Below, one piece after another: positions 1 to 64,000 of a stretch of DNA of 64,000 nt. Numbering within the stretch: position 1 is the stretch's first letter; every line of letters begins with the position of its first letter. This stretch comes from Tubiluchus corallicola. Lineage: Eukaryota; Animalia; Priapulida. The stretch spans positions 186,001 to 250,000 of the forward strand of contig JAQGDQ010000217.1 in NCBI GenBank assembly GCA_030141605.1. The letters run 5' to 3'. Under the pieces are notes generated by a model. It had not been told where the DNA came from, made no database searches, and saw only the letters and a list, made by a program, of their open reading frames with translations. The position numbers and the translations under genes were made by a program.

Positions 1-116
1 CTCGCAACTTACTACGTTATTCAATTCATAATTCGCATTTGATGTTAAAATTTGGAAATCCTTGCCCTCTGCACTACTTTGTTGAAGTATTCTGCAACAT
101 CTTAATTTTAATACAG

Positions 117-761
117 ATGTCCCGGTCAAGGTCAGATGAAGCCACACCCAAATCAATCGCAGCCAGTCGATCTGAGGGAGGGTGCCACCAAAGCTTATTA
201 TGTATTGAAAGAGGTAAATTTTTTTGATTTTTCTTGCCAGCTAAGCTGTTTGTCGGCTCTGCAGTGCTGACAGTGAATACTAAAAGCATGACAGCTTTGC
301 CATTTAACATAGAAAAGCTAAATTTTTGCCTAGCAGTACTCAATAGATTAAGATCTTTCTCAAACATATGTACTTTGTTATGAGAGCCTGAAAGATCTAA
401 TTTTTTCTGTCTCATTAGCACTTTTCTTCCTTCTTTCCATATCAAAAATATCTAAGCTGTATTTCATTCTAGCTCTGATCATCATGAATTGTGTAAAAAG
501 TTGAATGTTCTTTTTCAGGGCATCGGGGAAACAGCTAAAGCCATTGTTCAAGTTGCGACTGAAGAACATGAGCACAAGGGCATGTCGGGTGCAGTGGGCG
601 GTGTCTTGAGGCAGATTCCACCGACTGTAGTCAAGCCGGTCATCTTTGCAAGTGAGGCTACCTCAAATGTTCTCGGTGGGATGAGGAATCAGCTGGTGCC
701 AGATGCTCGCAAGGAGGCTGTGGAAAAATGGAAGCAGAAAAAAGATTATCCTCATCAATGA
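117..761 (+). CDS. ATG2: Autophagy-related protein 2, last two coding exons (117-213, 519-761); gene continues left of the window
   Basis: Spliced translation QPVDLREGATKAYYVLKE|GIGETAKAIVQVATEEHEHKGMSGAVGGVLRQIPPTVVKPVIFASEATSNVLGGMRNQLVPDARKEAVEKWK matches the ATG2 C-terminal (ATG_C) region. GT-AG intron 214-518 is phase 0; stop TGA at 759-761. Confidence 0.95.
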
Positions 762-2394
762 TGTATGCTTATGCATAGGTATTTTCAAATATTGAGCACT
801 CTTCGGTTGTTGATAAATTTTATATGAGCGGCCTTCATTTTTAAGATTTTATCAATTTTGCTGATGAATTTCCAGGACTTTGAGGTTTCTGTTTCTTTAT
901 CAGGATTTGTTGGTATTTTTTGCCTATGTAGACAGATCACTGACATAACAGTTGCTGTAACCAAAAAAATTATGTAACTTACGTATTTTTATGAAAGCCA
1001 CAATTTAAAATCCTGGAGGAAAATGCCAACAGAAGTAACAATGGTACCTTTAAATCCTATTGTTTATGTCTACAAGCAACATTTATTGTAATTATATAAG
1101 TTGCTATTTGGTTACTAAAACCCTTGACACCAGGCAGTAGTCAAACAATTTTCTGTGTACAGTACAATTATTCTGTATAACTTATATCTTGTGCTTCTGG
1201 AAAAGTTCGTAATAATTGTAACAGTATTATTGTAATAAAATAACATGTTATTTGTTATGTGGTTCATAAATTCAAATAGCTGAATCAAATATTTGTAGTT
1301 AAGTATAATAACAAAAGATAACTCTTTTGTTTTTCATTAATAAACTTTTTTTTGTAATTGTGGTTTGCCTTTTTTCTGCTCATTGTAGTTTTAAAATGAT
1401 TTTGCTCATTTCTGATGCTAGAGATAGCACAAACGTATTTATTTTATCATTTGACAACAATACACTAAACTACTTAAAATGATCTTTAAATGTTATCTAT
1501 GTTTGCCAACTTTTATAGTATAGCACTATATCAATAGATCACATCGCATTAATTTTTTTGTCAATTCCTTATGCTTAGTACCAGTGTGTAAGAAGGTATA
1601 ACAAGCAAAGACATCAAAGTAGTAGTGAAATTATTGCTTCATTTCTTTTGTACAGAAAAGATTGTTTGATATTGTGTTTTGTGTAAATAATATGTGTATA
1701 ACTTTGTAAATATTATTGATTACACACGTCACTGGTTTTTGTCTACAGTTTTCTTATTTTGCTCTTATATTTTACCTTCATGTGACTTAGCCAGCTTATA
1801 GCCTTGTTATAATATAACAAGTTTCTGTATAACAGGTTTCTGTATAAGTTTTATGAATATGTATTTGACATTGGAAACTATTACTTGAATTTTTTTTTAT
1901 CCAAAAGTCCAAGGCTTTCAGATAATATTACATACATATATACATAAAACTTAATTTCTTCTGCAAGTAATATTGATCAATTCTGCTGTGTGGATAATGT
2001 TGTCCTATGGAAACAAGTGATTTTGTCAAATAATATTGACTGGTTAAATATTATGACAAGCTAAATTATTCTGACTAATTTTATAACATTGGCATAGTTC
2101 ACTGTATGTTATAAACAAGTAGCTATACATATTTCTGTGACCCTTCACCACCCAGCTGTGTATTTATTATTAATTATAGCATATAATTTTTTTGTAACTT
2201 GAGAGAAAAAATAAATTTATAGAATACAGCATCAATACATTGTGATGTCCACATTTGCAACATTTGTTCCACTGCCTATACTTGAATTCATCACAATTTG
2301 ATACGTGACATGTCTTGATGTTGTGTGGACTGTGATTCCCTATTGTTGGACCTCTAGTGTGACTTACAGAAGAAAATTTCTGGATCTGAAAAGT

Positions 2395-2480
2395 TGAGCT
2401 ATTGTAATGTAATGATTAGTATAGTGCCTTGAAAATAAATGGTCTTGAGTTCGAGTCTTAGTGGGGGGTGTAAAACTTTT
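2395..2480 (+). mobile_element. Possible decayed tRNA-derived SINE head
   Basis: B-box-like GAGTTCGAGTC at 2447-2457 with a degenerate A-box-like stretch about 35 nt upstream; no cloverleaf. Confidence 0.3.
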
Positions 2481-3143
2481 AGACTTTCTAATTTACTATT
2501 TCTTGCATTTATAAAGCACTACATTATCTCTGTGCATCCATGGAAGTTTCAACAACAATAGTTCAATCACCCAGTTTCAAGCTGTTGCTCCGCATTCGGT
2601 CATTGGCGAATTTAAGAAATTTTGGATGAACACGCAATTTGACCATTCTTTCAGCCATTATTGTTTAGCTCTTAAGAGTGTAAACAGACTTTAATAAAAA
2701 TTACTTGCTAGTGGTATTTTTACAAAATGCTTAGCTAGCGATAAATGCACCATGGGTAATTTGTAAAACAAAACTTTAAAAAAAGAACACGATCATGTTG
2801 TCAATCAGAATTTTCCAGAATGTTGATCAACTTTTTGACCGATTTTGGGGAAGTCCTTGACAAAAGGCAATGCAGAGCATTTTAAACCTCACCTAAGTAC
2901 AGAATCTATAGCACTGACATCCGTTTTGTTTATAATCATAATCTTTTATGGAGAAAAACAATTTGAATTTCATACAGATGATCATATAGCAGAAATTATC
3001 CTAGAAGTAATATTTTTGAAATCAGTCTGTGTTGTTACAACTGACATGTCAAAGACATGAACTGTATTACCCTTGTTGAAATAAAATTATCCTCATCGTT
3101 GATTATTTTACATCATGTAAATTCATAGTGAAAAATATTGTAC

Positions 3144-3283
3144 AATAAATACTGATGACAACAGCTGATGCTGTATTTCCCTTTGCTATTGTAAGACATG
3201 TCATATTTGTACATTAAACACCCCATGCTATTTTAACATTTAAACTATTGAATAGCCTAATACTTAACATCGATGTGTTTATT
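3144..3283. terminator. Candidate convergent polyadenylation signals for ATG2 (+, AATAAA 3144-3149) and SOS (-, TTTATT 3278-3283)
   Basis: Hexamers seen directly between the two stop codons. Other AATAAA copies exist, so the assignment is tentative. Confidence 0.35.
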
Positions 3284-4647
3284 TCACGGTGACATTTTCA
3301 AACTTTTTAGTAGCAGCAATTATACACAAATAACAAGTGGTTTTCTGGCCTATATTGTACCAAAGTTATGTACATTGATCACATTTGACTCAATATTGTC
3401 ATTATGATAATGCTCATAACAATATAACCTACTATATTTAGCAAGTCGATAGCTAACTTGTAATTTGAAAGTTTGCCATACAAAATGCAAATAACATGTT
3501 ACACGGCTGCAGCCTGGTTTTTCATGTGCATTGGAACTGCGCACCAATGACTGTACAAACTGTTGATAATTCCTCAAAGTGTTCTTCTAAAAATGGCAGC
3601 ATATACAAATAATCATCAAGAGCAATACATTTGCAAATGAGACAATAGCTTGTCAGTGTTAAAGAAGAACAGTGATCACTGCAAGCATGATTTCTTTTGG
3701 TATAATCGACAGACAGTCATGATATCAACTCTTGACTGTAAATCACTAACAGTTTGTACAAGATCACGCTGCCAAGTTAAGACAGAAAAATTTCATTTCG
3801 AGCAAATTTCTGTAGCAACTAATTCCTAAAACATGCCAACAACAAAAACAATATAGATTCCAACACTAAATCTTTAGAACATATGCGATATGACTAGCAC
3901 CATTCTGAAATAACTACATGGAATTGTCTCACAGTTACTAAGGATCATATTAATTTACAAATATTTTATTTTAACATACTGCATTGGGGGTTAGAAAATC
4001 AGGTTAGTAACAACAAACTGATAAATGTTCTTAAATGGCTAATTGCATGAATGCGCCGCACTGGTCTGCAGGTTTTGATTTTGCTGAAAAGATTCTGCAG
4101 TTGTCTTTGATTTGCCTCGCAATATTCAACAAATGTCAGTTTCCCAAAGAGAGAAATCACATAACTGATTCTCTGACAATCATCTGACATGTGCAACCCT
4201 TATAAAAACATTTTACAATCGACTTCTGCACTACAGTATGCAGACATTATATACATGTCTCACTTTCTTATTTCACATATCTCAATTTTTTGATTAACAT
4301 ACATACAGGGAGCAGATAGATCCACCCACTATTATTCTACTTACACTAATATCACATGAAACATTTCACTGTAACGCAATTTAAGAATGTTCAGTCCCAC
4401 CTGGGTAGTTAAAAGGTGTCCATCATTACCTGCTTGCTGTTTTAACTCTAACCAATACGATACTGGCTGAGAACACGGCAAAATGCAATCCACTTTGCAC
4501 GTTACATAAACATGTTTCGCAAAATCCGATTTCTACATGCTACACATCATAATTTTTATTAACTATTTACACGCACACATTTTTGATGACAATTTCTAGC
4601 TCTGAGAGTTTGATTGAAGCATATATGAACCGGGTTTCACGCGGATT

Positions 4648-7600
4648 CTAACTACTGTGGCTAATATTTTGGTTAACATCATTGTCCTTTTCACTGGCCT
4701 CTGGTAGTTGACCATGACAGCAGTTTTTCTGCTGCATACGATGATGGTCCGTATCCTGATTGCTAGTACCAGGATTTTCTTGCTGAAGCTCTTGAATACA
4801 GCTAAATTTATTCATTGGCTGATTAGTCAAGCTCGTAGCCGGTTCTCCGCCACTGGGACCATGATTTATGGGCGGCTGTGGCTGTTGATCAAAGCTAGTA
4901 ATTTGATTTTTACATCGATCAGTACACGGCGGCGAATTTAACTGTTCACTGCTATGTTGCCTCTCTTGCTGACTCAACCGGTATGTTTTAGGTGGCAGTT
5001 CAGGTACACATTCGGGCAGAGCTTGATCTGGCGACGAACCATTTGTGGTACTCGTTATCGACTGTCCTCGAGGTAGAGTAGCACTGCGTGGCAGGTCTGG
5101 TCGGGGGCGCTGATTGTGCGACCGTGGTAATGTACTTGAGCTCTCCCTTCGTGGTGGTATAGGTGGTCGAGCACTTTCCCTCCTTGAGGGTATGGGTGGT
5201 GCGTCGGATGCCTGTCTCACTCGATTTGGAGACAGTTCACCAACTGATGGCATACGCCGACCGACACGTGGTGGAATAGGCGGAGGCTGAGGTTGCGTTG
5301 GAGAATGAAGAGGAGTTGAACTTGAACAAGCAGCTGCTGGCATGCTGCTGGATGCCACTGAAAATAAATGTTTATACTTTTATTTGAGGTGCAAACAATT
5401 GAATAGCAAATTGTTCAGGTTCAGTGTTAACAGTGTGTGTGCCATAGAAAGAATTTCAAAACCTGTCTTGTTGAAGGGCCAGTCAGTCAAACCTGCTAAT
5501 ATTTGCAACTTTTGGCCTAGTACAGATTTAAAGAACTACTATTGCCTTCATCTTACACTAAAACCAACTTTTATTTCTATAAACATCAGCAGATGGAGAG
5601 ATTATGTAAGTTTCAAAGTAATAGCTATAATAACATACTGACATTATGATGATGCAGTGATTTCAGACAAGTGATGAATATCGCACAAACTACAACGGGT
5701 TACAAGAAACACTGCACAAGGCAGTTAATTTCAATTTTGAATGTAATGTTAACACTACTGTAACTACTGTAATTATGCAAATTAAATGATAACTGGAGAG
5801 ACTTTGCCTTAGCTCCAGAAAATGGTAAATTTTGGAAAATGGCAATGTAGACTGATATGATCATTCCTAAAATCATTACCACAAGCAAAACTCATTACCT
5901 GGTGGGTTGTTTCCAATTAGTACAGGTGCCCACACGCTTGTATCGTGGGTGGGTGTAAGGGGCGTGGTTGGAGTGAGGGGAGACCTAGGTGACGTGGCTT
6001 CACCATCTTCATCGTGAGCACGCTGAAAACTCATCCGAGGCTCCATGGACAGTGGAATAGGGTTGGCACGACTTGACAAGCGTGGCTTTACACCCGGAGA
6101 TTTGAGAGAAAACTGACTTTTTCTAGGCTGCAGAAATAAAATGAATTATGATTCAAGTCGGTACAATCATCCATGTCAGTAACTGGAATACGCTTTAAAT
6201 GTTTGGAAATACAAAAATATCAATGAAACGTGAATTCACATTCTACAAAAGTGCTGTTCTACAAAAATCTTTTTTTTTCTAATAAACTAAACCAATGAGT
6301 TAAACTAACACAACTACACAAAAATAATATAAATTAAATGGATGTCGGGGGGAAAAATTGTATGCAAGGTATCAGTAAACAAGCTCTGATTGCTTAACAA
6401 CGACAACCATGCATAAGTAACGCGGCGGAAAATACTTAAAAAGATAACTCAGCAATACTCAATTTTACTTACAAATTTTGGAGGAGCCTTACTATTCCTT
6501 GGCTCGATTTCAAGCGACTTGTTGTACAAGTAGTCATTGAATTCCTTCTCTGTCATATCATCTAGTGGATTTAAGTTGTCCAAGAAAGCCTAAAAAAGAA
6601 ACGTATCCCTCAAAATACGTCACAGAAGTACAATATCCAAAATAGTATCTTTTTGCAGAAAATCACTTTTCACAACACGTAATTAACAAGTTAAAAATAC
6701 AGTCATTTTATACGTGACTTTCTTTCCATACCTACTGCAGCATTTATATCAACCAGTATACATTCACAACAAGTTAGTTAACTGAATTGTGACAGGCTGA
6801 AAGTTGAAAATTTCAAACTAGCTGCAGTATTTGCCTGGAATCAGTATCCTGAAAACTCAATTAACCCGAAAGCAGCAACATTTCACTATTCCATGCTTCT
6901 AATCTATCTAATTTCTAAATCTAATGTAGCGATTTTTGGTCCTTGTTATCACTTATCAATAGTAAGTATAAATCTGACGGTTTGAGCTTAAAACATGCAT
7001 ACACTGAGCATATATTGTAAAAACTCCAATGCTATTCTAAACTTCAACTGCACCCACTCACCCTTATATCATTCTCAACTGTCAGCAGATAAGGTTGATT
7101 CTGATACTGTTGAATTTCGCTGGTAATCTCCGCCACTTTCCGCCGTTTGGCGAAATTGATTATTCCCTCAGGATAATTTGGAAGAAAATCTGGATTGCCT
7201 TCTTCAATGAGGAAGATGTAATTTAAGTACATTCCTGCAAGTAAAGCACCATTAGATAGTATTCTGCAAATCAACTTTAGTGATAGAAACATTCACTATC
7301 TTAACATACTAGTGCCAGCTAACACAGTGGAAAAGAGCAAAGCATAAAAGTTTAGCGTTTAATTGTAATAAAGTATACAGTGCGTCAATTAACTACATGC
7401 CTCCTTATGAACTACACTGCAACCAGAATGACAATAATTGCTGCTAACTGCAAATTATTTATGACAATTTCTCACAACGTTGCGTGGCTGCAAAAATCTA
7501 ATGGCACACAAACATTGCATTTTGTTAAATACCGTTTTTGAAATTAAAAACAGATTTTAAAAATAGTACCTAAAAATGGCACACAGGGTGGATCGATTGA

Positions 7601-10600
7601 GCGTAGTTTCTCCATGTATTTCTTAAAGTGATCAGAGTTAAGCTCCTTTGCTTCATCTAATAATTTGACTAGTTTGCTAGGAACTTCCTGCAAAAAACAT
7701 AAAATCTTCAATTATTTACAGACTGATTTCAAAGAAGAATAAGGTACTGCAATTGATCTAGGAATGATCTGATAAAACCCCCCACCTCACCCCAGCAATC
7801 ACTAACTGGTTGATTCTGACATTTTGGCTAGTTTTGTAAATTTCTGCAATTACTTCAGTTTTTCTACCATAAGCAGCATGAAACATTTCTGCTATCTTTT
7901 TACCTTGACAGCTATGGCTTAGCAGCAATCACTTTGTCAAGGCTGTATGAAGAAAAACAAATTAAGCGTACACTGGCAAAATAGCCTTGGCAGCAACAAA
8001 ATCTAAAGAGTATCACTTCTTTTTCATCACGACAAAGCACAAGGTTAGTTTGAAAATGAGGAAACGCTCATGTTACAAAGAAACAATGTCTTATTTAACA
8101 TGACAAAAACAAAATAGAGACAAAAGATTATTATAATTAATTTTTACTAGTAAGGCATTAAACTACAAAATCCAGATTTAAATTATGAAGACAACATTTG
8201 TAATGGCTTGTCTACAATTACAAAGAACTTAACAACTACTGTCCGCAAATTCCCTGAATTTACCAAAGAAAAAGCCACAATTATTCTCCAAGTACTATAT
8301 TACACCACTCAAGTGTTGTCCACTTACCCTGAATGTATGTTCTAGTCTGTGAACAGCTGCTGAGTTCATTGCACTGACTATCTCTAAAACACCATTAAAG
8401 TTATTCAGCTCTAGACAGACTTGCATAATTTCTAGTGCACGAGAAACAACCGCTACTCTTTCCTCGATATTTTCCGCCTCTACGATACACTTTTCTAACC
8501 ACAACGTAAACTGAAAATACCAATGCTTGCATTTATTATACACAAACAGAATAAAACAGAATTCAGGTGCCAAAAAATGTTACACGCTTTTATTCACAAA
8601 TTGTAACTGCTTCCAAAAAATTCACAGCTTCCAAAACACAATTTTATCTTAAACCAAAAAGTGAGAAATCAGAGATGTAATGATATTTAATTTCAGGTAA
8701 TGATACGAAAAAGAATATTGTGTCATAAAATTTGTTCATTCGCTGTGTTTAATAAATTAACAAGCAATTTTGAAGAGATCTGCAAAATAGTAACTTAGCC
8801 TAAAAAATTATACAGCAATTATGATTTTGAAGCAAGGCTTATAGTCGAGAGGATGTGCACTTAGTTGCAAAATTAAAAAGACGACTAACTGTGTGAATGA
8901 ATTAGGTTTTGGAGAATGGTAGTGCTGAAAAAGTCTTTGAAGCCAAACCAGCCCAGTCTCGTGTCTGGTTATTCAGAGGTTAAGTTGAGTTTCAAGTTTG
9001 TAAGTTTAAAACCACGAGTCTGAGTTGAGCTGCAAGTCTTTTCATTTTTCTATGCTAGAGTTTAAAGTTACAGGTTGTGTCCGCAAAAATTGGGACTCGA
9101 ATCAATGACTCTAGTACTCCAGCACTTGTGGATGCACATATCATAGTACTATACTGCTACAATGAGAAAGAATGTGTATGCATCCAAACATGTCAAAACT
9201 GGCTACAAAAGCACCGAACATGAAACGTAATGTTCATTTAAACACAAAAAATATATATTATTTGTTATTTACAAAAATAATGTGTTATGCAGCTTTTGAC
9301 AGAAAAAAAATCCATTATACAGGTAACATTGTTACTAGTGATATGCTACTACTCGATGCTCTTCGGAAGACAAACATCGCAATTCTAGAAACACACTTAC
9401 ATCAGTAGAAAGATGGATCATTTTTAATAAATTTGGAGAGCGTTTCTCTTTGTCCTTTTTCGTCCATGCTGTTCCGACGAGCTCTGACGGCTTCACAGCA
9501 CGGTACAAGTCAAATTCTAGCAGCGTTAGTTGTCGAGCTAACTCCACTGGATGCAACTAAAAAATAAAATGCAGTTTGTAATTTTTCAGCAGCTAGAAAG
9601 TGTAACAGAGAAAATGCAATTTTTCAAAGTCACGCGCAACCTAACCTTTAAACATTACATATGTACTGCTGATTAACATTACTATACTTTTACATAAGCT
9701 TAATTAATTTGATTATTAGTTAGTTTGCAAATAATTAGGTTCCTGTTGAGTTAGTATTTAATACTACATTAACCATAAACTTAGCTAGATGATAAGCAGC
9801 CATACATACCGTCATCAGGCCAAATTGCTCAGGACTTCTGGCGAAATGCCATTCAATTGGCGGCGGTTTTGTCTCAAAAGTAATCTCACGCTGCAGTTCA
9901 CTGCTGTCCATCTAACGAAAAGCATATTACTTTAACAATTATAGGCTCACAATGCAGTACAAAGTTTTCCATGCTCTCATTTTGGATGTTTATCAAACAT
10001 TGAAATTTCAGAATAGTATCTAATGAGTGGAACCTCTCAAGAACATTTTTAAGCATACTTTATCACGTAGGCACTGATAATTAGTTCGAAATGATATTTA
10101 TATGCATCGCCATTTATTAACAAATCCCTGCACAAAAACTTGTAACAAAATGGTCCATCTCAAACAGCAAAAGGGTTCCGAGCCTCACAAAAATCTAGTT
10201 GCACAATTTTTTTTGCTTTATCAAAGTTTATAAACCCTTAAGATACTGTCGACCGATTTTGTTACTAAATCAAAGAGTTACAGTTTATGTCCGTATTTAG
10301 TAATTACATCAACAAAATACTCACCCGTCTCTGTATAATCTTTGTAATGGATTCAACCCACTTTTTCATGCTCTTGCCCGAAACAGAGTCAATAAATTTG
10401 TTGAGTTTAGTCAAAAGGGCCAAATCTCTTTCAAAATCATAAAAGTGTTGGTCCACCCAGTGCCGCAATACATTTAATACTCTAAAGAATAACAAGATCG
10501 TGAAGCAAATAATAAAACTATCTAATATTGTCTAAGATTTAAATTAAAAGTGGCTGTCTATACCAAAGACTTTAATCAAAAACTCTTTAAAGTAATGAAA

Positions 10601-13600
10601 TTCTAAAACGATGAAGTAAAATGCAATGTCCTGGAAAGGTAGATAATTTGTGTGGATGTATGTATGTGTAAAATAGCACAACAACACATGTAAGCCCAGT
10701 CACATATATAAACTTAGATTATTTATAAAAATATTTCACAGCAAAGTAATTAAACAGCTCACATTAATGATCATTAAAACTGAACTAAGGCACAAAGAAA
10801 AAGGGCAGGAATGTCTAAGATATCGACCTGATTTATCACACAATATTTACAGTATGGAATTTGCTATATACAATATTTTTAATGGCAAATAAAACTAGGG
10901 TGCTTTTAAGAATCTCCATTTTCATCTCGAATTGTACTCAAAATGCTCTGTTATAATGTAAAAGTGGTTGAAAAGAGAAATGTACCTAAACTGGACAGGT
11001 TGTGCATACTCCTTCCTGAACCTCTTCAGATCCTCTCTCACTTGGGTTTCTGCGTCTCCGTCTGGGCAGTTCGGTTCAAGCGCCACCGGTTCGGGAATGT
11101 CAAACGTAAATTTAGGCTAAGGAACTTGAAAAGACTTATGTCCATTTGTAAAAAAGCAAATTTTGCAAAAACTCTAGCATCAAGTTTAGACTTATTTTCA
11201 GTTTCGAAAAGCTGCAATTCAAATAAAAGTAAAACTTATGTATTTTTAAATCAAGGTAACCATTTTTCCAAAACAGAAACACATCCCTATCAACTGTCAA
11301 CACCTGATGAAGGTAGCAGTGTTTTCTGAAACACTGTTATTATTAATAAACTTTGTTGTTGTAACTATCTATCTGTTTATTTTTACTCATGGACACAACA
11401 CTACTCATTAATTTTTAAACTATCAACAAGTCAATGAAAAACTACGACTAAAGGATATCTTTCAATGAGTAGATCCAGTAACTCCGAAGGCTGACAGAAG
11501 GACCTGTATGTAGTCAGAAATGTTCCGAGAAATTTCGGATCAGCATACATGTGATACGTCAGCCGTTCCACCAGTTTCAGTAGCAAGCCTCCTTTTATAA
11601 CAGGCGCAGCTGCATTAGACTGTGATGAGTCCTCAAACACAATATTTTCATCGCTGTCCTCCACACCAAACCTAAAATTTGTGTTCAGATTACTGAGAGA
11701 TTACAGGCAACATAATAATGAGCCAATTTGATTTATTTCACATAAATTTCACAGGAAAAACAAAATCAGATGAAAGCGAACTAGCATGCAAATTTCTAAT
11801 ACAATGTAATACAATGTATTATGCATGTATTTCATATGTCAAAGGAAGCTAGTGTCAAATAATAATGCTAGTTTCAATGTATATGATCACATTACAGAAA
11901 TGATCTTTGCCATAACAGTTCTGCATCAGATCTTTAATCATATGTAATTATAACAGAAAAAGTGACAAGATTCGCTCCAGATTGGAGTACTTATCCCAAG
12001 CACGATTGGAGTTTCAAACCATCACGAAAAACAATAAGCACTCGGCAGTTATGCTCTTGAATTAAAGAATAAAAGCCCAATGTCTTGCTAGTTGTTACAC
12101 AGACTACATACCTATAAACATCTGCTGACGGCAACTGCAATGGATGTTTCTTTTCTTCTTCACTGAGTTTTGAGTCTAACATTCGTTCCAACATGCTGCA
12201 GCAAAACAAATCACACTTCGTAATAAATTACTGGCAAAAATACTACAGCTAAATAAAAAATTAGGTTGTAATCATCAGCAAAGATGATTTTCTAAGAGGA
12301 GACAATAAACAGGTTGAAGTGGCAGCCTTGTTTGGATTTATACGACAGAATGGCAGATAAAGCTGCTTAAAAACGGATGTCTTAAGAGTAACCAATCCAT
12401 TTACTAGCTAGGCTTGGTATTGCTCAAATTCAGTTGCCATTATGGTTGCTTTGCTTAATTACTCAGCTAATGTGCACCTATATGATTTTTAATGATAAAA
12501 TGTCAACATGTTTCAAAAATCGATACGCAATATGATATTAGCACATCAAAGTTTCAAACATACAGTTCGTAAACACATTACATCAAAATATACCTGCGTG
12601 TGTTCAGCATGACTAAGGCTGCCATCCAGTTGTTTTTCTCTTCCTGGTTACGGCAAAATAGAACAACGTGTGGCTGATCTCGAGGCGAAATCTCAAATGA
12701 ATACTTGAGTTCTGCAAATCATAGATTAATATTTGTATTTTGCTTAAATAAAAGACATTTTCAAATACTTAACTTTCAATTACACAAACTTGTTTTTAAC
12801 ATTTGACAATAGCAACAGTACAAAAAAAATCAATAACCATGACATGACAACACTTAATTTTAAAATGAACTAAATAAGAGTGCAAGTTATTTTTAATAAT
12901 ATACATAAAAGATAAATAATATGTTAATGCCTGAAGCAACTATGTTGACTGCAAAACTGACTTTCTATAAGTGAGATGGTTATAGCTAAAAAGTTCATTT
13001 TAGATAGTTTTCTTTCTAACTTTTCAAAATGCTAGCAAGTTACAAAATAATTATTGTATTGTTTATTTCTCAGCTATAAGTCTGTAAGGATTGTGCAATG
13101 CCCAGTAACAATTTAATGTAAGAAATGTTTGTAGCTTTAAAAAGTATTCACAACTTTAATTTGTAACACAAAATTTCTTAGAAACCTACCATCTGTATCC
13201 TCCCTGTCAACGATCTCAATCTTACGTATGAAAAATTTTTCCTTCAGACGGTATTCTCCGACAGGACCCGTTACCGATGAACGTCGAATATTTTGTTTAC
13301 ATAACACAATTAAACCGTCAAACAAGAAAACATGCCTTTCCGTCATTCGCCTCCCAACTTTACTTAGAAGACCCTCTGCAAGATAAGAATATAATTATGT
13401 GCTAAAAGCAAATGTGCCATGAAATAATTAACGAACGTATTGGGTTTCACTTTAGCATTCCAAAAGCTTTTAATGCTAAATAATTAACAAATGTCTTGTT
13501 GTTTATAGCATTTTTTAAGCTATATATAGTTAACAAAAGTATTATGCTTTAGTTTAGCATTTCTCAAATCTCTCAAGCTATATAATTAGCAAAAGTAACA

Positions 13601-16600
13601 TATTTTGCCAACTAAATATGCATTTTACAGTTAATTAAAGGAAAATCACTTTTTGTGTTGAGATGAGAAGGTTGCATTTATTAACTGGAAAAATAACAAA
13701 AAAACTAGTAATTAACACCAAAGATACTTTTCATTTTGTATAATTGTTACTCTGTTCTGCAGTCAGTAATGTCATACCCATAATAAACTCATTGCAATTT
13801 TGTCCAATATCTTTTCCTTCCCAGCCGTCAATAGCTTTCTGGAGTTCGTTCATCTTAGCTAGTGCAGCACGTCGACTCGTCCTGCCATGAAACCGCAAAG
13901 ACGTTTCACTGTAAAATATTCAAATTTTATGCTTTTGAAGAGACAAGTGCATTATATACAACATCCACAGCTTATGAATGGCATGAAGAATTGCACAGGG
14001 ATGCAGAAGCAAAAAAATGATAATTATAATAATAATAACATTAAGAGCAAATCATTAGTTGCACAATGCAGAATGAAGGAGGAAAACAATATTATAATAT
14101 TGACATAATTTTTTTTCACTTTCCATCAAATATCCAAACAAGGAGGTAATTATTACTTGCTGAACGTTAAGTTTTAAACTGGATTTGTCAAATCTATTAA
14201 TAATTTAGCTACTTGTGTTAACTTTTTGACATGAACATGGGTTTTTTTACACATTAGAGGGGTGCATTGTTGAGTTGTCACCACTGCCAAAATTAAATTA
14301 AGAAGTTGCTCGTTGCTCCAACATCATTTTGTGAATGTTACACATCATTCTGCGTGGATTATTTCTTGCAATTTTTCTGTTGCATGCCATTTCAATGGCT
14401 GTCCCATTAAAGCCCATATTTATAATTCACAAAATAAAAATGATTTGCTTTCTCATTCTTCAGTCGATCTTTATCAAAATCGAAGTGATTATTCACTCTT
14501 TAACCTTAACCCATCCCTCCACCAAATTTCATTGAAATTTAACAAAAATGTTTATGATATCTTGCAGGTATAATTTTTATTCATCAAATATAAGTATATT
14601 ACAACTAATCCTCTCTTAACGATGCTAATGTGTTCCAGCAAAACATGTCATTAAATGAAACGTCGTTATACAAAATAATGCCTTCCAAAGAAAACAATGT
14701 AAAAGCATTAAGTTGTGTGCCCTACCCAAAGATCAATAATGCATGGCCTACATAAGAATGCTCACTAAGTTACCCTGCAGGATGAAAATCAATAATGCCT
14801 GGCTATGCAAATCTCTAAGTTGTTTTGTTGGACACAAATTAATAATGCTTGGATCACAAATCAAAAACTTTATGACGTTTATTCCTGATAATTTTTAACT
14901 AAAAGCTAAAGAAACTAAACTTTGCAGTGAAAATTCAAATTTGAAACATAGACTTTTTTCTTACATATACATATCTTGCATCTATGCTTGTTTTTTTACA
15001 AAAAAAATCTAGCGATGATTGCTCAAGCTTTCTCTTTTCTGTTAAAACTTCTTTTCAACAATGAAAAGCATTAGCAACATCTTGTAACACTTTTGAACTT
15101 TGCTCTCTATGTGGGTTATTTTCACAGAAACATTCAAGTCTAGTGCCAATACTATATTTTTAGAAGCTTTTTTGCATATGTTTAACGCTAGCCACTTCTG
15201 ACTAATGCCCCTAAGAATATCTCTGACAACATAAATGCAAATGAGATGAACTCAGCAATAAGTAACCCAATATGTAATATGAAAGATTTTTAACAGAGGA
15301 CCTTCATCAAAGTGCTACAGCAATTAGTGGGTGGTCAGCAATGAAACACAGCTGCCGGCCTCTGACTGATTAGTGCAACAAATTATTATAGTGATTTCTG
15401 TTAATACGACAAGTGCAGCAAACAAAAGTACGGAACTTGAAAGCTGAAAAATCATCATTAAAATGAGACATCGGTTGTTAAGTAAATAAAAGGTGTCGTA
15501 AGTGGTAATATTATATGAAATTTTGTTTTCATTTTAAAACATTAAAAAAATTAGTCAACCCTCCCTGTCGCCGAAACAACCATGCTTTGAAATTTTACTG
15601 AAATTCATTCCCAAGTTTTTGAGATATCATCTTGACAAACAAATATATGACCAGTGAACACAGAACTTTCTTGATATTTCTTGGTAGACGCAATTACTAA
15701 GAACTAAACTTCACTCTACGAATTTCATATATACGAACACATACTCTGGCTTTTTCTTAGGAAGGCTGCCTTTTGTTAACCGGTCTAAAACTACTTGTAG
15801 AGGATACATTGCACTATCAGCTTGTTCTAGAGTCTCCTTGTCTTCAGGGTCCGGAGATAACTTCAATAATTGCTGTAAAAATTATTAACTTATAAAACAA
15901 CAAGCTCTGTGCAATCCAACAAAGAACTGAAATATTACTATAAATAACTGCTTTGTTTTTATGGCACTAATTTAGTTAAGGCCTAAATGTTACGTCATTC
16001 ATAGTAGTTTTTAGGAGAATTGTAACTTCTTTATTGAAATTAATTTAATAATTATTTTGATTAATTTTCTTAAAAATGTATACTGCCAGAACTAGTGTAA
16101 TTTAAGCATTAATAAGCATAAGCTCCTATGTCACATAAACATTTTATCGTTCCACTTTACGATCACATTTTTAGGAAGACATGCAAAACAAATAAAAAGC
16201 CAAACCTTAATCCTTTCAAAATATTGCAGGCAGTGATATACAGGTCCAAGTAATAACTTTGGCAGTACATACTTAACAGTGGAAGTGAACCCTTGGCCAG
16301 CAGACTGTAAAAAATGAAAAAATAAATAAATAAGTGAAATTATTTGATTTTCCTCATGGCACATTTTCACAAAAACTTGTATTTGATAAAAAAAAACAAT
16401 GTGTGATGAACTAAACGATGTATTCAAAATCGTTCCATTAACAGCAACGTACCCCTAGCGAACGTAGAACATCAGGCCTCTGTAGTAATGTGTTGAGCCG
16501 ATCTCGACCATTTGGCTTTAGAATTTCTACAGTATAGCTTTCATAGACCATCCATTCTGCCGTCTTTAAAGTACAAACACACAAAAGTAAAATTAAAAAC

Positions 16601-19600
16601 TTCAGATATAGCTATTCCGCTTGCCCATTTCCAATATCAACATGAATACCATAACAGTATATGTATTTATAATCACTGCTAGAATAATCAAAATGGCTAC
16701 TAAAATCTTAATTGGTCTACCTCAGCCATTTCCTCAAAGCAGCTGCCGACTGTCGCACAACTACTATCATCGGTCATCTCAAGGGTGTCTTCTATTAGAC
16801 CAAGGAATGTGACAGACGCGCGATGCACATCAACTATGTTACTAAATATCACATCTATGTCCTGCAAGGAAACATACACAAAGTGAAACATGTCTCTGAA
16901 AGTAATAAAACAATGCAAATAATAAGTGGCTATAAACTACAAACATACTTACGTAGTATATTTTTGTATAGTAATTTAGATATTATATAATTGACATCTA
17001 TTCATCCTCACAAATAACACAATGCTCAAAACAAAATTATGACAATTATAATTACTTCCGAAAGTTCACACTAAGACTAAAGTGCTCAACTTATATCATA
17101 ATGCTTTGCTCAGATTAGTAATAAATAAACCTTTTATAATACTTGGGGTCAATTTAGCAATACACAGTATACATTACACAGTTCAATTTCAAAATTATTA
17201 CTTAAATTACTGTTCAGCATAATGCATCAATGTATTACGACATGTTGCTTTATAACTGTTCAACCCATGTTTCAAAACATTCATTTATTTATATTATTTA
17301 CAATTTAAAGGGGAATAGGACACAATTTTAAGCTACAGCTGTAAATAACCTAATGTATAAAACATTGAAAGAGAACATAATAGTTTGTAAGAGTGATTTA
17401 GGGTTGATTACTACCATGGAAGTTTAACTTCATGTTCGTATAGTGTTACATGCATTTCGCCATTCAATAGTTAGATGGAAACAGCATCTATACCGCGGAA
17501 ATGCAATGTACAGAAAATAGGTGCTGTATCTCTCAGTTCAGTTCTAACGTATCACTTTTGCAAACACATGCAATGCCCTCACAGAATATTTGAGCTATTG
17601 CAAAATTATGTTCAGTTCTGAAGTCATGGTTTGCTGCTCTCACTGGCCAGTAATCAAGTTTTTAAGTTATTACTTAATTATCAGAACCACTTTAGCATTA
17701 TTTTAGATGTTAAAATGTATACCTTTACCATACTTCAAAATAGACTTCTTTTCCTTTAAGCAATTCATAAAGACAGTTTATTTAAATGTTCTTGTTCAGA
17801 TCAACAAAAAAATATTAGGAGTCAAAATTTTAAATTAATATCCGTGCTAATCTTTCATTTAGATACTTATTAAGATTGAGACAGTTAAAAAGAAAGTGCT
17901 AATCACAGATTCAGGGGAAAACAAAGGTTATTCACAATACTGAAACGCACGATACTAATTTTGGTTTGAACTTTGTAAATTAATAGAAAATATAGATGTT
18001 TAAAGGAAAAAAACAATCCTTGGGCAACATTTATTGCATTTAAGCAATTAAAAAATTTGAAATCACCTCGTAATACGTGCATAAAAGTGCCTTGCTTAAA
18101 AATGCAAGATAAAAATAAATTTAAATATTTCTTATCCCGCCAAGCGAACATCATTGCTGGCATATTTGAAAATGATTTAAGCTGGTGCCTGCTGGGAAAC
18201 ACGAATGCCATGAAGGCAAGCTGTGGTGAAAGTACGCAATGCAAAATTTCTACAGTTCACTCAGAAGTTCTGTTATTCTAGTGGTGTGTTTAACAGCGTT
18301 TATGTAAAACTTAGTCATTGGATCAATTATGACGCAATTTAAAGTAGTTACATAGTTTTAATCCACAGAATTATACCTTAAAAATTTATTAATTGTTTAT
18401 TAATTGTGTAAATAATTAATTTACAAAATTCTGCTGACTTTCAGATGTGCATTCAAACACATGATGCTATGTTTCGTTCAAAATAAGCAAGCCCAAAAGT
18501 GAAGTGATCGCGACTTCAAATTGATTTTACTAATTAGGCGAGATGTCCATCACAATTTCATTGCTGAAACTTTGTAACATTTTTCGCAAATATTAAAATA
18601 AGCTCAACTTTCCTAAAGATTGACTTTTGCTTTAAACACAAATCTGAGTCAAGTTGCTGACCCTTTTAAGAGCAGTATCACCTAATGCACACAACTTGTT
18701 GATACTATAAAAACATACAATCTTGAAATATAAAATAAGCACTTTCTATAAAGGCTGTTAATTACTCTTAACATAGAAGTTTTAATCATTACTGATTTTA
18801 TTAACCCATCCAATTACCTGATCTAACAACAGTTTGAAAATTTTGCATTGTTGGCAAACTTAATGTTAAAAAGCTATGTTTTCACAACTCACAAATGAAA
18901 AACCTTGTCAGTCATATGGTACATATTTTTCAGAAGGCCTAAGTAAAATTGCCACTTGATCAAGTTATTGGAGAACTATGATGGTGATTCTTCCTGCAAT
19001 TCATTGCTAATAGCAGGGAAGAATTTTTTGACTGGAACAAAACTTAATTTTTTCAGAAAATAAAAAGGACTCACTTTGCTTCGTGGAAACAAGTCTACAA
19101 ATGGAGCTCGAAAAACTTTGACAATCATGTTCAAATCTCGGATGTACTGAGTCTCTTCGTGAATCATGTCTTTGATGGCCTCACTGTATGTTAATGACAC
19201 CCGATTGGTAGGCTCCTCTTCCACGGACAGCAGAACGTCATCATCCTGATGAAACATGTCCATGAGGACCTACAACGACAAGATCAAAATCCAAATGTAG
19301 CACTCTTCATCAACAGTGCAACCATTGACCTTTAATAGTACATAATGTAATGTATTCTATTCAGTGTTAGGGAGGTGTTCAACTCATAAGAGAAATAAGA
19401 CATGTGCAAGCTTGTTCAGTAAATTTTGAATCAGTAAAATCAGTGACAATCACTTAGTCCACATGTTATAAAACCACAAGATCACAAGCCAACATTTTGG
19501 TAACAAACTAACAATCACTATAGCAACATAAATCACTATAGTCATTTATTTTGAACAGACCATGGTCTGAGATATTAGCATTATTCTTTGACATAGCACT

Positions 19601-22246
19601 CAAGGTAAAATTTAATGCATTATATTGTTTGAGCCATTTTATAGACATAAAGGTTATTATCTCTTACATATGTTTTGTCACTTATATTTCATATTGCACT
19701 TTGCATTTTGCTGTATATGTGTGGTTTCGTTATAAGGCCAATAAAGCTATATTGTTGTACAATTAAATTGCTTTAGTAATGATTCAGTAAGCCATCAAAG
19801 GTCACATTAATTAAATAAGTACTTCTTTGAGACAGAGTACACAGGAACAACAATAAGTACCTTGTCAGCACACATTGCTACTCTGATATCTTGACAGGTG
19901 ATTTCATCATGTCGAATATTTTTTACGTAGTTTCCTGCAAGCTGAAAACAACCAAAAGTTGTTAGGTAAATTTGGCATAAAATGTTTAATTGAATATAAT
20001 ACAATAGCAAAGTCTTAATAAATTGTCAAAATGAAGATACCCGAGAGGGGAAAAAACATGCAAATATGTCATGCGTGCAAATGCTTCAGCACTTTAAGAA
20101 CAAATTACTGGATAAGCTGTGCAGGAAAATACCTTTAGGATGTCTGCTGAAATATATTCTAACACAGCCACGATGTAAAGTGTTGTACTATAGTCGACCT
20201 TATATTGTAACACTTCCTGTAAGTAAAAAAATAAATAAATACATGAACAACAAATTTAATAAGATCAGTTCTAAAAAGTCAGTCAAAATTTTCGATTTCT
20301 TCATGACAACTGCTGATGTTACAAACTGCATAGCTGAAACTAATGTTCAGAATGACGGAAAACTTTAGTACAGTGGTGAGTGACACAGTCCACAAGCAAT
20401 GACTTTTACGCGACCGTGAAACTGAAATGTGCAAATATTTAAACAAAACAGCTGACCTTTTGTAGAAGTGGGTGAATTTTGTCTACAGGCAGTACCAAGG
20501 GACATTTCTTTTTCCCTTTTTGCACTGCTTCCTGAGCATCTTTCATTGCCCACTTGTCTATCGGATTGGGAAAAGTTTTACTAACTCTTTCTTCAACGTC
20601 CTGCAAAAATAGTAAACATTTTTAATAAGTAAATTAATTAGTTACATTTAAAATCATCCAAATAGTTTTCCAGTATGTTGCGACATTCGTAGGTTGCCGT
20701 CGGTTTTAGCAAAAACGAAGCTGATGATGATCTATGAGGGTTAAAATATACAGAAAAATTATGTGGATGATTTGCATGAAAGTGCTGCGAAATTACAAGT
20801 CCAGAGACCATGAAAAACAATTGAACAGGCGCCTGACAACAGATTAAGGCAGACTCTTAGATGTGATTTTAAGAAACCAATTAATAATGCTCCTACAGAG
20901 GAACAAATGCTAGTCCATATAAATCAAAGAACCTCTAGAAATATTATATGGAAAATCTGATATCTTTTTATATAGGCAAAAAGTGTCGTTACCTATTAAC
21001 AGAATTCAAAAGAAAGAGCATATAAGTGAATATAGTAACCCTGTGATAAATCTTAAGAATTCTTGCTCTTCGCAACACCTAATCGATATCACAGCCAATT
21101 AACCAATTATCAGCTATGTACATTTACCTGATATGTGTGCGGCTGTGATGCACATAACATTCCAAGTAACTTAAGTATAAGGCTTTCAATGTATTCAAGA
21201 GCATCTTGCTTTGAACTCAAGTAATGGTGTACTTGTCGCTGTACCTGCACAATCAAATAATATTCATTCAACAACCACAAATTTTGAAACATAAAACATT
21301 ATTAAAACCAGTTACAAATAAAGGAATATTATAGTTCACAGCTGGATAAAACGTTAAAGTGCTGTATAAATTTGCAAATAAATTACACAGTTTGTGAAAC
21401 TGTCACACTTACAAAGTCACAATTCAAGGTTCTATATAACCTCATTTGGAGTACTGTAGTCTACAGCACCAGGCTGGTGTTTCAGATTGTTACCTTATAC
21501 CACTTGGCAGAATGTAAAATCATGTTGTCAGTCTGGTCGGGTCTGACTACTGTCTTTATTCTCTTTCATCACCTCACCACCCATTATTCATTATTCGTTT
21601 TATTGTATTATATGTTATATCATTGTACGATAGTCTAGTCTGAATGTAAACTAAATTGTTTGATTCATAACTTTTGCTGTGAACGAATTCAACTGATCCG
21701 CATTTTCCAGAACGTGATGCCCACAAGGAAAAGTCACAAAGAATAAAATTGTTTACATGTACAAATCAACATAATTAATGAAGCTGTTAATGTAACAAAG
21801 TGCTTGGATTAATAACTCTAATAAAACATTGTTTTGTCGATCAACAGCATTAAAAATAGGCACAACAATAACAGGATCAAAATAACTTAAATTAGACTTG
21901 ACCTAATGACAAAACTATAGAAAATCTTTATATATATATATTAAGTGACAATGATGCTAAATTGGCCTCAAAATAAACCACAGTGTAGTACTTGTCAAAA
22001 TAGGTTAAGTAAGAGGAAAAGTTTGTGCTGCACTTAAAGATATCATAATCAGTTTTGAGTGCAGTAAATCGTTAAATAACGACTAACTAGGAATGTGAAT
22101 AGTGACTAATTAGGGATGCTGCAACACTGCATGATTTGGGCAATACACGCCTTACAACTAACCTTTTGCAGCGACTCCAGAAAGAGCCCTTTCCATTTTG
22201 CAACATTATCATCCGAAGTAAAATCGTACGGTTGCAAATCTGGCAT
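4648..22246 (-). CDS. SOS: Son of sevenless Ras GEF (histone fold-DH-PH-REM-CDC25-Pro-rich tail), 25 coding exons, ~1326 aa
   Basis: Exons in transcript order: 22246-22163, 21244-21128, 20600-20457, 20216-20133, 19941-19861, 19269-19075, 16861-16721, 16563-16453, 16304-16206, 15872-15745, 13908-13778, 13375-13190, 12711-12594, 12195-12112, 11671-11459, 11105-10986, 10481-10325, 9911-9810, 9556-9401, 8510-8328, 7687-7570, 7234-7062, 6589-6473, 6127-5899, 5357-4648. All phases are consistent (3981 nt). Peptides [84 protein letters not shown] and [25 protein letters not shown] match SOS1/2. Confidence 0.97.
8919..9126. mobile_element. Degenerate short MITE (hAT-like)
   Basis: AGTGCTG...CAGCACT ends with internal GAGTC/GACTC repeats. 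Confidence 0.3.
11106..11458 (-). other. U12-type (minor spliceosome) AT-AC intron of SOS
   Basis: 5' end ATATCCTTT, branch site TTCCTTAGC (11124-11116) about 10 nt from a terminal AC. Removal joins LIER|FDIPEP in frame. Confidence 0.93.
15540..15697 (+). mobile_element. Possible Helentron-associated (HINE/DINE-like) element 3' remnant
   Basis: Motif order AAATTTTACTGAAATTC...GTTTTTGAGATATC...GACAAACAAA...TTCTTGGTAGACGCAATTA resembles non-autonomous Helentron ends; degenerate. Confidence 0.35.
17309..17755. mobile_element. Possible Kolobok-like non-autonomous element
   Basis: TTAA|AGG at the left and CCT|TTAA at the right; TIR similarity is weak beyond the first bases. Confidence 0.25.
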
Positions 22247-22249
22247 GGT

Positions 22250-22650
22250 ATTACTTGTTAATTTTTGCTAATTTATGTTGCAAAACCTGCGCGTGTGTTA
22301 TCACCATCTAATACAGACGACCCGTATTTACATAATATTACACAAATTCTTGTAGTTTCTGCCCTTTCAGCAAGCTGAAGTTGGCGAAAAAAACAAAATC
22401 AAGATGGCAGTTTTAAACGGACATCGCGTTTTCTTCTTAATAAACTAGAAACGGAGCCGACAATTATTAATCGTTGGCAGATTTCTCAATTTTGAAAGAA
22501 AGCCTATGTAACAGAAGACACTCGAGTCATTATTTCACTAACAAAATCACGGAAATCTAGCTTATTATTATAAAATTTCGATAACAGGACCTCGCGTTTA
22601 GCCCTATAATTTTCACACGATGTGTTCGCCATCTAGTGTGGAATTAAGAT
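22250..22650 (-). promoter_or_regulatory. SOS promoter/5' UTR region with YY1-like (AAGATGGCAG ~22401-22410) and CTCF-like (CACTAGATGGCG, minus strand 22627-22638) motifs
   Basis: CpG-enriched relative to flanks, directly upstream of the SOS ATG; motifs read from the sequence. Confidence 0.5.
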
Positions 22651-23678
22651 AAGTTCAGGAAAGTTAATTTAATCGTGTTTCGTTTTTCTGCACATTGTCC
22701 GCATTCTGTGATTTCTGTACAGTGCAAAACTGTACACAACGTACAGTGCTGGCGCACAGGATCTATAGTTACTCTATAAATGCAAAAATAAAAGGCAGTA
22801 AATAAAGGCAAATTATTACTTTTGAGAAAAAATGCAATCAAAGTTTGCAGTCCTGCCCCCAAATCATTATATCGTCATTATAATAGCAAGAAAAAGTGCC
22901 ATCCATTTGGTACGAACGCATCAAAATCTTAATTTTGTTAGCTGTTACTTACTACTGCCTCTTATAATAGGCCCAAGTAAGCCGAAATTATAGTATACAT
23001 GTTCAACATGTTTGAAGGACGTGTATTAGAACCATTTTGCTTGTAAAATTCGTTTGCTTTTGGCCTGGCAGTGTAAGTTTTTCAATTCGCTTTGTTTTAC
23101 ATGACAAAATTCTGGCTATAAAAGCATGCGTTTGTAATAATGCATGCCCACGGATTTAAATAACGCACTTGCACATAGAGTGTGCATATCTGACTGATAT
23201 GTATTAAAACTGTACATAATAGTTTTTTGTTTTACAATGGCTTGCTTAGTTTTACTGCAATTAATAATGATCGATGTAAAACTCATTTGCAAATTTGTTG
23301 TATATGCTGAGTAAACAGTTCTTGGCAGTGATGCTGTTATCCATCAAGCAAACATTGTCTGCATACGTCACATACAAGGACAGTACCCTTCCCTGATGGA
23401 ATCTATACTTTTTACATGAAAATGAGCGTGGATATAATCACCCTAATCTACACTTAATATCTGATTAACATAAAAATTGCTTATACACATATACAAAGCT
23501 ATATACTGAAATATATATAGCCACATATATATATTTAGAAATACAATGTATATATTGTATAGCTAGGCACGGGGCTGTTCACATGAGCATTGCTTTCTGA
23601 GAAAAAAACGGTTAACATGTCCCAGAGATGAAAATTGTTAGTTAGAGGCACTCATTCGCACTTTACAGTGTGTGGTTC

Positions 23679-23739
23679 CATACATACATACATACATACA
23701 TACATACATACATACATACATACATACATACATACATAC
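23679..23739. repeat. (CATA)n microsatellite, ~15 units
   Basis: Direct reading. It lies 3' of the minus-strand LINE fragment and could be its tail. Confidence 0.95.
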
Positions 23740-24149
23740 AAGTATTATAATTATTACGGTTATTGTAACTTGATCTGTCAATTGAGTGATTATAAGATGA
23801 AATTTAACTCTAAACCTGTTAATAACAATTCAGAATATTATAGCGAATCTTGGATGTTGTTCTTGTATGCTGTTATCTAAGTTGAGATTATGATGTCAGA
23901 AACACAGATGTAATGTTTCATGGATTCAAGGTTAGCAGTTAGAGCATATTCCTGAGATGTATGTCTTCTGATGATTGTACTTTTCCAAAAAACCTTCTTC
24001 ATATAAGCAAGACGGTTTTTTCAGATACATGCCGATATTGTCTACTCTATATATCCGTCATTACGAGCCATAATAAATGATTGTAATTAAAACAACCACG
24101 TGATACAACAAAACAACTCGTTTTCGATTTCCCAACTATTGGTAGTTAC

Positions 24150-25290
24150 AATAGTTACAGAATTTAGAAAATTTTCAGTTTACTAAGAGTGTAAAATACT
24201 TTATAAACAGCCATTGTCAACTGACTGAACATGCCTCTTTCCTAAAAACAGCAACTATATATATTTATAAAATTGTCTGCAACTGTTTTGATTGCAAAAA
24301 TTTGGTTGGCACAATGGTACCCTTTTCGGAACCCTAATTGTTTATTAGTTAATAATTTCTGTTCTTCACGGTAACTTTGAATACGTTCATTATAAACTGT
24401 TGCGAACAGTTTACTCAGGCAGCTAGATACAGCGATACATCTGTAATTACTACGCATATCTGCGTCATCAGTTTTATAAATAGGCACAATATGGCTCTCA
24501 GACAAAATGCGTGGATATACACCAGTTGAATAAATCAGATTATATAATTTACATAAACTAGGTCCTATTAGAACTACTGACGATTTTAAAATTTCATTTG
24601 TTATAAAATAGTCTGTGCAAGACTTGTTATTGTTTAATCTGTTTACACTCTTATTGATTTCCTGTACAGTGAATATATAGTCAAGCTCAGAAAAACAGTG
24701 AGGTTCTTTCTTGAAAGTTTCTTCAATTTGAGGTATAAGCATCATTGGCAATATTGCTGTTCATAAGACTTTTAAAATAATTTAGCCATTCAGTAGGTTC
24801 AAATGGGGTTTTGTTATGTTTTGAATTTTTCTTCAGTTGTGAAATAGTATCCCAAAAGGCAGCAGGATTAGATTTTTCTAGATTTTTTAGCTGCCCGATT
24901 ACAGTTGATGTATATCGTCTCATAGTGGAACGTTGCAATTTCCTAAGTCTTTTTTTTAATAGCTGTTCTCTTAAAGCTCTATGGAAGGAATTTCTGGACA
25001 GCTTTTCATTTTAAGTTTTTCATTATCTTTAATACTGCCTCGCAGTTCTTAGTAACCTAGAGTGTTTTATTTTTCAACATATTTTAACTTAGAGCGCCTT
25101 ACATGACCTAATCTAAGCAGTTTTGGGTTTTCAACCCTAATACAATGTTGATAAATTTCATTGATATTAAAACATGCCTCATCAACAATTCAACACCAAT
25201 TTTTTGCAATAGTTTTTAGTCATTTCTTGGGTATAATTACCGCTTAAAATGGTGGTACCTTTGCTTTGGCATTTCAAATTTTTTCAAGTC
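24150..25290 (-). mobile_element. Decayed non-LTR retrotransposon (LINE) ORF2 fragment
   Basis: Frameshifted ORFs 24723-24938 (NPAAFWDTISQLK) and 24242-24751 (IVPIYK..D..SNYRCIAVSSCLSKLF...QLGFRKG) correspond to the RT N-terminal subdomains. Boundaries are approximate. Confidence 0.88.
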
Positions 25291-25309
25291 AGACCCCATT
25301 TAATTTGTG

Positions 25310-25626
25310 CAGGCCATAATGGTGCAGTCACCGACTGTTCGCCGTAACAGTGTGGGCGCAAACATTGCGTAGAAAAACGAAGATGACTGAAAAATTACAT
25401 TATTGCGCATATGTGCCCGACCATTTTACTTTCTGAAAACACTTTTACTTAAACTTATGTTAAATTTTGTACTTTTGCTGATTTTTATTTAAAGATAAAA
25501 AATAAATCGTGCAGAGGCCTAATCTCATTCTCGCGATTGTTGTTTTTACTCTTATTGTTTCTACCCATTTGAACGAAATGAGAAGTGAAAGTCGGACAAA
25601 TCTGAAGATGGAAGTTGCCCTGTGAG
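25310..25626 (+). promoter_or_regulatory. Candidate promoter and non-coding first exon of the MBD-F-box gene
   Basis: Local CpG enrichment, TCTCGCGA motif at 25529-25536 and donor-like GAG|GTACC near 25626. An acceptor (ACAG|G ~28240) precedes the ATG at 28315. Confidence 0.4.
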
Positions 25627-27326
25627 GTACCGACCAGTTTTTAAATTACTCATTTATAACTAGTCAGCAAGGAGTGTCAGTCAAATTATTGCGCCAATAT
25701 GCAGACGTGCATTGTCGTCTATTGGACTAACCTGTTCGATTAAAATGGGAGTATGAAAAAATAGCAACAACGAAGCATTGAAAGAAGTAGTTACAGCCTG
25801 ATTTTCAAAGATTATATTATTATGCATATTTGATGCCTGCAATGTTTGACTATTTATTGCAAGAAGTTCACTTTAACTAACCAACGTCTGTGCAGCACGC
25901 CTACACAAATTGTTTAGTTGATTGATTGAATGGAGTAGAGAAAATCAGCATATTCTTTTATAAACAAAATAAAAATCTCGGATGTCAAGCTAAAACTGAC
26001 AAACAAGTTTGATGAAAAAACTCATCGCCTAAATGGCCTTTAAGATAGAGTGCTGACAGGTGTCACTTTCTATTGATTTGTACAATTGCACATGTCTTAA
26101 ACGTGTGGCATTCCTGATTTGGTATGGCAGCGAGTTTTGCTGTGTTTACTAATAGTAATACTGTTAAGTATTAGTAATATTAGTAATAGTAATAATAAAA
26201 GTACGGAAACTTTGATGCGTTTGTGCTTACTAAATTCCTAAGTGCCGTGAATTTTTTCCCAAAATCAAATAAAATAAATGTGTGAGCACTTGCAAACCAA
26301 AACTGTCCACATGTTAGCATAGCTAAATAAAAGTGCGTTATGGTGCTTCAAAGTAGAATGCATCAAAAATTGGGTAAAATGTCAATTTTTTACAAAAATA
26401 ATTGCTAAATACATTGGCCTTTTATGGTCTGGCTGAATTAGTTTTTTTTATAACTTCTTATCTGCATTTTGTCAAAAATTAAACTCGCATTTTCAAACTC
26501 CAATAGTTGTTCGTGGTGGAAGCAGTCATTTTGCTTGACTTTTTTCCAATGTCAAGTCCAGGTCTTTGTTTGGAAGTGCCAACTATAGGATTTAAATGTA
26601 ACTTCATTGAGCTTTTGCAAAGCAAGCATCTGTTCATACAGTTGCTACGTGTTTTTGTAGAAGTGCGACAAAGAACAATGGCAAACTTTAACAGCGATTT
26701 TCTTAAGGATTATATTTTTCAGTGTGCTGCCTGAAGTGCAAATGCAATGTGGTCTATATCTGACAGGTAGAAATAACATAGGGCAGTGCACTTCGGGCCA
26801 GAATTTCAACGCGAATCCCTGAATCCATTCACGCCAATGCCCATTACCACGAATGTCATTAGATTCGCAGAGGTTTTATCTGGATGTTGAAAAATAAACT
26901 AAATACTGGCACTAATGTGACTTTTTCGGTTTTAGCCTAGTGCTAGCTTGTATGTTGCCATATTGCGCTTGGGAGCTTACTTAGTTACTTCACAAGTATG
27001 TTTGGTGCACTGCACTTAAATTGTAGGGATCTACTGTCATTTTTAAACCAACAAGAATGCAGACTCCAGGTTGACAGTGTAAAGTTTGGAAATGGCAGAT
27101 TTGTCAAGTTATTAGTAAAATTTTGCATGTTTCGCTTAAATTTTGAGCAGTAATTGTTCCAAATGCTTGTTATGTACACACTTCTTGATGAAGAAAATGA
27201 TGATTGTGATTCACTGACAAACAGCAGAATCGACAAACTTCTAAATGGCTTGCAGACTGAATCAGGAAATGTTAGGTCTCATTCTGAAAAAAAAGTCACT
27301 ACTTATAGTGATTAATTCTTATTATA

Positions 27327-27712
27327 CACTCATATCTCGGTTTGCTGGACCTCGCTTTTATGGATATCAGAAGAATCAGACAAAATCTTGACTACTAACA
27401 AGTCTGGCATACTACGGACACAGTCCGTTGTTTCGTAAGCGGACCACTAGTTGGTCGCCTGTCACTTTGTTTACGTCATGTAGAAAAAATGTAGAGTCAA
27501 TTATGCAGAGTTATTTGAGTTAATTACTGATAGCTTTCATATACTCTTGCGTAGTATGTATTTTGCCCATACTAGACGTTTTTGGGACAATTAGGCGATT
27601 GATTCTACATTACCGTGTGTGTAATATATGTCGCTTACTGTATTAGCTTAGTATGGGTAATTACGGACAATCGACAAATTCGGAAAATGTCTAGCAAACC
27701 GAGATATGAATG
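27327..27712. mobile_element. Tc1/mariner-Tigger-type MITE, 386 bp
   Basis: TA-flanked 24-bp TIRs, CACTCATATCTCGGTTTGCTGGAC and GTCTAGCAAACCGAGATATGAATG (22/24 match). Confidence 0.85.
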
Positions 27713-28314
27713 TAAATGATTTTATATGAAATTCAGTCTTCATTGTTTCAATAATTATAATTCATTGTTCTTGAACTATGTAATTTAGACTTTGATTCTC
27801 TGGATTCTCATAAAAAGTCACGGCGAGAATCTGCTTATACTATGGCAAAATATAATGAAATTCTAGTCCTGAACTTGTATCAAAACGATCCTCGTGAAAC
27901 AGATATTCAGGATATGTGAGTAACTAAAAGGTTAACTGCTGATTTCCGGACGGTTGGTGCTGTGTAAGCACACAAGTTAGTGTTGTGAAATCATGTTATT
28001 TTCATTATTTTGGATATTGCTAATATACTTATTAATTGCGGCAAAAGCAGGTCAATACCAATACAATTAAATGCATACAGTGTCAGTACCAGTGTTATAG
28101 TTATCTATAGAACCCCATATCTAATGTTGGGTATCGTACAACACTGGTAACTTGGATGTATTTTCATTTTACAAGGCATTAGATGGTAATGAATTTTACA
28201 TTCATTTCACTAATTTTATTTCATTTGTTTGTTTACAGGAAACTATTCATATGAATTACCAAAATTTATAGACAAAGCTGAGCTATTAGTTTTACCAGTG
28301 CTAGCAATTCAATC

Positions 28315-31300
28315 ATGGAACAAGGAAAAATTTTGCCACTTTTAGATTCTAATCATGGAAGTGCCACTTCTAGTGAAGAGCAAGTTAAATTATTAGATGT
28401 TAGTAATAAAATCAGGCAACCAGAGATTGAACAAATTAAGCTTCTAGATGCTTTTGCATTGCCCACGGTAAATGGTGAAAAGGAATCTACTAAAGCTGAA
28501 ATACAAGATTCTGACATTCCTAGGCCTGTGGCTGTTAATTTTCTATCACGAAAAGTTACGAATGAATTGTCACAAGAAGAAGATAACAGTGGTAAAAAAA
28601 GTCGGTCTGTCAATGGCACAGCATCTAGTGACAAAGTGGTGGATAGGTGCAATCCTAAAGCAGTGGAAACTGATGATATTGTGCCGGTAACAGCAGATGC
28701 CAGTGACAATATTAATACATCTAGTGAAACCGAAAAGTTGACAGTAGATGATGACAGCGTGTCAGAGAAGTCTTTGGTAATTAACATGAGTGATGATGAG
28801 GAATCGCCTGATAATAAGGATGAGTCACTTAATAACAAGGAAGAAATTGATGCTGCAAATGAGAATAGAACGGAAGTTGTTGATACTGTAGATGGAAACG
28901 AGCAGGGAGATAAGGAAAACAGAATGGAATGTGCTAGTAGCTGTCTAGATGACGAAAATAAAAGTGAAAATGCAGCAGTTGTCGGTTCTCGGAGTACATG
29001 TGAAGATGGTGATAAAAAAGAAATGACACCAAATGTTGGCATTAATAAAGATAGCGCAAGCAGTTTTGCTACTGAAAAACAATCAAAACAGTTGCCCAGT
29101 GATTTCGCTGATAAATTAACAAAAGATATTTCAGACATTTTAAAAGGTGTTGGTAAACCCGGTAACAATAACGCTGCTGCCCAAGGTCTTTCTTTATCTG
29201 CAAAAGCGGACATTGAAGCTACGACTTGTGATCTTGAAATTAAAGAACAAGATGTGTGGTCAATTGGATCATTACCGTCTTTGAGTAAGATCAAGAAACC
29301 AAAAGGTATTATATACATATATATATTTTCAGTCTTATGTAGTATATTGTATACATGTATAGTAATATATGTGTATTATATCACTCTCAGTAAGGTCGAC
29401 CACAAAAAATTTCTATCTTACCTCATAAGCTCAAAAATGTCAGTAAGCAGGGAGAAATTTTTTTTAAAGCTTTATGAATGTTTAAAGCTAAAGCGTTTGT
29501 TTCCCACTGGCTAACAGTAATGTTTTAAATTTTTCAGTGCACTAATTTTATCGATTATCGCATTGTTTCTTTTTTATATTGTATGAGCATATGGTCTGAT
29601 AATTATGGTGTAAACGGCAACACTACTCTGCAGTTAATACGATAATTTGGCATAAAATATGATAATTTTTAACCTTCAATATGATAATCGGCATCATACA
29701 AAATGGCAACCTTTTTTAAGAGTTAGCTGTAGAAAAACATGGCTGCTCTTGCGGAAACAATGATGTTATAATAATTACTGCATTTTATATTTTAAATTAA
29801 AAAAGTATGCTCTGATATGACTGCACCAGGTAAGTATCCGAACATATGAAAAAAATATGTTAAAATTTCACATAAATTTGCAAATTTTGCTGATGCGTAT
29901 TTTCAGTTGTGGATAAATGAAAAAGAGATAACCTTGTGTCACTGCAGGCCCAATTATTAAAAGTTACGTTAAATTTAATTTTCATAAGAATAATTTGCAA
30001 ACTTGTACGTGGTGATTTATAAAGTGTCGGTGAATTGCATCCAAGATGTGTATCAGCATCTATTACCGTATACTTTCTCGCACTGAACTAATTGTAATTT
30101 AATATTTATTTGTTTCACCAACACATAAAATAATTACAATCAAGGTAACAAAGCTTACAGTACAATATCGTAGAATACAATAGCAAAATAGTTTTAACGT
30201 ATTATGTCAATAATGCCAGACAAACATTTAAGTTTTTAATAGAAAGATAGTAATGGACCTTTTCCCGTTAATTGTAATGATATGTGACGTCTTGCAGTGG
30301 CCTCAGAAAGCCGAAGCTTACAGAAAAGACCTGACAGTGAAACAGAAATTAGTTAGTACAAAAGAGGTGAAGGTGAAGTTGTCCCTAAGTAGTGACTGCG
30401 AAAAGAGGAGGACAGAAGGGGGAGAGGGAAAGATGATGCTATGTGATGTAACTAAGATTAAAATTAGCAGAGAAGTGCAGCATGAGACTTGCTGCAAAAA
30501 CAGAAGAAGATTAGCCTCACTTTGCATAATAGGAATAAGTGACAGGTATCACATGGATATTATTATACCGGTCTATTATTTCTTCCAGTATTTTTATGCT
30601 ATTCTCTTATTTATAGGAACTAAGGATATTCCTTTTAATACATCATTGAAAGCAAAACTACTTTTAGTTTCCTTAGCTAATTGTTGTATATCATTTCATG
30701 TTTTTGAGCCCTGGTATTTTATGAATATTAGTAATTTTTTCAATATTCATTCTACATAATGATATATAGAATTAATTGTACCTTGTGCTATAGCATAGAT
30801 TGTGACGGTTTTATTGGACTGTTACAAAAACTGTTATTATAACGAGCTTATACATATAAATAAGTAACTTAATTTTTACTATGTCATCCATGTTATAGCA
30901 CATTATGATTTCAATGATTAGTGTAGGCACTTGAATGTGTATAAACTGTCCCTGATGAGATCTTTATCATATAAATGTTTTGTAGCCAATCTGGATGTTC
31001 ATTTAAGATGACCTCTAAAAATGAACATCTAGATTGAGCAACTGGAGGCAAATATACTCTGCCGGACCCAATGCAAGTTTTTAGCTTTTTACAAAATTAG
31101 AGTCGGGTGAGGACAGGAAAATGCTTGCAATTACTCTACATGTTTATAATAGTAGAAAATAATGGTTTCACCTGTATTTTGCTTGTGAAATAACTAATAA
31201 TTCATATTCAGTGTTTCCTAGATTTCAATCATATGGCCTTTTCCAACATTGGTTCAAGTGGCAATGTCTTTCAAACTTTTGGCACTAGCAATTTCATTTT

Positions 31301-34300
31301 TTTGCTGTATGTTTCCAAAGCTTCAAGGCAATAGTATATGATTCATGTATTCTAGGGCAATGGCTGTTCTCATCTGTTATTTCTTTCCCACTACAAATGT
31401 TCACCGCACATGGTTTTTCGTTTACCACTCACTGATGGCCCACAAATGATCTGACTGGTCCCAAAAACTTCATCGAATATAATTCAACCTGCGTTTTCCA
31501 ATGATACTGCTAGCAAGGAGCAAGTTCATACTAGTGCAGATACCTATTGCTTAGTTTTTGTTAATAAGTTGTTACTTTGGTTCCAAAAGAGTGCTCTGTC
31601 AGGCACCTTCCAGGCCAGCCAGTTCTAGTACAGAAAACTTGGATACCACCTACTGGTTGAGGCACTGGGTTCATACATAGTACAATTGTAAAGCCCTTGC
31701 TGAAATCGCTTGACCATCATCATTTGTTTCAGTTTCATTTTTTCTAGCTCCTGTCTGACTTCTGAGTATCCCAAGTTCTCTCAGATCCTTAGTAATCTGT
31801 CCGGGTTATTGTTCACTGTTTAATAATTGAAGAGATGTAGCCACTTTTAGCTTTATTGGTTTTGCCCAAATTCTAAAATCCCGTCAAGCTGCATATGCAA
31901 TGCATTTTCTCGATGTTAACCATCATGGGCTATGATGCCTCAAAACCACAGATTTCAGTTGTAAACCCAAATCTTTCCCCATAAACACTTATTTACAGTA
32001 CTTTGTTCAGCAAAAAACATTAATCTGGCTCAGTTCAGCAAAATTATGTACTAATAATGTCTGGACTATTATTGTTGTATAGACTTTCTTACTTTCAAAA
32101 AGTTGCACACTAGTTGCACTATACCTTTCCCTTGGTTCTCTGACTTATTACATATCTATGCTAAACTAGGAGACAATTCAAAAATTATAAACTTTAATAC
32201 TATGAAGGTAGTCTTGCCATATCAGTCCAGTGCCCAGGTCACGTAGACTTGATTTTTGCCTTGATCTATAAACAATATCACTTAAAACCCAGAAATTTGT
32301 TCAGTCCTCACCGATTATATTGCAACAGATAAAGCAAGCACGCAGAATTTCGTAGCTTGACTTACTAACATTTTTGTGTGATGTTGTACAGGCCAACAAC
32401 AGTGGTGACGTTAACTAATATAAGTATTGCTATATTTCGCTAGGCCCTGCGAGACCCATAACTGTTACTTTATAAAATAGTTGAAGCACACACAACTCAA
32501 ATGTTTGTATAACCCTCTAACTGACATGCTTACAAACTCGAGATTTTAAATGATGATTGATGGTGATTTGTAACTACACTGTACCTATATCTAACTTCTC
32601 ATTCATAAAAAAGTTGTATGTGTTAGACTTGCCTCATTATAAATGTATGTGATATGATTGATATCCCTTTTTGATGTAGCTTTTGTAAACTCCATCATCT
32701 AGATAAAAATGATCAACACCTCTTATTTTGAGTATTTTTCAGCAAAGATAGTGGGTATAACAGACCTGTTTAAATGTATTTAAAAATATGCGTATCTTTT
32801 ATTTATTTTTTGGCAAAACTAGTCTAGACACTGTACTATGGGACTGCACATGTACTTAGAAAGTATTAACTATGCAACTCTTAGTTTCAAAATAACTGAA
32901 TGTACATGCATAATTATTGCAGCCAAGAAATCTTTTTCGCCATCTTCTCCTGCTTTAAATACCAGTGCTGATAGTCATGATGTCCAAGACTTTCCTAAAA
33001 CGAAGAAGCTTCGGACCGCAAGTCCAGTACCTGTAAGGCCAAGGCAGCAGGATGGATTTACCCCGGAACAAACTGCCTTACTCAAAGTACCCCTTGATCG
33101 GGGTGAGTATTATTACCTTGACTAAAAATTTTCTTTATGCTTTGATTAAGCAGCTCAGTTGTCCTTATCGTGGCCACTTTTGAGCAAATGAAAATAAGAA
33201 GGTATTTTGATATTCTAGAAAATCTCTCTAATATCAAAGTACCTCCTTATTTTGTTATTTAAAAAAATAATCAAGTCGAATTGTGAACTCTTAAAATATC
33301 ATGTTGTGCATTAATGCTCGAATAATCATTCAGTGCTTTCTTAACGTTTCAGTAAAAAACTTGTTGAATCTCCCTCAGTGCAGATATCGTGTTGCCCTGT
33401 AATACTGACCTGCATTGAAGATGAATAATCTCACCAAACTAAACTTTGCTGACATGATCATGAGCAATTTATGCACACTTTTCTGCGTGAAAGGACTGAC
33501 AGACAGAGAGAAACAAAACATACTTGATTTTGTCCTTTTGTCTTTTATTTATACATGTGTTAGCAAAACCTGGCGAGCTTCTGCCTCCTTCCTTCCCTCC
33601 CCTTGCATCTCTTTCTTCTCTCTTTCTCTCTCTCTATCTCTTTTTTCTCTTTCTCTCTCGCTCTCTCTCACTCATGTGTGTGTCTTTCTCTCTCACTTTC
33701 TGCCTTTTCTCTCTCTCACCTAAATGTATAGGCATTTTTTGGGATTTTCAGAAGACCTTCCACAGTGTATGGATGCCCTGCATGTTTTCAGTATGTGTAC
33801 AGAAATTGATGCAAATGATAATAAAGTTAAATATTAGTATGCCAGTAACAGTGTGTGTGAGGTTATTAGAAATTGTATTGAAGTGGTACTGTGACCGATT
33901 ACATTCCTGATGTTTGCTTTGAATATGAGTTATAAATTTTGCAGTGCAGACAAAACAGAACTGAGGTTATTGTTTTCAAAAGTGACCTCTAAGATGATGC
34001 TAGTTTACCTAATTTCCAGAGCTAATATTTTTTAATATCATATACTTCTTAAGCTTATAAAGGCCCACTTTTTTAGCTTAATTATAGGTAATAAAAATAA
34101 TAATATCATTTTGTTAGCATCGCATTTGAATTTTGCCTCTGGGCAGGTGAGATGTTTGCCTCTTCAAACATTCTCTACAGTTGCGACGTAGGAGCTGATG
34201 AGCCAGTTACTTACCTCCTACGTGTAAGTGCTGCTGCTTAGGTTTTACCTCCTAATTATGTTCTATAGTATTTATACTGTACTGTACGGGTTCTTTGTAG

Positions 34301-37300
34301 TGTGTTTAATTGCCCTTTCTAAGCCTTAAAACCTGCTGATCGAAGTTTACAGCTTGTGAAATGTTTATTTTCTAGTGTTTCCCATTCTAACCCATGCACA
34401 TTACATGAATTGTACATAATTATTATAGTTCATACATGATTTAGCTGGCCTATCAGTACAGTTTCATACAGTTTTTGAATCTGTATAAATCGGACAATAC
34501 CAGTAATTTGCAGACTGTTTTTTACGGGGATTCGGATTTTTGTGGACACCGAAGGAAAGTTTGAATTTTTGGATGTAAGCTTCAAAGCTAAAAGAGTCGA
34601 TATCATTACTGACCATTCAGTCAAGTTCTACCAATTCCGGCATAAATGGACGATCGAAGTCGCTAGGGAGCTTCGGGATCACACCTCGTTCCTTATCAAT
34701 TCCATCACAACAATATATGAACGCGCAGACTTTATCCTGTTGCAAGCGGCTCATAGCATGCGCTGTGATCAGCTTCGCAGGGCTATTTCCAATGTTCTTG
34801 TAATGATAGAGATCCTCCAAACATCCATGAGGAGCAGCAAAGACATCGGAGTACACTTGGTATTTGTGGACACAAAGACTGAAACCTGTAAACTTGTGAA
34901 CACGTTTTTTTACTTGTACACAAAAATCCACAAAGAAGGTGACCCCTGAAAAAAGATGTCCACAAATCCGTTTTGGCGTCCACAAAAATCAAGCACCCCG
35001 TTTTTACTCACGAGCAGTTTTACTGACACTTGTTTTTAAATCGAGAACAATCTTTGTGATCTTGATTCTGATTTTGCCAGCAAAAATAGTATTAGAATAT
35101 AGTTTTATAATAATAAAACTATAACACTATTGTCAAGATAAAAAATTCAAATTCTTAGATTATTAGATCACTGAATTATATTATTATTGTACATGGCAGA
35201 TAAAATAGTGTTAAACGCAGCTTCTTCAAACGCCACAACAATTTACAAGGAACCGACCGAAAAAAAGAAACTCGCCTAAAATAATTATAATTTCACGTAT
35301 CATGAAGCTCAGTGCTATACTTAGGTTACCCATTTAACGCACTTGTTTTCCAAATATTTGTCGCATACGCGGTAGTGCACGTGCGGTATATGGGATTGTG
35401 TGCTTAACCGCGCCAACCGGAATTTGGAAATGTTCTTGAAAGTGGCAACTCTGACGGTCGCCTTAGCAACGCTATCGAATGTGATAACTCGGTGGAAACC
35501 TTTTTGAAGTTGTGAAACCATCTAGTAAAATTTTTGTGATTGGTCAACGTTTTTCGTTTTCGCCAGTTATGATGCCCCTTTTATAATTATCAGACACTTG
35601 TTTTAAGACAACGGCCCAAGTTTCTGCTAGTGAATGTCTAGGCAAATTTCGCGGTTTTGTAAGGTTCGTGTGCGAACGTTTTGAGGTGAAATAATTGTGT
35701 TTTTTCTCTTATATATTTTTTGGAAGCTTGATAAACTTTAGCGTAAAACAAAATTAAAGGATACAGTAGTATTTCTAAAATTTCATAAATTCTTTGACAG
35801 CATTTTCTGTTTAACATACTATATTATAAGCTGCTATTTTTTCATAGATCTAAAGTTTCTATTAACTAACCATGTTTAAAAACAAAAAAGACTGTATATG
35901 GTCGAGCAAAGCGCTGTATTAGGCCTAGATTCATATTCATATCCAGTGTTTAAGGCTAGAGGTACATCCTTGGATCACTTATATTTTTTTATAGTTATAA
36001 TGCATGTTCTTCACTGGCATGATCTAGTGTGTGTATGGTACAAAGAATTTTTTGTGATTCCTCTCGCATTTCATATTTCTTTTGAATTAATTTATTGACT
36101 TAAATATTACAGTTTTGCTGCTTAAACCATTGCAGCTGTTGACTCCTCAGTTGCTGAAAGCGCAGTTTGCATACAGTTTGGCTCAGGGTCTGTAGAATTT
36201 ACTAGGATGACCTCTATTAGTAGCTGCATTCCTCAAAACGAAGGATTCCTCATCTAAAACGTTATTGATAATTAGCAAAACCTGAATCATGTCACTTCGT
36301 TGTCGTCTACGTTTTAAAGATGGAATATTTAATTTAGTTTTTTTATTTAATCCAAGTTGCTGAATGATGGAGCCAGCTTGGTAGCCGTTCGTTGAACCTC
36401 TTGTATAAGTTGAGCATCTCTTATAAATCTTGGTCCCCAAACAACATTAGCATATTTAGGTGTGGTCTAATGAGAGTTTTGATTATGTGAACAATCATTT
36501 CTTTTTATCATTTATCACTAAAACTTTTATCATTACTTTTCATGTTTTCATTCTCTAAAGTATGAACAAAAGTTACGAAAATTTGATTGTTAAAAAAGTT
36601 AAATTTCAAATAATTTGTATGTTTATAAAGTGCATTATGCAAATTGTTCCACATGATTTTCATTATTATCGCTGCCTGACACTGGGTCTCCATTATTATC
36701 TACTTCAGGATTCACCACTTCACCATTGTTATTCTCCTTTGCGACTTATTAATCTTATGAATCCGTGTTATAGTTGCTTAAAGCTGTCAGGTCATACATA
36801 ACGCAGTCACATCAAATTAGTCAAGATTATGTACCCGACACGTAAATGGGGTCACCAATATAAGTACGCAAATAAAGAGCTGTGAAAGCTTTTTCAGCCA
36901 ACCAAGAGGTCTATATTACACTCCTTGCCAAAGCAGTGGTGAAAATCTTTAACATATTTTCGTCCACCCCTGTCTCTTCTGATTGTTCAGTGCAAAACTT
37001 TAGGTTCTAGAAAAGTTGATATATGTGTAACATTAAATTATGTTTTGTCATTTCTATCTAATTCTATCTTTTTTGAAGTATATACTGTAAAACAAATTGA
37101 TGCTGCTAATCTGGACAATGTTGAGGAAAAGACAGTGGGCTTTCTTGTTACTGAGAACACTGTCAGCTGCCAAAGGCTTCATTTAGTTATCTTTAGTTAA
37201 AGGCCATTATTATGCTCTTGTCAGGGCTATGTAGAGTTAAAGTAGTAAATGTGCAATTGTTTTAGGTTGGAAGAGAATACTGTCTCATAGGTCTGGGGCA

Positions 37301-40300
37301 GCAGATCCAAAGATCAGAGCTGACGTATATTATTATACTCCACAAAATAAGCAGTTGGTATGTCAATTATGGTTTCGAGTTCTTGTCAGACCTGCAGATA
37401 TCTGATAATAGCAGCGAGTTCCAAAATGGAGCTCTATCTTATTATGACTTTTATAAGTATCGTTATTCTTTTTTTATTTAAGTTTTACGATTTAACTGTG
37501 TGCTTGTTAGGCTGGTCACGAGAATTTGTTTATCGAGCATATGCATCAGCTGAAAATGAAACAGTAGCCCAGGAGTTGAAGCTAAAGAAGGGTTTTGATG
37601 TTTATTATTACACCCCAGACAGAGTGAAATTGGTATAATTTTCAATTTTTTTCTAATTCTTTCTAATGTACTTATGTTTATGCTTTCTAAAATAGTTGCT
37701 TATCTAGCTAACATTGTCCTTTGCATTAAGCATTCTTTGTCTTAATAATTTCTTATGACATTTGTCATTACTAGTTTAATTGTAGAGCTTCTCGTTGGGT
37801 TGTATTATTTCTCCTCACTAAATTTGGAGGTTAACCTTTTTTAGAAGTACTCATTTTTTGCCAATTCTGTTAAAAACACTGATTCTGTTTACTAATAAAT
37901 TTTTGTTACTTTCGTCATGGAATTTTTTGATTGACTTTAACATTGTTTTAATCCAAAAGATTTGCACTGAAAAATAGAAAGTGAAATTTTCTCACTTGCC
38001 ATTACTAACTTGTATTAAGCACTGAACTACTGTTTCGTTTGCTTAACACAAATTCTGCCTATTATTTTTAAACGTGATAGTAATCAAGCCTTAAGGCAGG
38101 TATTGTAATTTCATTACAATACACCTTTTATTTAAGATTTGTAAGTCGCAGTTAAATCGTAAGCTTTATTTTGAAGTATTTTTTTAATTTTAAGCTTACT
38201 AATTTCCAAATATACGTACATGAATGTTCAACTTTCATAATAAAAGAAATTGCAAAAATGTGTTACACGTAAAAAATTTTACATGTAACACATTTTGCAA
38301 TACACACACGCACGTGCACGCACGCACACATGCATACACACACATTATATAATAATATAATACTGTTAGTAGCACCTCATAGTACGATTAATAACAAGTT
38401 TTAGGAATTTTTGCTTCTTTACCTTTTTTGACATTTTTTATTGTGTGTTTGCTCGGCTCTTCAGCTTATTATTCACTTTGGCAATTTTTTACAGTAATTT
38501 TTTTAACCAATTGCTACTACATGTAATTTAGTGATTTCATATAAATACTCTATAGTTGTCACTTGAACTGAAATGCACTTTGACACCAAACATTGAATTG
38601 TTTTTTTTATGTTTACTATTGTAATTGCCATTTTGATGCATTATTATGCTATGAATTACAAACAAGAGGAGTAGTCTGCATTTATTATAAATTTGTTAAA
38701 ACTATTAATATTTTGACTAATGAAATTTATTATATTTGCAGAGGTCCAATGTTCAAGTTGCACAGCATTGTAAGTAGTATATTTACTTTGCTTTTGCAAG
38801 TTCCAAAATTGTAATTCCATTAAAAAGACTTAAATGCACCTTATTAATAATTGTAAATGGAGTTCTATTCCAATGTCATTGTAATTACATATAAATTAAC
38901 TGTAGAGATCATTACACACTCCGCACATGAGAGGCTTCCATGCACAAACACGAGTTACTTAATTGTGTTTGTATTACCTTTTCCATCTTAATATTACTGT
39001 TTGTAATTTTTATAGTGCAAGAGGCTGGTATTACCAATCTAACTGGTGCAAATTTTTCGTATGGAAAATTTTTGATTGGGCATCCAAACGAGACTGAGCG
39101 ACATGCTAATCCTGCTAATAGAGGTGCACCATTAAAAGCACTTGTAAGTCATAATTTGATGTTTGCTTAGTTGCCTATGAAAGAAAATAATGAAGAGAAG
39201 ATTAGTTTCAAAATGATGATCAAATGGCAGTGCTGACGATTGTGGCAGCTTTGTTTTTTTCATGCTTTTGAAAAATAGTTTACCCACAGTTTTTATTTGC
39301 AGCATGCTAAAAACAACAGTACACCTTTGAAGAAATATAAGAAGAAGAAAAAGATGAGTTCTCCGCTGAAATCGCCTACTGCGGCTCAGCAGCAATTACC
39401 TGCAAAATCTGCGAATGATTCTCTTCCTGTCACAGACCACTCATACACTGCTTACACGCCAACTGTGTTTAAAGGTCCTCTTAAAATTAAATTAAAAACT
39501 CCAGGTAGTGCTTCGGCAGTCATTCAAAAATCAGTGCAGCGTAAACCTCCTGCACGAGCAGATGCTAGCATATACCAAAAAGCAACAAAGGCGTCATACA
39601 CCCCATTTACTTCTACAGCTAGTTCAACTCAGTCAAAAAATTTACATGATGCTTCACCGGAAACAATGCGTCCTTTGAAGTTCCAAAAGGCTGTTAAGTC
39701 TTTTCCTAAATCTAAAACAGACGTGACCCAGAAGGCTGTGAAATCCTTTTCGAAGTCTGGAATAGAGATAATACGCCCTAAGACGTTCCAAAATACGCAG
39801 AAAGCCGTAAAATCATTTTCTACTACCCCCGTACAGACCACCAGTTCTTCACATACTAGGTATGTTTGTTTTAACTGAATTTAATTACTCCTATTTTAAT
39901 TTCTTTGCATAACTGATGATTTATGCTATGAATAGATATTAAAGTTATTTTATGTCATCTATTTATGTGCAAATTAACACAGTCGGATTTTTGTCCATTT
40001 TTAAATTACTAATTTATCTACAATTTATTCTTAGTTGACCCTGTTTTGTTTCTGTTTATAATGCATGGCTTTCCTCTGATTGCTTAAACAGAATAAAACC
40101 AGTGGTCATACAATTGATTTGCAATAATGAGCAATGCAGTAAATCACTAGAATCACATATGCTTGCTGGCATCTTTTTGATTTTTATCTAAAACCGGGCG
40201 GTAATGGCACCCGCTAATATGCTTCACAAAAAATTCAGGAAAACTATAAGTGTTGCTGTCACAAAGCTCCACCAGAACCGAGCTTCGAAACGAATCCGAG

Positions 40301-43300
40301 TCGGAGCTTTGATTCGATCCGATTTGTTGAAGCTATTTTATTTCCTAATTGATTTGGTAGAGTTTCTTTTTTAATTTTGCTTAGCTTCGGCTGCAGAGGC
40401 AATTCAGTAGCATTTTGTTACAAAGAATTTTATACAATCTTTCACCCTTTATTTTTCGGAAGTTTTTTGTCCTACTTGAAATATGCCAATGTCACCACTT
40501 TCAGTTTCACCTTGTCTAACTCCTGAAGTCCAAGCACACACCACATTACGAGTTAAACTGCTAGTTTCAACAAAAATGATAAAATTCCTTGTATTACTTT
40601 AACTGAATGCTGCACATAATGTGTTTTACCGAACACGGTTTGATAACTACTCACAGTGTTATTGTAGAATTCTGTCAACCATGCTGCTCAGACTAGAGTA
40701 AAGCTGGACCAATCATTTTATTTATGATTATTCACAGTACATTTTGTCAGTTACTCTCAGTTACAGCAAAATGATCTGTTAGTCACTGGCATTTGTTGCA
40801 AAATAACTAGATCATAGTTTTTTTTATTGCAAATCATGCTGCTTAGATGGGCATCTGTAGAAAAAGCAAAACGTAAAATAATGTCTGCTACATTTCCCTG
40901 TTATAATCCAGGGGCTTCTAATAGTTACATGGTTTCTTGTGTATTTATAGTACAGTGACATGCTTTCTTGCATTTTTATACTACAATGATATTATAAATG
41001 TGTTAGATTCTGTGATTTTTACTACTGTGTTGTTTTTTGCGAATTTTATTTACTCTGTGATTATTTTCATTTGCTTGTATTTTTAGTGAATACCTAGGTA
41101 ACAAACTCCAAACAGAATTAGTATTTTGTGATTGTTGCAGTTTTTGTTTTTCACCTGTTCAAAGGTAATCCATGCTGTGATTGTGATTTGAAATGTCTTG
41201 TACCTTTTTATTTTCTTTACTGTGGCATTTTTTATTAATTGTGGGCCAACATATTCTTGTGTTTAGAAATTATCTCCATGTTAGGAAGACTGTATTTTTG
41301 TTTGTAATTTTTAGGTTAAACACCATAAAGGATGTGTCTTGTAGCATTTCATGTCTTGGACGCAATGGGGCTTTCCCCAGTTTACACTGTGGTATTTGCC
41401 TGGCTTTGTTTCACCCGGAATGTGTAGGCTTAACTGGTAAAGTGCAGCCTGTTTTTGTGTGCGCGGTAAGTGTCTCCAAATTATTGTTGTTACATAAAAA
41501 TAATGTTTGCAGAATCATAGAACTGTTACAGTCAGTTCGATAAGCATATACAAGTAATTATCAAATCCTTTAATTTTTGGTGTCCTAAGTAATTTACCTA
41601 TATAGTTTAAACACATTTAAACACAGTTTTTTCACTTTCAGAAATGTTTACGCGATCATAGTCATGTGGGTGGTAATGTTTCAATGGCAAATAAGTGGAA
41701 TGTTCAGTCAGCCTCCAAACCAGTTTCCACTTCGCCTGTTACGCCGCTTACAAGTGGCCATTTTGCAACAACAGTTGCGGCTCCTGTCTCCCCACTCACC
41801 AACCTTCCGCCTCCTCCACCATTGAAAGTGGGTGCTGCTTTTTCCTTACAGACTGTTAGAACTTCTGGTTCTGTTCATCCAATGAGACCACCAGTTTTGC
41901 AGTCAAGAAACTCTATACCTTCAGCTGTTACATTACAACATGTAAGGCCTCCAGCTCTCACCCAAGCGACAAAACCGCCAATGCTGACATCAGTTACGTC
42001 TCTTGGTTCACCAGTGGTTGCTGAAGCATTACCACAACTGACACCTCGGCCAACTCTTTCCACAATTTCACCAGCTACTTCTCCAAAAGTTGTTTCTGTT
42101 GCGACTTTGAATCAGGTATGATTTTCAGTTCATTATTTTAATTTGCTTCACATAGTTTTTTCTGATTAATTCAAAATCAAATCAAAGGCATAAATATTAA
42201 GTTAAATTTGTATAAATTAAATAAATTTTGTAATTTGTGTTAAGAAAGTGATGTTCTTATATTTTTCAGACTCCAAGGTTTTCTCAGTCGCAGCCAAATT
42301 TTGTCTTGCAGCCTAACCAGAACTATGTGGTTCAAAATGGTAGGGTTATAACGGGAGCAGGAAACATGCCTGGCACTATGTTTTTTTCTAATCCAAATCC
42401 TGTTCGCCCTGCTGTACCGGCGGTAGCATTTTCTCTCCCTTATACACTGGCAACGCCCTCTTTAACTCAAACGGTGCCTGCAACCAATGTCACTTCTAGA
42501 ATACAGACACATATGACGCAACCACAGAGTAGTGCTGTACCATCAATGACTGTCTCTATAAAAGTACCAAGTAATGGACCTGCCACTTCAAAAGCTCTGT
42601 CATCTGTTGCTCAGCAACAAGTGCCTAATTCTAGTGTTAGGCAGAAAGAGAAATTCAGAGCGAAGCGTTTAGGTGTTAACCCAGCTGCATGCCATATACA
42701 GAAGCTACACGCAGGTTACGATGTGCTCCTGCATGTGTTCTATCATTTGAACTATGCTGATCTGTTACGAGCTAGCTGTGTTTGCCGAATATGGCACAAT
42801 GTAATAAAGGATGCTTCTGTGGTAAGATGATTTACGGTTGTTGCAGTTTTGTTCGATTCTAGAGTTAAGGAAACTTACAAAGTAAATTTTAATGTGTTAA
42901 AGTCTCGATTTTTGCTGTACAGCTTAATTGTTGGAATTTTTTTCAAATTAGTTAAGAATGGTACAGTGTACAGCTTAGGATCTCGGTTGTGCATGATTTG
43001 CAAAAACTACGTCTCATATCCAAAAATACAGTTTCGGTCAGTTTAAGACCATTTAAGATCAAAAGTTAGCCTCGGAAAATTTAAAGCCCCCTAATGTCAA
43101 AGTTGCATGGCTGGAGTTATAGAACTTAATCGTCAGAAAAATTGTGCTTTTGCAAAATTTCCCAATTGGAATTACTGCTTCTTTGCACAGTACTTTTTCC
43201 ATTTCAGTGGAGAACAATTCGTTTAAAAGATTCCAGTTTTCGTAGTTGGGGTGGATTACTTAGACGAATGAAGAAGTACAATACAGTTCATTTGGTATGA

Positions 43301-46300
43301 AAGTCGTATATCGTTTATTTGTCATATACATTTGAGTTGCATGCTGTGGTTGTTGCTAGTGCTGATATTATCTTTTAGCTGTAAAAATTCGACAGGTAAA
43401 AAGTTACTAGTTTATTTTCATTTTTAGGATTTCCAAGATGTGAGAATATTGACGAACCCACCTAGCATGCTCTGGCAAGCTGTGCCAGAAATTATAGAAT
43501 CTGCTCTTAGTTTGAAACGCATTAACTTTGGAAAGGTATGTTGCATTCTATAAAGTAAGAGTGTCAAAACTGAGTATCTTTTGTGCTGATGATGTGACCA
43601 TATATTTATAAAATAGGATAGTTGGAATAGAAATCTTTTTCACTATGCTAGCTTGATAGCTTCTAAGTAGGATTTTGCCTTCACTCTGCATTTTCTCATT
43701 TATCAGTTTTACATGGTGGTAGTATGCTTTCGCCTATATTGTAATATATGAGTGTTCTTTCTTGCTTATAATGCAAATTCTAAATGCGGTTGTGGTTTAT
43801 TCATAAATTTAAGTCGCAATTTCAGTTTTTTTAAAGTGGTTTTCATAGTGCCCAATTGTTCTGAATAAATACCAGACTTAGTCGAATTAGTGAATACGGA
43901 ATGGCAACACTTTAATTTGTATTATATCATAGTTGTAAACCAGTGGTTCCAAAACTCATTATCTCGTGACTCAACTTCACTGTGCGAGATGAAACTGCAA
44001 TCCCTTCTGAGTGCACTAACTACACTGATCAAACTAAACATCAAAATGCGTTCATCAAGCTTGATTATCTTTTGTTAACTGTATTTGTTTGCAAAGTTTA
44101 TTTATTACATTAGGGCTTACGTTTAGGAATTAATTTTACAGTTCGTTAATGTGACGAATGGGCTTGCTTATTGCCCGAGACCAGCATAATCGAGTTCAGT
44201 GTTGAACAAAGAGATAATTACAATATGTTTACTTTCCAGTTTCAGTCGCTTTCTCTTAGTTTTCACTGTGCCATCATGGAAAATCCTCTCAACATAGATA
44301 GATAATTTGATGGCTAAGTACTTTCAGCATTTTGATTGCTCTTTTTGACAAATGACTGCAAAACTGCGATCAAATATTTTTTTTCTGACTGGCCAGAAAC
44401 TCCACAAACTATTCACACAACACAGTTTATACAAAGTTAATACTAAACTGAACGAGCAGATTTACACTCGACACATTGTAGATATACAGAATTGCAAACC
44501 TAAGCCTAAGCCTAATAAGTATGAATTTTCTTACTTGGGAGAGCCCTTTGGCTTATTAACTGTAGGACTGTGTTTGATTCGTTTGCACCTTGCCAAGAAG
44601 CATTCGCGAAATGCCAAAGCCGGAAAATGCTACTTCTTGGTTATTTCGGAAAGGCTCACAACTCATTGAAAAGTGCCTTGTAACTTTAGGTTTGCCAACC
44701 ACCATTGTGAATGAGTTACTTGTTAAACATTGATTACGAGTTCGAATACTTGCATTTTTTTATTTTTTTTAATTTGGTAGTTGTGAAAAGTTGAAAGAAT
44801 TGCACAGTTCAAAATGTTATTCATTTTGCAGGTTCCATCGTCAGTTTTGTTGAAATTTGTTTACTCGCCCAGCATATGTAAACAGTTGAAAGAATTGACT
44901 GCAGATGCAATCATAGAAAACCCAGATTCGACAGCAGCTTGGTATGAGCATGTACATTAAGAACGTGTAGTTGTGTGTATTTACGGGAAACTAGCTGAGT
45001 TGAACATACTTTGCTATATAATTTTCATTTAGAACAGCTGGTGCTTTATATCTTACGATTTATAAGATGACTGGTAAAGGTAGAAGGGAGAATGAAAGGG
45101 AGGAGAGTGAGATTGAGGGGTGAGAGAGGCAGTGAGGGTAGGAATGGTGCAAGCAGCAACTTGTGAGTGAATTGCAAGAGGGAAAGATAGACTGCAAGAC
45201 AAAGAGTAATTGTTTACCTGAATAAAATCGTCCAATTGTCCCAATGGTTTTTTTAGGTGTAATGTGATAAAGTTTGATATTGGAAAGTTTAGCAATATGC
45301 AAAACCTGCAGGAGTTGAAAATTCGAGCCCTAACAGGAATGCAGTCCCCTTCTTTCCAATTCAGTGGTGGGATGGAGGTGCTGCCATCTTTAAAGCATCT
45401 ACGAAAATTGGTATGGTGTTACTATGCTGTTCCGCTAATTATGCTTTTGCAAAAAGTGTCAGTGTTTGTGTATTGTCAGTCAAGAATCTTCCATACTTTT
45501 GCTTTATAGATTAGCCACATTTCAAATTTTCATGACAAAATACTAGGGTTTTATTGTAAATTTTTATCTGTTATGTGGCTTGTGACATTATAGGGCTACA
45601 CTTGTGTTATAAAGAAATTAAGGTCATTCTAGTTATTGTTTTTCTGTTGAAATAGATTTTTTGTTTTAATTTTATCCCATTTCAGAATTAAAATAAATTT
45701 GCATTATATTTGTTAATTTATTTATCTGTTTCTCATATTTTATTTTTTTGGAGAGGATGTTTAGTCCATAACTGCAATGTAAATTATATTGTCTTGCTGT
45801 TATCTGCAAATCTATCATGATAGATTTACTACTAACAACCATTTTTTCTGTTCCAGTCACTTACGAATTTAAGAGATATTCGTGAGCAAGAGTTCAGTTT
45901 TCTAGGCGAAATGTTAGAGTTGGAATCACTAGAGCTGGGTGACTGCCGAACATGGAGCTCAGAAGTATGTGAGCTCTTGAACTTTTATCTGATCTGCAGC
46001 TTCTTAAGGCAGTGTTTTTCAACCAGTGTGCCGCGGCACGCTGATGTGCCGTGAAAGATCATCAGGTGTGCCGTGGGAAATTATCTAATATCACCTAATT
46101 AACCATTGTCGGGGGTCTGTGCTGTAATAAACTGTGGCCGATAATGTAAAACTCTTTTATTTCAGTGGGTGGCAGCAGAGAGCGATAAATGCCTGTAAAG
46201 TCAATAGAGTTAGTGTTTATGTACAGCATCATTACTTGAAATATACTTGACTCTCAAAACACTGCGGGATTGAATGATAAACAAGAGAATTATCGCTGTT

Positions 46301-49275
46301 GTATGTTTGCTTAGTAAATTCGTATACAGTTTACTTTGAGCACATAACTGGTTTAGATATACCATAGTTTAGGTTTGCTATATATACAAATGTAAATGTG
46401 TTGCGGGCAATCAACCACAGACAGCTTCATTAATATAGTAAGTTTTCATGCTTCTTTAGAACTATCAATCGACTTGATCAGGCGTAATTGTAGGGCCAAA
46501 GAATTATACAATTTGGAGGCAGGAGACGTGAACGATTATGTGACTAGCCTGCTACGTGAGACTTCAAGATTTCACCACTTTCTGTGCTGACGCATAAGTC
46601 AGAATGGTCACGTGACCGCCTATTGTTTCAACACGCACGTGTCTGTAAATGGTGGTGGTGCCCGAGGATTTTGGAAATGTAAAAAATGTGCCGTGGCTCA
46701 AAAAAGGTTGAAAATCACTGTCTTAACGGGTTGTCCACATACAAGATTTTGGGTCGTTTATAGAGTATTGTAAAAAATTGACAGATGTCTTACAGTGACC
46801 TCATTAGGCAAACGTATCGTTTCCTTTTCTTTTTGAGTAATTCAATAAAGTTCTTGCTGTTGAGCATTCACCATTTTTATTTTATTGTTGTGATGCAGTT
46901 GGCTAAACTCTAGTGTTTTTTGGCTAATTGTTGAATATTCTTACATTTGTACATACTTTAACTAACATGGTTTCTGTACTGTGGCAAGAAAGTTATTTTT
47001 TTAATCAAATTTAGCATTTTTTTGAGGATTAAAATAACGCGGACAGTCTGATAATTTAAAACTATGCGATCTAATTGTAGAAATTGAATCTTATTTTTGT
47101 ATTGAACAAATATTTGTGTTCAAAGTTCAATTTGTTTGTAATTATTTTTCCGATAAATTTGAATTCACAGCAACATTGCGTAACATACACTTTATTTACA
47201 AGCACATGTTATTTCTTTTTGCCCTAGCAGTCAAGCAGTTATCGAAATCATTCTGTAATGACTACAATGTTTAAATTGGATTGTATCTAAACAGCTAGTT
47301 TATTTTATGATTATTGCAAAATTCTGCCTGCTCACTGGTTGCTAGACGTGATCATGTTTCTGTGAACCATCCACCGCATAAGGTTCACCACCAGTTGATT
47401 TTTATAGTGCATAATCAATTTTTTATCACATATTTATTGGGTGATATATCATCTATTATTTATTGTTAGCCACAATCATTTATTGTTTTTTACCAGTAAA
47501 GAGTGAAATGTATAACTGTGAACATTAAAAGTTAAGAGTGGGAAAACATACTTGTGAAACAGCATGTTTAAATTCCTCTTTGGTGGGTGTTACTTTTGTA
47601 GGCTTATAGCAGTTTCTGTGTAAATTTTCATTTGGATTTAACTAGAATTTTTAAGCTTTGCCCGACACTATTTAAATCTCATTTCATAACATTTTAAATG
47701 TTTTGTGTTGTTCCGTTATAGTGTGCATTTGTAAATACATATGCATTCTGAAAAAAATACTTTACACTGATATTTAAGAAATAATTCACTTACTTTTGCA
47801 GACTTATTATGAACTAGGTAAGCTGGTGAAACTCAGGCATCTCCACTTGGAGGCAGGAGGAGAGATTCCTGACGTAGGACTTGCAGATGCCATACACAAC
47901 ATGCATGAGTATGTATCAGAGTCGTCTGATAATCCTCTAAAACACTTACTGTCAGGAGATAAAGGAAAATTATAATATGTAGCATTTTAAGGCAGCTTTT
48001 GGATGTTGAATGTTTGTTTACATGCAAACAGTATCAGGTTAGCAAGCTAACTGAATATTGTGTTCAAGCTTTCATATGTAACTAAACCTTGTACACACCA
48101 ATTTGTAATGAATACAGTGAAATTCGTGTATTGATATTTCAAACAGCTGTTCTATGCACATAACGCACCGAGAACTAAACAAAACAGTACGTCCTCTCAG
48201 TGAGTCTAACTATATATGTTTTGGGAAAATTTCAATTAGACACTAACACTGATTGATATGACAAGAGGCTGTAGGCAAATTTCTTTCGTAAAAATTTTGC
48301 ACTTTTACGCTTGCAGTCAAGTAGGGTAAGGCGCAAATGAGTTGTGCGCTTGATAGAGACACAGTTTTCAGCAATTATCAGTCGAGAGACAAAAACATTA
48401 ATATCGTGCGCAGTTTTATTTTACTAGCGGGATTTTTGAACAGATTAACATAGCAAATAGTATTTTAGTGCTTCATATTAGGCAAAAATGTTGATGTTAA
48501 AGTAAAAACTGCTTTGAGCAAGTCAAAAAAGTCGTATTTAAAATGAAAAAAGTTGGCAAATGTTCAGCCTCGTTGAATTGAAATGTCTCTAAATGGAGTG
48601 TCGTTAAGTGATGACACAGCGCTTTTATTATTTTTTCTATAAATTAAGAGTTGATGTCTTTTCATTCCAGATTAGCGACCCTTGAGCTCATTATGTTTAC
48701 AGTACCAGACACGTTGATATCTGTGCTCCCTCAACTTCCAAATTTGCGTAATCTCAGCATATGGCCCGATGTTGAACAGGTAAGTAATCGCTCAGCGTGT
48801 TCTACTAGATGTAAAATTTAATTATTCTCTTGCCTGATATACATATCTATGTACTGGTAGTTGTTAAAAAAGTTATTGAAAATTGTTTCTCTGCATATTT
48901 TGTGTTGTAGATATGCATTTTTCATGGCATTCAAAAATATTTCATTGATGCTTATTTATAATGTTCATCTATATTTTTCAGGCTGATGTCATTAATACAA
49001 ACGTCTTCTGTCTTGTTATGTGTTTGCCAAAACTGAAACGTTTTGACTGGGGCGTGGCTTGTGAAACCGACAAACTGGGGCAGCAGACAATTACTGCGAT
49101 ACCTTTTCTTCCCTTAAATGAATGGTCTGTTCCAAACATTCCGGGTTTGGCACTTGGCCGGGATGCAACCACGATGTCCGTTACCCAGCTCATGGAAAAT
49201 CTTTGCCCGGTTTTACCGAAGACAAAGATTCGTGTATTGCGAGTTCCAATCGTGAAGTCACCAAAGACGAAATAA
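28315..49275 (+). CDS. MBD-PHD-F-box-LRR protein (~1409/1419 aa; acidic N-terminus, methyl-CpG-binding domain, PHD finger, P/S/T-rich linker, F-box, LRRs)
   Basis: Exons 28315-29305, 32923-33102, [37266-37357 OR 37511-37632], 38742-38769, 39016-39143, 39303-39859, 41315-41465, 41642-42115, 42270-42821, 43208-43294, 43428-43535, 44832-44941, 45257-45410, 45857-45964, 47802-47908, 48671-48779, 48982-49275. All introns are GT-AG and phase-consistent (4230 nt with exon A). MBD: PLDRGWKR...DVYYYTP..KQLRS..QVAQHL..NLTGANFSY. PHD: CSISC..CGIC..FHPEC..CAKC. F-box: DVLLHVFYHLNYADLLRASCVCRIWHNVIKDASVWRTI. LRRs: LQELKI, LRKLSL, LESLEL, LRHLHL, LRNLSI. Confidence 0.88.
33585..33720. repeat. Imperfect (CT)n pyrimidine microsatellite
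   Basis: Direct reading. Confidence 0.9.
34524..35001. mobile_element. Unclassified TIR element (478 bp) with ACGGGG ends
   Basis: Left end ACGGGGATTCGGATTTTTGTGGACACC; reverse complement of right end ACGGGGTGCTTGATTTTTGTGGACGCC. Internal TGTGGACAC/GTCCACA repeats; T-run flanks on both sides. Confidence 0.65.
35340..35700 (+). promoter_or_regulatory. Candidate intronic promoter: E-box, ETS-like site, RFX X-box, CCAAT box
   Basis: CpG-rich patch with CACGTG (~35378), CCGGAA (~35417), GTCGCCTTAGCAAC (35457-35470) and ATTGG (~35539). Confidence 0.5.
36180..36470 (-). mobile_element. CR1-type LINE 3' fragment
   Basis: Peptide LNIPSLKRRRQRSDMIQV...NRGHPSKF resembles the CR1 ORF2 C-terminal motif L..LSL..RR.RGDLI.V...TRGH.KL. 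Confidence 0.75.
37266..37357 (+). CDS. MBD core exon A (mutually exclusive)
   Basis: TTTAG|GT...TTG|GTATG, phase 1 in and phase 0 out; encodes GWKRILSHRSGAADPKIRADVYYYTPQNKQL. Confidence 0.85.
37511..37632 (+). CDS. MBD core exon B (mutually exclusive)
   Basis: GTTAG|GC...TTG|GTATA, phase 1 in and phase 0 out; encodes GWSREFVYRAYASAENETVAQELKLKKGFDVYYYTPDRVKL. Confidence 0.85.
38249..38343. repeat. ~25-bp-stem inverted repeat followed by an alternating purine-pyrimidine (CA/CG) tract
   Basis: Arms ATTGCAAAAATGTGTTACACGTAAAA and TTTTACATGTAACACATTTTGCAAT, then TACACACACGCACGTGCACGCACGCACACATGCATACACACAC. Confidence 0.85.
43941..44704. mobile_element. Degenerate hAT-like non-autonomous element
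   Basis: Left end CAGTGGTTCCAAAAC, right end GGTTTGCCAACCACCA, imperfect 8-bp TSD (TTGTAAAC/TTGTGAAT). Confidence 0.45.
46010..46720. mobile_element. hAT (Charlie-like) non-autonomous transposon, 711 bp
   Basis: TIRs CAGTGTTTTTCAACC and GGTTGAAAATCACTG; 8-bp TSD TCTTAAGG/TCTTAACG; subterminal GTGCCGTG repeats. Confidence 0.9.
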
Positions 49276-51458
49276 ATACATCGTTAATGTATAGCAAAAG
49301 TTTTTAGTTTTTTGAAAAAGTTGAATTGGTTTGCTTGATGCGCTCTTTATGCATTGTTTAAGTGATTTTTATGCATTGTAAAATATTTTGACTTGTGTAA
49401 AATAGAAAGTAGTAAAGTTTTTCAATTTTTGACGCCACGAGTGATTTCATGCTATTGTGCTATAAGCTACATGAATTTTAATATTAACGCATTTCGTTAA
49501 TGGTCAAGAAGTAGAAAAGAAATTGGTAGTTGGGAAGTATATTCTAGTATAGTCTTTATTTAAAAGTTAGACGTACAGAAATTTTAGCCAAGAAATTTCA
49601 AGATAGTCGCATGGAGGCTTGTTAGTTCCAGAAAGTTCAAGAAAAATGTCATCTTTAAATTGATCATGTCTCGCCTGTTGCCTTCGTTTGCTACCCTTAT
49701 TGAAATGGCAATGCTTTCTGGCTCTTTTAGATGCTAATTTACTACTCGTACAGCTACAATAGCAGCCTAAATGACAGTCAGCGGCATTGAATGTTCAGTG
49801 ATTTTTCTTATGACAAAAGCATCTTTGTGAGACCAGTTAAAAAGATTACATTCTCATTCAGACATTTTGCTTTATTGAAATACTCACATAACAGTGACAT
49901 CAGATTAGATATTTTTATGTATGAATATTTGATGTTTCTGCCAGGAAATTGATTTACGCTTAGTCTTGTTATTTAGTCGAGTAGTTGTGGGAGTGGCATG
50001 TGGTCTCATAAACGAATGGTGCATAGCATAACAATAGACTGGCAAAAGATTTGTCAGTATGATGTATTTTTCAAGTAGACATGAAATAACTAACTTATTT
50101 TCAAGTGATTCTGCCTGTGTTTGGTCATCTATGATTGCACTCTTATGATAACTTTCAAATGTATAAATGCCTGTTCCTTAAAAAATGATTAAATGTGATA
50201 TAACTCTTTTTACTCTTTTGATATTGAATAATCTTATTTGTACTGTAAAAAGCAGTATTTACCACCTACCCTGGTACCCCAGTTGTGTAGTTTTAAGACG
50301 CATATATAAGTCATGAAATGCTCTAACTTGTACTAGTAGATATAAGCTGAGTTACAGCACTTATGATGCAGATTAATCCATCTTTTAGTTTTTGTTCACA
50401 GCCACAAAAGGGACCAGTGAATTAATGAAGCCAAATTACAGCAATTTAACATCCCCCCTCCCCCCGCATTGAGTCATCCATACTCTTGATTCTGGCTACA
50501 CAATTACATCAGTAATTGCAGCAGCAAGCATCCTACTTACCCTTGTTCCATTAGAAAAATACTTTGTTTGCCTACTTGTACTTATATTATACCATATTAA
50601 TAATACTTATACCACGATAGTAATGGTCAAGTATTAATAATTATTTTATATCTGTAGTAACTTGTCACTTCAGATTTGATTTCTGCTTTTTGCAGCTTTC
50701 ATTAGCTATTTTTGATCACCCTAAAAGTTTACGGTTATCGATTTGCACATAAGTGATTTGCCCACTGTTAATTTTAATTGATATAGCATAGGGTAAATTG
50801 AAAATAGTGGTGCTCGTTGATCCTAAACAAAGATGAATGGGTCCACAGATGATTTTTTTTATTAAAACAATATTTTGGTAACCGTTAGAGGTGTTCTTCT
50901 CAGATAATACTGATCAGGGCATCCATAAATCCCGTAATGGGTGCAAAAATACTTGTTATAATAAGAAAAGTCATTTGTAGCACTGTGCAATTGTAAGCTT
51001 GCTGTGGAGTGTGAGAAAAACAGTTCTCTTGGTTAGTGATTTATTGGCAGTAAGTGAAAAATAGCAATTAAGTTATTTAATAATTATTGTTATCTGTAAT
51101 TAGAACACAAATGTTTTGCTGTGCAGTATTTTGGTATTTCGTGCAGAGATTTTGATTCATTTTATCTCTAGTAAAGTAAAATTTGTGAATCCCAATTGAT
51201 TAATTAACAAAGTAATACATTTTGTTCAAATGTATTCAGCAATCTAAAAAATTGTAGTCATGTTCTTAAAAGTAGTGCTATGTATTTATAACTACCTAAC
51301 CTGTAATAGGTGTTTTTAAAGTGAGCAAGGTTAAAGCTGAATGAATTGAATCGGCAGCCCAGCCCGGTTTTATTACACGCAGTTCAACATATTATTTACA
51401 TTAATGTCTTCAACAAAGAGAATACATGTAATTATATTTTCTTTGACGTTATGATGTA

Positions 51459-51521
51459 AATAAAAACTAATCAGCATTGCTATGCTAAATTATATTGTTT
51501 CTGTACCTTTTTCCCTTTATT
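51459..51521. terminator. Candidate convergent polyA signals for the MBD-F-box gene (+, AATAAA 51459) and ARMT1 (-, TTTATT 51516)
   Basis: Hexamers read directly between the convergent stop codons; usage unverified. Confidence 0.35.
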
Positions 51522-52204
51522 GCTGTTGCTCACGAGCAGAACACTAGCTATTCCTGATCATGATAATATTCCTGTAGCATAATTCATTAACTACAGATAC
51601 ACGAATAACGATCTGCATTACGTCAATTAAATATAATAATGACATCTAGACCAGTTTATACACAGCAAAAGACGCTTAATAGAATTGCCTTACCTCATCG
51701 AACGAACCTGCTTACATAACGATTAGTGCACTATTATCACTACTTTTGACTAAGATCAGTTCTGTTTGAAAGACAACTTGATTTTTTAATTGCTGCACCA
51801 TTTTATTTTTCCCATTAGGTTGTCAATGGACTCGTCAATTTTATTACTCAAAACTTGCCGATTTTCATACCATATTGAATCTCTAAATGTTTCCCTAATT
51901 TAAAACCACAATTTTAATCATGAAATTGGCTTTTTTAACATGGCACCATTTTTCTCTTCTCAACAAGGTTCTATTTCAGTAGATTTTTTTACTTAAATGA
52001 GATCGTTAGGAGAGCGTTATTGATGCCAATCATACCACGAAAGACAGGCCAGGGCGAAGCCTCTAGCTTATTTTGGGCCACCTATAAAGCACATAAACTT
52101 ATGAAGTGGGAATGACACTGCATAAAAAACAAGTTAGTCTGAAAAATAAAAAAAATCATTTGAATGCTATAAATTAACAATGCCTACTTAACACATGCAC
52201 CACA

Positions 52205-54923
52205 TCACGGAGAACTTGCATCACAAAACTGAATCACTGCAAAATTTCCGCTGGTCATCCAATCTCTTTCCCTTTTCTCAGCATCGCTGTCCTGTCCCGG
52301 CTTTAGCCCCACCACTAAATCTGCTTTAAGTGTCCGTAGCACACAAAGCGGAGCTGGAGCAAAGCCACGCAGCGATTCAGAAAATGGGGTAGTATGCGGC
52401 CACTGCAGATCTTTGGTGAGCTTTCTGTAATTGAGATCACCCTTAAATATGATCAACCCAGACTGTGAAAGGTCAGAAAACAAGTGCGAATCCATAGAAT
52501 TCATTTCATTATAGTCGTGCGGCATAGTCCAGAAATCTTCCTCTGACAAGACGAATGAACCATCTTTCAGACGCTGGTGCCATCTCGTGCCCAACTCTGA
52601 CATCGACTTGTTGTTTGAGGCACGCAAGATTTCTAGTGTCCACCAGAAATCCTGTGCAGTGGAATCTGACACGAACCAAGGTATGATCTTTGCATGCAAG
52701 TGTACCTTGCTGCACAAGTCCATTTTTATTAAAAATTCAGCTAAGCACAAATCGCCAAATAATTCAAAACCAGCATTGTCCAATATGATATCTATACGTT
52801 TTACACTATGCTTATGCTTAGCAGTTGATAAATAATGCCAAATACAGGGAATATCGTCCACAAGTAGATATGGCTGGAGATCGTCTAGCTGTTCTAGCGG
52901 ATCACGCTGTTGATAGTTCTTCTCTCCACCACTTATAGACAAGTCACATCTGTTACCCCACAGCGAAAGCTGAAAGTAAAATCTCCTAATTATCATGTAA
53001 AACTGAAAAAGCACTAGAAAAAATTGCATAGCAATCTATCTCAGCATTTGACATTGCTACCTTACATGACAGCAGGCTTACTGTTAATATGCAGTAGGAC
53101 TCTGTGTCAGTTTTCCACAGGCAATAAACGTTTTTAAACAATTTAACATAGAGTATAATCATGTGAACGCAATACAAAGCTATTTTATCGTATACTATTA
53201 TTATTATATATATTATTTCAAGGTTTTGAAACTCATTCTCTTTTTATACTGGCAAAGAGTCTATAACTAACACTACCATTGACACACCTTTTCTTAGTTA
53301 ATAAAATTACCTGTTAATTAATTTTTACTTTCCAGTATAATACATGTAAATATTGAAAATCAGCTATAAGATACAATTTTCCAAGTACATTACCTCCATT
53401 ATATGTCGAAAATCTTTTTCTACAGTTTCTGAATCACAATGTGCATTATTTGACAGCAAAGTAAGCAGATGTGTACCAAGTACAATCATTGCAGCCTGGG
53501 AACTCATAAAACCACTTCTCTTCTGTTCTTCAAATGGATCGAAATCCTTTAAGAATGAGCTAAAAATACGAGTTTAATCGTATAAGCATTGACATTGTCA
53601 ACTGATACACAAGAAGTTAGTAGCAAAAGAATCTATTAAGAATGAACTTTTTGTTATTATTGAATGATCAATCCACTGAGTTTTAAATGTCACAGCAAAC
53701 AGTGGACTTAATAAATTGACAAAACATATGTTGAGTCCAAAAATTCTTCCAGAAAAAGCACAAATAATGGGGAGGCAGAGGTGATCAATTTAGCTGAGTT
53801 ACCTCAACTGAAGAGCTTCTTGGATGCTCCTGTACATGAAACACTCAACGTAGAGCCAAGAAGCTGTGAACCAGCGTGGTTCAGCTTGCAGGTTGGCTTT
53901 CTCTTTCCTATAGAACTCATTCCACTGTTCAACGTCCCTTCTGCCATCAGTTAGCAGATACAACGGCTTGTTCGTCTGAAGTTCATATCGTAGTTTACTC
54001 ATCCGTCCTACAGTGGACTTAAAATCATCAAAGCCATCCTGAAATTTTAAAATTGTACATATGCAACAAAACACTATGAAGAACAATTAAATTATTTAGG
54101 CTTATTTCTTATGGCATCAATGTGATTATAGTAATAAGATTTAAAGCAAAAAGAAATAGCAAAGCAAGTTAGCTCAGTAATTATCAATATGTAGCATAAG
54201 GCAGACTATCATATTTTTTTAAGGTCATCCCTCATAAATGATAAATATTCTGTTTACAGAACACAGTTTCTTTTTTCAATTAGTTTCTTCACTTGTTTTT
54301 TTTAGTAACTTTGTAGCTTTCAAGGAAAGAAAAATACCTAATCCATTCCAACAACTGAATTATAAGGCAAAATAATTCACTAAATAACTATATTTTCCAC
54401 CAACAAATATATGAATTAAAATTCAAGTAAAATCACTTCTAATATAAGTTTGGATGTAATGCTAGAATGCAAGCTAAATGCTGACACAAATTTTGCACAT
54501 TTAGCCACAGGCAACTTAAACAGTAGAGCACTTATATTCAAAAACATTTAAAATTTCTTGAAGTTCCTTCTTCAACTTCCCCTAAAAAATTCAATATTTA
54601 TTTTTATAAAAAATGTCCATAAACCAATTTAAACAAAATTTAAACCAAATTTTACCATTTCTGAATCCAGATAATGTCAAACTTTGTTTAAACTCTCAGA
54701 ACTGCCAAAGACTCAGGGAAGACAATAAAAAATTTTGAAAATCAAATGACTGCCTTTACTTTTTTCTTTAATTCTGACTTCATAGCTGTTCATTTGATGA
54801 TAGCTAAGTAAGCTTACCTCTCCATATTTCTCACCCAACACATCTTTTTGTCTATATACCGTGTCAATTGCTTTTGTGAGAATTGAAGGAAGTCGGTCTT
54901 TCAGTGTTTTATATGCAAATGAT
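52205..54923 (-). CDS. ARMT1: Damage-control phosphatase ARMT1 (DUF89); exons 54923-54818, 54038-53803, 53559-53394, 52969-52205; short first exon not located
   Basis: Motifs SFAYKTLKDRLPSILTKAID, KLRYELQTNKP, WLYVECFMYR, DPFEEQK, SLWGNRCDLS, DIILDNAGFEL, PWFVSD, IIFKGDLNYRKL and RTLKAD; phases are consistent. Confidence 0.95.
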
Positions 54924-55440
54924 CTACAAAACATTTTTAGCATGCAAAGTGAAAATGTTCAAATGTACAAAAATGTTAAAATTTCGGGAATTTATTGTAT
55001 ACACCATTACACAAATGTTTCATATCAGGTCAGTGTTGGTTTTGTTATTTAGACAATAACTGTGTTATGACTGCACACTATGAACAGTAATTCACACTAC
55101 GAACACCTACTATAAATGGCAAAATGCATATTACCATGACAATAACGGCAATAATGAAAACTGATGGTTGTTAGCTTATCACAGGGCCCTCATAGGTTAG
55201 GTATAACAAAGTTTATATTCTTTTAGTAAAATGTGCTGATAATTTATTGGGATGTTGGAGAACAGCTACCAAATTCTTTCCTAACAAATTGTTTACTACA
55301 AGCCTGCAAACACCGCATAGAGCAAATTAAAAGCGACTAACTGCAAAGTGCAAACATTTGAACTATCATTAACATTTTAAATATGCAGAAATGATTTCAG
55401 TAAAGCCATTCAGATCACACACAGTTATTTTGTTTAGTCC

Positions 55441-55816
55441 TTCCAAAACATTCAAACATTCTTTAAAAACCGAAAAACATAGTCAGGCAACGAACAAGCA
55501 ATTATAATTCCGTTGATAACTTCTATCAATTTAAAAGGAGACCCAATAAATTTATCAGAAATGGTTCAGGCAAAACTTCTGTAGACACATCCATGACGTT
55601 TCAATGAATTTCTTGAAAAAAGAACATTCACTTTATTCCAAAACATTCAAACATTTTTTAAAAACTGAAAAACGTAGTCAGGTAACGAACAAGCAATTAT
55701 AATTCTGTTGATAATTTTTGTCAATTTAAAAGCAAACCCAATAAATTTAGCAGAAAGTGGTTCAGGAAAAACTTTTATGGGCGCATCCATGATGTTTTAG
55801 TGAATTTCTAGAAAAA
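55441..55816. repeat. Diverged tandem duplication, two ~195-bp units
   Basis: TTCCAAAACATTCAAACATT...GAATTTCT.GAAAAA starts at 55441 and again at 55636. Confidence 0.9.
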
Positions 55817-56469
55817 CGTAAATAAACTATGCACTGTATGCTTTCGCATTTTCATGATTTATCGTCGCCTGTTACAACGACGGTTTTACGGTGCTTCTGA
55901 AGCTTTGACTGGGCGACTGGCGTCGCCGTTCAGGAATGGGCAAACGCCATAATAACAAACAGATAAACATCACCAGAAATCGAATCGAATTTTTGGCTTT
56001 CAAAGCTTATCGTGTTGATAGTATGTTTTATTACTTTAATTGCACGTCATGCAAGTTCTCGACTTCTCGTCCCAAGTCCCAACTGAAGTTCGCTAACCTA
56101 TCATTTATGTCAGAGATTAATAATAATAATAATAATAATAGTTTTGCAAAAAATTTGCAAAGAACTGCCTATAAGGCATAAATTTAAAATATAGTCCTTC
56201 CGAATAGAAGTGGTTACTGCCATTCACTTAAAAATCATGACGCTCGTGACGTAACTGGGATTATAGCTGTATTTACCTGTCTTGAGGGTGGATTTCTTCT
56301 GTTTTGGAATACTGCCTGCCTAATGTTTACAATTGACGTAATGGGCATATGATGATGATGATGGGAGAGACTTCATGACTTTTTGCAAGCGCGCCTTGGC
56401 TTTCCGTAAGCATGCACTGCTTAAACTAATTCAAACTTCTGCAGCTTACCTAATGTTCACGCAAAAAAT

Positions 56470-57560
56470 ATTACATTAGAATAAGCATTGGAATTTACAT
56501 TAATGAGCCATGGCAATCAACTGGGCAATGTACAACAGAGGAGGCAACGGGGCACACCTAACAGGTGACGAATTAATTTACTTTCTCTTACTTTTTCCTT
56601 TATTTTTCTTCTTCTACACTTACTTAGATTAGTTACTTTAGAACATAGGCTTGAAAATAATTAGATGTGGAATATATCAGAATTATGGTCTAATACAATA
56701 TCTTTTAACATTTTTTAAAACTTGGAAACAGTGTGCTGATTTTTAATGTTGTCAGGTACACTGTAGATAATTCCAAATCAGAGGTCCGAAATCCGGAAGC
56801 AGTTTGTAATCAGCTTTATATACAGAGATTGCTATATTATTGCAAAGTACTACATTATCAGTGGAAAGAATTTTGCACTGCATAAATAGGGATTCATTGA
56901 CAATTGCAAATCTATTTAATCTGAAAAATAAACGGAAAAATTTTCTCTGGAGGGACATTAAAGAATTTAGATTAGTTGTATAAGTAATACCTCAAAGACA
57001 ACTGATATAATTTAGATAGGGATAAATTAAAGAATAATAAAGTGCTTGTAAATGGGAAGCAGACAAACAAAGGCTGATATGAGAAATTATTCCAATATTT
57101 TTAGCACTCAAAACTGACCATTTTAATATGAAAATTCCAATCAAGATGTTCGTGAAGGATTACACCGAGAAGTTTAGTAAACTGAACCCGTTCAATAGAA
57201 ATACCATCAATATACAAGTTAAAATTGGGGAGAATGGGTTTATTTTTAGAAGGAAACAAAATATATTTAGTTTTGCATGCATTTAAAGATAATTTATTAG
57301 CCTTAAAGGCTTAAACCAATTGGAGATATTATCTAAGCTGTTATTTATACTAATTAGATTGAAATTTAAGAAGTCAAAAAACAGAGTGTTATCAAACTGA
57401 ACTATAGTAGGGCAAATAAATTTTTTTTATGTCAATTATATGTATTAAAAAAAGAGGCTTTAAAATAGACCCTTGAGGGACTCTATAAGTAATTGGTAAT
57501 TAGAAGTGCAGTTATTTCATCTGACACACTGAGTACAATAAAGTAAATAACTACTTTGAC
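56470..57560 (-). mobile_element. Decayed 5'-truncated L2/CR1-clade LINE
   Basis: Minus-strand remnants VPQGSIL.PL (near 57484-57450), ANKLSLNACKTKYILF and TKLLGVILHEHLDWNFHI, interrupted by stops and frameshifts. Boundaries are approximate. Confidence 0.82.
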
Positions 57561-57860
57561 TTTGTCATTTATTTGTTACTCTTCGAAAGCCGTAAAAGAA
57601 TGAAATGTAAGCAACAGTCATTTCTATTATATCAAGTGGTTCTAAGAAAAGCCGCGTACACTTGCAAAGAAACTGCGAATATGAGATTCAATTATGAACT
57701 TCGAAGCCCTGGCTGTCGTACTCGTAAGCTGAACTAAACCATTGCCACTCGTATGAAAAAGTCTTGCACATTAAATTTTGTGATTTTGCGCCATAAAGGT
57801 TTGTCGTTTGTAAAGAAGAAAACGATCGGCGTGATTACTCAGTGATTAGCGATCATCTGA

Positions 57861-57884
57861 ATGGCGGCCGAATGCATCGGATAG
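57861..57884 (+). promoter_or_regulatory. Out-of-frame uORF (MAAECIG*) overlapping the spastin start codon
   Basis: ATG at 57861 lies 11 nt upstream of ATG 57872; stop TAG at 57882-57884. Confidence 0.6.
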
Positions 57885-60800
57885 GAAAGGATTCCCCTTT
57901 AAAAAAGAAGACAGACCGTGTAAAACGTGTAATTGAGCCCAAACGAGACAGAAAACCTCCACATAAAAGAAATCTGCGTGTTGTTTCTTATCCAATTGTG
58001 TTAGTGTTTCATTTCGTACAGTTTCTCTTATTCCAGTTCTTCATACACTTGGGTAGAGCGTTAGTTTTCGTTTGGAAACAAACACTAGACTTCTCACTTA
58101 GCGTCGGCAAAAATAAGAAAGACTCCGTGAATGCGCAGAGAGAAATTCCGCGTCATGTACAGTCAGCCAGTGTAACAACAGCTGTGAGTTTTATACTGTA
58201 GTAAATTGAAAGTTTTATTTAATGTAGTTTTTATTTAAAATTAATATGAGAAGGCACCATGCACGAGTTGTACTTGTAGGTCTTGATTTTATTGTAATGA
58301 AGACCATAATAGTTTTATTGTATTGATTTCTTTCTGTCGGTTTAAGGTGTAATAATAATAATACCATGAATAATATTTGGTTGTAAAAACCTGACATATT
58401 AGAAAGATCGAAGTATTTGAATTAAGCAGACATTGTGGAGATCTTTTTGAGGTTTATAAAATATTGGCTAGAAAAGAAAACATTTTGCATAACGATGACT
58501 ATGAATTTAATTTCACACATTAAAAATGCATCATCAGACACGTCAATAAATTTACAATGAAACAATTTGAGTAGTGCGAGGTGAGTGTACGACCATAAGG
58601 TCATTAACAGTAACATACTCACCTTACTTAAATGAAGTAGTTATTATAATGTGCATGATTATAATATGCATGCTTCTGTAGAAGCGTACAGTAAACTTAA
58701 TAATGTAACTGAGGAGGACCTAATAATAGCAATGACATAAGAGCAATAAAACTGTGAAGTTGAGAAAGGAAAACATAATATGTAATTACGACTTTGAGTG
58801 AGCCATGAAGAGTGAAAAAAATTTAAATAGTTACGAATTTGAATTATCTGATTATTTGTCAGCACAGTAACAAGTAGTAATATAACTACGTATTTGTATG
58901 TTAACAAATTTGTATGTATACTGGCAATTGCACATAGTAGTGCCATGATGATCCTTTAAAGCTGACAGTAAGTATGGAGATAGACTTTATAATATTATAA
59001 TTTATGAAATATTCTTTTATCTGCCTGAAAAATTCTTTAATGTAGTTGTAAAACTAGAGGACGTAGTATAAAGCTTTTTAAAGAGTGGTCACATCTTGAC
59101 ATTCATAAATATTCATTTACTATTTAATCTGCCTGTCATGGTAACTCCCGCACCAATCATGGTAAAGTTTAAATCCCCAATTGACAATTATTTTGTGTAA
59201 AAATATGGGGTTTTTATGAGTGTACTCGCTTAACCCCTAATCATAACAGTAGTATAACAGTATGATGTCAAAAATTGTTCGGCGCCATTTACCACACTAG
59301 CCACATACAGCACAATGCTATTCTTGGTTCAGGACAAATAGCGTGCGTATACCACGTGCTGCTCAATAACTGGGCTGCCCAGATACAGTGCTCAGTAGAA
59401 ACTGAGCTGAGTTTACATTAGTAGCAGTGTCCATTCTCCTTGTTTATTTAATAATAATAATTTAACATATCGATATAATTTAAATAGTTAATTAAATACG
59501 TTCGATAAAAAAAATATTATTAATTCTGAGCAGTTTGGTTGAGAATTAATTTAAATTGTCCAGCTTTTTAGGCAATAACAGTTCGTTAGGGTATGTCATT
59601 TTTATTTTGCCTCGCTTCATATGAAGTACAACGGTAAATGATCTGTTTCATTACCTTTTCGTCAAACATTATTTTTCTCTTAAGTGCGGTATAGGGCTAT
59701 TAAGCTCCTAACTGCGGTACGTAGGTTGGTCTCGTGAACCATTTGCCACCTTACTGCAGTATATACTATATAGGCTAGTGAACCAGTTGCCTCTCAAAGT
59801 TTTGTAATACATTACATGTCGCTTAATAGACTCACGTTATGATGGAAGTGTTGTTACCCAATTACCCGACTATTAGCCGACGGGTGTAGCCTATTACTGT
59901 AGAAGTATGAGTCATCACTCATCACCTTAGTATGCATGGCAAAGGCTTTAAATGTCAAAATTCCTATGTGCAATTATTTGAGAATACTAATTTTTATGTG
60001 AATTAATAAAAAAAGAAAATAAAAAAAAATCACACAAATCTGATTATTGCCACCAAAAATAACATGCACGATCGGTTGCTTCATTTCTTCATGAAGAAGT
60101 AGGCTTGTGAAATTCTCGTAATGATAAAAATGTTGAAAATCTGTTGCTGTATACTGTACATATTCACGCAAAACGACTAGTCTCCTAGTGCTTGAGCTAC
60201 AGTTGGTGATGATCTTGTTTCCACTGTGAAAAGCATCCGCAGCTTTAATACGAAGCAAATTGCTGGGCAAGTGATTAAATGTTTAGCTGCCAGAAACAGC
60301 AAGGTTAACTGCAGTGGACGATCTGGTGGCAGATTCAATGCAAAACCAATTAGCACATATGATGAAAGTATTGTACCTGCTTACAAACAAAGCTGTACTT
60401 AACATGACAGTTTCTACATACGTTACAGTTCACAAAATTGTAAAGATAGCATAAAAGCAGTGTAAGCTCTTTGGGGACGCGCAAGTATGTTGTTTTTAGT
60501 ACGCGAAGGAAAAATGTTGAGTCAGTTGTGCGGAGTAATTTCAGTCAATTACCGACAGTTTGAATAGGAGCGGCCTGTACCAGACGTTTTTGAGTCAGTT
60601 AGGCGAGTGTTTCTATTAACCGTGAGTCTAATAAACGGCACCTATTGTATATGGACAATGCTGCTATGTTGTCACCCTCCTACTTTAAAAAAAATATGCT
60701 GTATGCAATATTGCATGGATTAGTAAAATTAATTGTGTAGTGCTTTGCCTTTCCTAAGTGCTAAAAACATGTTTGTTATGTTTCCAGGCTGGCGAGCTGT

Positions 60801-63439
60801 TTGCTTCCTAGTATTTTGCATAAGCTGTGATTACTAAGGGCTTGGTTAGCATCTGTTTCACTTTTAAACTTGTAAATACTTCTGTAATAAGCAGTGTGAT
60901 ATCACCAGTCTCCAATGTGGCATTTGAATTTAGTGCATACATAGTAGCACGGCTATGGTAGAATGTTTAGTGCGGAGAACGGCGCCTAGTAAAAACTGAC
61001 AATGCTCGACACAGCCATACGTGAAAATGTGATATCACTATTAATTACACAAAACCATAATGCATTCTACAGCTAATCACAACTCAATTCGATCATTTGA
61101 TTAGAACTCAAGCACACATAACTATATAAGCACACATAATATTACTTAAGTAGGCTAATGGCAGGTTTGCGTACTGTACAATCATATAATAAGTTTAATA
61201 ATAGAAGGCTATTTCGAGTTAAATTGATCATTCTGGCATGAATTGCTCAGATTTACAATGCTTTAGTACAGTAACTCGTTGCTTAATGACTCCAGCAAAA
61301 CATGCCGTTAAGTGAAACATTGCTAAACGAAGCAATGTTGTCCATATGAAATCAATGGAAAACCATTCAATTGTGTGCCATGAGCAAAAATCAGTAGCTT
61401 TTGGCTATGTAAAAGTGTCCAGTTGTTTACAGGGGGAAAAAACCACCAACGGATAGTTACTTGAAAACTTCCTATTATGTTGCAAGAGAAAAATGAATAA
61501 TGCTTGGTGCATGAATTAAACACTTTATTGCTTACAGACATTAGCATTTGTTTAATTAAAAAGCTAAGGAGTAACCAATGTGTGCAAAAACTAAAATCTA
61601 ATTTTGAAACATAAGCTTTCTCCTCTGGTTGCTCTCCTTTAGCCATTTTATCCCTTTCGTTCCTTTTATTATTTTCATAAAAATCTAGTGTTGGTTGCTT
61701 TAATTTTTCCTTTTTTCAGCCAGCACTTCCTTATCACACTGTATGGCATTTACTATGGCCTGTCTCATCGTTTTCAATGTTATTTTTGTCACAGCTAATA
61801 TGCAAGTGAGGTGAATGCAGCAATTAGCTATGTTAGGTGAGAAGGTTTTATCAAATAGATAATTTTGTTTAAAGGTGGGAAAAATGATTGCGATCTGACT
61901 GCCTGCTATCAGTTTAGTTGGGGAAGTTATTAGGGTCGTATTACCCATACAATGATCTGGGTTAAGTAGTGGGCTTCATTTATGCTGTGCAAGCTCAATA
62001 AACAAGATGTAGTGTTTATAGTAAGGTTAAAAAAATCGTTGTTAAAATGAAACAAAGTGAAAAATATGTGTAAAAAATTAGTGTCATTAAAATGAAATGT
62101 TGCTAAGTGTTGTTAAGCAAGGACTTACTGTATGGTCTGTGAGGCGCCACACTACTGGTTTCAGACATTCCATTTTTTAAATAATAATGCTTCTGAAAAT
62201 GTACCAGGCACATCCTAGTTATCTTGCTAAAGTATATTGATATTGTGCTGCTTTCCGAGTTCTGCACTGAGTTTGCTGTATTGTTAAGTTTATGCAGTTT
62301 TCCAAATCTTAGATTTAGCATCTGTTAAAAATGCCAATTAAATCGGATAATAATATAATAGCTCGAGTTCTGCACTGAGTTTGCCGTATAGTTAAGTTTA
62401 TGCAGTTTTCCAAATCTTAGATTTAGCATCTGTTAAAAATGCCAATTAAATCGGATAATAATAATATAATAGTTCATTAAATGAGATTTTTCTCTAATAG
62501 AGGAGCACATTGTTAATTTCTCAGCCTGTTGGCAGTACAGTTCACTCTTACTGTTTGGCTTCTTTTTTTTCTTTAATTTCGTGCACCTGGCCAGGATCTT
62601 GCCAGCCCGTACTCCAGTAGTTCAATGATTCAATCATGATCCCCTTTGCAGTAGTAGCAAGCAGACATTAAGTGACTGTGAGATAAAATGACACTATTTC
62701 ACTTCTTTCATATCTTTAGTCCTTGTTCTCCTTTTGGTACTCAGCAATGGATTTAAGTGCTACTGATTATTGTTCGTACAGTTTCAATTTCTCCTCGTAT
62801 GTTCCAGTTCTGTGGCATTAACCAAGGGCATAGTCAAATAAATATTCAGAACTCAAATTCAGCTTTACATGTAAGAGAACTCAAATCGTCTTTATTCGAA
62901 TTTTTTTGATTGTGTTTAACTATTAAAATCTTGAAACTGACTTTCAAAGTCTCTCTTTAACTTCCTTAGGAAATTTTAGTGCTTCTAAGTCTTACTTTCT
63001 CCCCAGACAAGATTTAGTACTAAGTGTTTTTATGCCCATGACATGTCTTCAAAAGAAAATCTCAGAGAAGCCATTTACTACTCTGAACATTTATCGGATT
63101 CTGATCCGGCTCTGTGTATCCAGACTTGATTTGGATCCGGCAAAACAAGATCCAGTCATTTCAGTGTTACCCTATTAAGGATGCATTTAAAAGAAGAAGC
63201 TTAGTTATGGCTAATTGATAATGATAAAAGTATTTTGTATAATATTAACGTGAAAATAGTTATTACTTCTGTATGTTCTGTATTAATATATGCGATTATA
63301 TTTTGTTAATAGGCTGTGCCCATGGACAAGGCGGTTAGTAACGAACCAATGGATAAAATCCTAGAGAAACAAAAACAGCATCACAAGAAGGCATTTGATT
63401 ATATTTCACGAGCACTTCACATAGATGAAGATGACCATG
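57872..63439 (+). CDS. SPAST: Spastin, first two coding exons (57872-58183, 63313-63439); gene continues right of the window
   Basis: Exon 1 has the spastin hydrophobic-hairpin signature PHKRNLRVVSYPIVLVFHFVQFLLFQFF. Exon 2 begins the MIT domain KQHHKKAFDYISRALHIDE. Phase-0 GT-AG junction. Confidence 0.92.
59810..60647. mobile_element. Tigger/pogo-like non-autonomous element
   Basis: TA flanks; imperfect ~27-bp TIRs ending TAGACTCACG / CGTGAGTCTA; minus-strand remnant LVVLREYVQY...KQPIVHVIF resembles a pogo transposase C-terminus. Confidence 0.7.
61269..62130. mobile_element. Tigger/pogo-like non-autonomous element
   Basis: TA|CAGTAACTCGTTGCTTAATGAC at the left and GTTGTTAAGCAAGGACTTACTG|TA at the right. 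Confidence 0.8.
62256..62470. repeat. Near-identical 108-bp tandem duplication
   Basis: CGAGTTCTGCACTGAG...GGATAATAATAT at 62256 and 62364, with about 2 substitutions. Confidence 0.93.
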
Positions 63440-64000
63440 GTATGAATTTTTTAATATCGCCTTCCAATAGTCCATAGTTTACAAAAAACAATTGTAGGGC
63501 AGACTGCGACATTCATCAAATTTTCTTAAATTCTAATCGCGTTTTGCTCAGTATCGCATTACTGCGAAACTGATTTCATCAAAAGAGCATTTTTCATTGC
63601 CTGATGTATTTTTAAGCTTTTCGTGCTGAGTTCAGTGAACAATCACAAATGGTTTGCCACAAAGCTCTTTATAGAATGATTGATCTAACATCGTTAACAA
63701 AATTGCTTCCGAATCAACACGTCAGTATCCTGTGTAACTTCAGTGAGAACTGGGCAAGCACCCAGAAGGAAATATTTAAGCCCATATGTTCATGTTTTTC
63801 TGTAGCTTGCTCTTGTACTTGCTTCACAGTACCTTGCTGTTATTTGTATTTAAATGCAAAATCCTGTTTGCTAGTGAGCTTTTGAATTTTGTTTGAAACT
63901 TACGATATAGTTTTTAGTCTCTAGCATAGTTTTAAACTCAGAAGAAATATTCTGTCATTGTGAAAGGAAGTCGCTGTCTTTCATTTACTGAAAACTATGT

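Follow-up and report, generated by a model that had tools for sequence, protein, structure and literature searches.

A 17-exon MBD-Fbox orthologue in the priapulid Tubiluchus corallicola, likely a DNA-tethered receptor of an SCF ubiquitin ligase

How invertebrates read gene-body methylation, and to what effect, is still an open question, and in the portion of the survey literature available to us the toolkit surveys consider MBD1/2/3 and MBD4 only (PMC11292947). A locus in the priapulid Tubiluchus corallicola may bear on it. In a window of 64,000 nucleotides (assembly GCA_030141605.1, contig JAQGDQ010000217.1, positions 186,001 to 250,000; all positions below count from the first letter of this window), a first-pass annotation had placed an MBD, a C4HC3 PHD finger, an F-box and LRRs in one gene. 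We ask whether this is indeed one gene, to which family it belongs, and what its product might do.

In the spliced model of the window, positions 28315-49275 of the forward strand, on which all features described here lie, form one gene of 17 coding exons, running from an ATG at 28315 to a TAA that ends at 49275 (exact coordinates), with introns that are all GT-AG and reach about 4.2 kb. The resulting ORF is uninterrupted, with 1,419 amino acids when exon M2 is used and 1,409 when exon M1 is used, and its product carries an MBD, followed by a C4HC3 PHD-type finger, an F-box and then about 12 LRRs. Coding exon 1 (28315..29305) carries the ATG and an acidic, Ser/Asp/Glu-rich, weakly conserved N-terminal region, and has a phase 1 donor. 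Exon 2 (32923..33102) supplies a basic linker along with the lead-in on the N-terminal side of the MBD, corresponding to the Priapulus segment that precedes GW, and it ends after the opening base of the GW motif's Gly codon. An ORF at 30232-30756 was considered as an extra exon and dropped: it has no Pfam match, it is uncovered by homologues, and exons 1 and 2 are in phase without it.

The first half of the MBD would come from either of two exons, M1 (37266..37357, 92 nt, with a short loop; Pfam MBD E 6e-4) or M2 (37511..37632, 122 nt; Pfam MBD E 1.2e-3, tblastn E 5e-7). A 28-nt micro-exon (38742..38769), read from the sequence and included because the frame requires it, encodes the Arg-Ser of the MBD, with the second arginine finger, and the start of the helix, and the last MBD exon (39016..39143; tblastn E 9e-5) encodes the helix and the Asn-Phe-Ser-Tyr hairpin region. 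The Lys/Ser/Thr-rich linker exon (39303..39859) contains a run of Lys and the motif KAVKSF three times; a contig of sequencing run X2, described below, lies on 39421-39535. Ligands 1-7 of the finger are encoded at 41315..41465 (tblastn E 2e-12; Pfam PHD E 0.055 only) and its last Cys at 41642..42115, in an exon that continues as a Pro/Ser/Val/Thr-rich linker. The F-box exon (42270..42821) joins more linker to the F-box (Pfam F-box 2e-8, F-box-like 1.8e-8; tblastn E 5e-22). The LRR solenoid begins in the following exon (43208..43294) and continues through exons at 43428..43535, 44832..44941, 45257..45410 (tblastn E 4e-6), 45857..45964 (tblastn E 7e-10), 47802..47908 and 48671..48779, all placed by tblastn and the spliced model, to the last coding exon (48982..49275), which holds the C-terminal LRR cap and the TAA and matches the Priapulus homologue P0001 with 50% identity (E 5.5e-15).

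That the four kinds of domain belong to one gene, as the first-pass annotation held, is borne out by this single ORF and by colinear orthologues. In a Pfam scan of 15 single-exon ORFs, the F-box in ORF 42252-42830 scored above the cut-off (E 2e-8, 34.3 bits; F-box-like 34.4 bits), LRR_14 matched weakly, and the two halves of the MBD fell just below the 21-bit cut-off (E 6e-4 at 19.8 bits and E 1.2e-3 at 18.8 bits) since three exons share the domain. Those three exons are colinear with P0001 (Priapulus XP_014663232), a protein retrieved with the last exon as query, whose own Pfam matches are MBD (2.5e-11, 43.5 bits), F-box-like (7e-14) and LRR_14 (2e-9). By tblastn the window is colinear with it from the MBD through the stop, and blastp of the spliced model gave it as the best match (E 3e-136), with homologue P0002 at E 2e-91. 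The gene is colinear as well with gene models made independently for other animals and with their transcript contigs, which lack introns; P0003, which clusters with the scallop Argopecten, is an intronless ORF of 1,353 amino acids on a 4,471-nt contig, and in oyster a cluster with 291 members has intronless ORFs of 1,205-1,207 amino acids on contigs of about 4-5.5 kb. Judged by sequence, then, the domain assignment is secured by the orthologues.

Transcript evidence comes from run X2, which is labelled as the same species, is 90-95% alike to the window and gives short spliced contigs. They confirm three predicted junctions: 45410>45857, where a contig's loose end at 45410 continues with the letters of the next exon; 47908>48671, in a spliced contig that skips 762 letters with GT..AG; and 48779>48982, as a loose end. 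The run provides four short contigs, none of them over the MBD, finger or F-box exons, and a look-up of 39279-49275 found no RNA-recorded run for the window's own sequence. Another run, X1, behaves as DNA. The stretch from MBD to finger having no RNA coverage in the window, and the introns being long, one might suppose that an MBD gene and an adjacent F-box-LRR gene had been merged by annotation. Such an artefact would have to be squared with a phase that stays consistent across 16 introns, with the same domain order in gene models made independently for the named species that we examined, with whole ORFs on intronless contigs, and with Pfam MBD and F-box matches that are both above cut-off in 30 of the 31 representatives scanned. 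We consider it already close to refuted and give it next to no weight.

The gene is, by its sequence, an orthologue within a protostome family of a kind already known. The first-pass annotation cautioned that genes with MBD and F-box had been noted in invertebrate surveys, and rightly so: the portion available to us of de Mendoza, Pflueger and Lister (Genome Res 2019, PMC6673714) names an MBD-Fbox family, with Strigamia Smar_011572 as an example. The window gene has an MBD (Pfam PF01429) and, C-terminal to it in the same polypeptide, an F-box, joined by one ORF, and the labelled Strigamia row in the portion of Table S3 available shows the same MBD signature when compared by eye. The named relatives that we looked up are all protostome, from a priapulid, a brachiopod, a nemertean, an annelid, molluscs, chelicerates, a crab and a sawfly. 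Searched for exhaustively, the family yielded 72 cluster representatives with E<=1e-30 and 211 with E<=1e-10; family HMMs found MBD and F-box together in 88 of 154 proteins, 61 of which have the finger too, and in the Atlas five clusters of at least 50 members have both domains. A word search gave 13 matches, four of them with MBD and F-box, and a word search with the F-box exon as query gave no match. The annotation also knew of no functional characterisation, and we likewise found no functional study of MBD-Fbox in the literature. What is new here is the conservation of the finger ligands and of the MBD contact residues, and the tandem MBD exons.

These tandem exons, M1 and M2, each specify the domain's first half in the same phase between AG and GT sites, and the frame is intact only when exactly one of them is used, since both or neither would break it. 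The arrangement suggests that they are mutually exclusive, with M1 a predicted alternative. It is M2 that corresponds to Priapulus, with 21 of 41 residues identical, and its loop is 10 residues longer than that of M1. M1 retains the Arg, Asp-Val-Tyr-Tyr and Pro positions and departs from the consensus in having no Arg-Glu after GW; both exons keep the methyl-CpG contact residues. The idea that M1 is the counterpart of a short-loop mollusc form found no support, as its scores against six homologue segments are alike (46-57). Annotated isoforms elsewhere differ at the same place: in Lingula (X1/X3 versus X2) and in Mya (X1 versus X2), the sole difference is the segment from GW to just before Arg-Ser. 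Lingula X2 pairs with Mya X1 ("Asp-Thr-Tyr-Tyr") and Lingula X1 with Mya X2 ("Asp-Val-Tyr-Tyr"), a correspondence that hints at an old origin of the exon duplication.

The finger, read across the junction 41465/41642, has the pattern C-x3-C-x11-C-x2-C-x4-H-x2-C-x12-C-x2-C, in which the first ligand pair is spaced x3 rather than the usual x2. Its eight C4HC3 ligands are kept in 79, 80, 80, 80, 80, 80, 78 and 75 of 80 sequences. Matches to Pfam PHD are weak in the exon ORFs (E 0.032-0.074; PHD_4 at E 0.074, below threshold) and stay below threshold in every orthologue scanned, the best being E 0.001, in one of 31 representatives. A profile of the finger matched 43 PDB chains, 37 PHD and 6 RING (best E 0.0075), with no KDM2 or FBXL19 chain among the 43. 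An AF2 model of the 68-residue finger from four sequences has pLDDT 64.4 and a secondary structure unlike PHD, and in a model of the full-length Lottia orthologue (P0004) the finger has pLDDT below 35; both are unusable for the finger.

Taken together, we think it somewhat more probable than its denial that this 17-exon MBD-Fbox orthologue is a DNA-tethered substrate receptor of an SCF ubiquitin ligase, probably one that reads methyl-CpG. That function is inferred. The MBD would keep the protein on chromatin, jointly with the finger, which may bind a histone tail; the F-box would recruit SKP1-CUL1, and the LRR solenoid would offer a chromatin-bound substrate for ubiquitylation. The choice between M1 and M2 would alter the DNA-contacting loop of the MBD, and therefore the site or the tightness of ligase placement would change. 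A fuller version, in which protostomes have a ubiquitin ligase dedicated to methylated DNA, with gene-body 5mC read, SCF brought to chromatin and an ancient exon pair giving two readers of different DNA preferences, is one that we put forward only tentatively, as less probable than not.

The reading of methyl-CpG is one point at which this proposal may be disputed. In MBD2 and MeCP2 two arginine fingers, an Asp and a Tyr contact the mCpG. When the MBD is aligned to MBD2 (6c1a), all four residues are retained, and in the family HMM alignment they are kept in 93 (Arg), 87 (Asp), 91 (Tyr) and 94 (second Arg) of 97 MBDs. Almost no CpG methylation is known from Tribolium. In the portion of Table S3 of PMC6673714 available to us, a Tribolium row of the same signature adjoins the labelled MBD-Fbox row, and this would suit a different view, that the domain is a methylation-blind binder of DNA backbone or RNA, of the BAZ2/TAM type, and the protein a general chromatin- or RNA-tethered SCF receptor. 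The closest solved MBD by sequence is indeed that of BAZ2B (7win, E 2.3e-7, versus 4e-6 for MBD2), the tree in the same portion of that paper puts MBD-Fbox beside BAZ2 and SETDB and not within the clades known for methyl-CpG binding, and BAZ2 TAM domains bind DNA and RNA regardless of methylation (PMC10783490). In mollusc members, Gly-Arg-Pro AT-hook-like motifs follow the MBD, as in BAZ2; the motif was not found in the window protein. The Asp and the Tyr that the family keeps are lost in BAZ2, however. Partial text of PMC6673714 calls this Tyr responsible for methylcytosine recognition, and in the rows of its Table S3 available it is absent from BAZ2 and present in MBD-Fbox and neighbouring rows. 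The idea of methyl-DNA reading is helped by the conserved Arg/Asp/Tyr/Arg set and weakened by the closeness to BAZ2-type domains; we hold the methylation-blind view to be unlikely, if worth keeping in sight.

The receptor role may be questioned as well, as the F-box-LRR part might serve mainly as an SKP1-dependent scaffold that brings a partner complex to DNA without substrate degradation. KDM2B recruits PRC1.1, and FBXL19 its partners, in such a role. The order of DNA reader, PHD-type finger, F-box and LRRs is that of KDM2/FBXL19, whose clusters rank next in a whole-protein feature search (0.84-0.86, to be taken as a lead only), and KDM2B (5jh5) is the only F-box chain that aligned through the LRRs (about 215 positions, E 6.4e-6). 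When searched alone, however, the F-box-LRR part is nearest to generic F-box/LRR clusters, such as FBXL18, FBXL2 and SKP2-like, and not to KDM2/FBXL19. The F-box lacks the usual Leu-Pro start, having Gly-Tyr-Asp instead, and Pfam matches begin at model position 7; its core of Phe, Leu, Val-Cys..Trp and Leu-Trp is retained across 136 sequences, and its profile matches the SKP2 F-box at 1.2e-7. The AF2 model of Lottia P0004 (6 sequences, mean pLDDT 46) is usable over three parts, with pLDDT 74-88 for the MBD, 56-72 for a beta segment of molluscs and about 40-90, mostly 60-90, for the F-box-LRR, and in Foldseek it folds like FBXL2-SKP1, TIR1-ASK1 and SKP2 (E 1e-8 to 1e-7, target-normalised TM 0.38-0.53), with KDM2B absent among the best 50 matches. 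A mainly scaffolding role strikes us as improbable, and we retain the SCF substrate receptor as the preferred reading.

MBD-Fbox proteins unite an MBD that retains the methyl-CpG contact residues with an F-box receptor, in a family that is widespread among protostomes and has had one mention in print. If the proposed mechanism is true, it would provide a direct link from 5mC to ubiquitylation, with the MBD exon switch as a natural handle on specificity; if the MBD proves blind to methylation, the family remains a chromatin-tethered SCF receptor that has yet to be studied.

Among known systems, the nearest is the MBD-Fbox family itself, with which the gene shares the signature GW-x-Arg-Glu ... 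Asp-Val/Ile-Tyr-Tyr ... Lys-Leu-Arg-Ser ... Phe-Ser/Thr-Phe/Tyr joined to an F-box, and the protostome distribution; nothing contradicts membership. The passages available of PMC6673714 on the family make no mention of the finger, the LRRs, alternative MBD exons or function. With BAZ2A/BAZ2B (TAM/MBD, AT-hooks, DDT, PHD, bromodomain) the family has in common the lead-in before GW, the Asn-Phe-Ser-Phe region and the order in which an MBD, AT-hook-like motifs (these in molluscs) and, further on, a PHD-type finger occur, whereas the Asp and Tyr are replaced in BAZ2, and MBD-Fbox has a C-terminal F-box-LRR and no DDT or bromodomain. To MBD2/3 and MeCP2 the likeness lies in the aligned arginine fingers, Asp and Tyr, and for MBD2 in an M1 loop of about equal length; unlike them, the window protein lacks a coiled coil and NuRD-binding parts, and in exon M2 and most family members the loop between the first strands is longer. 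SKP2, FBXL2 and TIR1 likewise have an LRR solenoid after the F-box, but they are without DNA-reading domains, and the Leu-Pro with which an F-box usually starts is replaced in the window protein.

The likeness to KDM2A, KDM2B and FBXL19 (CXXC-PHD-F-box-LRR) is one of domain order only: a DNA-reading module, a PHD-type finger, an F-box and LRRs. The suggestion of an FBXL19/KDM2-like gene in which an MBD takes the place of CXXC found no support as stated. Pfam found no CXXC in any exon ORF or in the 35 scanned orthologues, and no JmjC in the scanned exon ORFs or orthologues; KDM2 does not appear to be the particular nearest relative of the F-box-LRR; and in place of a PHD_4-type finger packed beside its DNA reader, the window protein has an unfused finger about 210 residues from the MBD. 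As a working analogy, that of a chromatin-tethered SKP1 binder, KDM2/FBXL19 is nonetheless plausible.

The MBD-Fbox gene is a single gene with all of its domains in place, a member of a family, and a bearer of the contact and ligand residues conserved there. Our model, built by hand from stop-to-stop frames, splice-site scans, the DNA itself and homologues, has 17 coding exons on the + strand, from an ATG at 28315 to a TAA ending at 49275, with every intron GT..AG and an open frame of 1,419 or 1,409 codons. Both ends match the first-pass annotation exactly, and its proposal that one reading frame joins an MBD, a C4HC3 finger, an F-box and LRRs was borne out, as the frame of the 17-exon model stays open and the orthologues are colinear with it. 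When 15 single-exon ORFs were scanned with Pfam, the F-box was clear (E 2e-8), the PHD (E 0.032-0.074) and LRR matches were weak, and two half-MBD matches (19.8 and 18.8 bits) fell just below the 21-bit cut-off. These low MBD scores arise because the domain is divided among three exons, one of them a micro-exon of just 28 nt (38742-38769). No RNA run is on record for the window's own sequence; spliced joints in four short contigs from run X2, which are 90-95% alike to the window, bear the same species label and cover no MBD, finger or F-box exon, confirm junctions 45410>45857, 47908>48671 and 48779>48982.

The last exon matches Priapulus caudatus XP_014663232 (E 5.5e-15, 50% identity), which has Pfam matches to MBD (2.5e-11), F-box-like (7e-14) and LRR_14 (2e-9), is colinear with the window from the MBD through the stop by tblastn, and aligns to the spliced model with E 3e-136. 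Of 13 word-search matches, nine are generic LRR proteins; the remaining four, from Priapulus, Gigantopelta, Lottia and a Logan contig, combine an MBD with an F-box. The Logan ORF (P0003, 1,353 aa) fills its contig of 4,471 nt and falls in a cluster with a scallop protein; an oyster orthologue cluster holds 291 members, mostly ORFs of 1,205-1,207 aa on contigs of ~4-5.5 kb. Since the gene, split by 16 introns in the window, occurs elsewhere as one unbroken ORF on contigs barely longer than the ORF, these contigs are best read as assembled mRNA, and therefore the MBD and the F-box-LRR part would lie on one transcript in relatives.

The window is AT-rich (G+C ~33%) and intron-rich, resembling an invertebrate animal genome. 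It opens with an exon that matches the C-terminal end of the autophagy protein ATG2 (456-761, +; Pfam ATG2_CAD, E 3e-18), followed by an SOS-like exchange-factor gene (about 4648-19269, -) with a RasGEF exon at 8295-8579 (E 1.5e-17), a weak RhoGEF exon at 18976-19269 and a Pro-rich last exon at 4648-5379. Between the latter gene and the MBD-Fbox gene lies a reverse-transcriptase fragment (24242-25010, -; RVT_1, E 0.003), probably a decayed non-LTR element, and an ARMT1-like damage-control phosphatase gene (52205-54086, -; Pfam E 5e-65) is convergent with the MBD-Fbox gene. In run X1, which behaves as DNA, depth is raised over intronic stretches at 29290-29956, 34626-35292 and 45965-46631 (88, 63 and 299, against ~5-25 elsewhere), which are probably repeats; contigs break at two simple repeats, 33608-33701 and 38300-38345.

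By sequence, the nearest solved domain to the MBD is that of BAZ2B (E 2.3e-7), followed by MBD2 (4e-6). In MeCP2 and MBD2, two arginines, an aspartate and a tyrosine have roles at methylated CpG. All four are in place when the MBD is aligned to MBD2, and the PDB matches include MBD2 variants differing at exactly those two arginines. Among 97 family MBDs, counting both window isoforms, the Arg, Asp, Tyr and Arg are kept in 93, 87, 91 and 94. BAZ2 TAM domains are described in PMC10783490 as binding DNA and RNA with no methyl preference, and the rows seen of Table S3 in PMC6673714 give Glu-Val-(Ala/Thr/Trp)-Tyr for BAZ2 against Asp-(Val/Ile)-Tyr-Tyr for MBD-Fbox; the text of that paper also states the role of the tyrosine. 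Because the four residues are kept despite the closeness to BAZ2B, methyl-CpG binding by this MBD is plausible. Gly-Arg-Pro AT-hook-like motifs, as in BAZ2 and MeCP2, follow the MBD in the molluscan orthologues P0002, P0003 and P0004; neither Priapulus nor the window protein shows any.

The first half of the MBD is encoded twice. Exon 2 ends one base into the GW-motif Gly codon, at donor 33102 (phase 1), and two candidate successors on the + strand, M1 (37266-37357, 92 nt) and M2 (37511-37632, 122 nt), each begin AG|G-, encode GW ... Arg ... Asp-Val-Tyr-Tyr-Tyr-Thr-Pro ... Leu and stop right ahead of the Arg-Ser micro-exon. The frame is open with either exon alone; with both or neither it breaks within ~50 codons. 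M2, whose loop is 10 residues longer, is the Priapulus-like form (21/41 identical), M1 being more divergent. NCBI isoforms of Lingula anatina (X1/X3 versus X2; P0018/P0166) and of Mya arenaria (X1 versus X2; P0026/P0186) differ solely in the segment that starts at GW and stops just short of Arg-Ser. Because the frame allows exactly one exon and these isoforms swap the same segment, we read M1 and M2 as predicted mutually exclusive exons, the choice between which would change the MBD strands and loop that face DNA. By score, the Lingula and Mya variants, of 'Asp-Thr-Tyr-Tyr' and 'Asp-Val-Tyr-Tyr' types, match up between the two species (92 and 81 versus 71 and 71), a hint that the exon duplication is old. 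Of the Tachypleus isoforms X1 and X2 (P0188 versus P0190), one lacks the 10 residues that end with the GW Gly, a loss that would remove the MBD start.

The finger, C-x3-C-x11-C-x2-C-x4-H-x2-C-x12-C-x2-C, spans exons 41315-41465 and 41642 onward; of 80 sequences, 79, 80, 80, 80, 80, 80, 78 and 75 conserve its eight ligands in turn. Curated PHD models all scored below threshold on the window exon ORFs and orthologues, and two structure models gave no usable prediction for it. A profile made from four sequences matched 43 PDB chains at E<=10, comprising 37 PHD fingers (best KDM5B, 0.0075) and six Arkadia-type RINGs, with no KDM2 or FBXL19 chain among them. Many H3K4me3-reading PHDs have Trp two residues before the finger His; the window protein has Leu. 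Ahead of the finger, the motif (Gln)-Lys-Ala-Val-Lys-Ser-Phe occurs three times (39303-39859; model residues 612, 627 and 650), with a related Lys-Lys-Ser-Phe ahead of the MBD (32923-32940); the motif is present at the two sites in Priapulus also, and molluscs carry Ala-Arg-Lys-Ser-Thr-Thr-Pro.

The core of the F-box, conserved across 136 sequences, can be aligned to SKP2 (1.2e-7); the usual Leu-Pro start is replaced. The structure predicted for the Lottia orthologue has helices and then ~13 strand-helix repeats, and Foldseek matched this model to FBXL2-SKP1, TIR1-ASK1 and SKP2, as well as to generic LRR proteins such as internalins. Molluscs also have a conserved beta-rich segment between finger and F-box (P0004 residues ~585-650, also P0002 and P0003; pLDDT 56-72), which has no Pfam match and to which nothing in the window protein clearly corresponds.

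In an exhaustive HMMER search, the part of the Priapulus protein beyond its acidic N-terminus matched 1,184 cluster representatives at E<=1e-3; of these, 211 reached <=1e-10 and 72 reached <=1e-30. MBD and F-box were both above the Pfam threshold in 30 of the 31 representatives scanned, the exception being a second Priapulus gene, P0017 (LOC106806958). This has finger, F-box and LRRs and no MBD by Pfam or family HMM, and represents a paralogue whose MBD was lost or else a cut gene model. With HMMs from the first four orthologues, 88 of 154 proteins had MBD and F-box, 61 of these also the finger; the remainder were mostly short or N-terminally cut. Named members, all protostomes (24 clusters looked up, two without one), come from a priapulid, brachiopod, nemertean, annelid, bivalves, gastropods, octopuses, horseshoe crabs, spider, scorpion, tick, crab and sawfly, and five Atlas clusters of at least 50 members, most commonly Arthropoda, have both domains. 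Automatic annotation has given misleading names to some members: P0022/P0169 (Octopus), P0043 (Athalia rosae) and P0193 (Argiope) are listed as 'serine-rich adhesin for platelets', 'titin homolog' and 'THAP domain-containing protein 3'.

The first-pass annotation had cautioned that MBD and F-box genes appeared in invertebrate surveys, and rightly so, as an MBD-Fbox family was named in 2019 by de Mendoza, Pflueger and Lister (PMC6673714, the one relevant paper that text searches for MBD with F-box brought up), who report it in Strigamia and Parasteatoda and its absence from Stegodyphus. In the part of their Table S3 seen, Smar_011572_MBD_Fbox has the MBD signature of the window gene's family, and adjoining unlabelled Tribolium, Daphnia and Capitella rows with that signature would group there too. 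The passages of text examined and that part of Table S3 hold no statement on function, finger, LRRs or splicing. The window gene adds a new member to a family that has been named but is still unstudied. What we contribute is the conservation of the finger and of the mCpG residues, the wide range among protostomes and the exon switch.

We suggest that the protein would be tethered to DNA, probably at methylated CpG, that its F-box would bind SKP1-CUL1, and that it would present a chromatin substrate; the choice of MBD exon would tune the tether. The initial description of an FBXL19/KDM2-like protein with an MBD replacing CXXC holds for domain order; against kinship, no CXXC was found in the window exon ORFs or in the 35 orthologues scanned, and the MBD lies far from the finger. 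KDM2/FBXL19 clusters come next best in a whole-protein feature search (0.84-0.86, a lead only) and KDM2B aligns to the family through the LRRs, but the finger is not KDM2-like in the PDB profile search, the F-box-LRR part alone is nearest to generic families, and KDM2B is absent from the best 50 structural matches. The N-terminal half may equally have come from a gene of BAZ2 type (MBD, molluscan AT-hooks, a later finger). We treat the relation to KDM2 and FBXL19 as one of functional analogy and make no claim of kinship.

Follow-up and report, generated by a model that had tools for sequence, protein, structure and literature searches.

To our knowledge, the question of what reads methylation in the gene bodies of invertebrates has no settled answer. 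In the window analysed here, the whole 64,000-nucleotide stretch of the Tubiluchus corallicola contig JAQGDQ010000217.1 (positions 186,001 to 250,000), two neighbouring exons, A and B, each encode the core of a methyl-CpG-binding domain (MBD), and this raises the question of whether they are alternatives of one gene and what is altered when one replaces the other. A and B are predicted from the sequence to be mutually exclusive exons, and this is likely real. The explanation that we favour, with reasonable confidence, is that they go back to an old duplication in tandem of the MBD-core exon, that each is likely spliced singly, and that the resulting forms probably differ in the tightness of DNA binding and not in the target. 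The CpG observed/expected ratio of the window is 0.61, which fits a methylated genome.

A gene model spanning both alternatives gives a 17-exon open reading frame with either exon A (1409 aa) or exon B (1419 aa), in which all internal splice sites are AG/GT and no internal stop is found in either form. The encoded domain order is MBD, PHD-like finger, F-box and LRR, and the exons are the following:

28315..29305, forward strand: first coding exon with a putative start codon, an open frame and a GT donor, encoding a long, acidic low-complexity N-terminus
32923..33102, forward strand: upstream exon common to both forms, with a phase-1 end inside the Gly codon preceding the MBD Trp
37266..37357, forward strand: exon A, 92 nt, encoding MBD strand 1, a 10-residue loop and strands 2-3 (tttag/G...TTG/gtatgt)
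37511..37632, forward strand: exon B, 122 nt, encoding MBD strand 1, a 20-residue loop and strands 2-3 (gttag/G...TTG/gtataa)
38742..38769, forward strand: 28-nt micro-exon common to both forms, bearing the equivalent of the second arginine finger
39016..39143, forward strand: shared exon encoding the last part of the MBD helix and, after it, a C-terminal extension conserved in the family (P-x-E-x-x-R-x-A-like)
39303..39859, forward strand: basic, Ser-Pro-rich linker exon of the gene model
41315..41465, forward strand: exon of the PHD-like C4-H-C3 finger, whose last Cys pair is supplied by the next exon (Pfam PHD E 0.055)
41642..42115, forward strand: Pro/Thr-rich linker exon of the gene model
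42270..42821, forward strand: F-box exon (Pfam F-box E 2e-8, better than the cut-off)
43208..49275, forward strand: eight LRR-region exons up to the stop codon, placed by tblastn with relatives, the model being open

The phase-1 end of the exon upstream of the MBD core is the same in the related loci L004 and L008, and the micro-exon measures 28 nt in all five related loci that extend to it. The Cys and His residues of the PHD-like finger are invariant or almost so in the family alignment, with EBS/SHL structures among the profile matches, and both the gene model and Pfam place the F-box in the same reading frame as the MBD.

The coordinates, lengths and phases (1 to 0) that the original prediction had given to A and B, and their junctions with 33102 and 38742, were confirmed on the sequence. 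The loss of frame that it had claimed was found as well, with a premature stop after residue 439 when A is joined to B and after residue 426 when both are skipped; 14 and 11 exon junctions of the gene model, respectively, lie beyond that stop, and nonsense-mediated decay would be expected to remove such transcripts. An ancestral exon running from phase 1 to phase 0 always has a length of 3n+2, and any tandem copy of it is thus out of frame if both are used. Exclusive use is supported by this frame logic and by the Lingula isoforms and the tandem pair described below, whereas on paper the frame can be rescued, through 4 of the 14 AG..GT micro-exons between A and B or through five AG sites within B. 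These formal routes look weak: the micro-exons would leave just 49-54 nt for the intron that follows them, whereas no intron of the gene model is shorter than 133 nt, and the five AG sites are located in purine-rich coding sequence. Judged against the known intron-size threshold, steric exclusion looks unlikely as the cause of the exclusion, the intron between A and B being 153 nt long with a branch-like TTTAAC about 20 nt upstream of B. Nothing unusual was seen in the local folding of the stretch 37150-37800 (z -0.29), and no significant homology was detected between the two upstream introns (93/1000).

Several comparisons identify A and B as copies of the same exon. Both match the Pfam MBD profile over the same stretch, 15-42, with E values of 0.0036 and 0.014, scores that fall under the curated cut-off because the exons are fragments of a domain. 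The score of the A-B protein alignment (44) was reached by none of 5000 shuffles. A family HMM built solely from 10 relatives detects two family-type copies in the window and no more, A at 19.5 bits (E 3e-4) and B at 33.4 bits (E 1e-8), the next best scoring 5.9. We rejected an allelic or assembly origin of the pair, since only 11 of 20 aligned residues are common to both.

A similar arrangement occurs in other animals. The Lingula RefSeq isoforms X2 and X1 (1664/1665 aa, both annotation models) concentrate all of their 15 differences at residues 613-641, matching the W...L segment encoded by A and B. The family exon is present in seven of eight metagenome loci, and all eight copies have the form AG/G.../GT and a length of 3n+2; the locus counts leave out L003, whose pattern match is attributed to chance (9.7 bits, lacking the exon start). 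The original prediction had called for a homology search of both exons in related genomes. Contig L004 carries two tandem copies of 116 and 98 nt, separated by 84 nt, and using both of them leads to a stop, whereas L008, the sole locus that includes both flanks, has the exon only once. As 14 of the 15 listed oyster cluster members also show one form (the 15th is without the MBD core), an exon pair of the A/B type is not universal. The alternative segment of the Lingula isoforms and the tandem pair of L004 are new here, as is the candidate intronic docking site described below. The Lingula X2 form and the second copy of L004 have in common a rare Thr following the Asp. Phylogenetic analysis of 20 exon peptides gave an unresolved tree with no starred branch, and AU tests rejected none of four exon groupings (p 0.23-0.52), so that a single and a repeated origin of the pair are not distinguished. 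The MBD core is missing from the gene models P0008, P0017, P0031 and P0004; gene models often drop such small exons, and the family and its isoforms are therefore probably under-annotated.

As to how one exon might be chosen, two docking arrangements were tried, upstream and downstream of the exons. The downstream model is not significant (2/25). The upstream model gave a single site that can pair, in computed duplexes, with a selector at each of A and B:

36366..36394, forward strand: candidate docking site, pairing with either selector at about -25 kcal/mol each
37166..37185, forward strand: candidate selector of exon A, 100 to 81 nt upstream of its acceptor
37411..37439, forward strand: candidate selector of exon B, 100 to 72 nt upstream of its acceptor, with a possible self-fold of -12.3 kcal/mol
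36183..36466, reverse strand: decayed fragment in two frameshifted frames, containing the candidate docking site in antisense

This site is the best of ~4,265 windows per strand (next best -18.6). The docking statistic of -24.1, compared with a shuffle mean of -17.4 (sd 1.2), was reached by none of 91 shuffles and by one of 146 real-sequence control pairs. In L004, a distant relative, no comparable docking structure was found, 120/150 and 32/150 shuffles scoring as well. We take the decayed fragment, from its motifs, to resemble the 3' end of a non-LTR retrotransposon open reading frame; no supporting Pfam match was found for it, and a second copy is absent from the window and the loci.

Exon B is closer than A to the family consensus, and the two-exon arrangement could be read as a working exon B next to a formerly functional duplicate A in decay, spliced rarely or never. 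Exon A is without four residues invariant in 18/18 relatives (E, V, G, K), compared with one in exon B, its HMM score is the lower, its acceptor has a low pyrimidine fraction (0.53), though equal to that of two constitutive exons, and single-copy orthologues such as L008 are known. However, exon A keeps its frame, its AG/GT sites, the R, D and Y positions and 7 of the 10 invariants retained by B despite a difference at 10 of 20 third codon positions (50%), and a candidate selector precedes A as well as B. It also has an Arg two residues before the Asp (D-2) that is found in 0/18 relatives, at a position where canonical MBDs use a basic residue on the DNA backbone (PMC8811898). Simulated neutral decay reproduced the state of exon A in 1.4% of runs at 0.25 changes/site, in 0.5% at 0.3 and in 24% at 0.1, the last of these corresponding to a recent decay of A. 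On balance we consider decay unlikely, and return to the reading of two exons that are both used.

The protein can be assigned to a family. Capitella 219279 (P0014) matches the F-box/LRR part of the window (32%, E 1e-57), and in Table S3 of de Mendoza et al. 2019 (PMC6673714) its row adjoins the Strigamia MBD_Fbox row. Judged from its predicted sequence, with an MBD and an F-box in frame and this homology to Capitella 219279, the gene belongs to the MBD-Fbox family. Of 16 relatives retrieved, eight score above the Pfam cut-off for the MBD. Word-index protein searches were uninformative, matching 0/10 candidates with the F-box stretch, 0/13 with exon B and 3/410 with the Priapulus LRR region. 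The ubiquitin-ligase adaptor that had been proposed agrees with the F-box and LRR and with the FBXL2/FBXL17-like fold of the modelled orthologue (Z 24.7 and 24.2), and the protein is probably such an adaptor; in the fold search with the whole Lottia model, only F-box/LRR folds were among the matches listed.

What the exchange does to the MBD is less direct. The R, D, Y and R claimed to be retained in both variants do align, via an orthologue, with R166, D176, Y178 and R188 of MBD2, and none of the relatives examined has lost either Arg finger or the Asp. The further step, that these residues imply mCpG reading, lacks support: the family profile is nearer to the BAZ2B TAM (41.8 bits), its best PDB match, than to MBD2 (33.6 bits), covering chain residues 6-73 of 112 and ending before the BAZ-specific part, while PDB searches with single exons returned chance matches only. 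The domain looks BAZ2/TAM-like in sequence, and methyl-CpG reading is therefore unproven. Moreover, a BAZ2A TAM with both arginines restored is still without mCpG reading (PMC8600091, section 8).

The loop lengths of 10 and 20 residues stood, whereas the loop of B, described as partly acidic, is net neutral (three acidic and three basic residues). A specificity switch can be built on this contrast, with A as a canonical-like methyl-CpG reader and B as a methylation-blind or other-sequence binder, the adaptor being redirected between methylated and unmethylated chromatin. The loop of A is indeed short, begins with Ser-Gly as in MBD2 and has the basic residue at D-2, so that of the two basic positions bordering L1 (first Arg +1 and Asp -2) one is occupied in A and neither in the longer B. 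Against this, the base-reading residues are identical in both forms, the family may be TAM-like and not methylation-reading at all, and the short/long contrast is not conserved, because L1 spans 10-19 residues in 18 relatives, with A and B at the edges of the range, the beetle orthologue P0048 has a 10-residue loop as in exon A, and in Lingula the loops of the two forms are 17 and 18 residues long. The claim that loop length retunes methylation reading lacks support; a methylation on/off switch by exon choice is possible but unsupported, and we regard the specificity switch as quite unlikely. That both exons are used in a BAZ2 TAM-like domain of non-specific nucleic acid or protein binding, the swap altering a surface for protein or RNA contact that has nothing to do with methylation, is very improbable, even though BAZ2B is the best PDB match, MBD-Fbox branches with BAZ2 and SETDB outside the methyl-binding clades (PMC6673714), and the Lottia orthologue model has a confident extra strand (266-271, the pairing strand not being seen) after the MBD helix that resembles the TAM extension, given that the arginines and Asp are retained where BAZ2A has lysines and that the TAM match stops short of the BAZ-specific part. 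This alternative has the splicing claim in common with our preferred one.

Thus, we propose that the MBD-core exon of an MBD-PHD-F-box-LRR protein was duplicated in tandem to give A and B, and that in Tubiluchus corallicola the computed pairing of the upstream docking site with the selector before A or B probably also steers the choice. The swap would replace strand 1, loop L1 and strands 2-3, with the first Arg finger, Asp and Tyr retained and the second Arg finger common to both forms. Since canonical MBDs use L1 and the residues bordering it for contacts with the DNA backbone (PMC8811898), DNA affinity or flanking preference would be the likeliest target of the exchange, and the F-box/LRR end, judged by its fold, would bring SKP1-CUL1 or a comparable complex to the chromatin to which the protein binds. 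The grip of this probable adaptor on DNA is likely adjusted by splicing. A bolder version, to which we give a small chance, is that several invertebrate lineages, by re-evolution or ancestry, switch an MBD counterpart of FBXL19/KDM2B, as a chromatin-tethered SCF adaptor, between methyl-reading and methyl-blind targeting, steered in Tubiluchus corallicola by a transposon-derived RNA docking site.

MBD-Fbox is a conserved and named family without a function in the searchable literature. That three animals have an alternative exon for the face presumed to contact DNA marks this face as one varied by evolution, and the natural A/B pairs are usable for direct DNA-binding tests. A simple rule also follows: once an exon that runs from phase 1 to phase 0 is duplicated, the reading frame makes its copies exclusive.

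Comparison with known systems places the gene among several. The family is named by de Mendoza et al. 2019 (PMC6673714), twice in the main text, where the word 'isoform' is absent; the accessible text reports neither a function nor an alternative exon, and its proteins combine MBD and F-box as here. In KDM2 proteins the order is PHD, F-box and LRR, and the ZF-CxxC binds unmethylated CpG. FBXL19 and the short KDM2A/KDM2B likewise place a DNA reader of the CpG type ahead of PHD, F-box and LRR, the family profile matches KDM2B and KDM2A chains, and this C-terminal half is also present in our gene (the PHD at Pfam E 0.055 only). The ZF-CxxC and the FBXL19 likeness of the KDM2 proteins are described in PMC3685328; in MBD-Fbox the reader is an MBD instead, and no CxxC Pfam match was found in 16 relatives or 13 window pieces. 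The canonical MBDs (MBD2, MeCP2, MBD1, MBD4) have the two Arg fingers, Asp and Tyr at the same spacing, whereas MBD-Fbox sequences differ in a longer, variable L1, in having no lysine next to the first Arg, in flanks like those of BAZ2 and in the C-terminal extension; AtMBD6 is likewise without the basic L1-end residues, yet shows weak mCpG reading. The BAZ2A/BAZ2B TAM is the closest PDB sequence match, with flanks similar to MBD-Fbox in Table S3 of PMC6673714, and BAZ2A has Lys at both finger positions (PMC8600091) where MBD-Fbox keeps Arg. Finally, Dscam exon 6, MRP1 and 14-3-3zeta have mutually exclusive tandem exons with docking/selector pairing (PMC6071210). Unlike these, A and B are only two exons, they exchange an MBD core, and the pairing was not found in the distant L004; like them, they are homologous tandem exons with frame-based exclusion, one computed docking site upstream and a computed selector for each exon.

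Exons A (37266-37357, 92 nt) and B (37511-37632, 122 nt) of the MBD-Fbox gene are a real feature of the window. As in the original prediction, both possess canonical AG/GT ends, are entered in phase 1 and left in phase 0, and the coordinates agree. They belong to a 17-exon gene model (28315-49275), derived by tblastn against relatives, in which all internal splice sites are canonical and whose open reading frame encodes 1409 aa with A or 1419 aa with B. The protein is formed by an acidic N-terminus, the MBD, a PHD-like finger, a Pro/Thr linker, the F-box and LRRs. The A and B peptides are homologous, with an alignment score of 44 reached by 0/5000 shuffles, and both match the same stretch of the Pfam MBD; a family HMM built without A and B found no third copy in the window. 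The expected frame conflict was borne out, joint use of A and B leading to a stop after residue 439 with 14 junctions more than 50 nt downstream of it, and skipping of both to a stop after residue 426 with 11 such junctions. A and B probably work as a mutually exclusive pair, and two further animals show a counterpart.

The introns on either side of the pair contain two near-perfect hairpins, with arms of 29 nt at 86% (33191-33253) and of 20 nt at 95% (38255-38296). A 156-codon open frame with a weak DUF7589 match (34479-34990, E 0.011) is located in the intron upstream of A and is possibly a small insertion; two imperfect inverted repeats, 34524-34553 and 34972-35001, bracket it. A multi-exon gene on the minus strand (about 4648-19269) may, from the translations of its ORF pieces, be a relative of Son of sevenless, with RasGEF and PH regions and a proline-rich tail. 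An ARMT1-like gene is convergent with the MBD-Fbox gene.

Other features identified in the window
An ATG2-like gene has its 3' end at 456-761 on the plus strand (Pfam PF13329, E 3e-18).
On the minus strand, 24242-25010 holds a degenerate piece of a reverse transcriptase, whose RVT_1 match (E 0.003) stays under the cut-off.
The gene for an ARMT1-like damage-control phosphatase occupies 52205-54958 of the minus strand, its 52208-53035 piece matching Pfam PF01937 with E 5e-65.

The Lingula cluster comprises three RefSeq isoform proteins, and X2 shows 15 differences from X1, all within the A/B-equivalent segment (residues 613-641), the two being otherwise identical. When metagenome contigs were scanned for a pattern of the exon 3' end plus donor, eight loci emerged, seven of which are animal DNA bearing the family exon, and all eight copies in those seven have phase 1 / phase 0 borders. 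Locus L004 carries two tandem copies downstream of the upstream exon, whose joint use leads to a stop, whereas L008 has a single copy with both flanking exons present. Four further contigs (L001, L002, L005, L006) stop short of the upstream flank, and no further copy lies between their exon and the micro-exon; L007 carries the family exon on a contig without either flank. Among the 15 listed of 291 oyster cluster members, 14 show one MBD form and one misses the core. Given the pairs in Lingula, L004 and the window against the single forms in L008 and oyster, the pair is patchy, occurring in three lineages and missing from at least one. The tree does not separate a single origin from several.

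A Thr after the conserved Asp is found in only 2/20 exon peptides, Lingula X2 (P0010) and the second L004 copy, each a member of a duplicated pair. The sequences hint that these two may share an origin, which the tree neither backs nor rejects. The first L004 copy (1159-1044, minus strand) has Phe for Trp and a one-residue insertion in strand 3, and is the odd member of its pair, as is A in the window.

Of the 11 positions nearly invariant among 18 relatives, B keeps 10 and A keeps 7. A and B differ at 10/20 third codon positions, and 6/11 common residues are encoded by different codons, indicating an old duplication. In 30,000 runs of simulated neutral decay, at least 7/10 invariants, the open frame and AG/GT were all retained in 1.4% to 0.5% of cases at 0.25 to 0.3 changes per site, so that long selection on A is likely. 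A recent lapse of this selection is conceivable, since at 0.1 changes per site the figure is 24%.

Exclusion of A by B, and vice versa, is likely achieved by the reading frame: an exon running from phase 1 to phase 0 measures 3n+2 nt, and therefore two copies or none shift the frame. NMD contributes to mutually exclusive exon pairs, according to PMC6071210, and may do so for A and B. A second route is probably RNA pairing of a candidate upstream-intron docking site (36366-36394) with a selector before A or before B. In a scan of this intron, one window of 30 nt at 36365 proved able to pair with both selectors. The predicted duplex is -25.1 kcal/mol for the selector of A, which lies 100 to 81 nt ahead of that exon, and -24.1 kcal/mol for the selector of B, 100 to 72 nt ahead of its exon. 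The statistic was reached by 0/8 and 0/91 shuffles and by 1/146 real-sequence control pairs, and the site ranks first of about 4,265 windows per strand over the whole window, the next giving -18.6; under the strictest control the significance is roughly p 0.03, because two arrangements were tried. However, the candidate site sits inside a fragment that we take to be a decayed retrotransposon, a label for which no supporting Pfam match was found, and nothing similar to the docking/selector structure was seen in L004.

Both forms keep, as predicted, the residues corresponding to R166, D176, Y178 and R188 of MBD2, as deduced by alignment through an orthologue to full-length MBD2; R111, Y123 and R133 are the MeCP2 equivalents. 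For MeCP2 the Asp is D121 (PMC8811898). The two Arg of this set are the fingers that mCG binding requires (PMC8600091). The swapped portion comprises strand 1, loop L1 and strands 2-3. According to PMC8811898, L1 of canonical MBDs is flexible and becomes ordered on DNA, basic residues at both its ends contact the backbone, and AtMBD6, without these residues, binds weakly yet specifically. Of the basic L1-end residues A has the Arg at Asp-2 and B neither, which, together with the backbone role of L1, points to a swap that would tune affinity. A switch of specificity is less supported, because L1 spans 10 to 19 residues among relatives and the two Lingula forms are a single residue apart in its length. 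In the AlphaFold2 model of the Lottia orthologue, obtained from a 14-sequence alignment, L1 is of low confidence (pLDDT 58-68).

With the F-box stretch as query, HMMER returned 29 matches; Pfam MBD, F-box and LRR occur together in 8 of the 16 relatives retrieved from them. The relatives include oysters, Lottia, Batillaria, Ylistrum, Sinanodonta, Lingula, Capitella, Priapulus and two beetles; over the F-box/LRR region Priapulus is the closest of the 14 compared (44.5%; Lingula 37%). Four family proteins (P0008, P0017, P0031, P0004) are devoid of the MBD core, and two of them start exactly on the border of the conserved micro-exon. This suggests that such small exons escape gene callers. Residues 585-651 of the Lottia protein (P0005) form a small predicted beta-rich module ahead of the F-box (pLDDT about 70-80), with no Pfam match; a similar stretch is seen in molluscs, Lingula, Capitella, L001, L005 and L008 and is not obvious in the window gene.

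MBD-Fbox is a named yet unstudied family, termed 'previously unreported' in PMC6673714, where the Capitella protein row adjoins the Strigamia MBD_Fbox row of Table S3. The name was found only there in the openly available full-text literature searched; in that literature, mostly judged by title or abstract opening, no account of such an exon pair in the family was found. Mutually exclusive splicing is a known kind of event, and its location in an MBD core appears undescribed within this literature.

The candidate docking site has the same docking/selector layout as Dscam exon 6 (PMC6071210). The best fold matches of the Lottia model are the FBXL2-SKP1 (Z 24.7, rmsd 3.5, 321 aligned) and FBXL17-SKP1 chains (Z 24.2, rmsd 3.6, 321 aligned). 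The family would act as an MBD-based counterpart of FBXL19. Caution on mCG reading is also due, as the domain itself resembles the BAZ2 TAM, whose strand 1 is tilted by additional strands and in which putting back the arginines is not enough to regain mCG reading (PMC8600091). One extra strand is predicted in the Lottia model.
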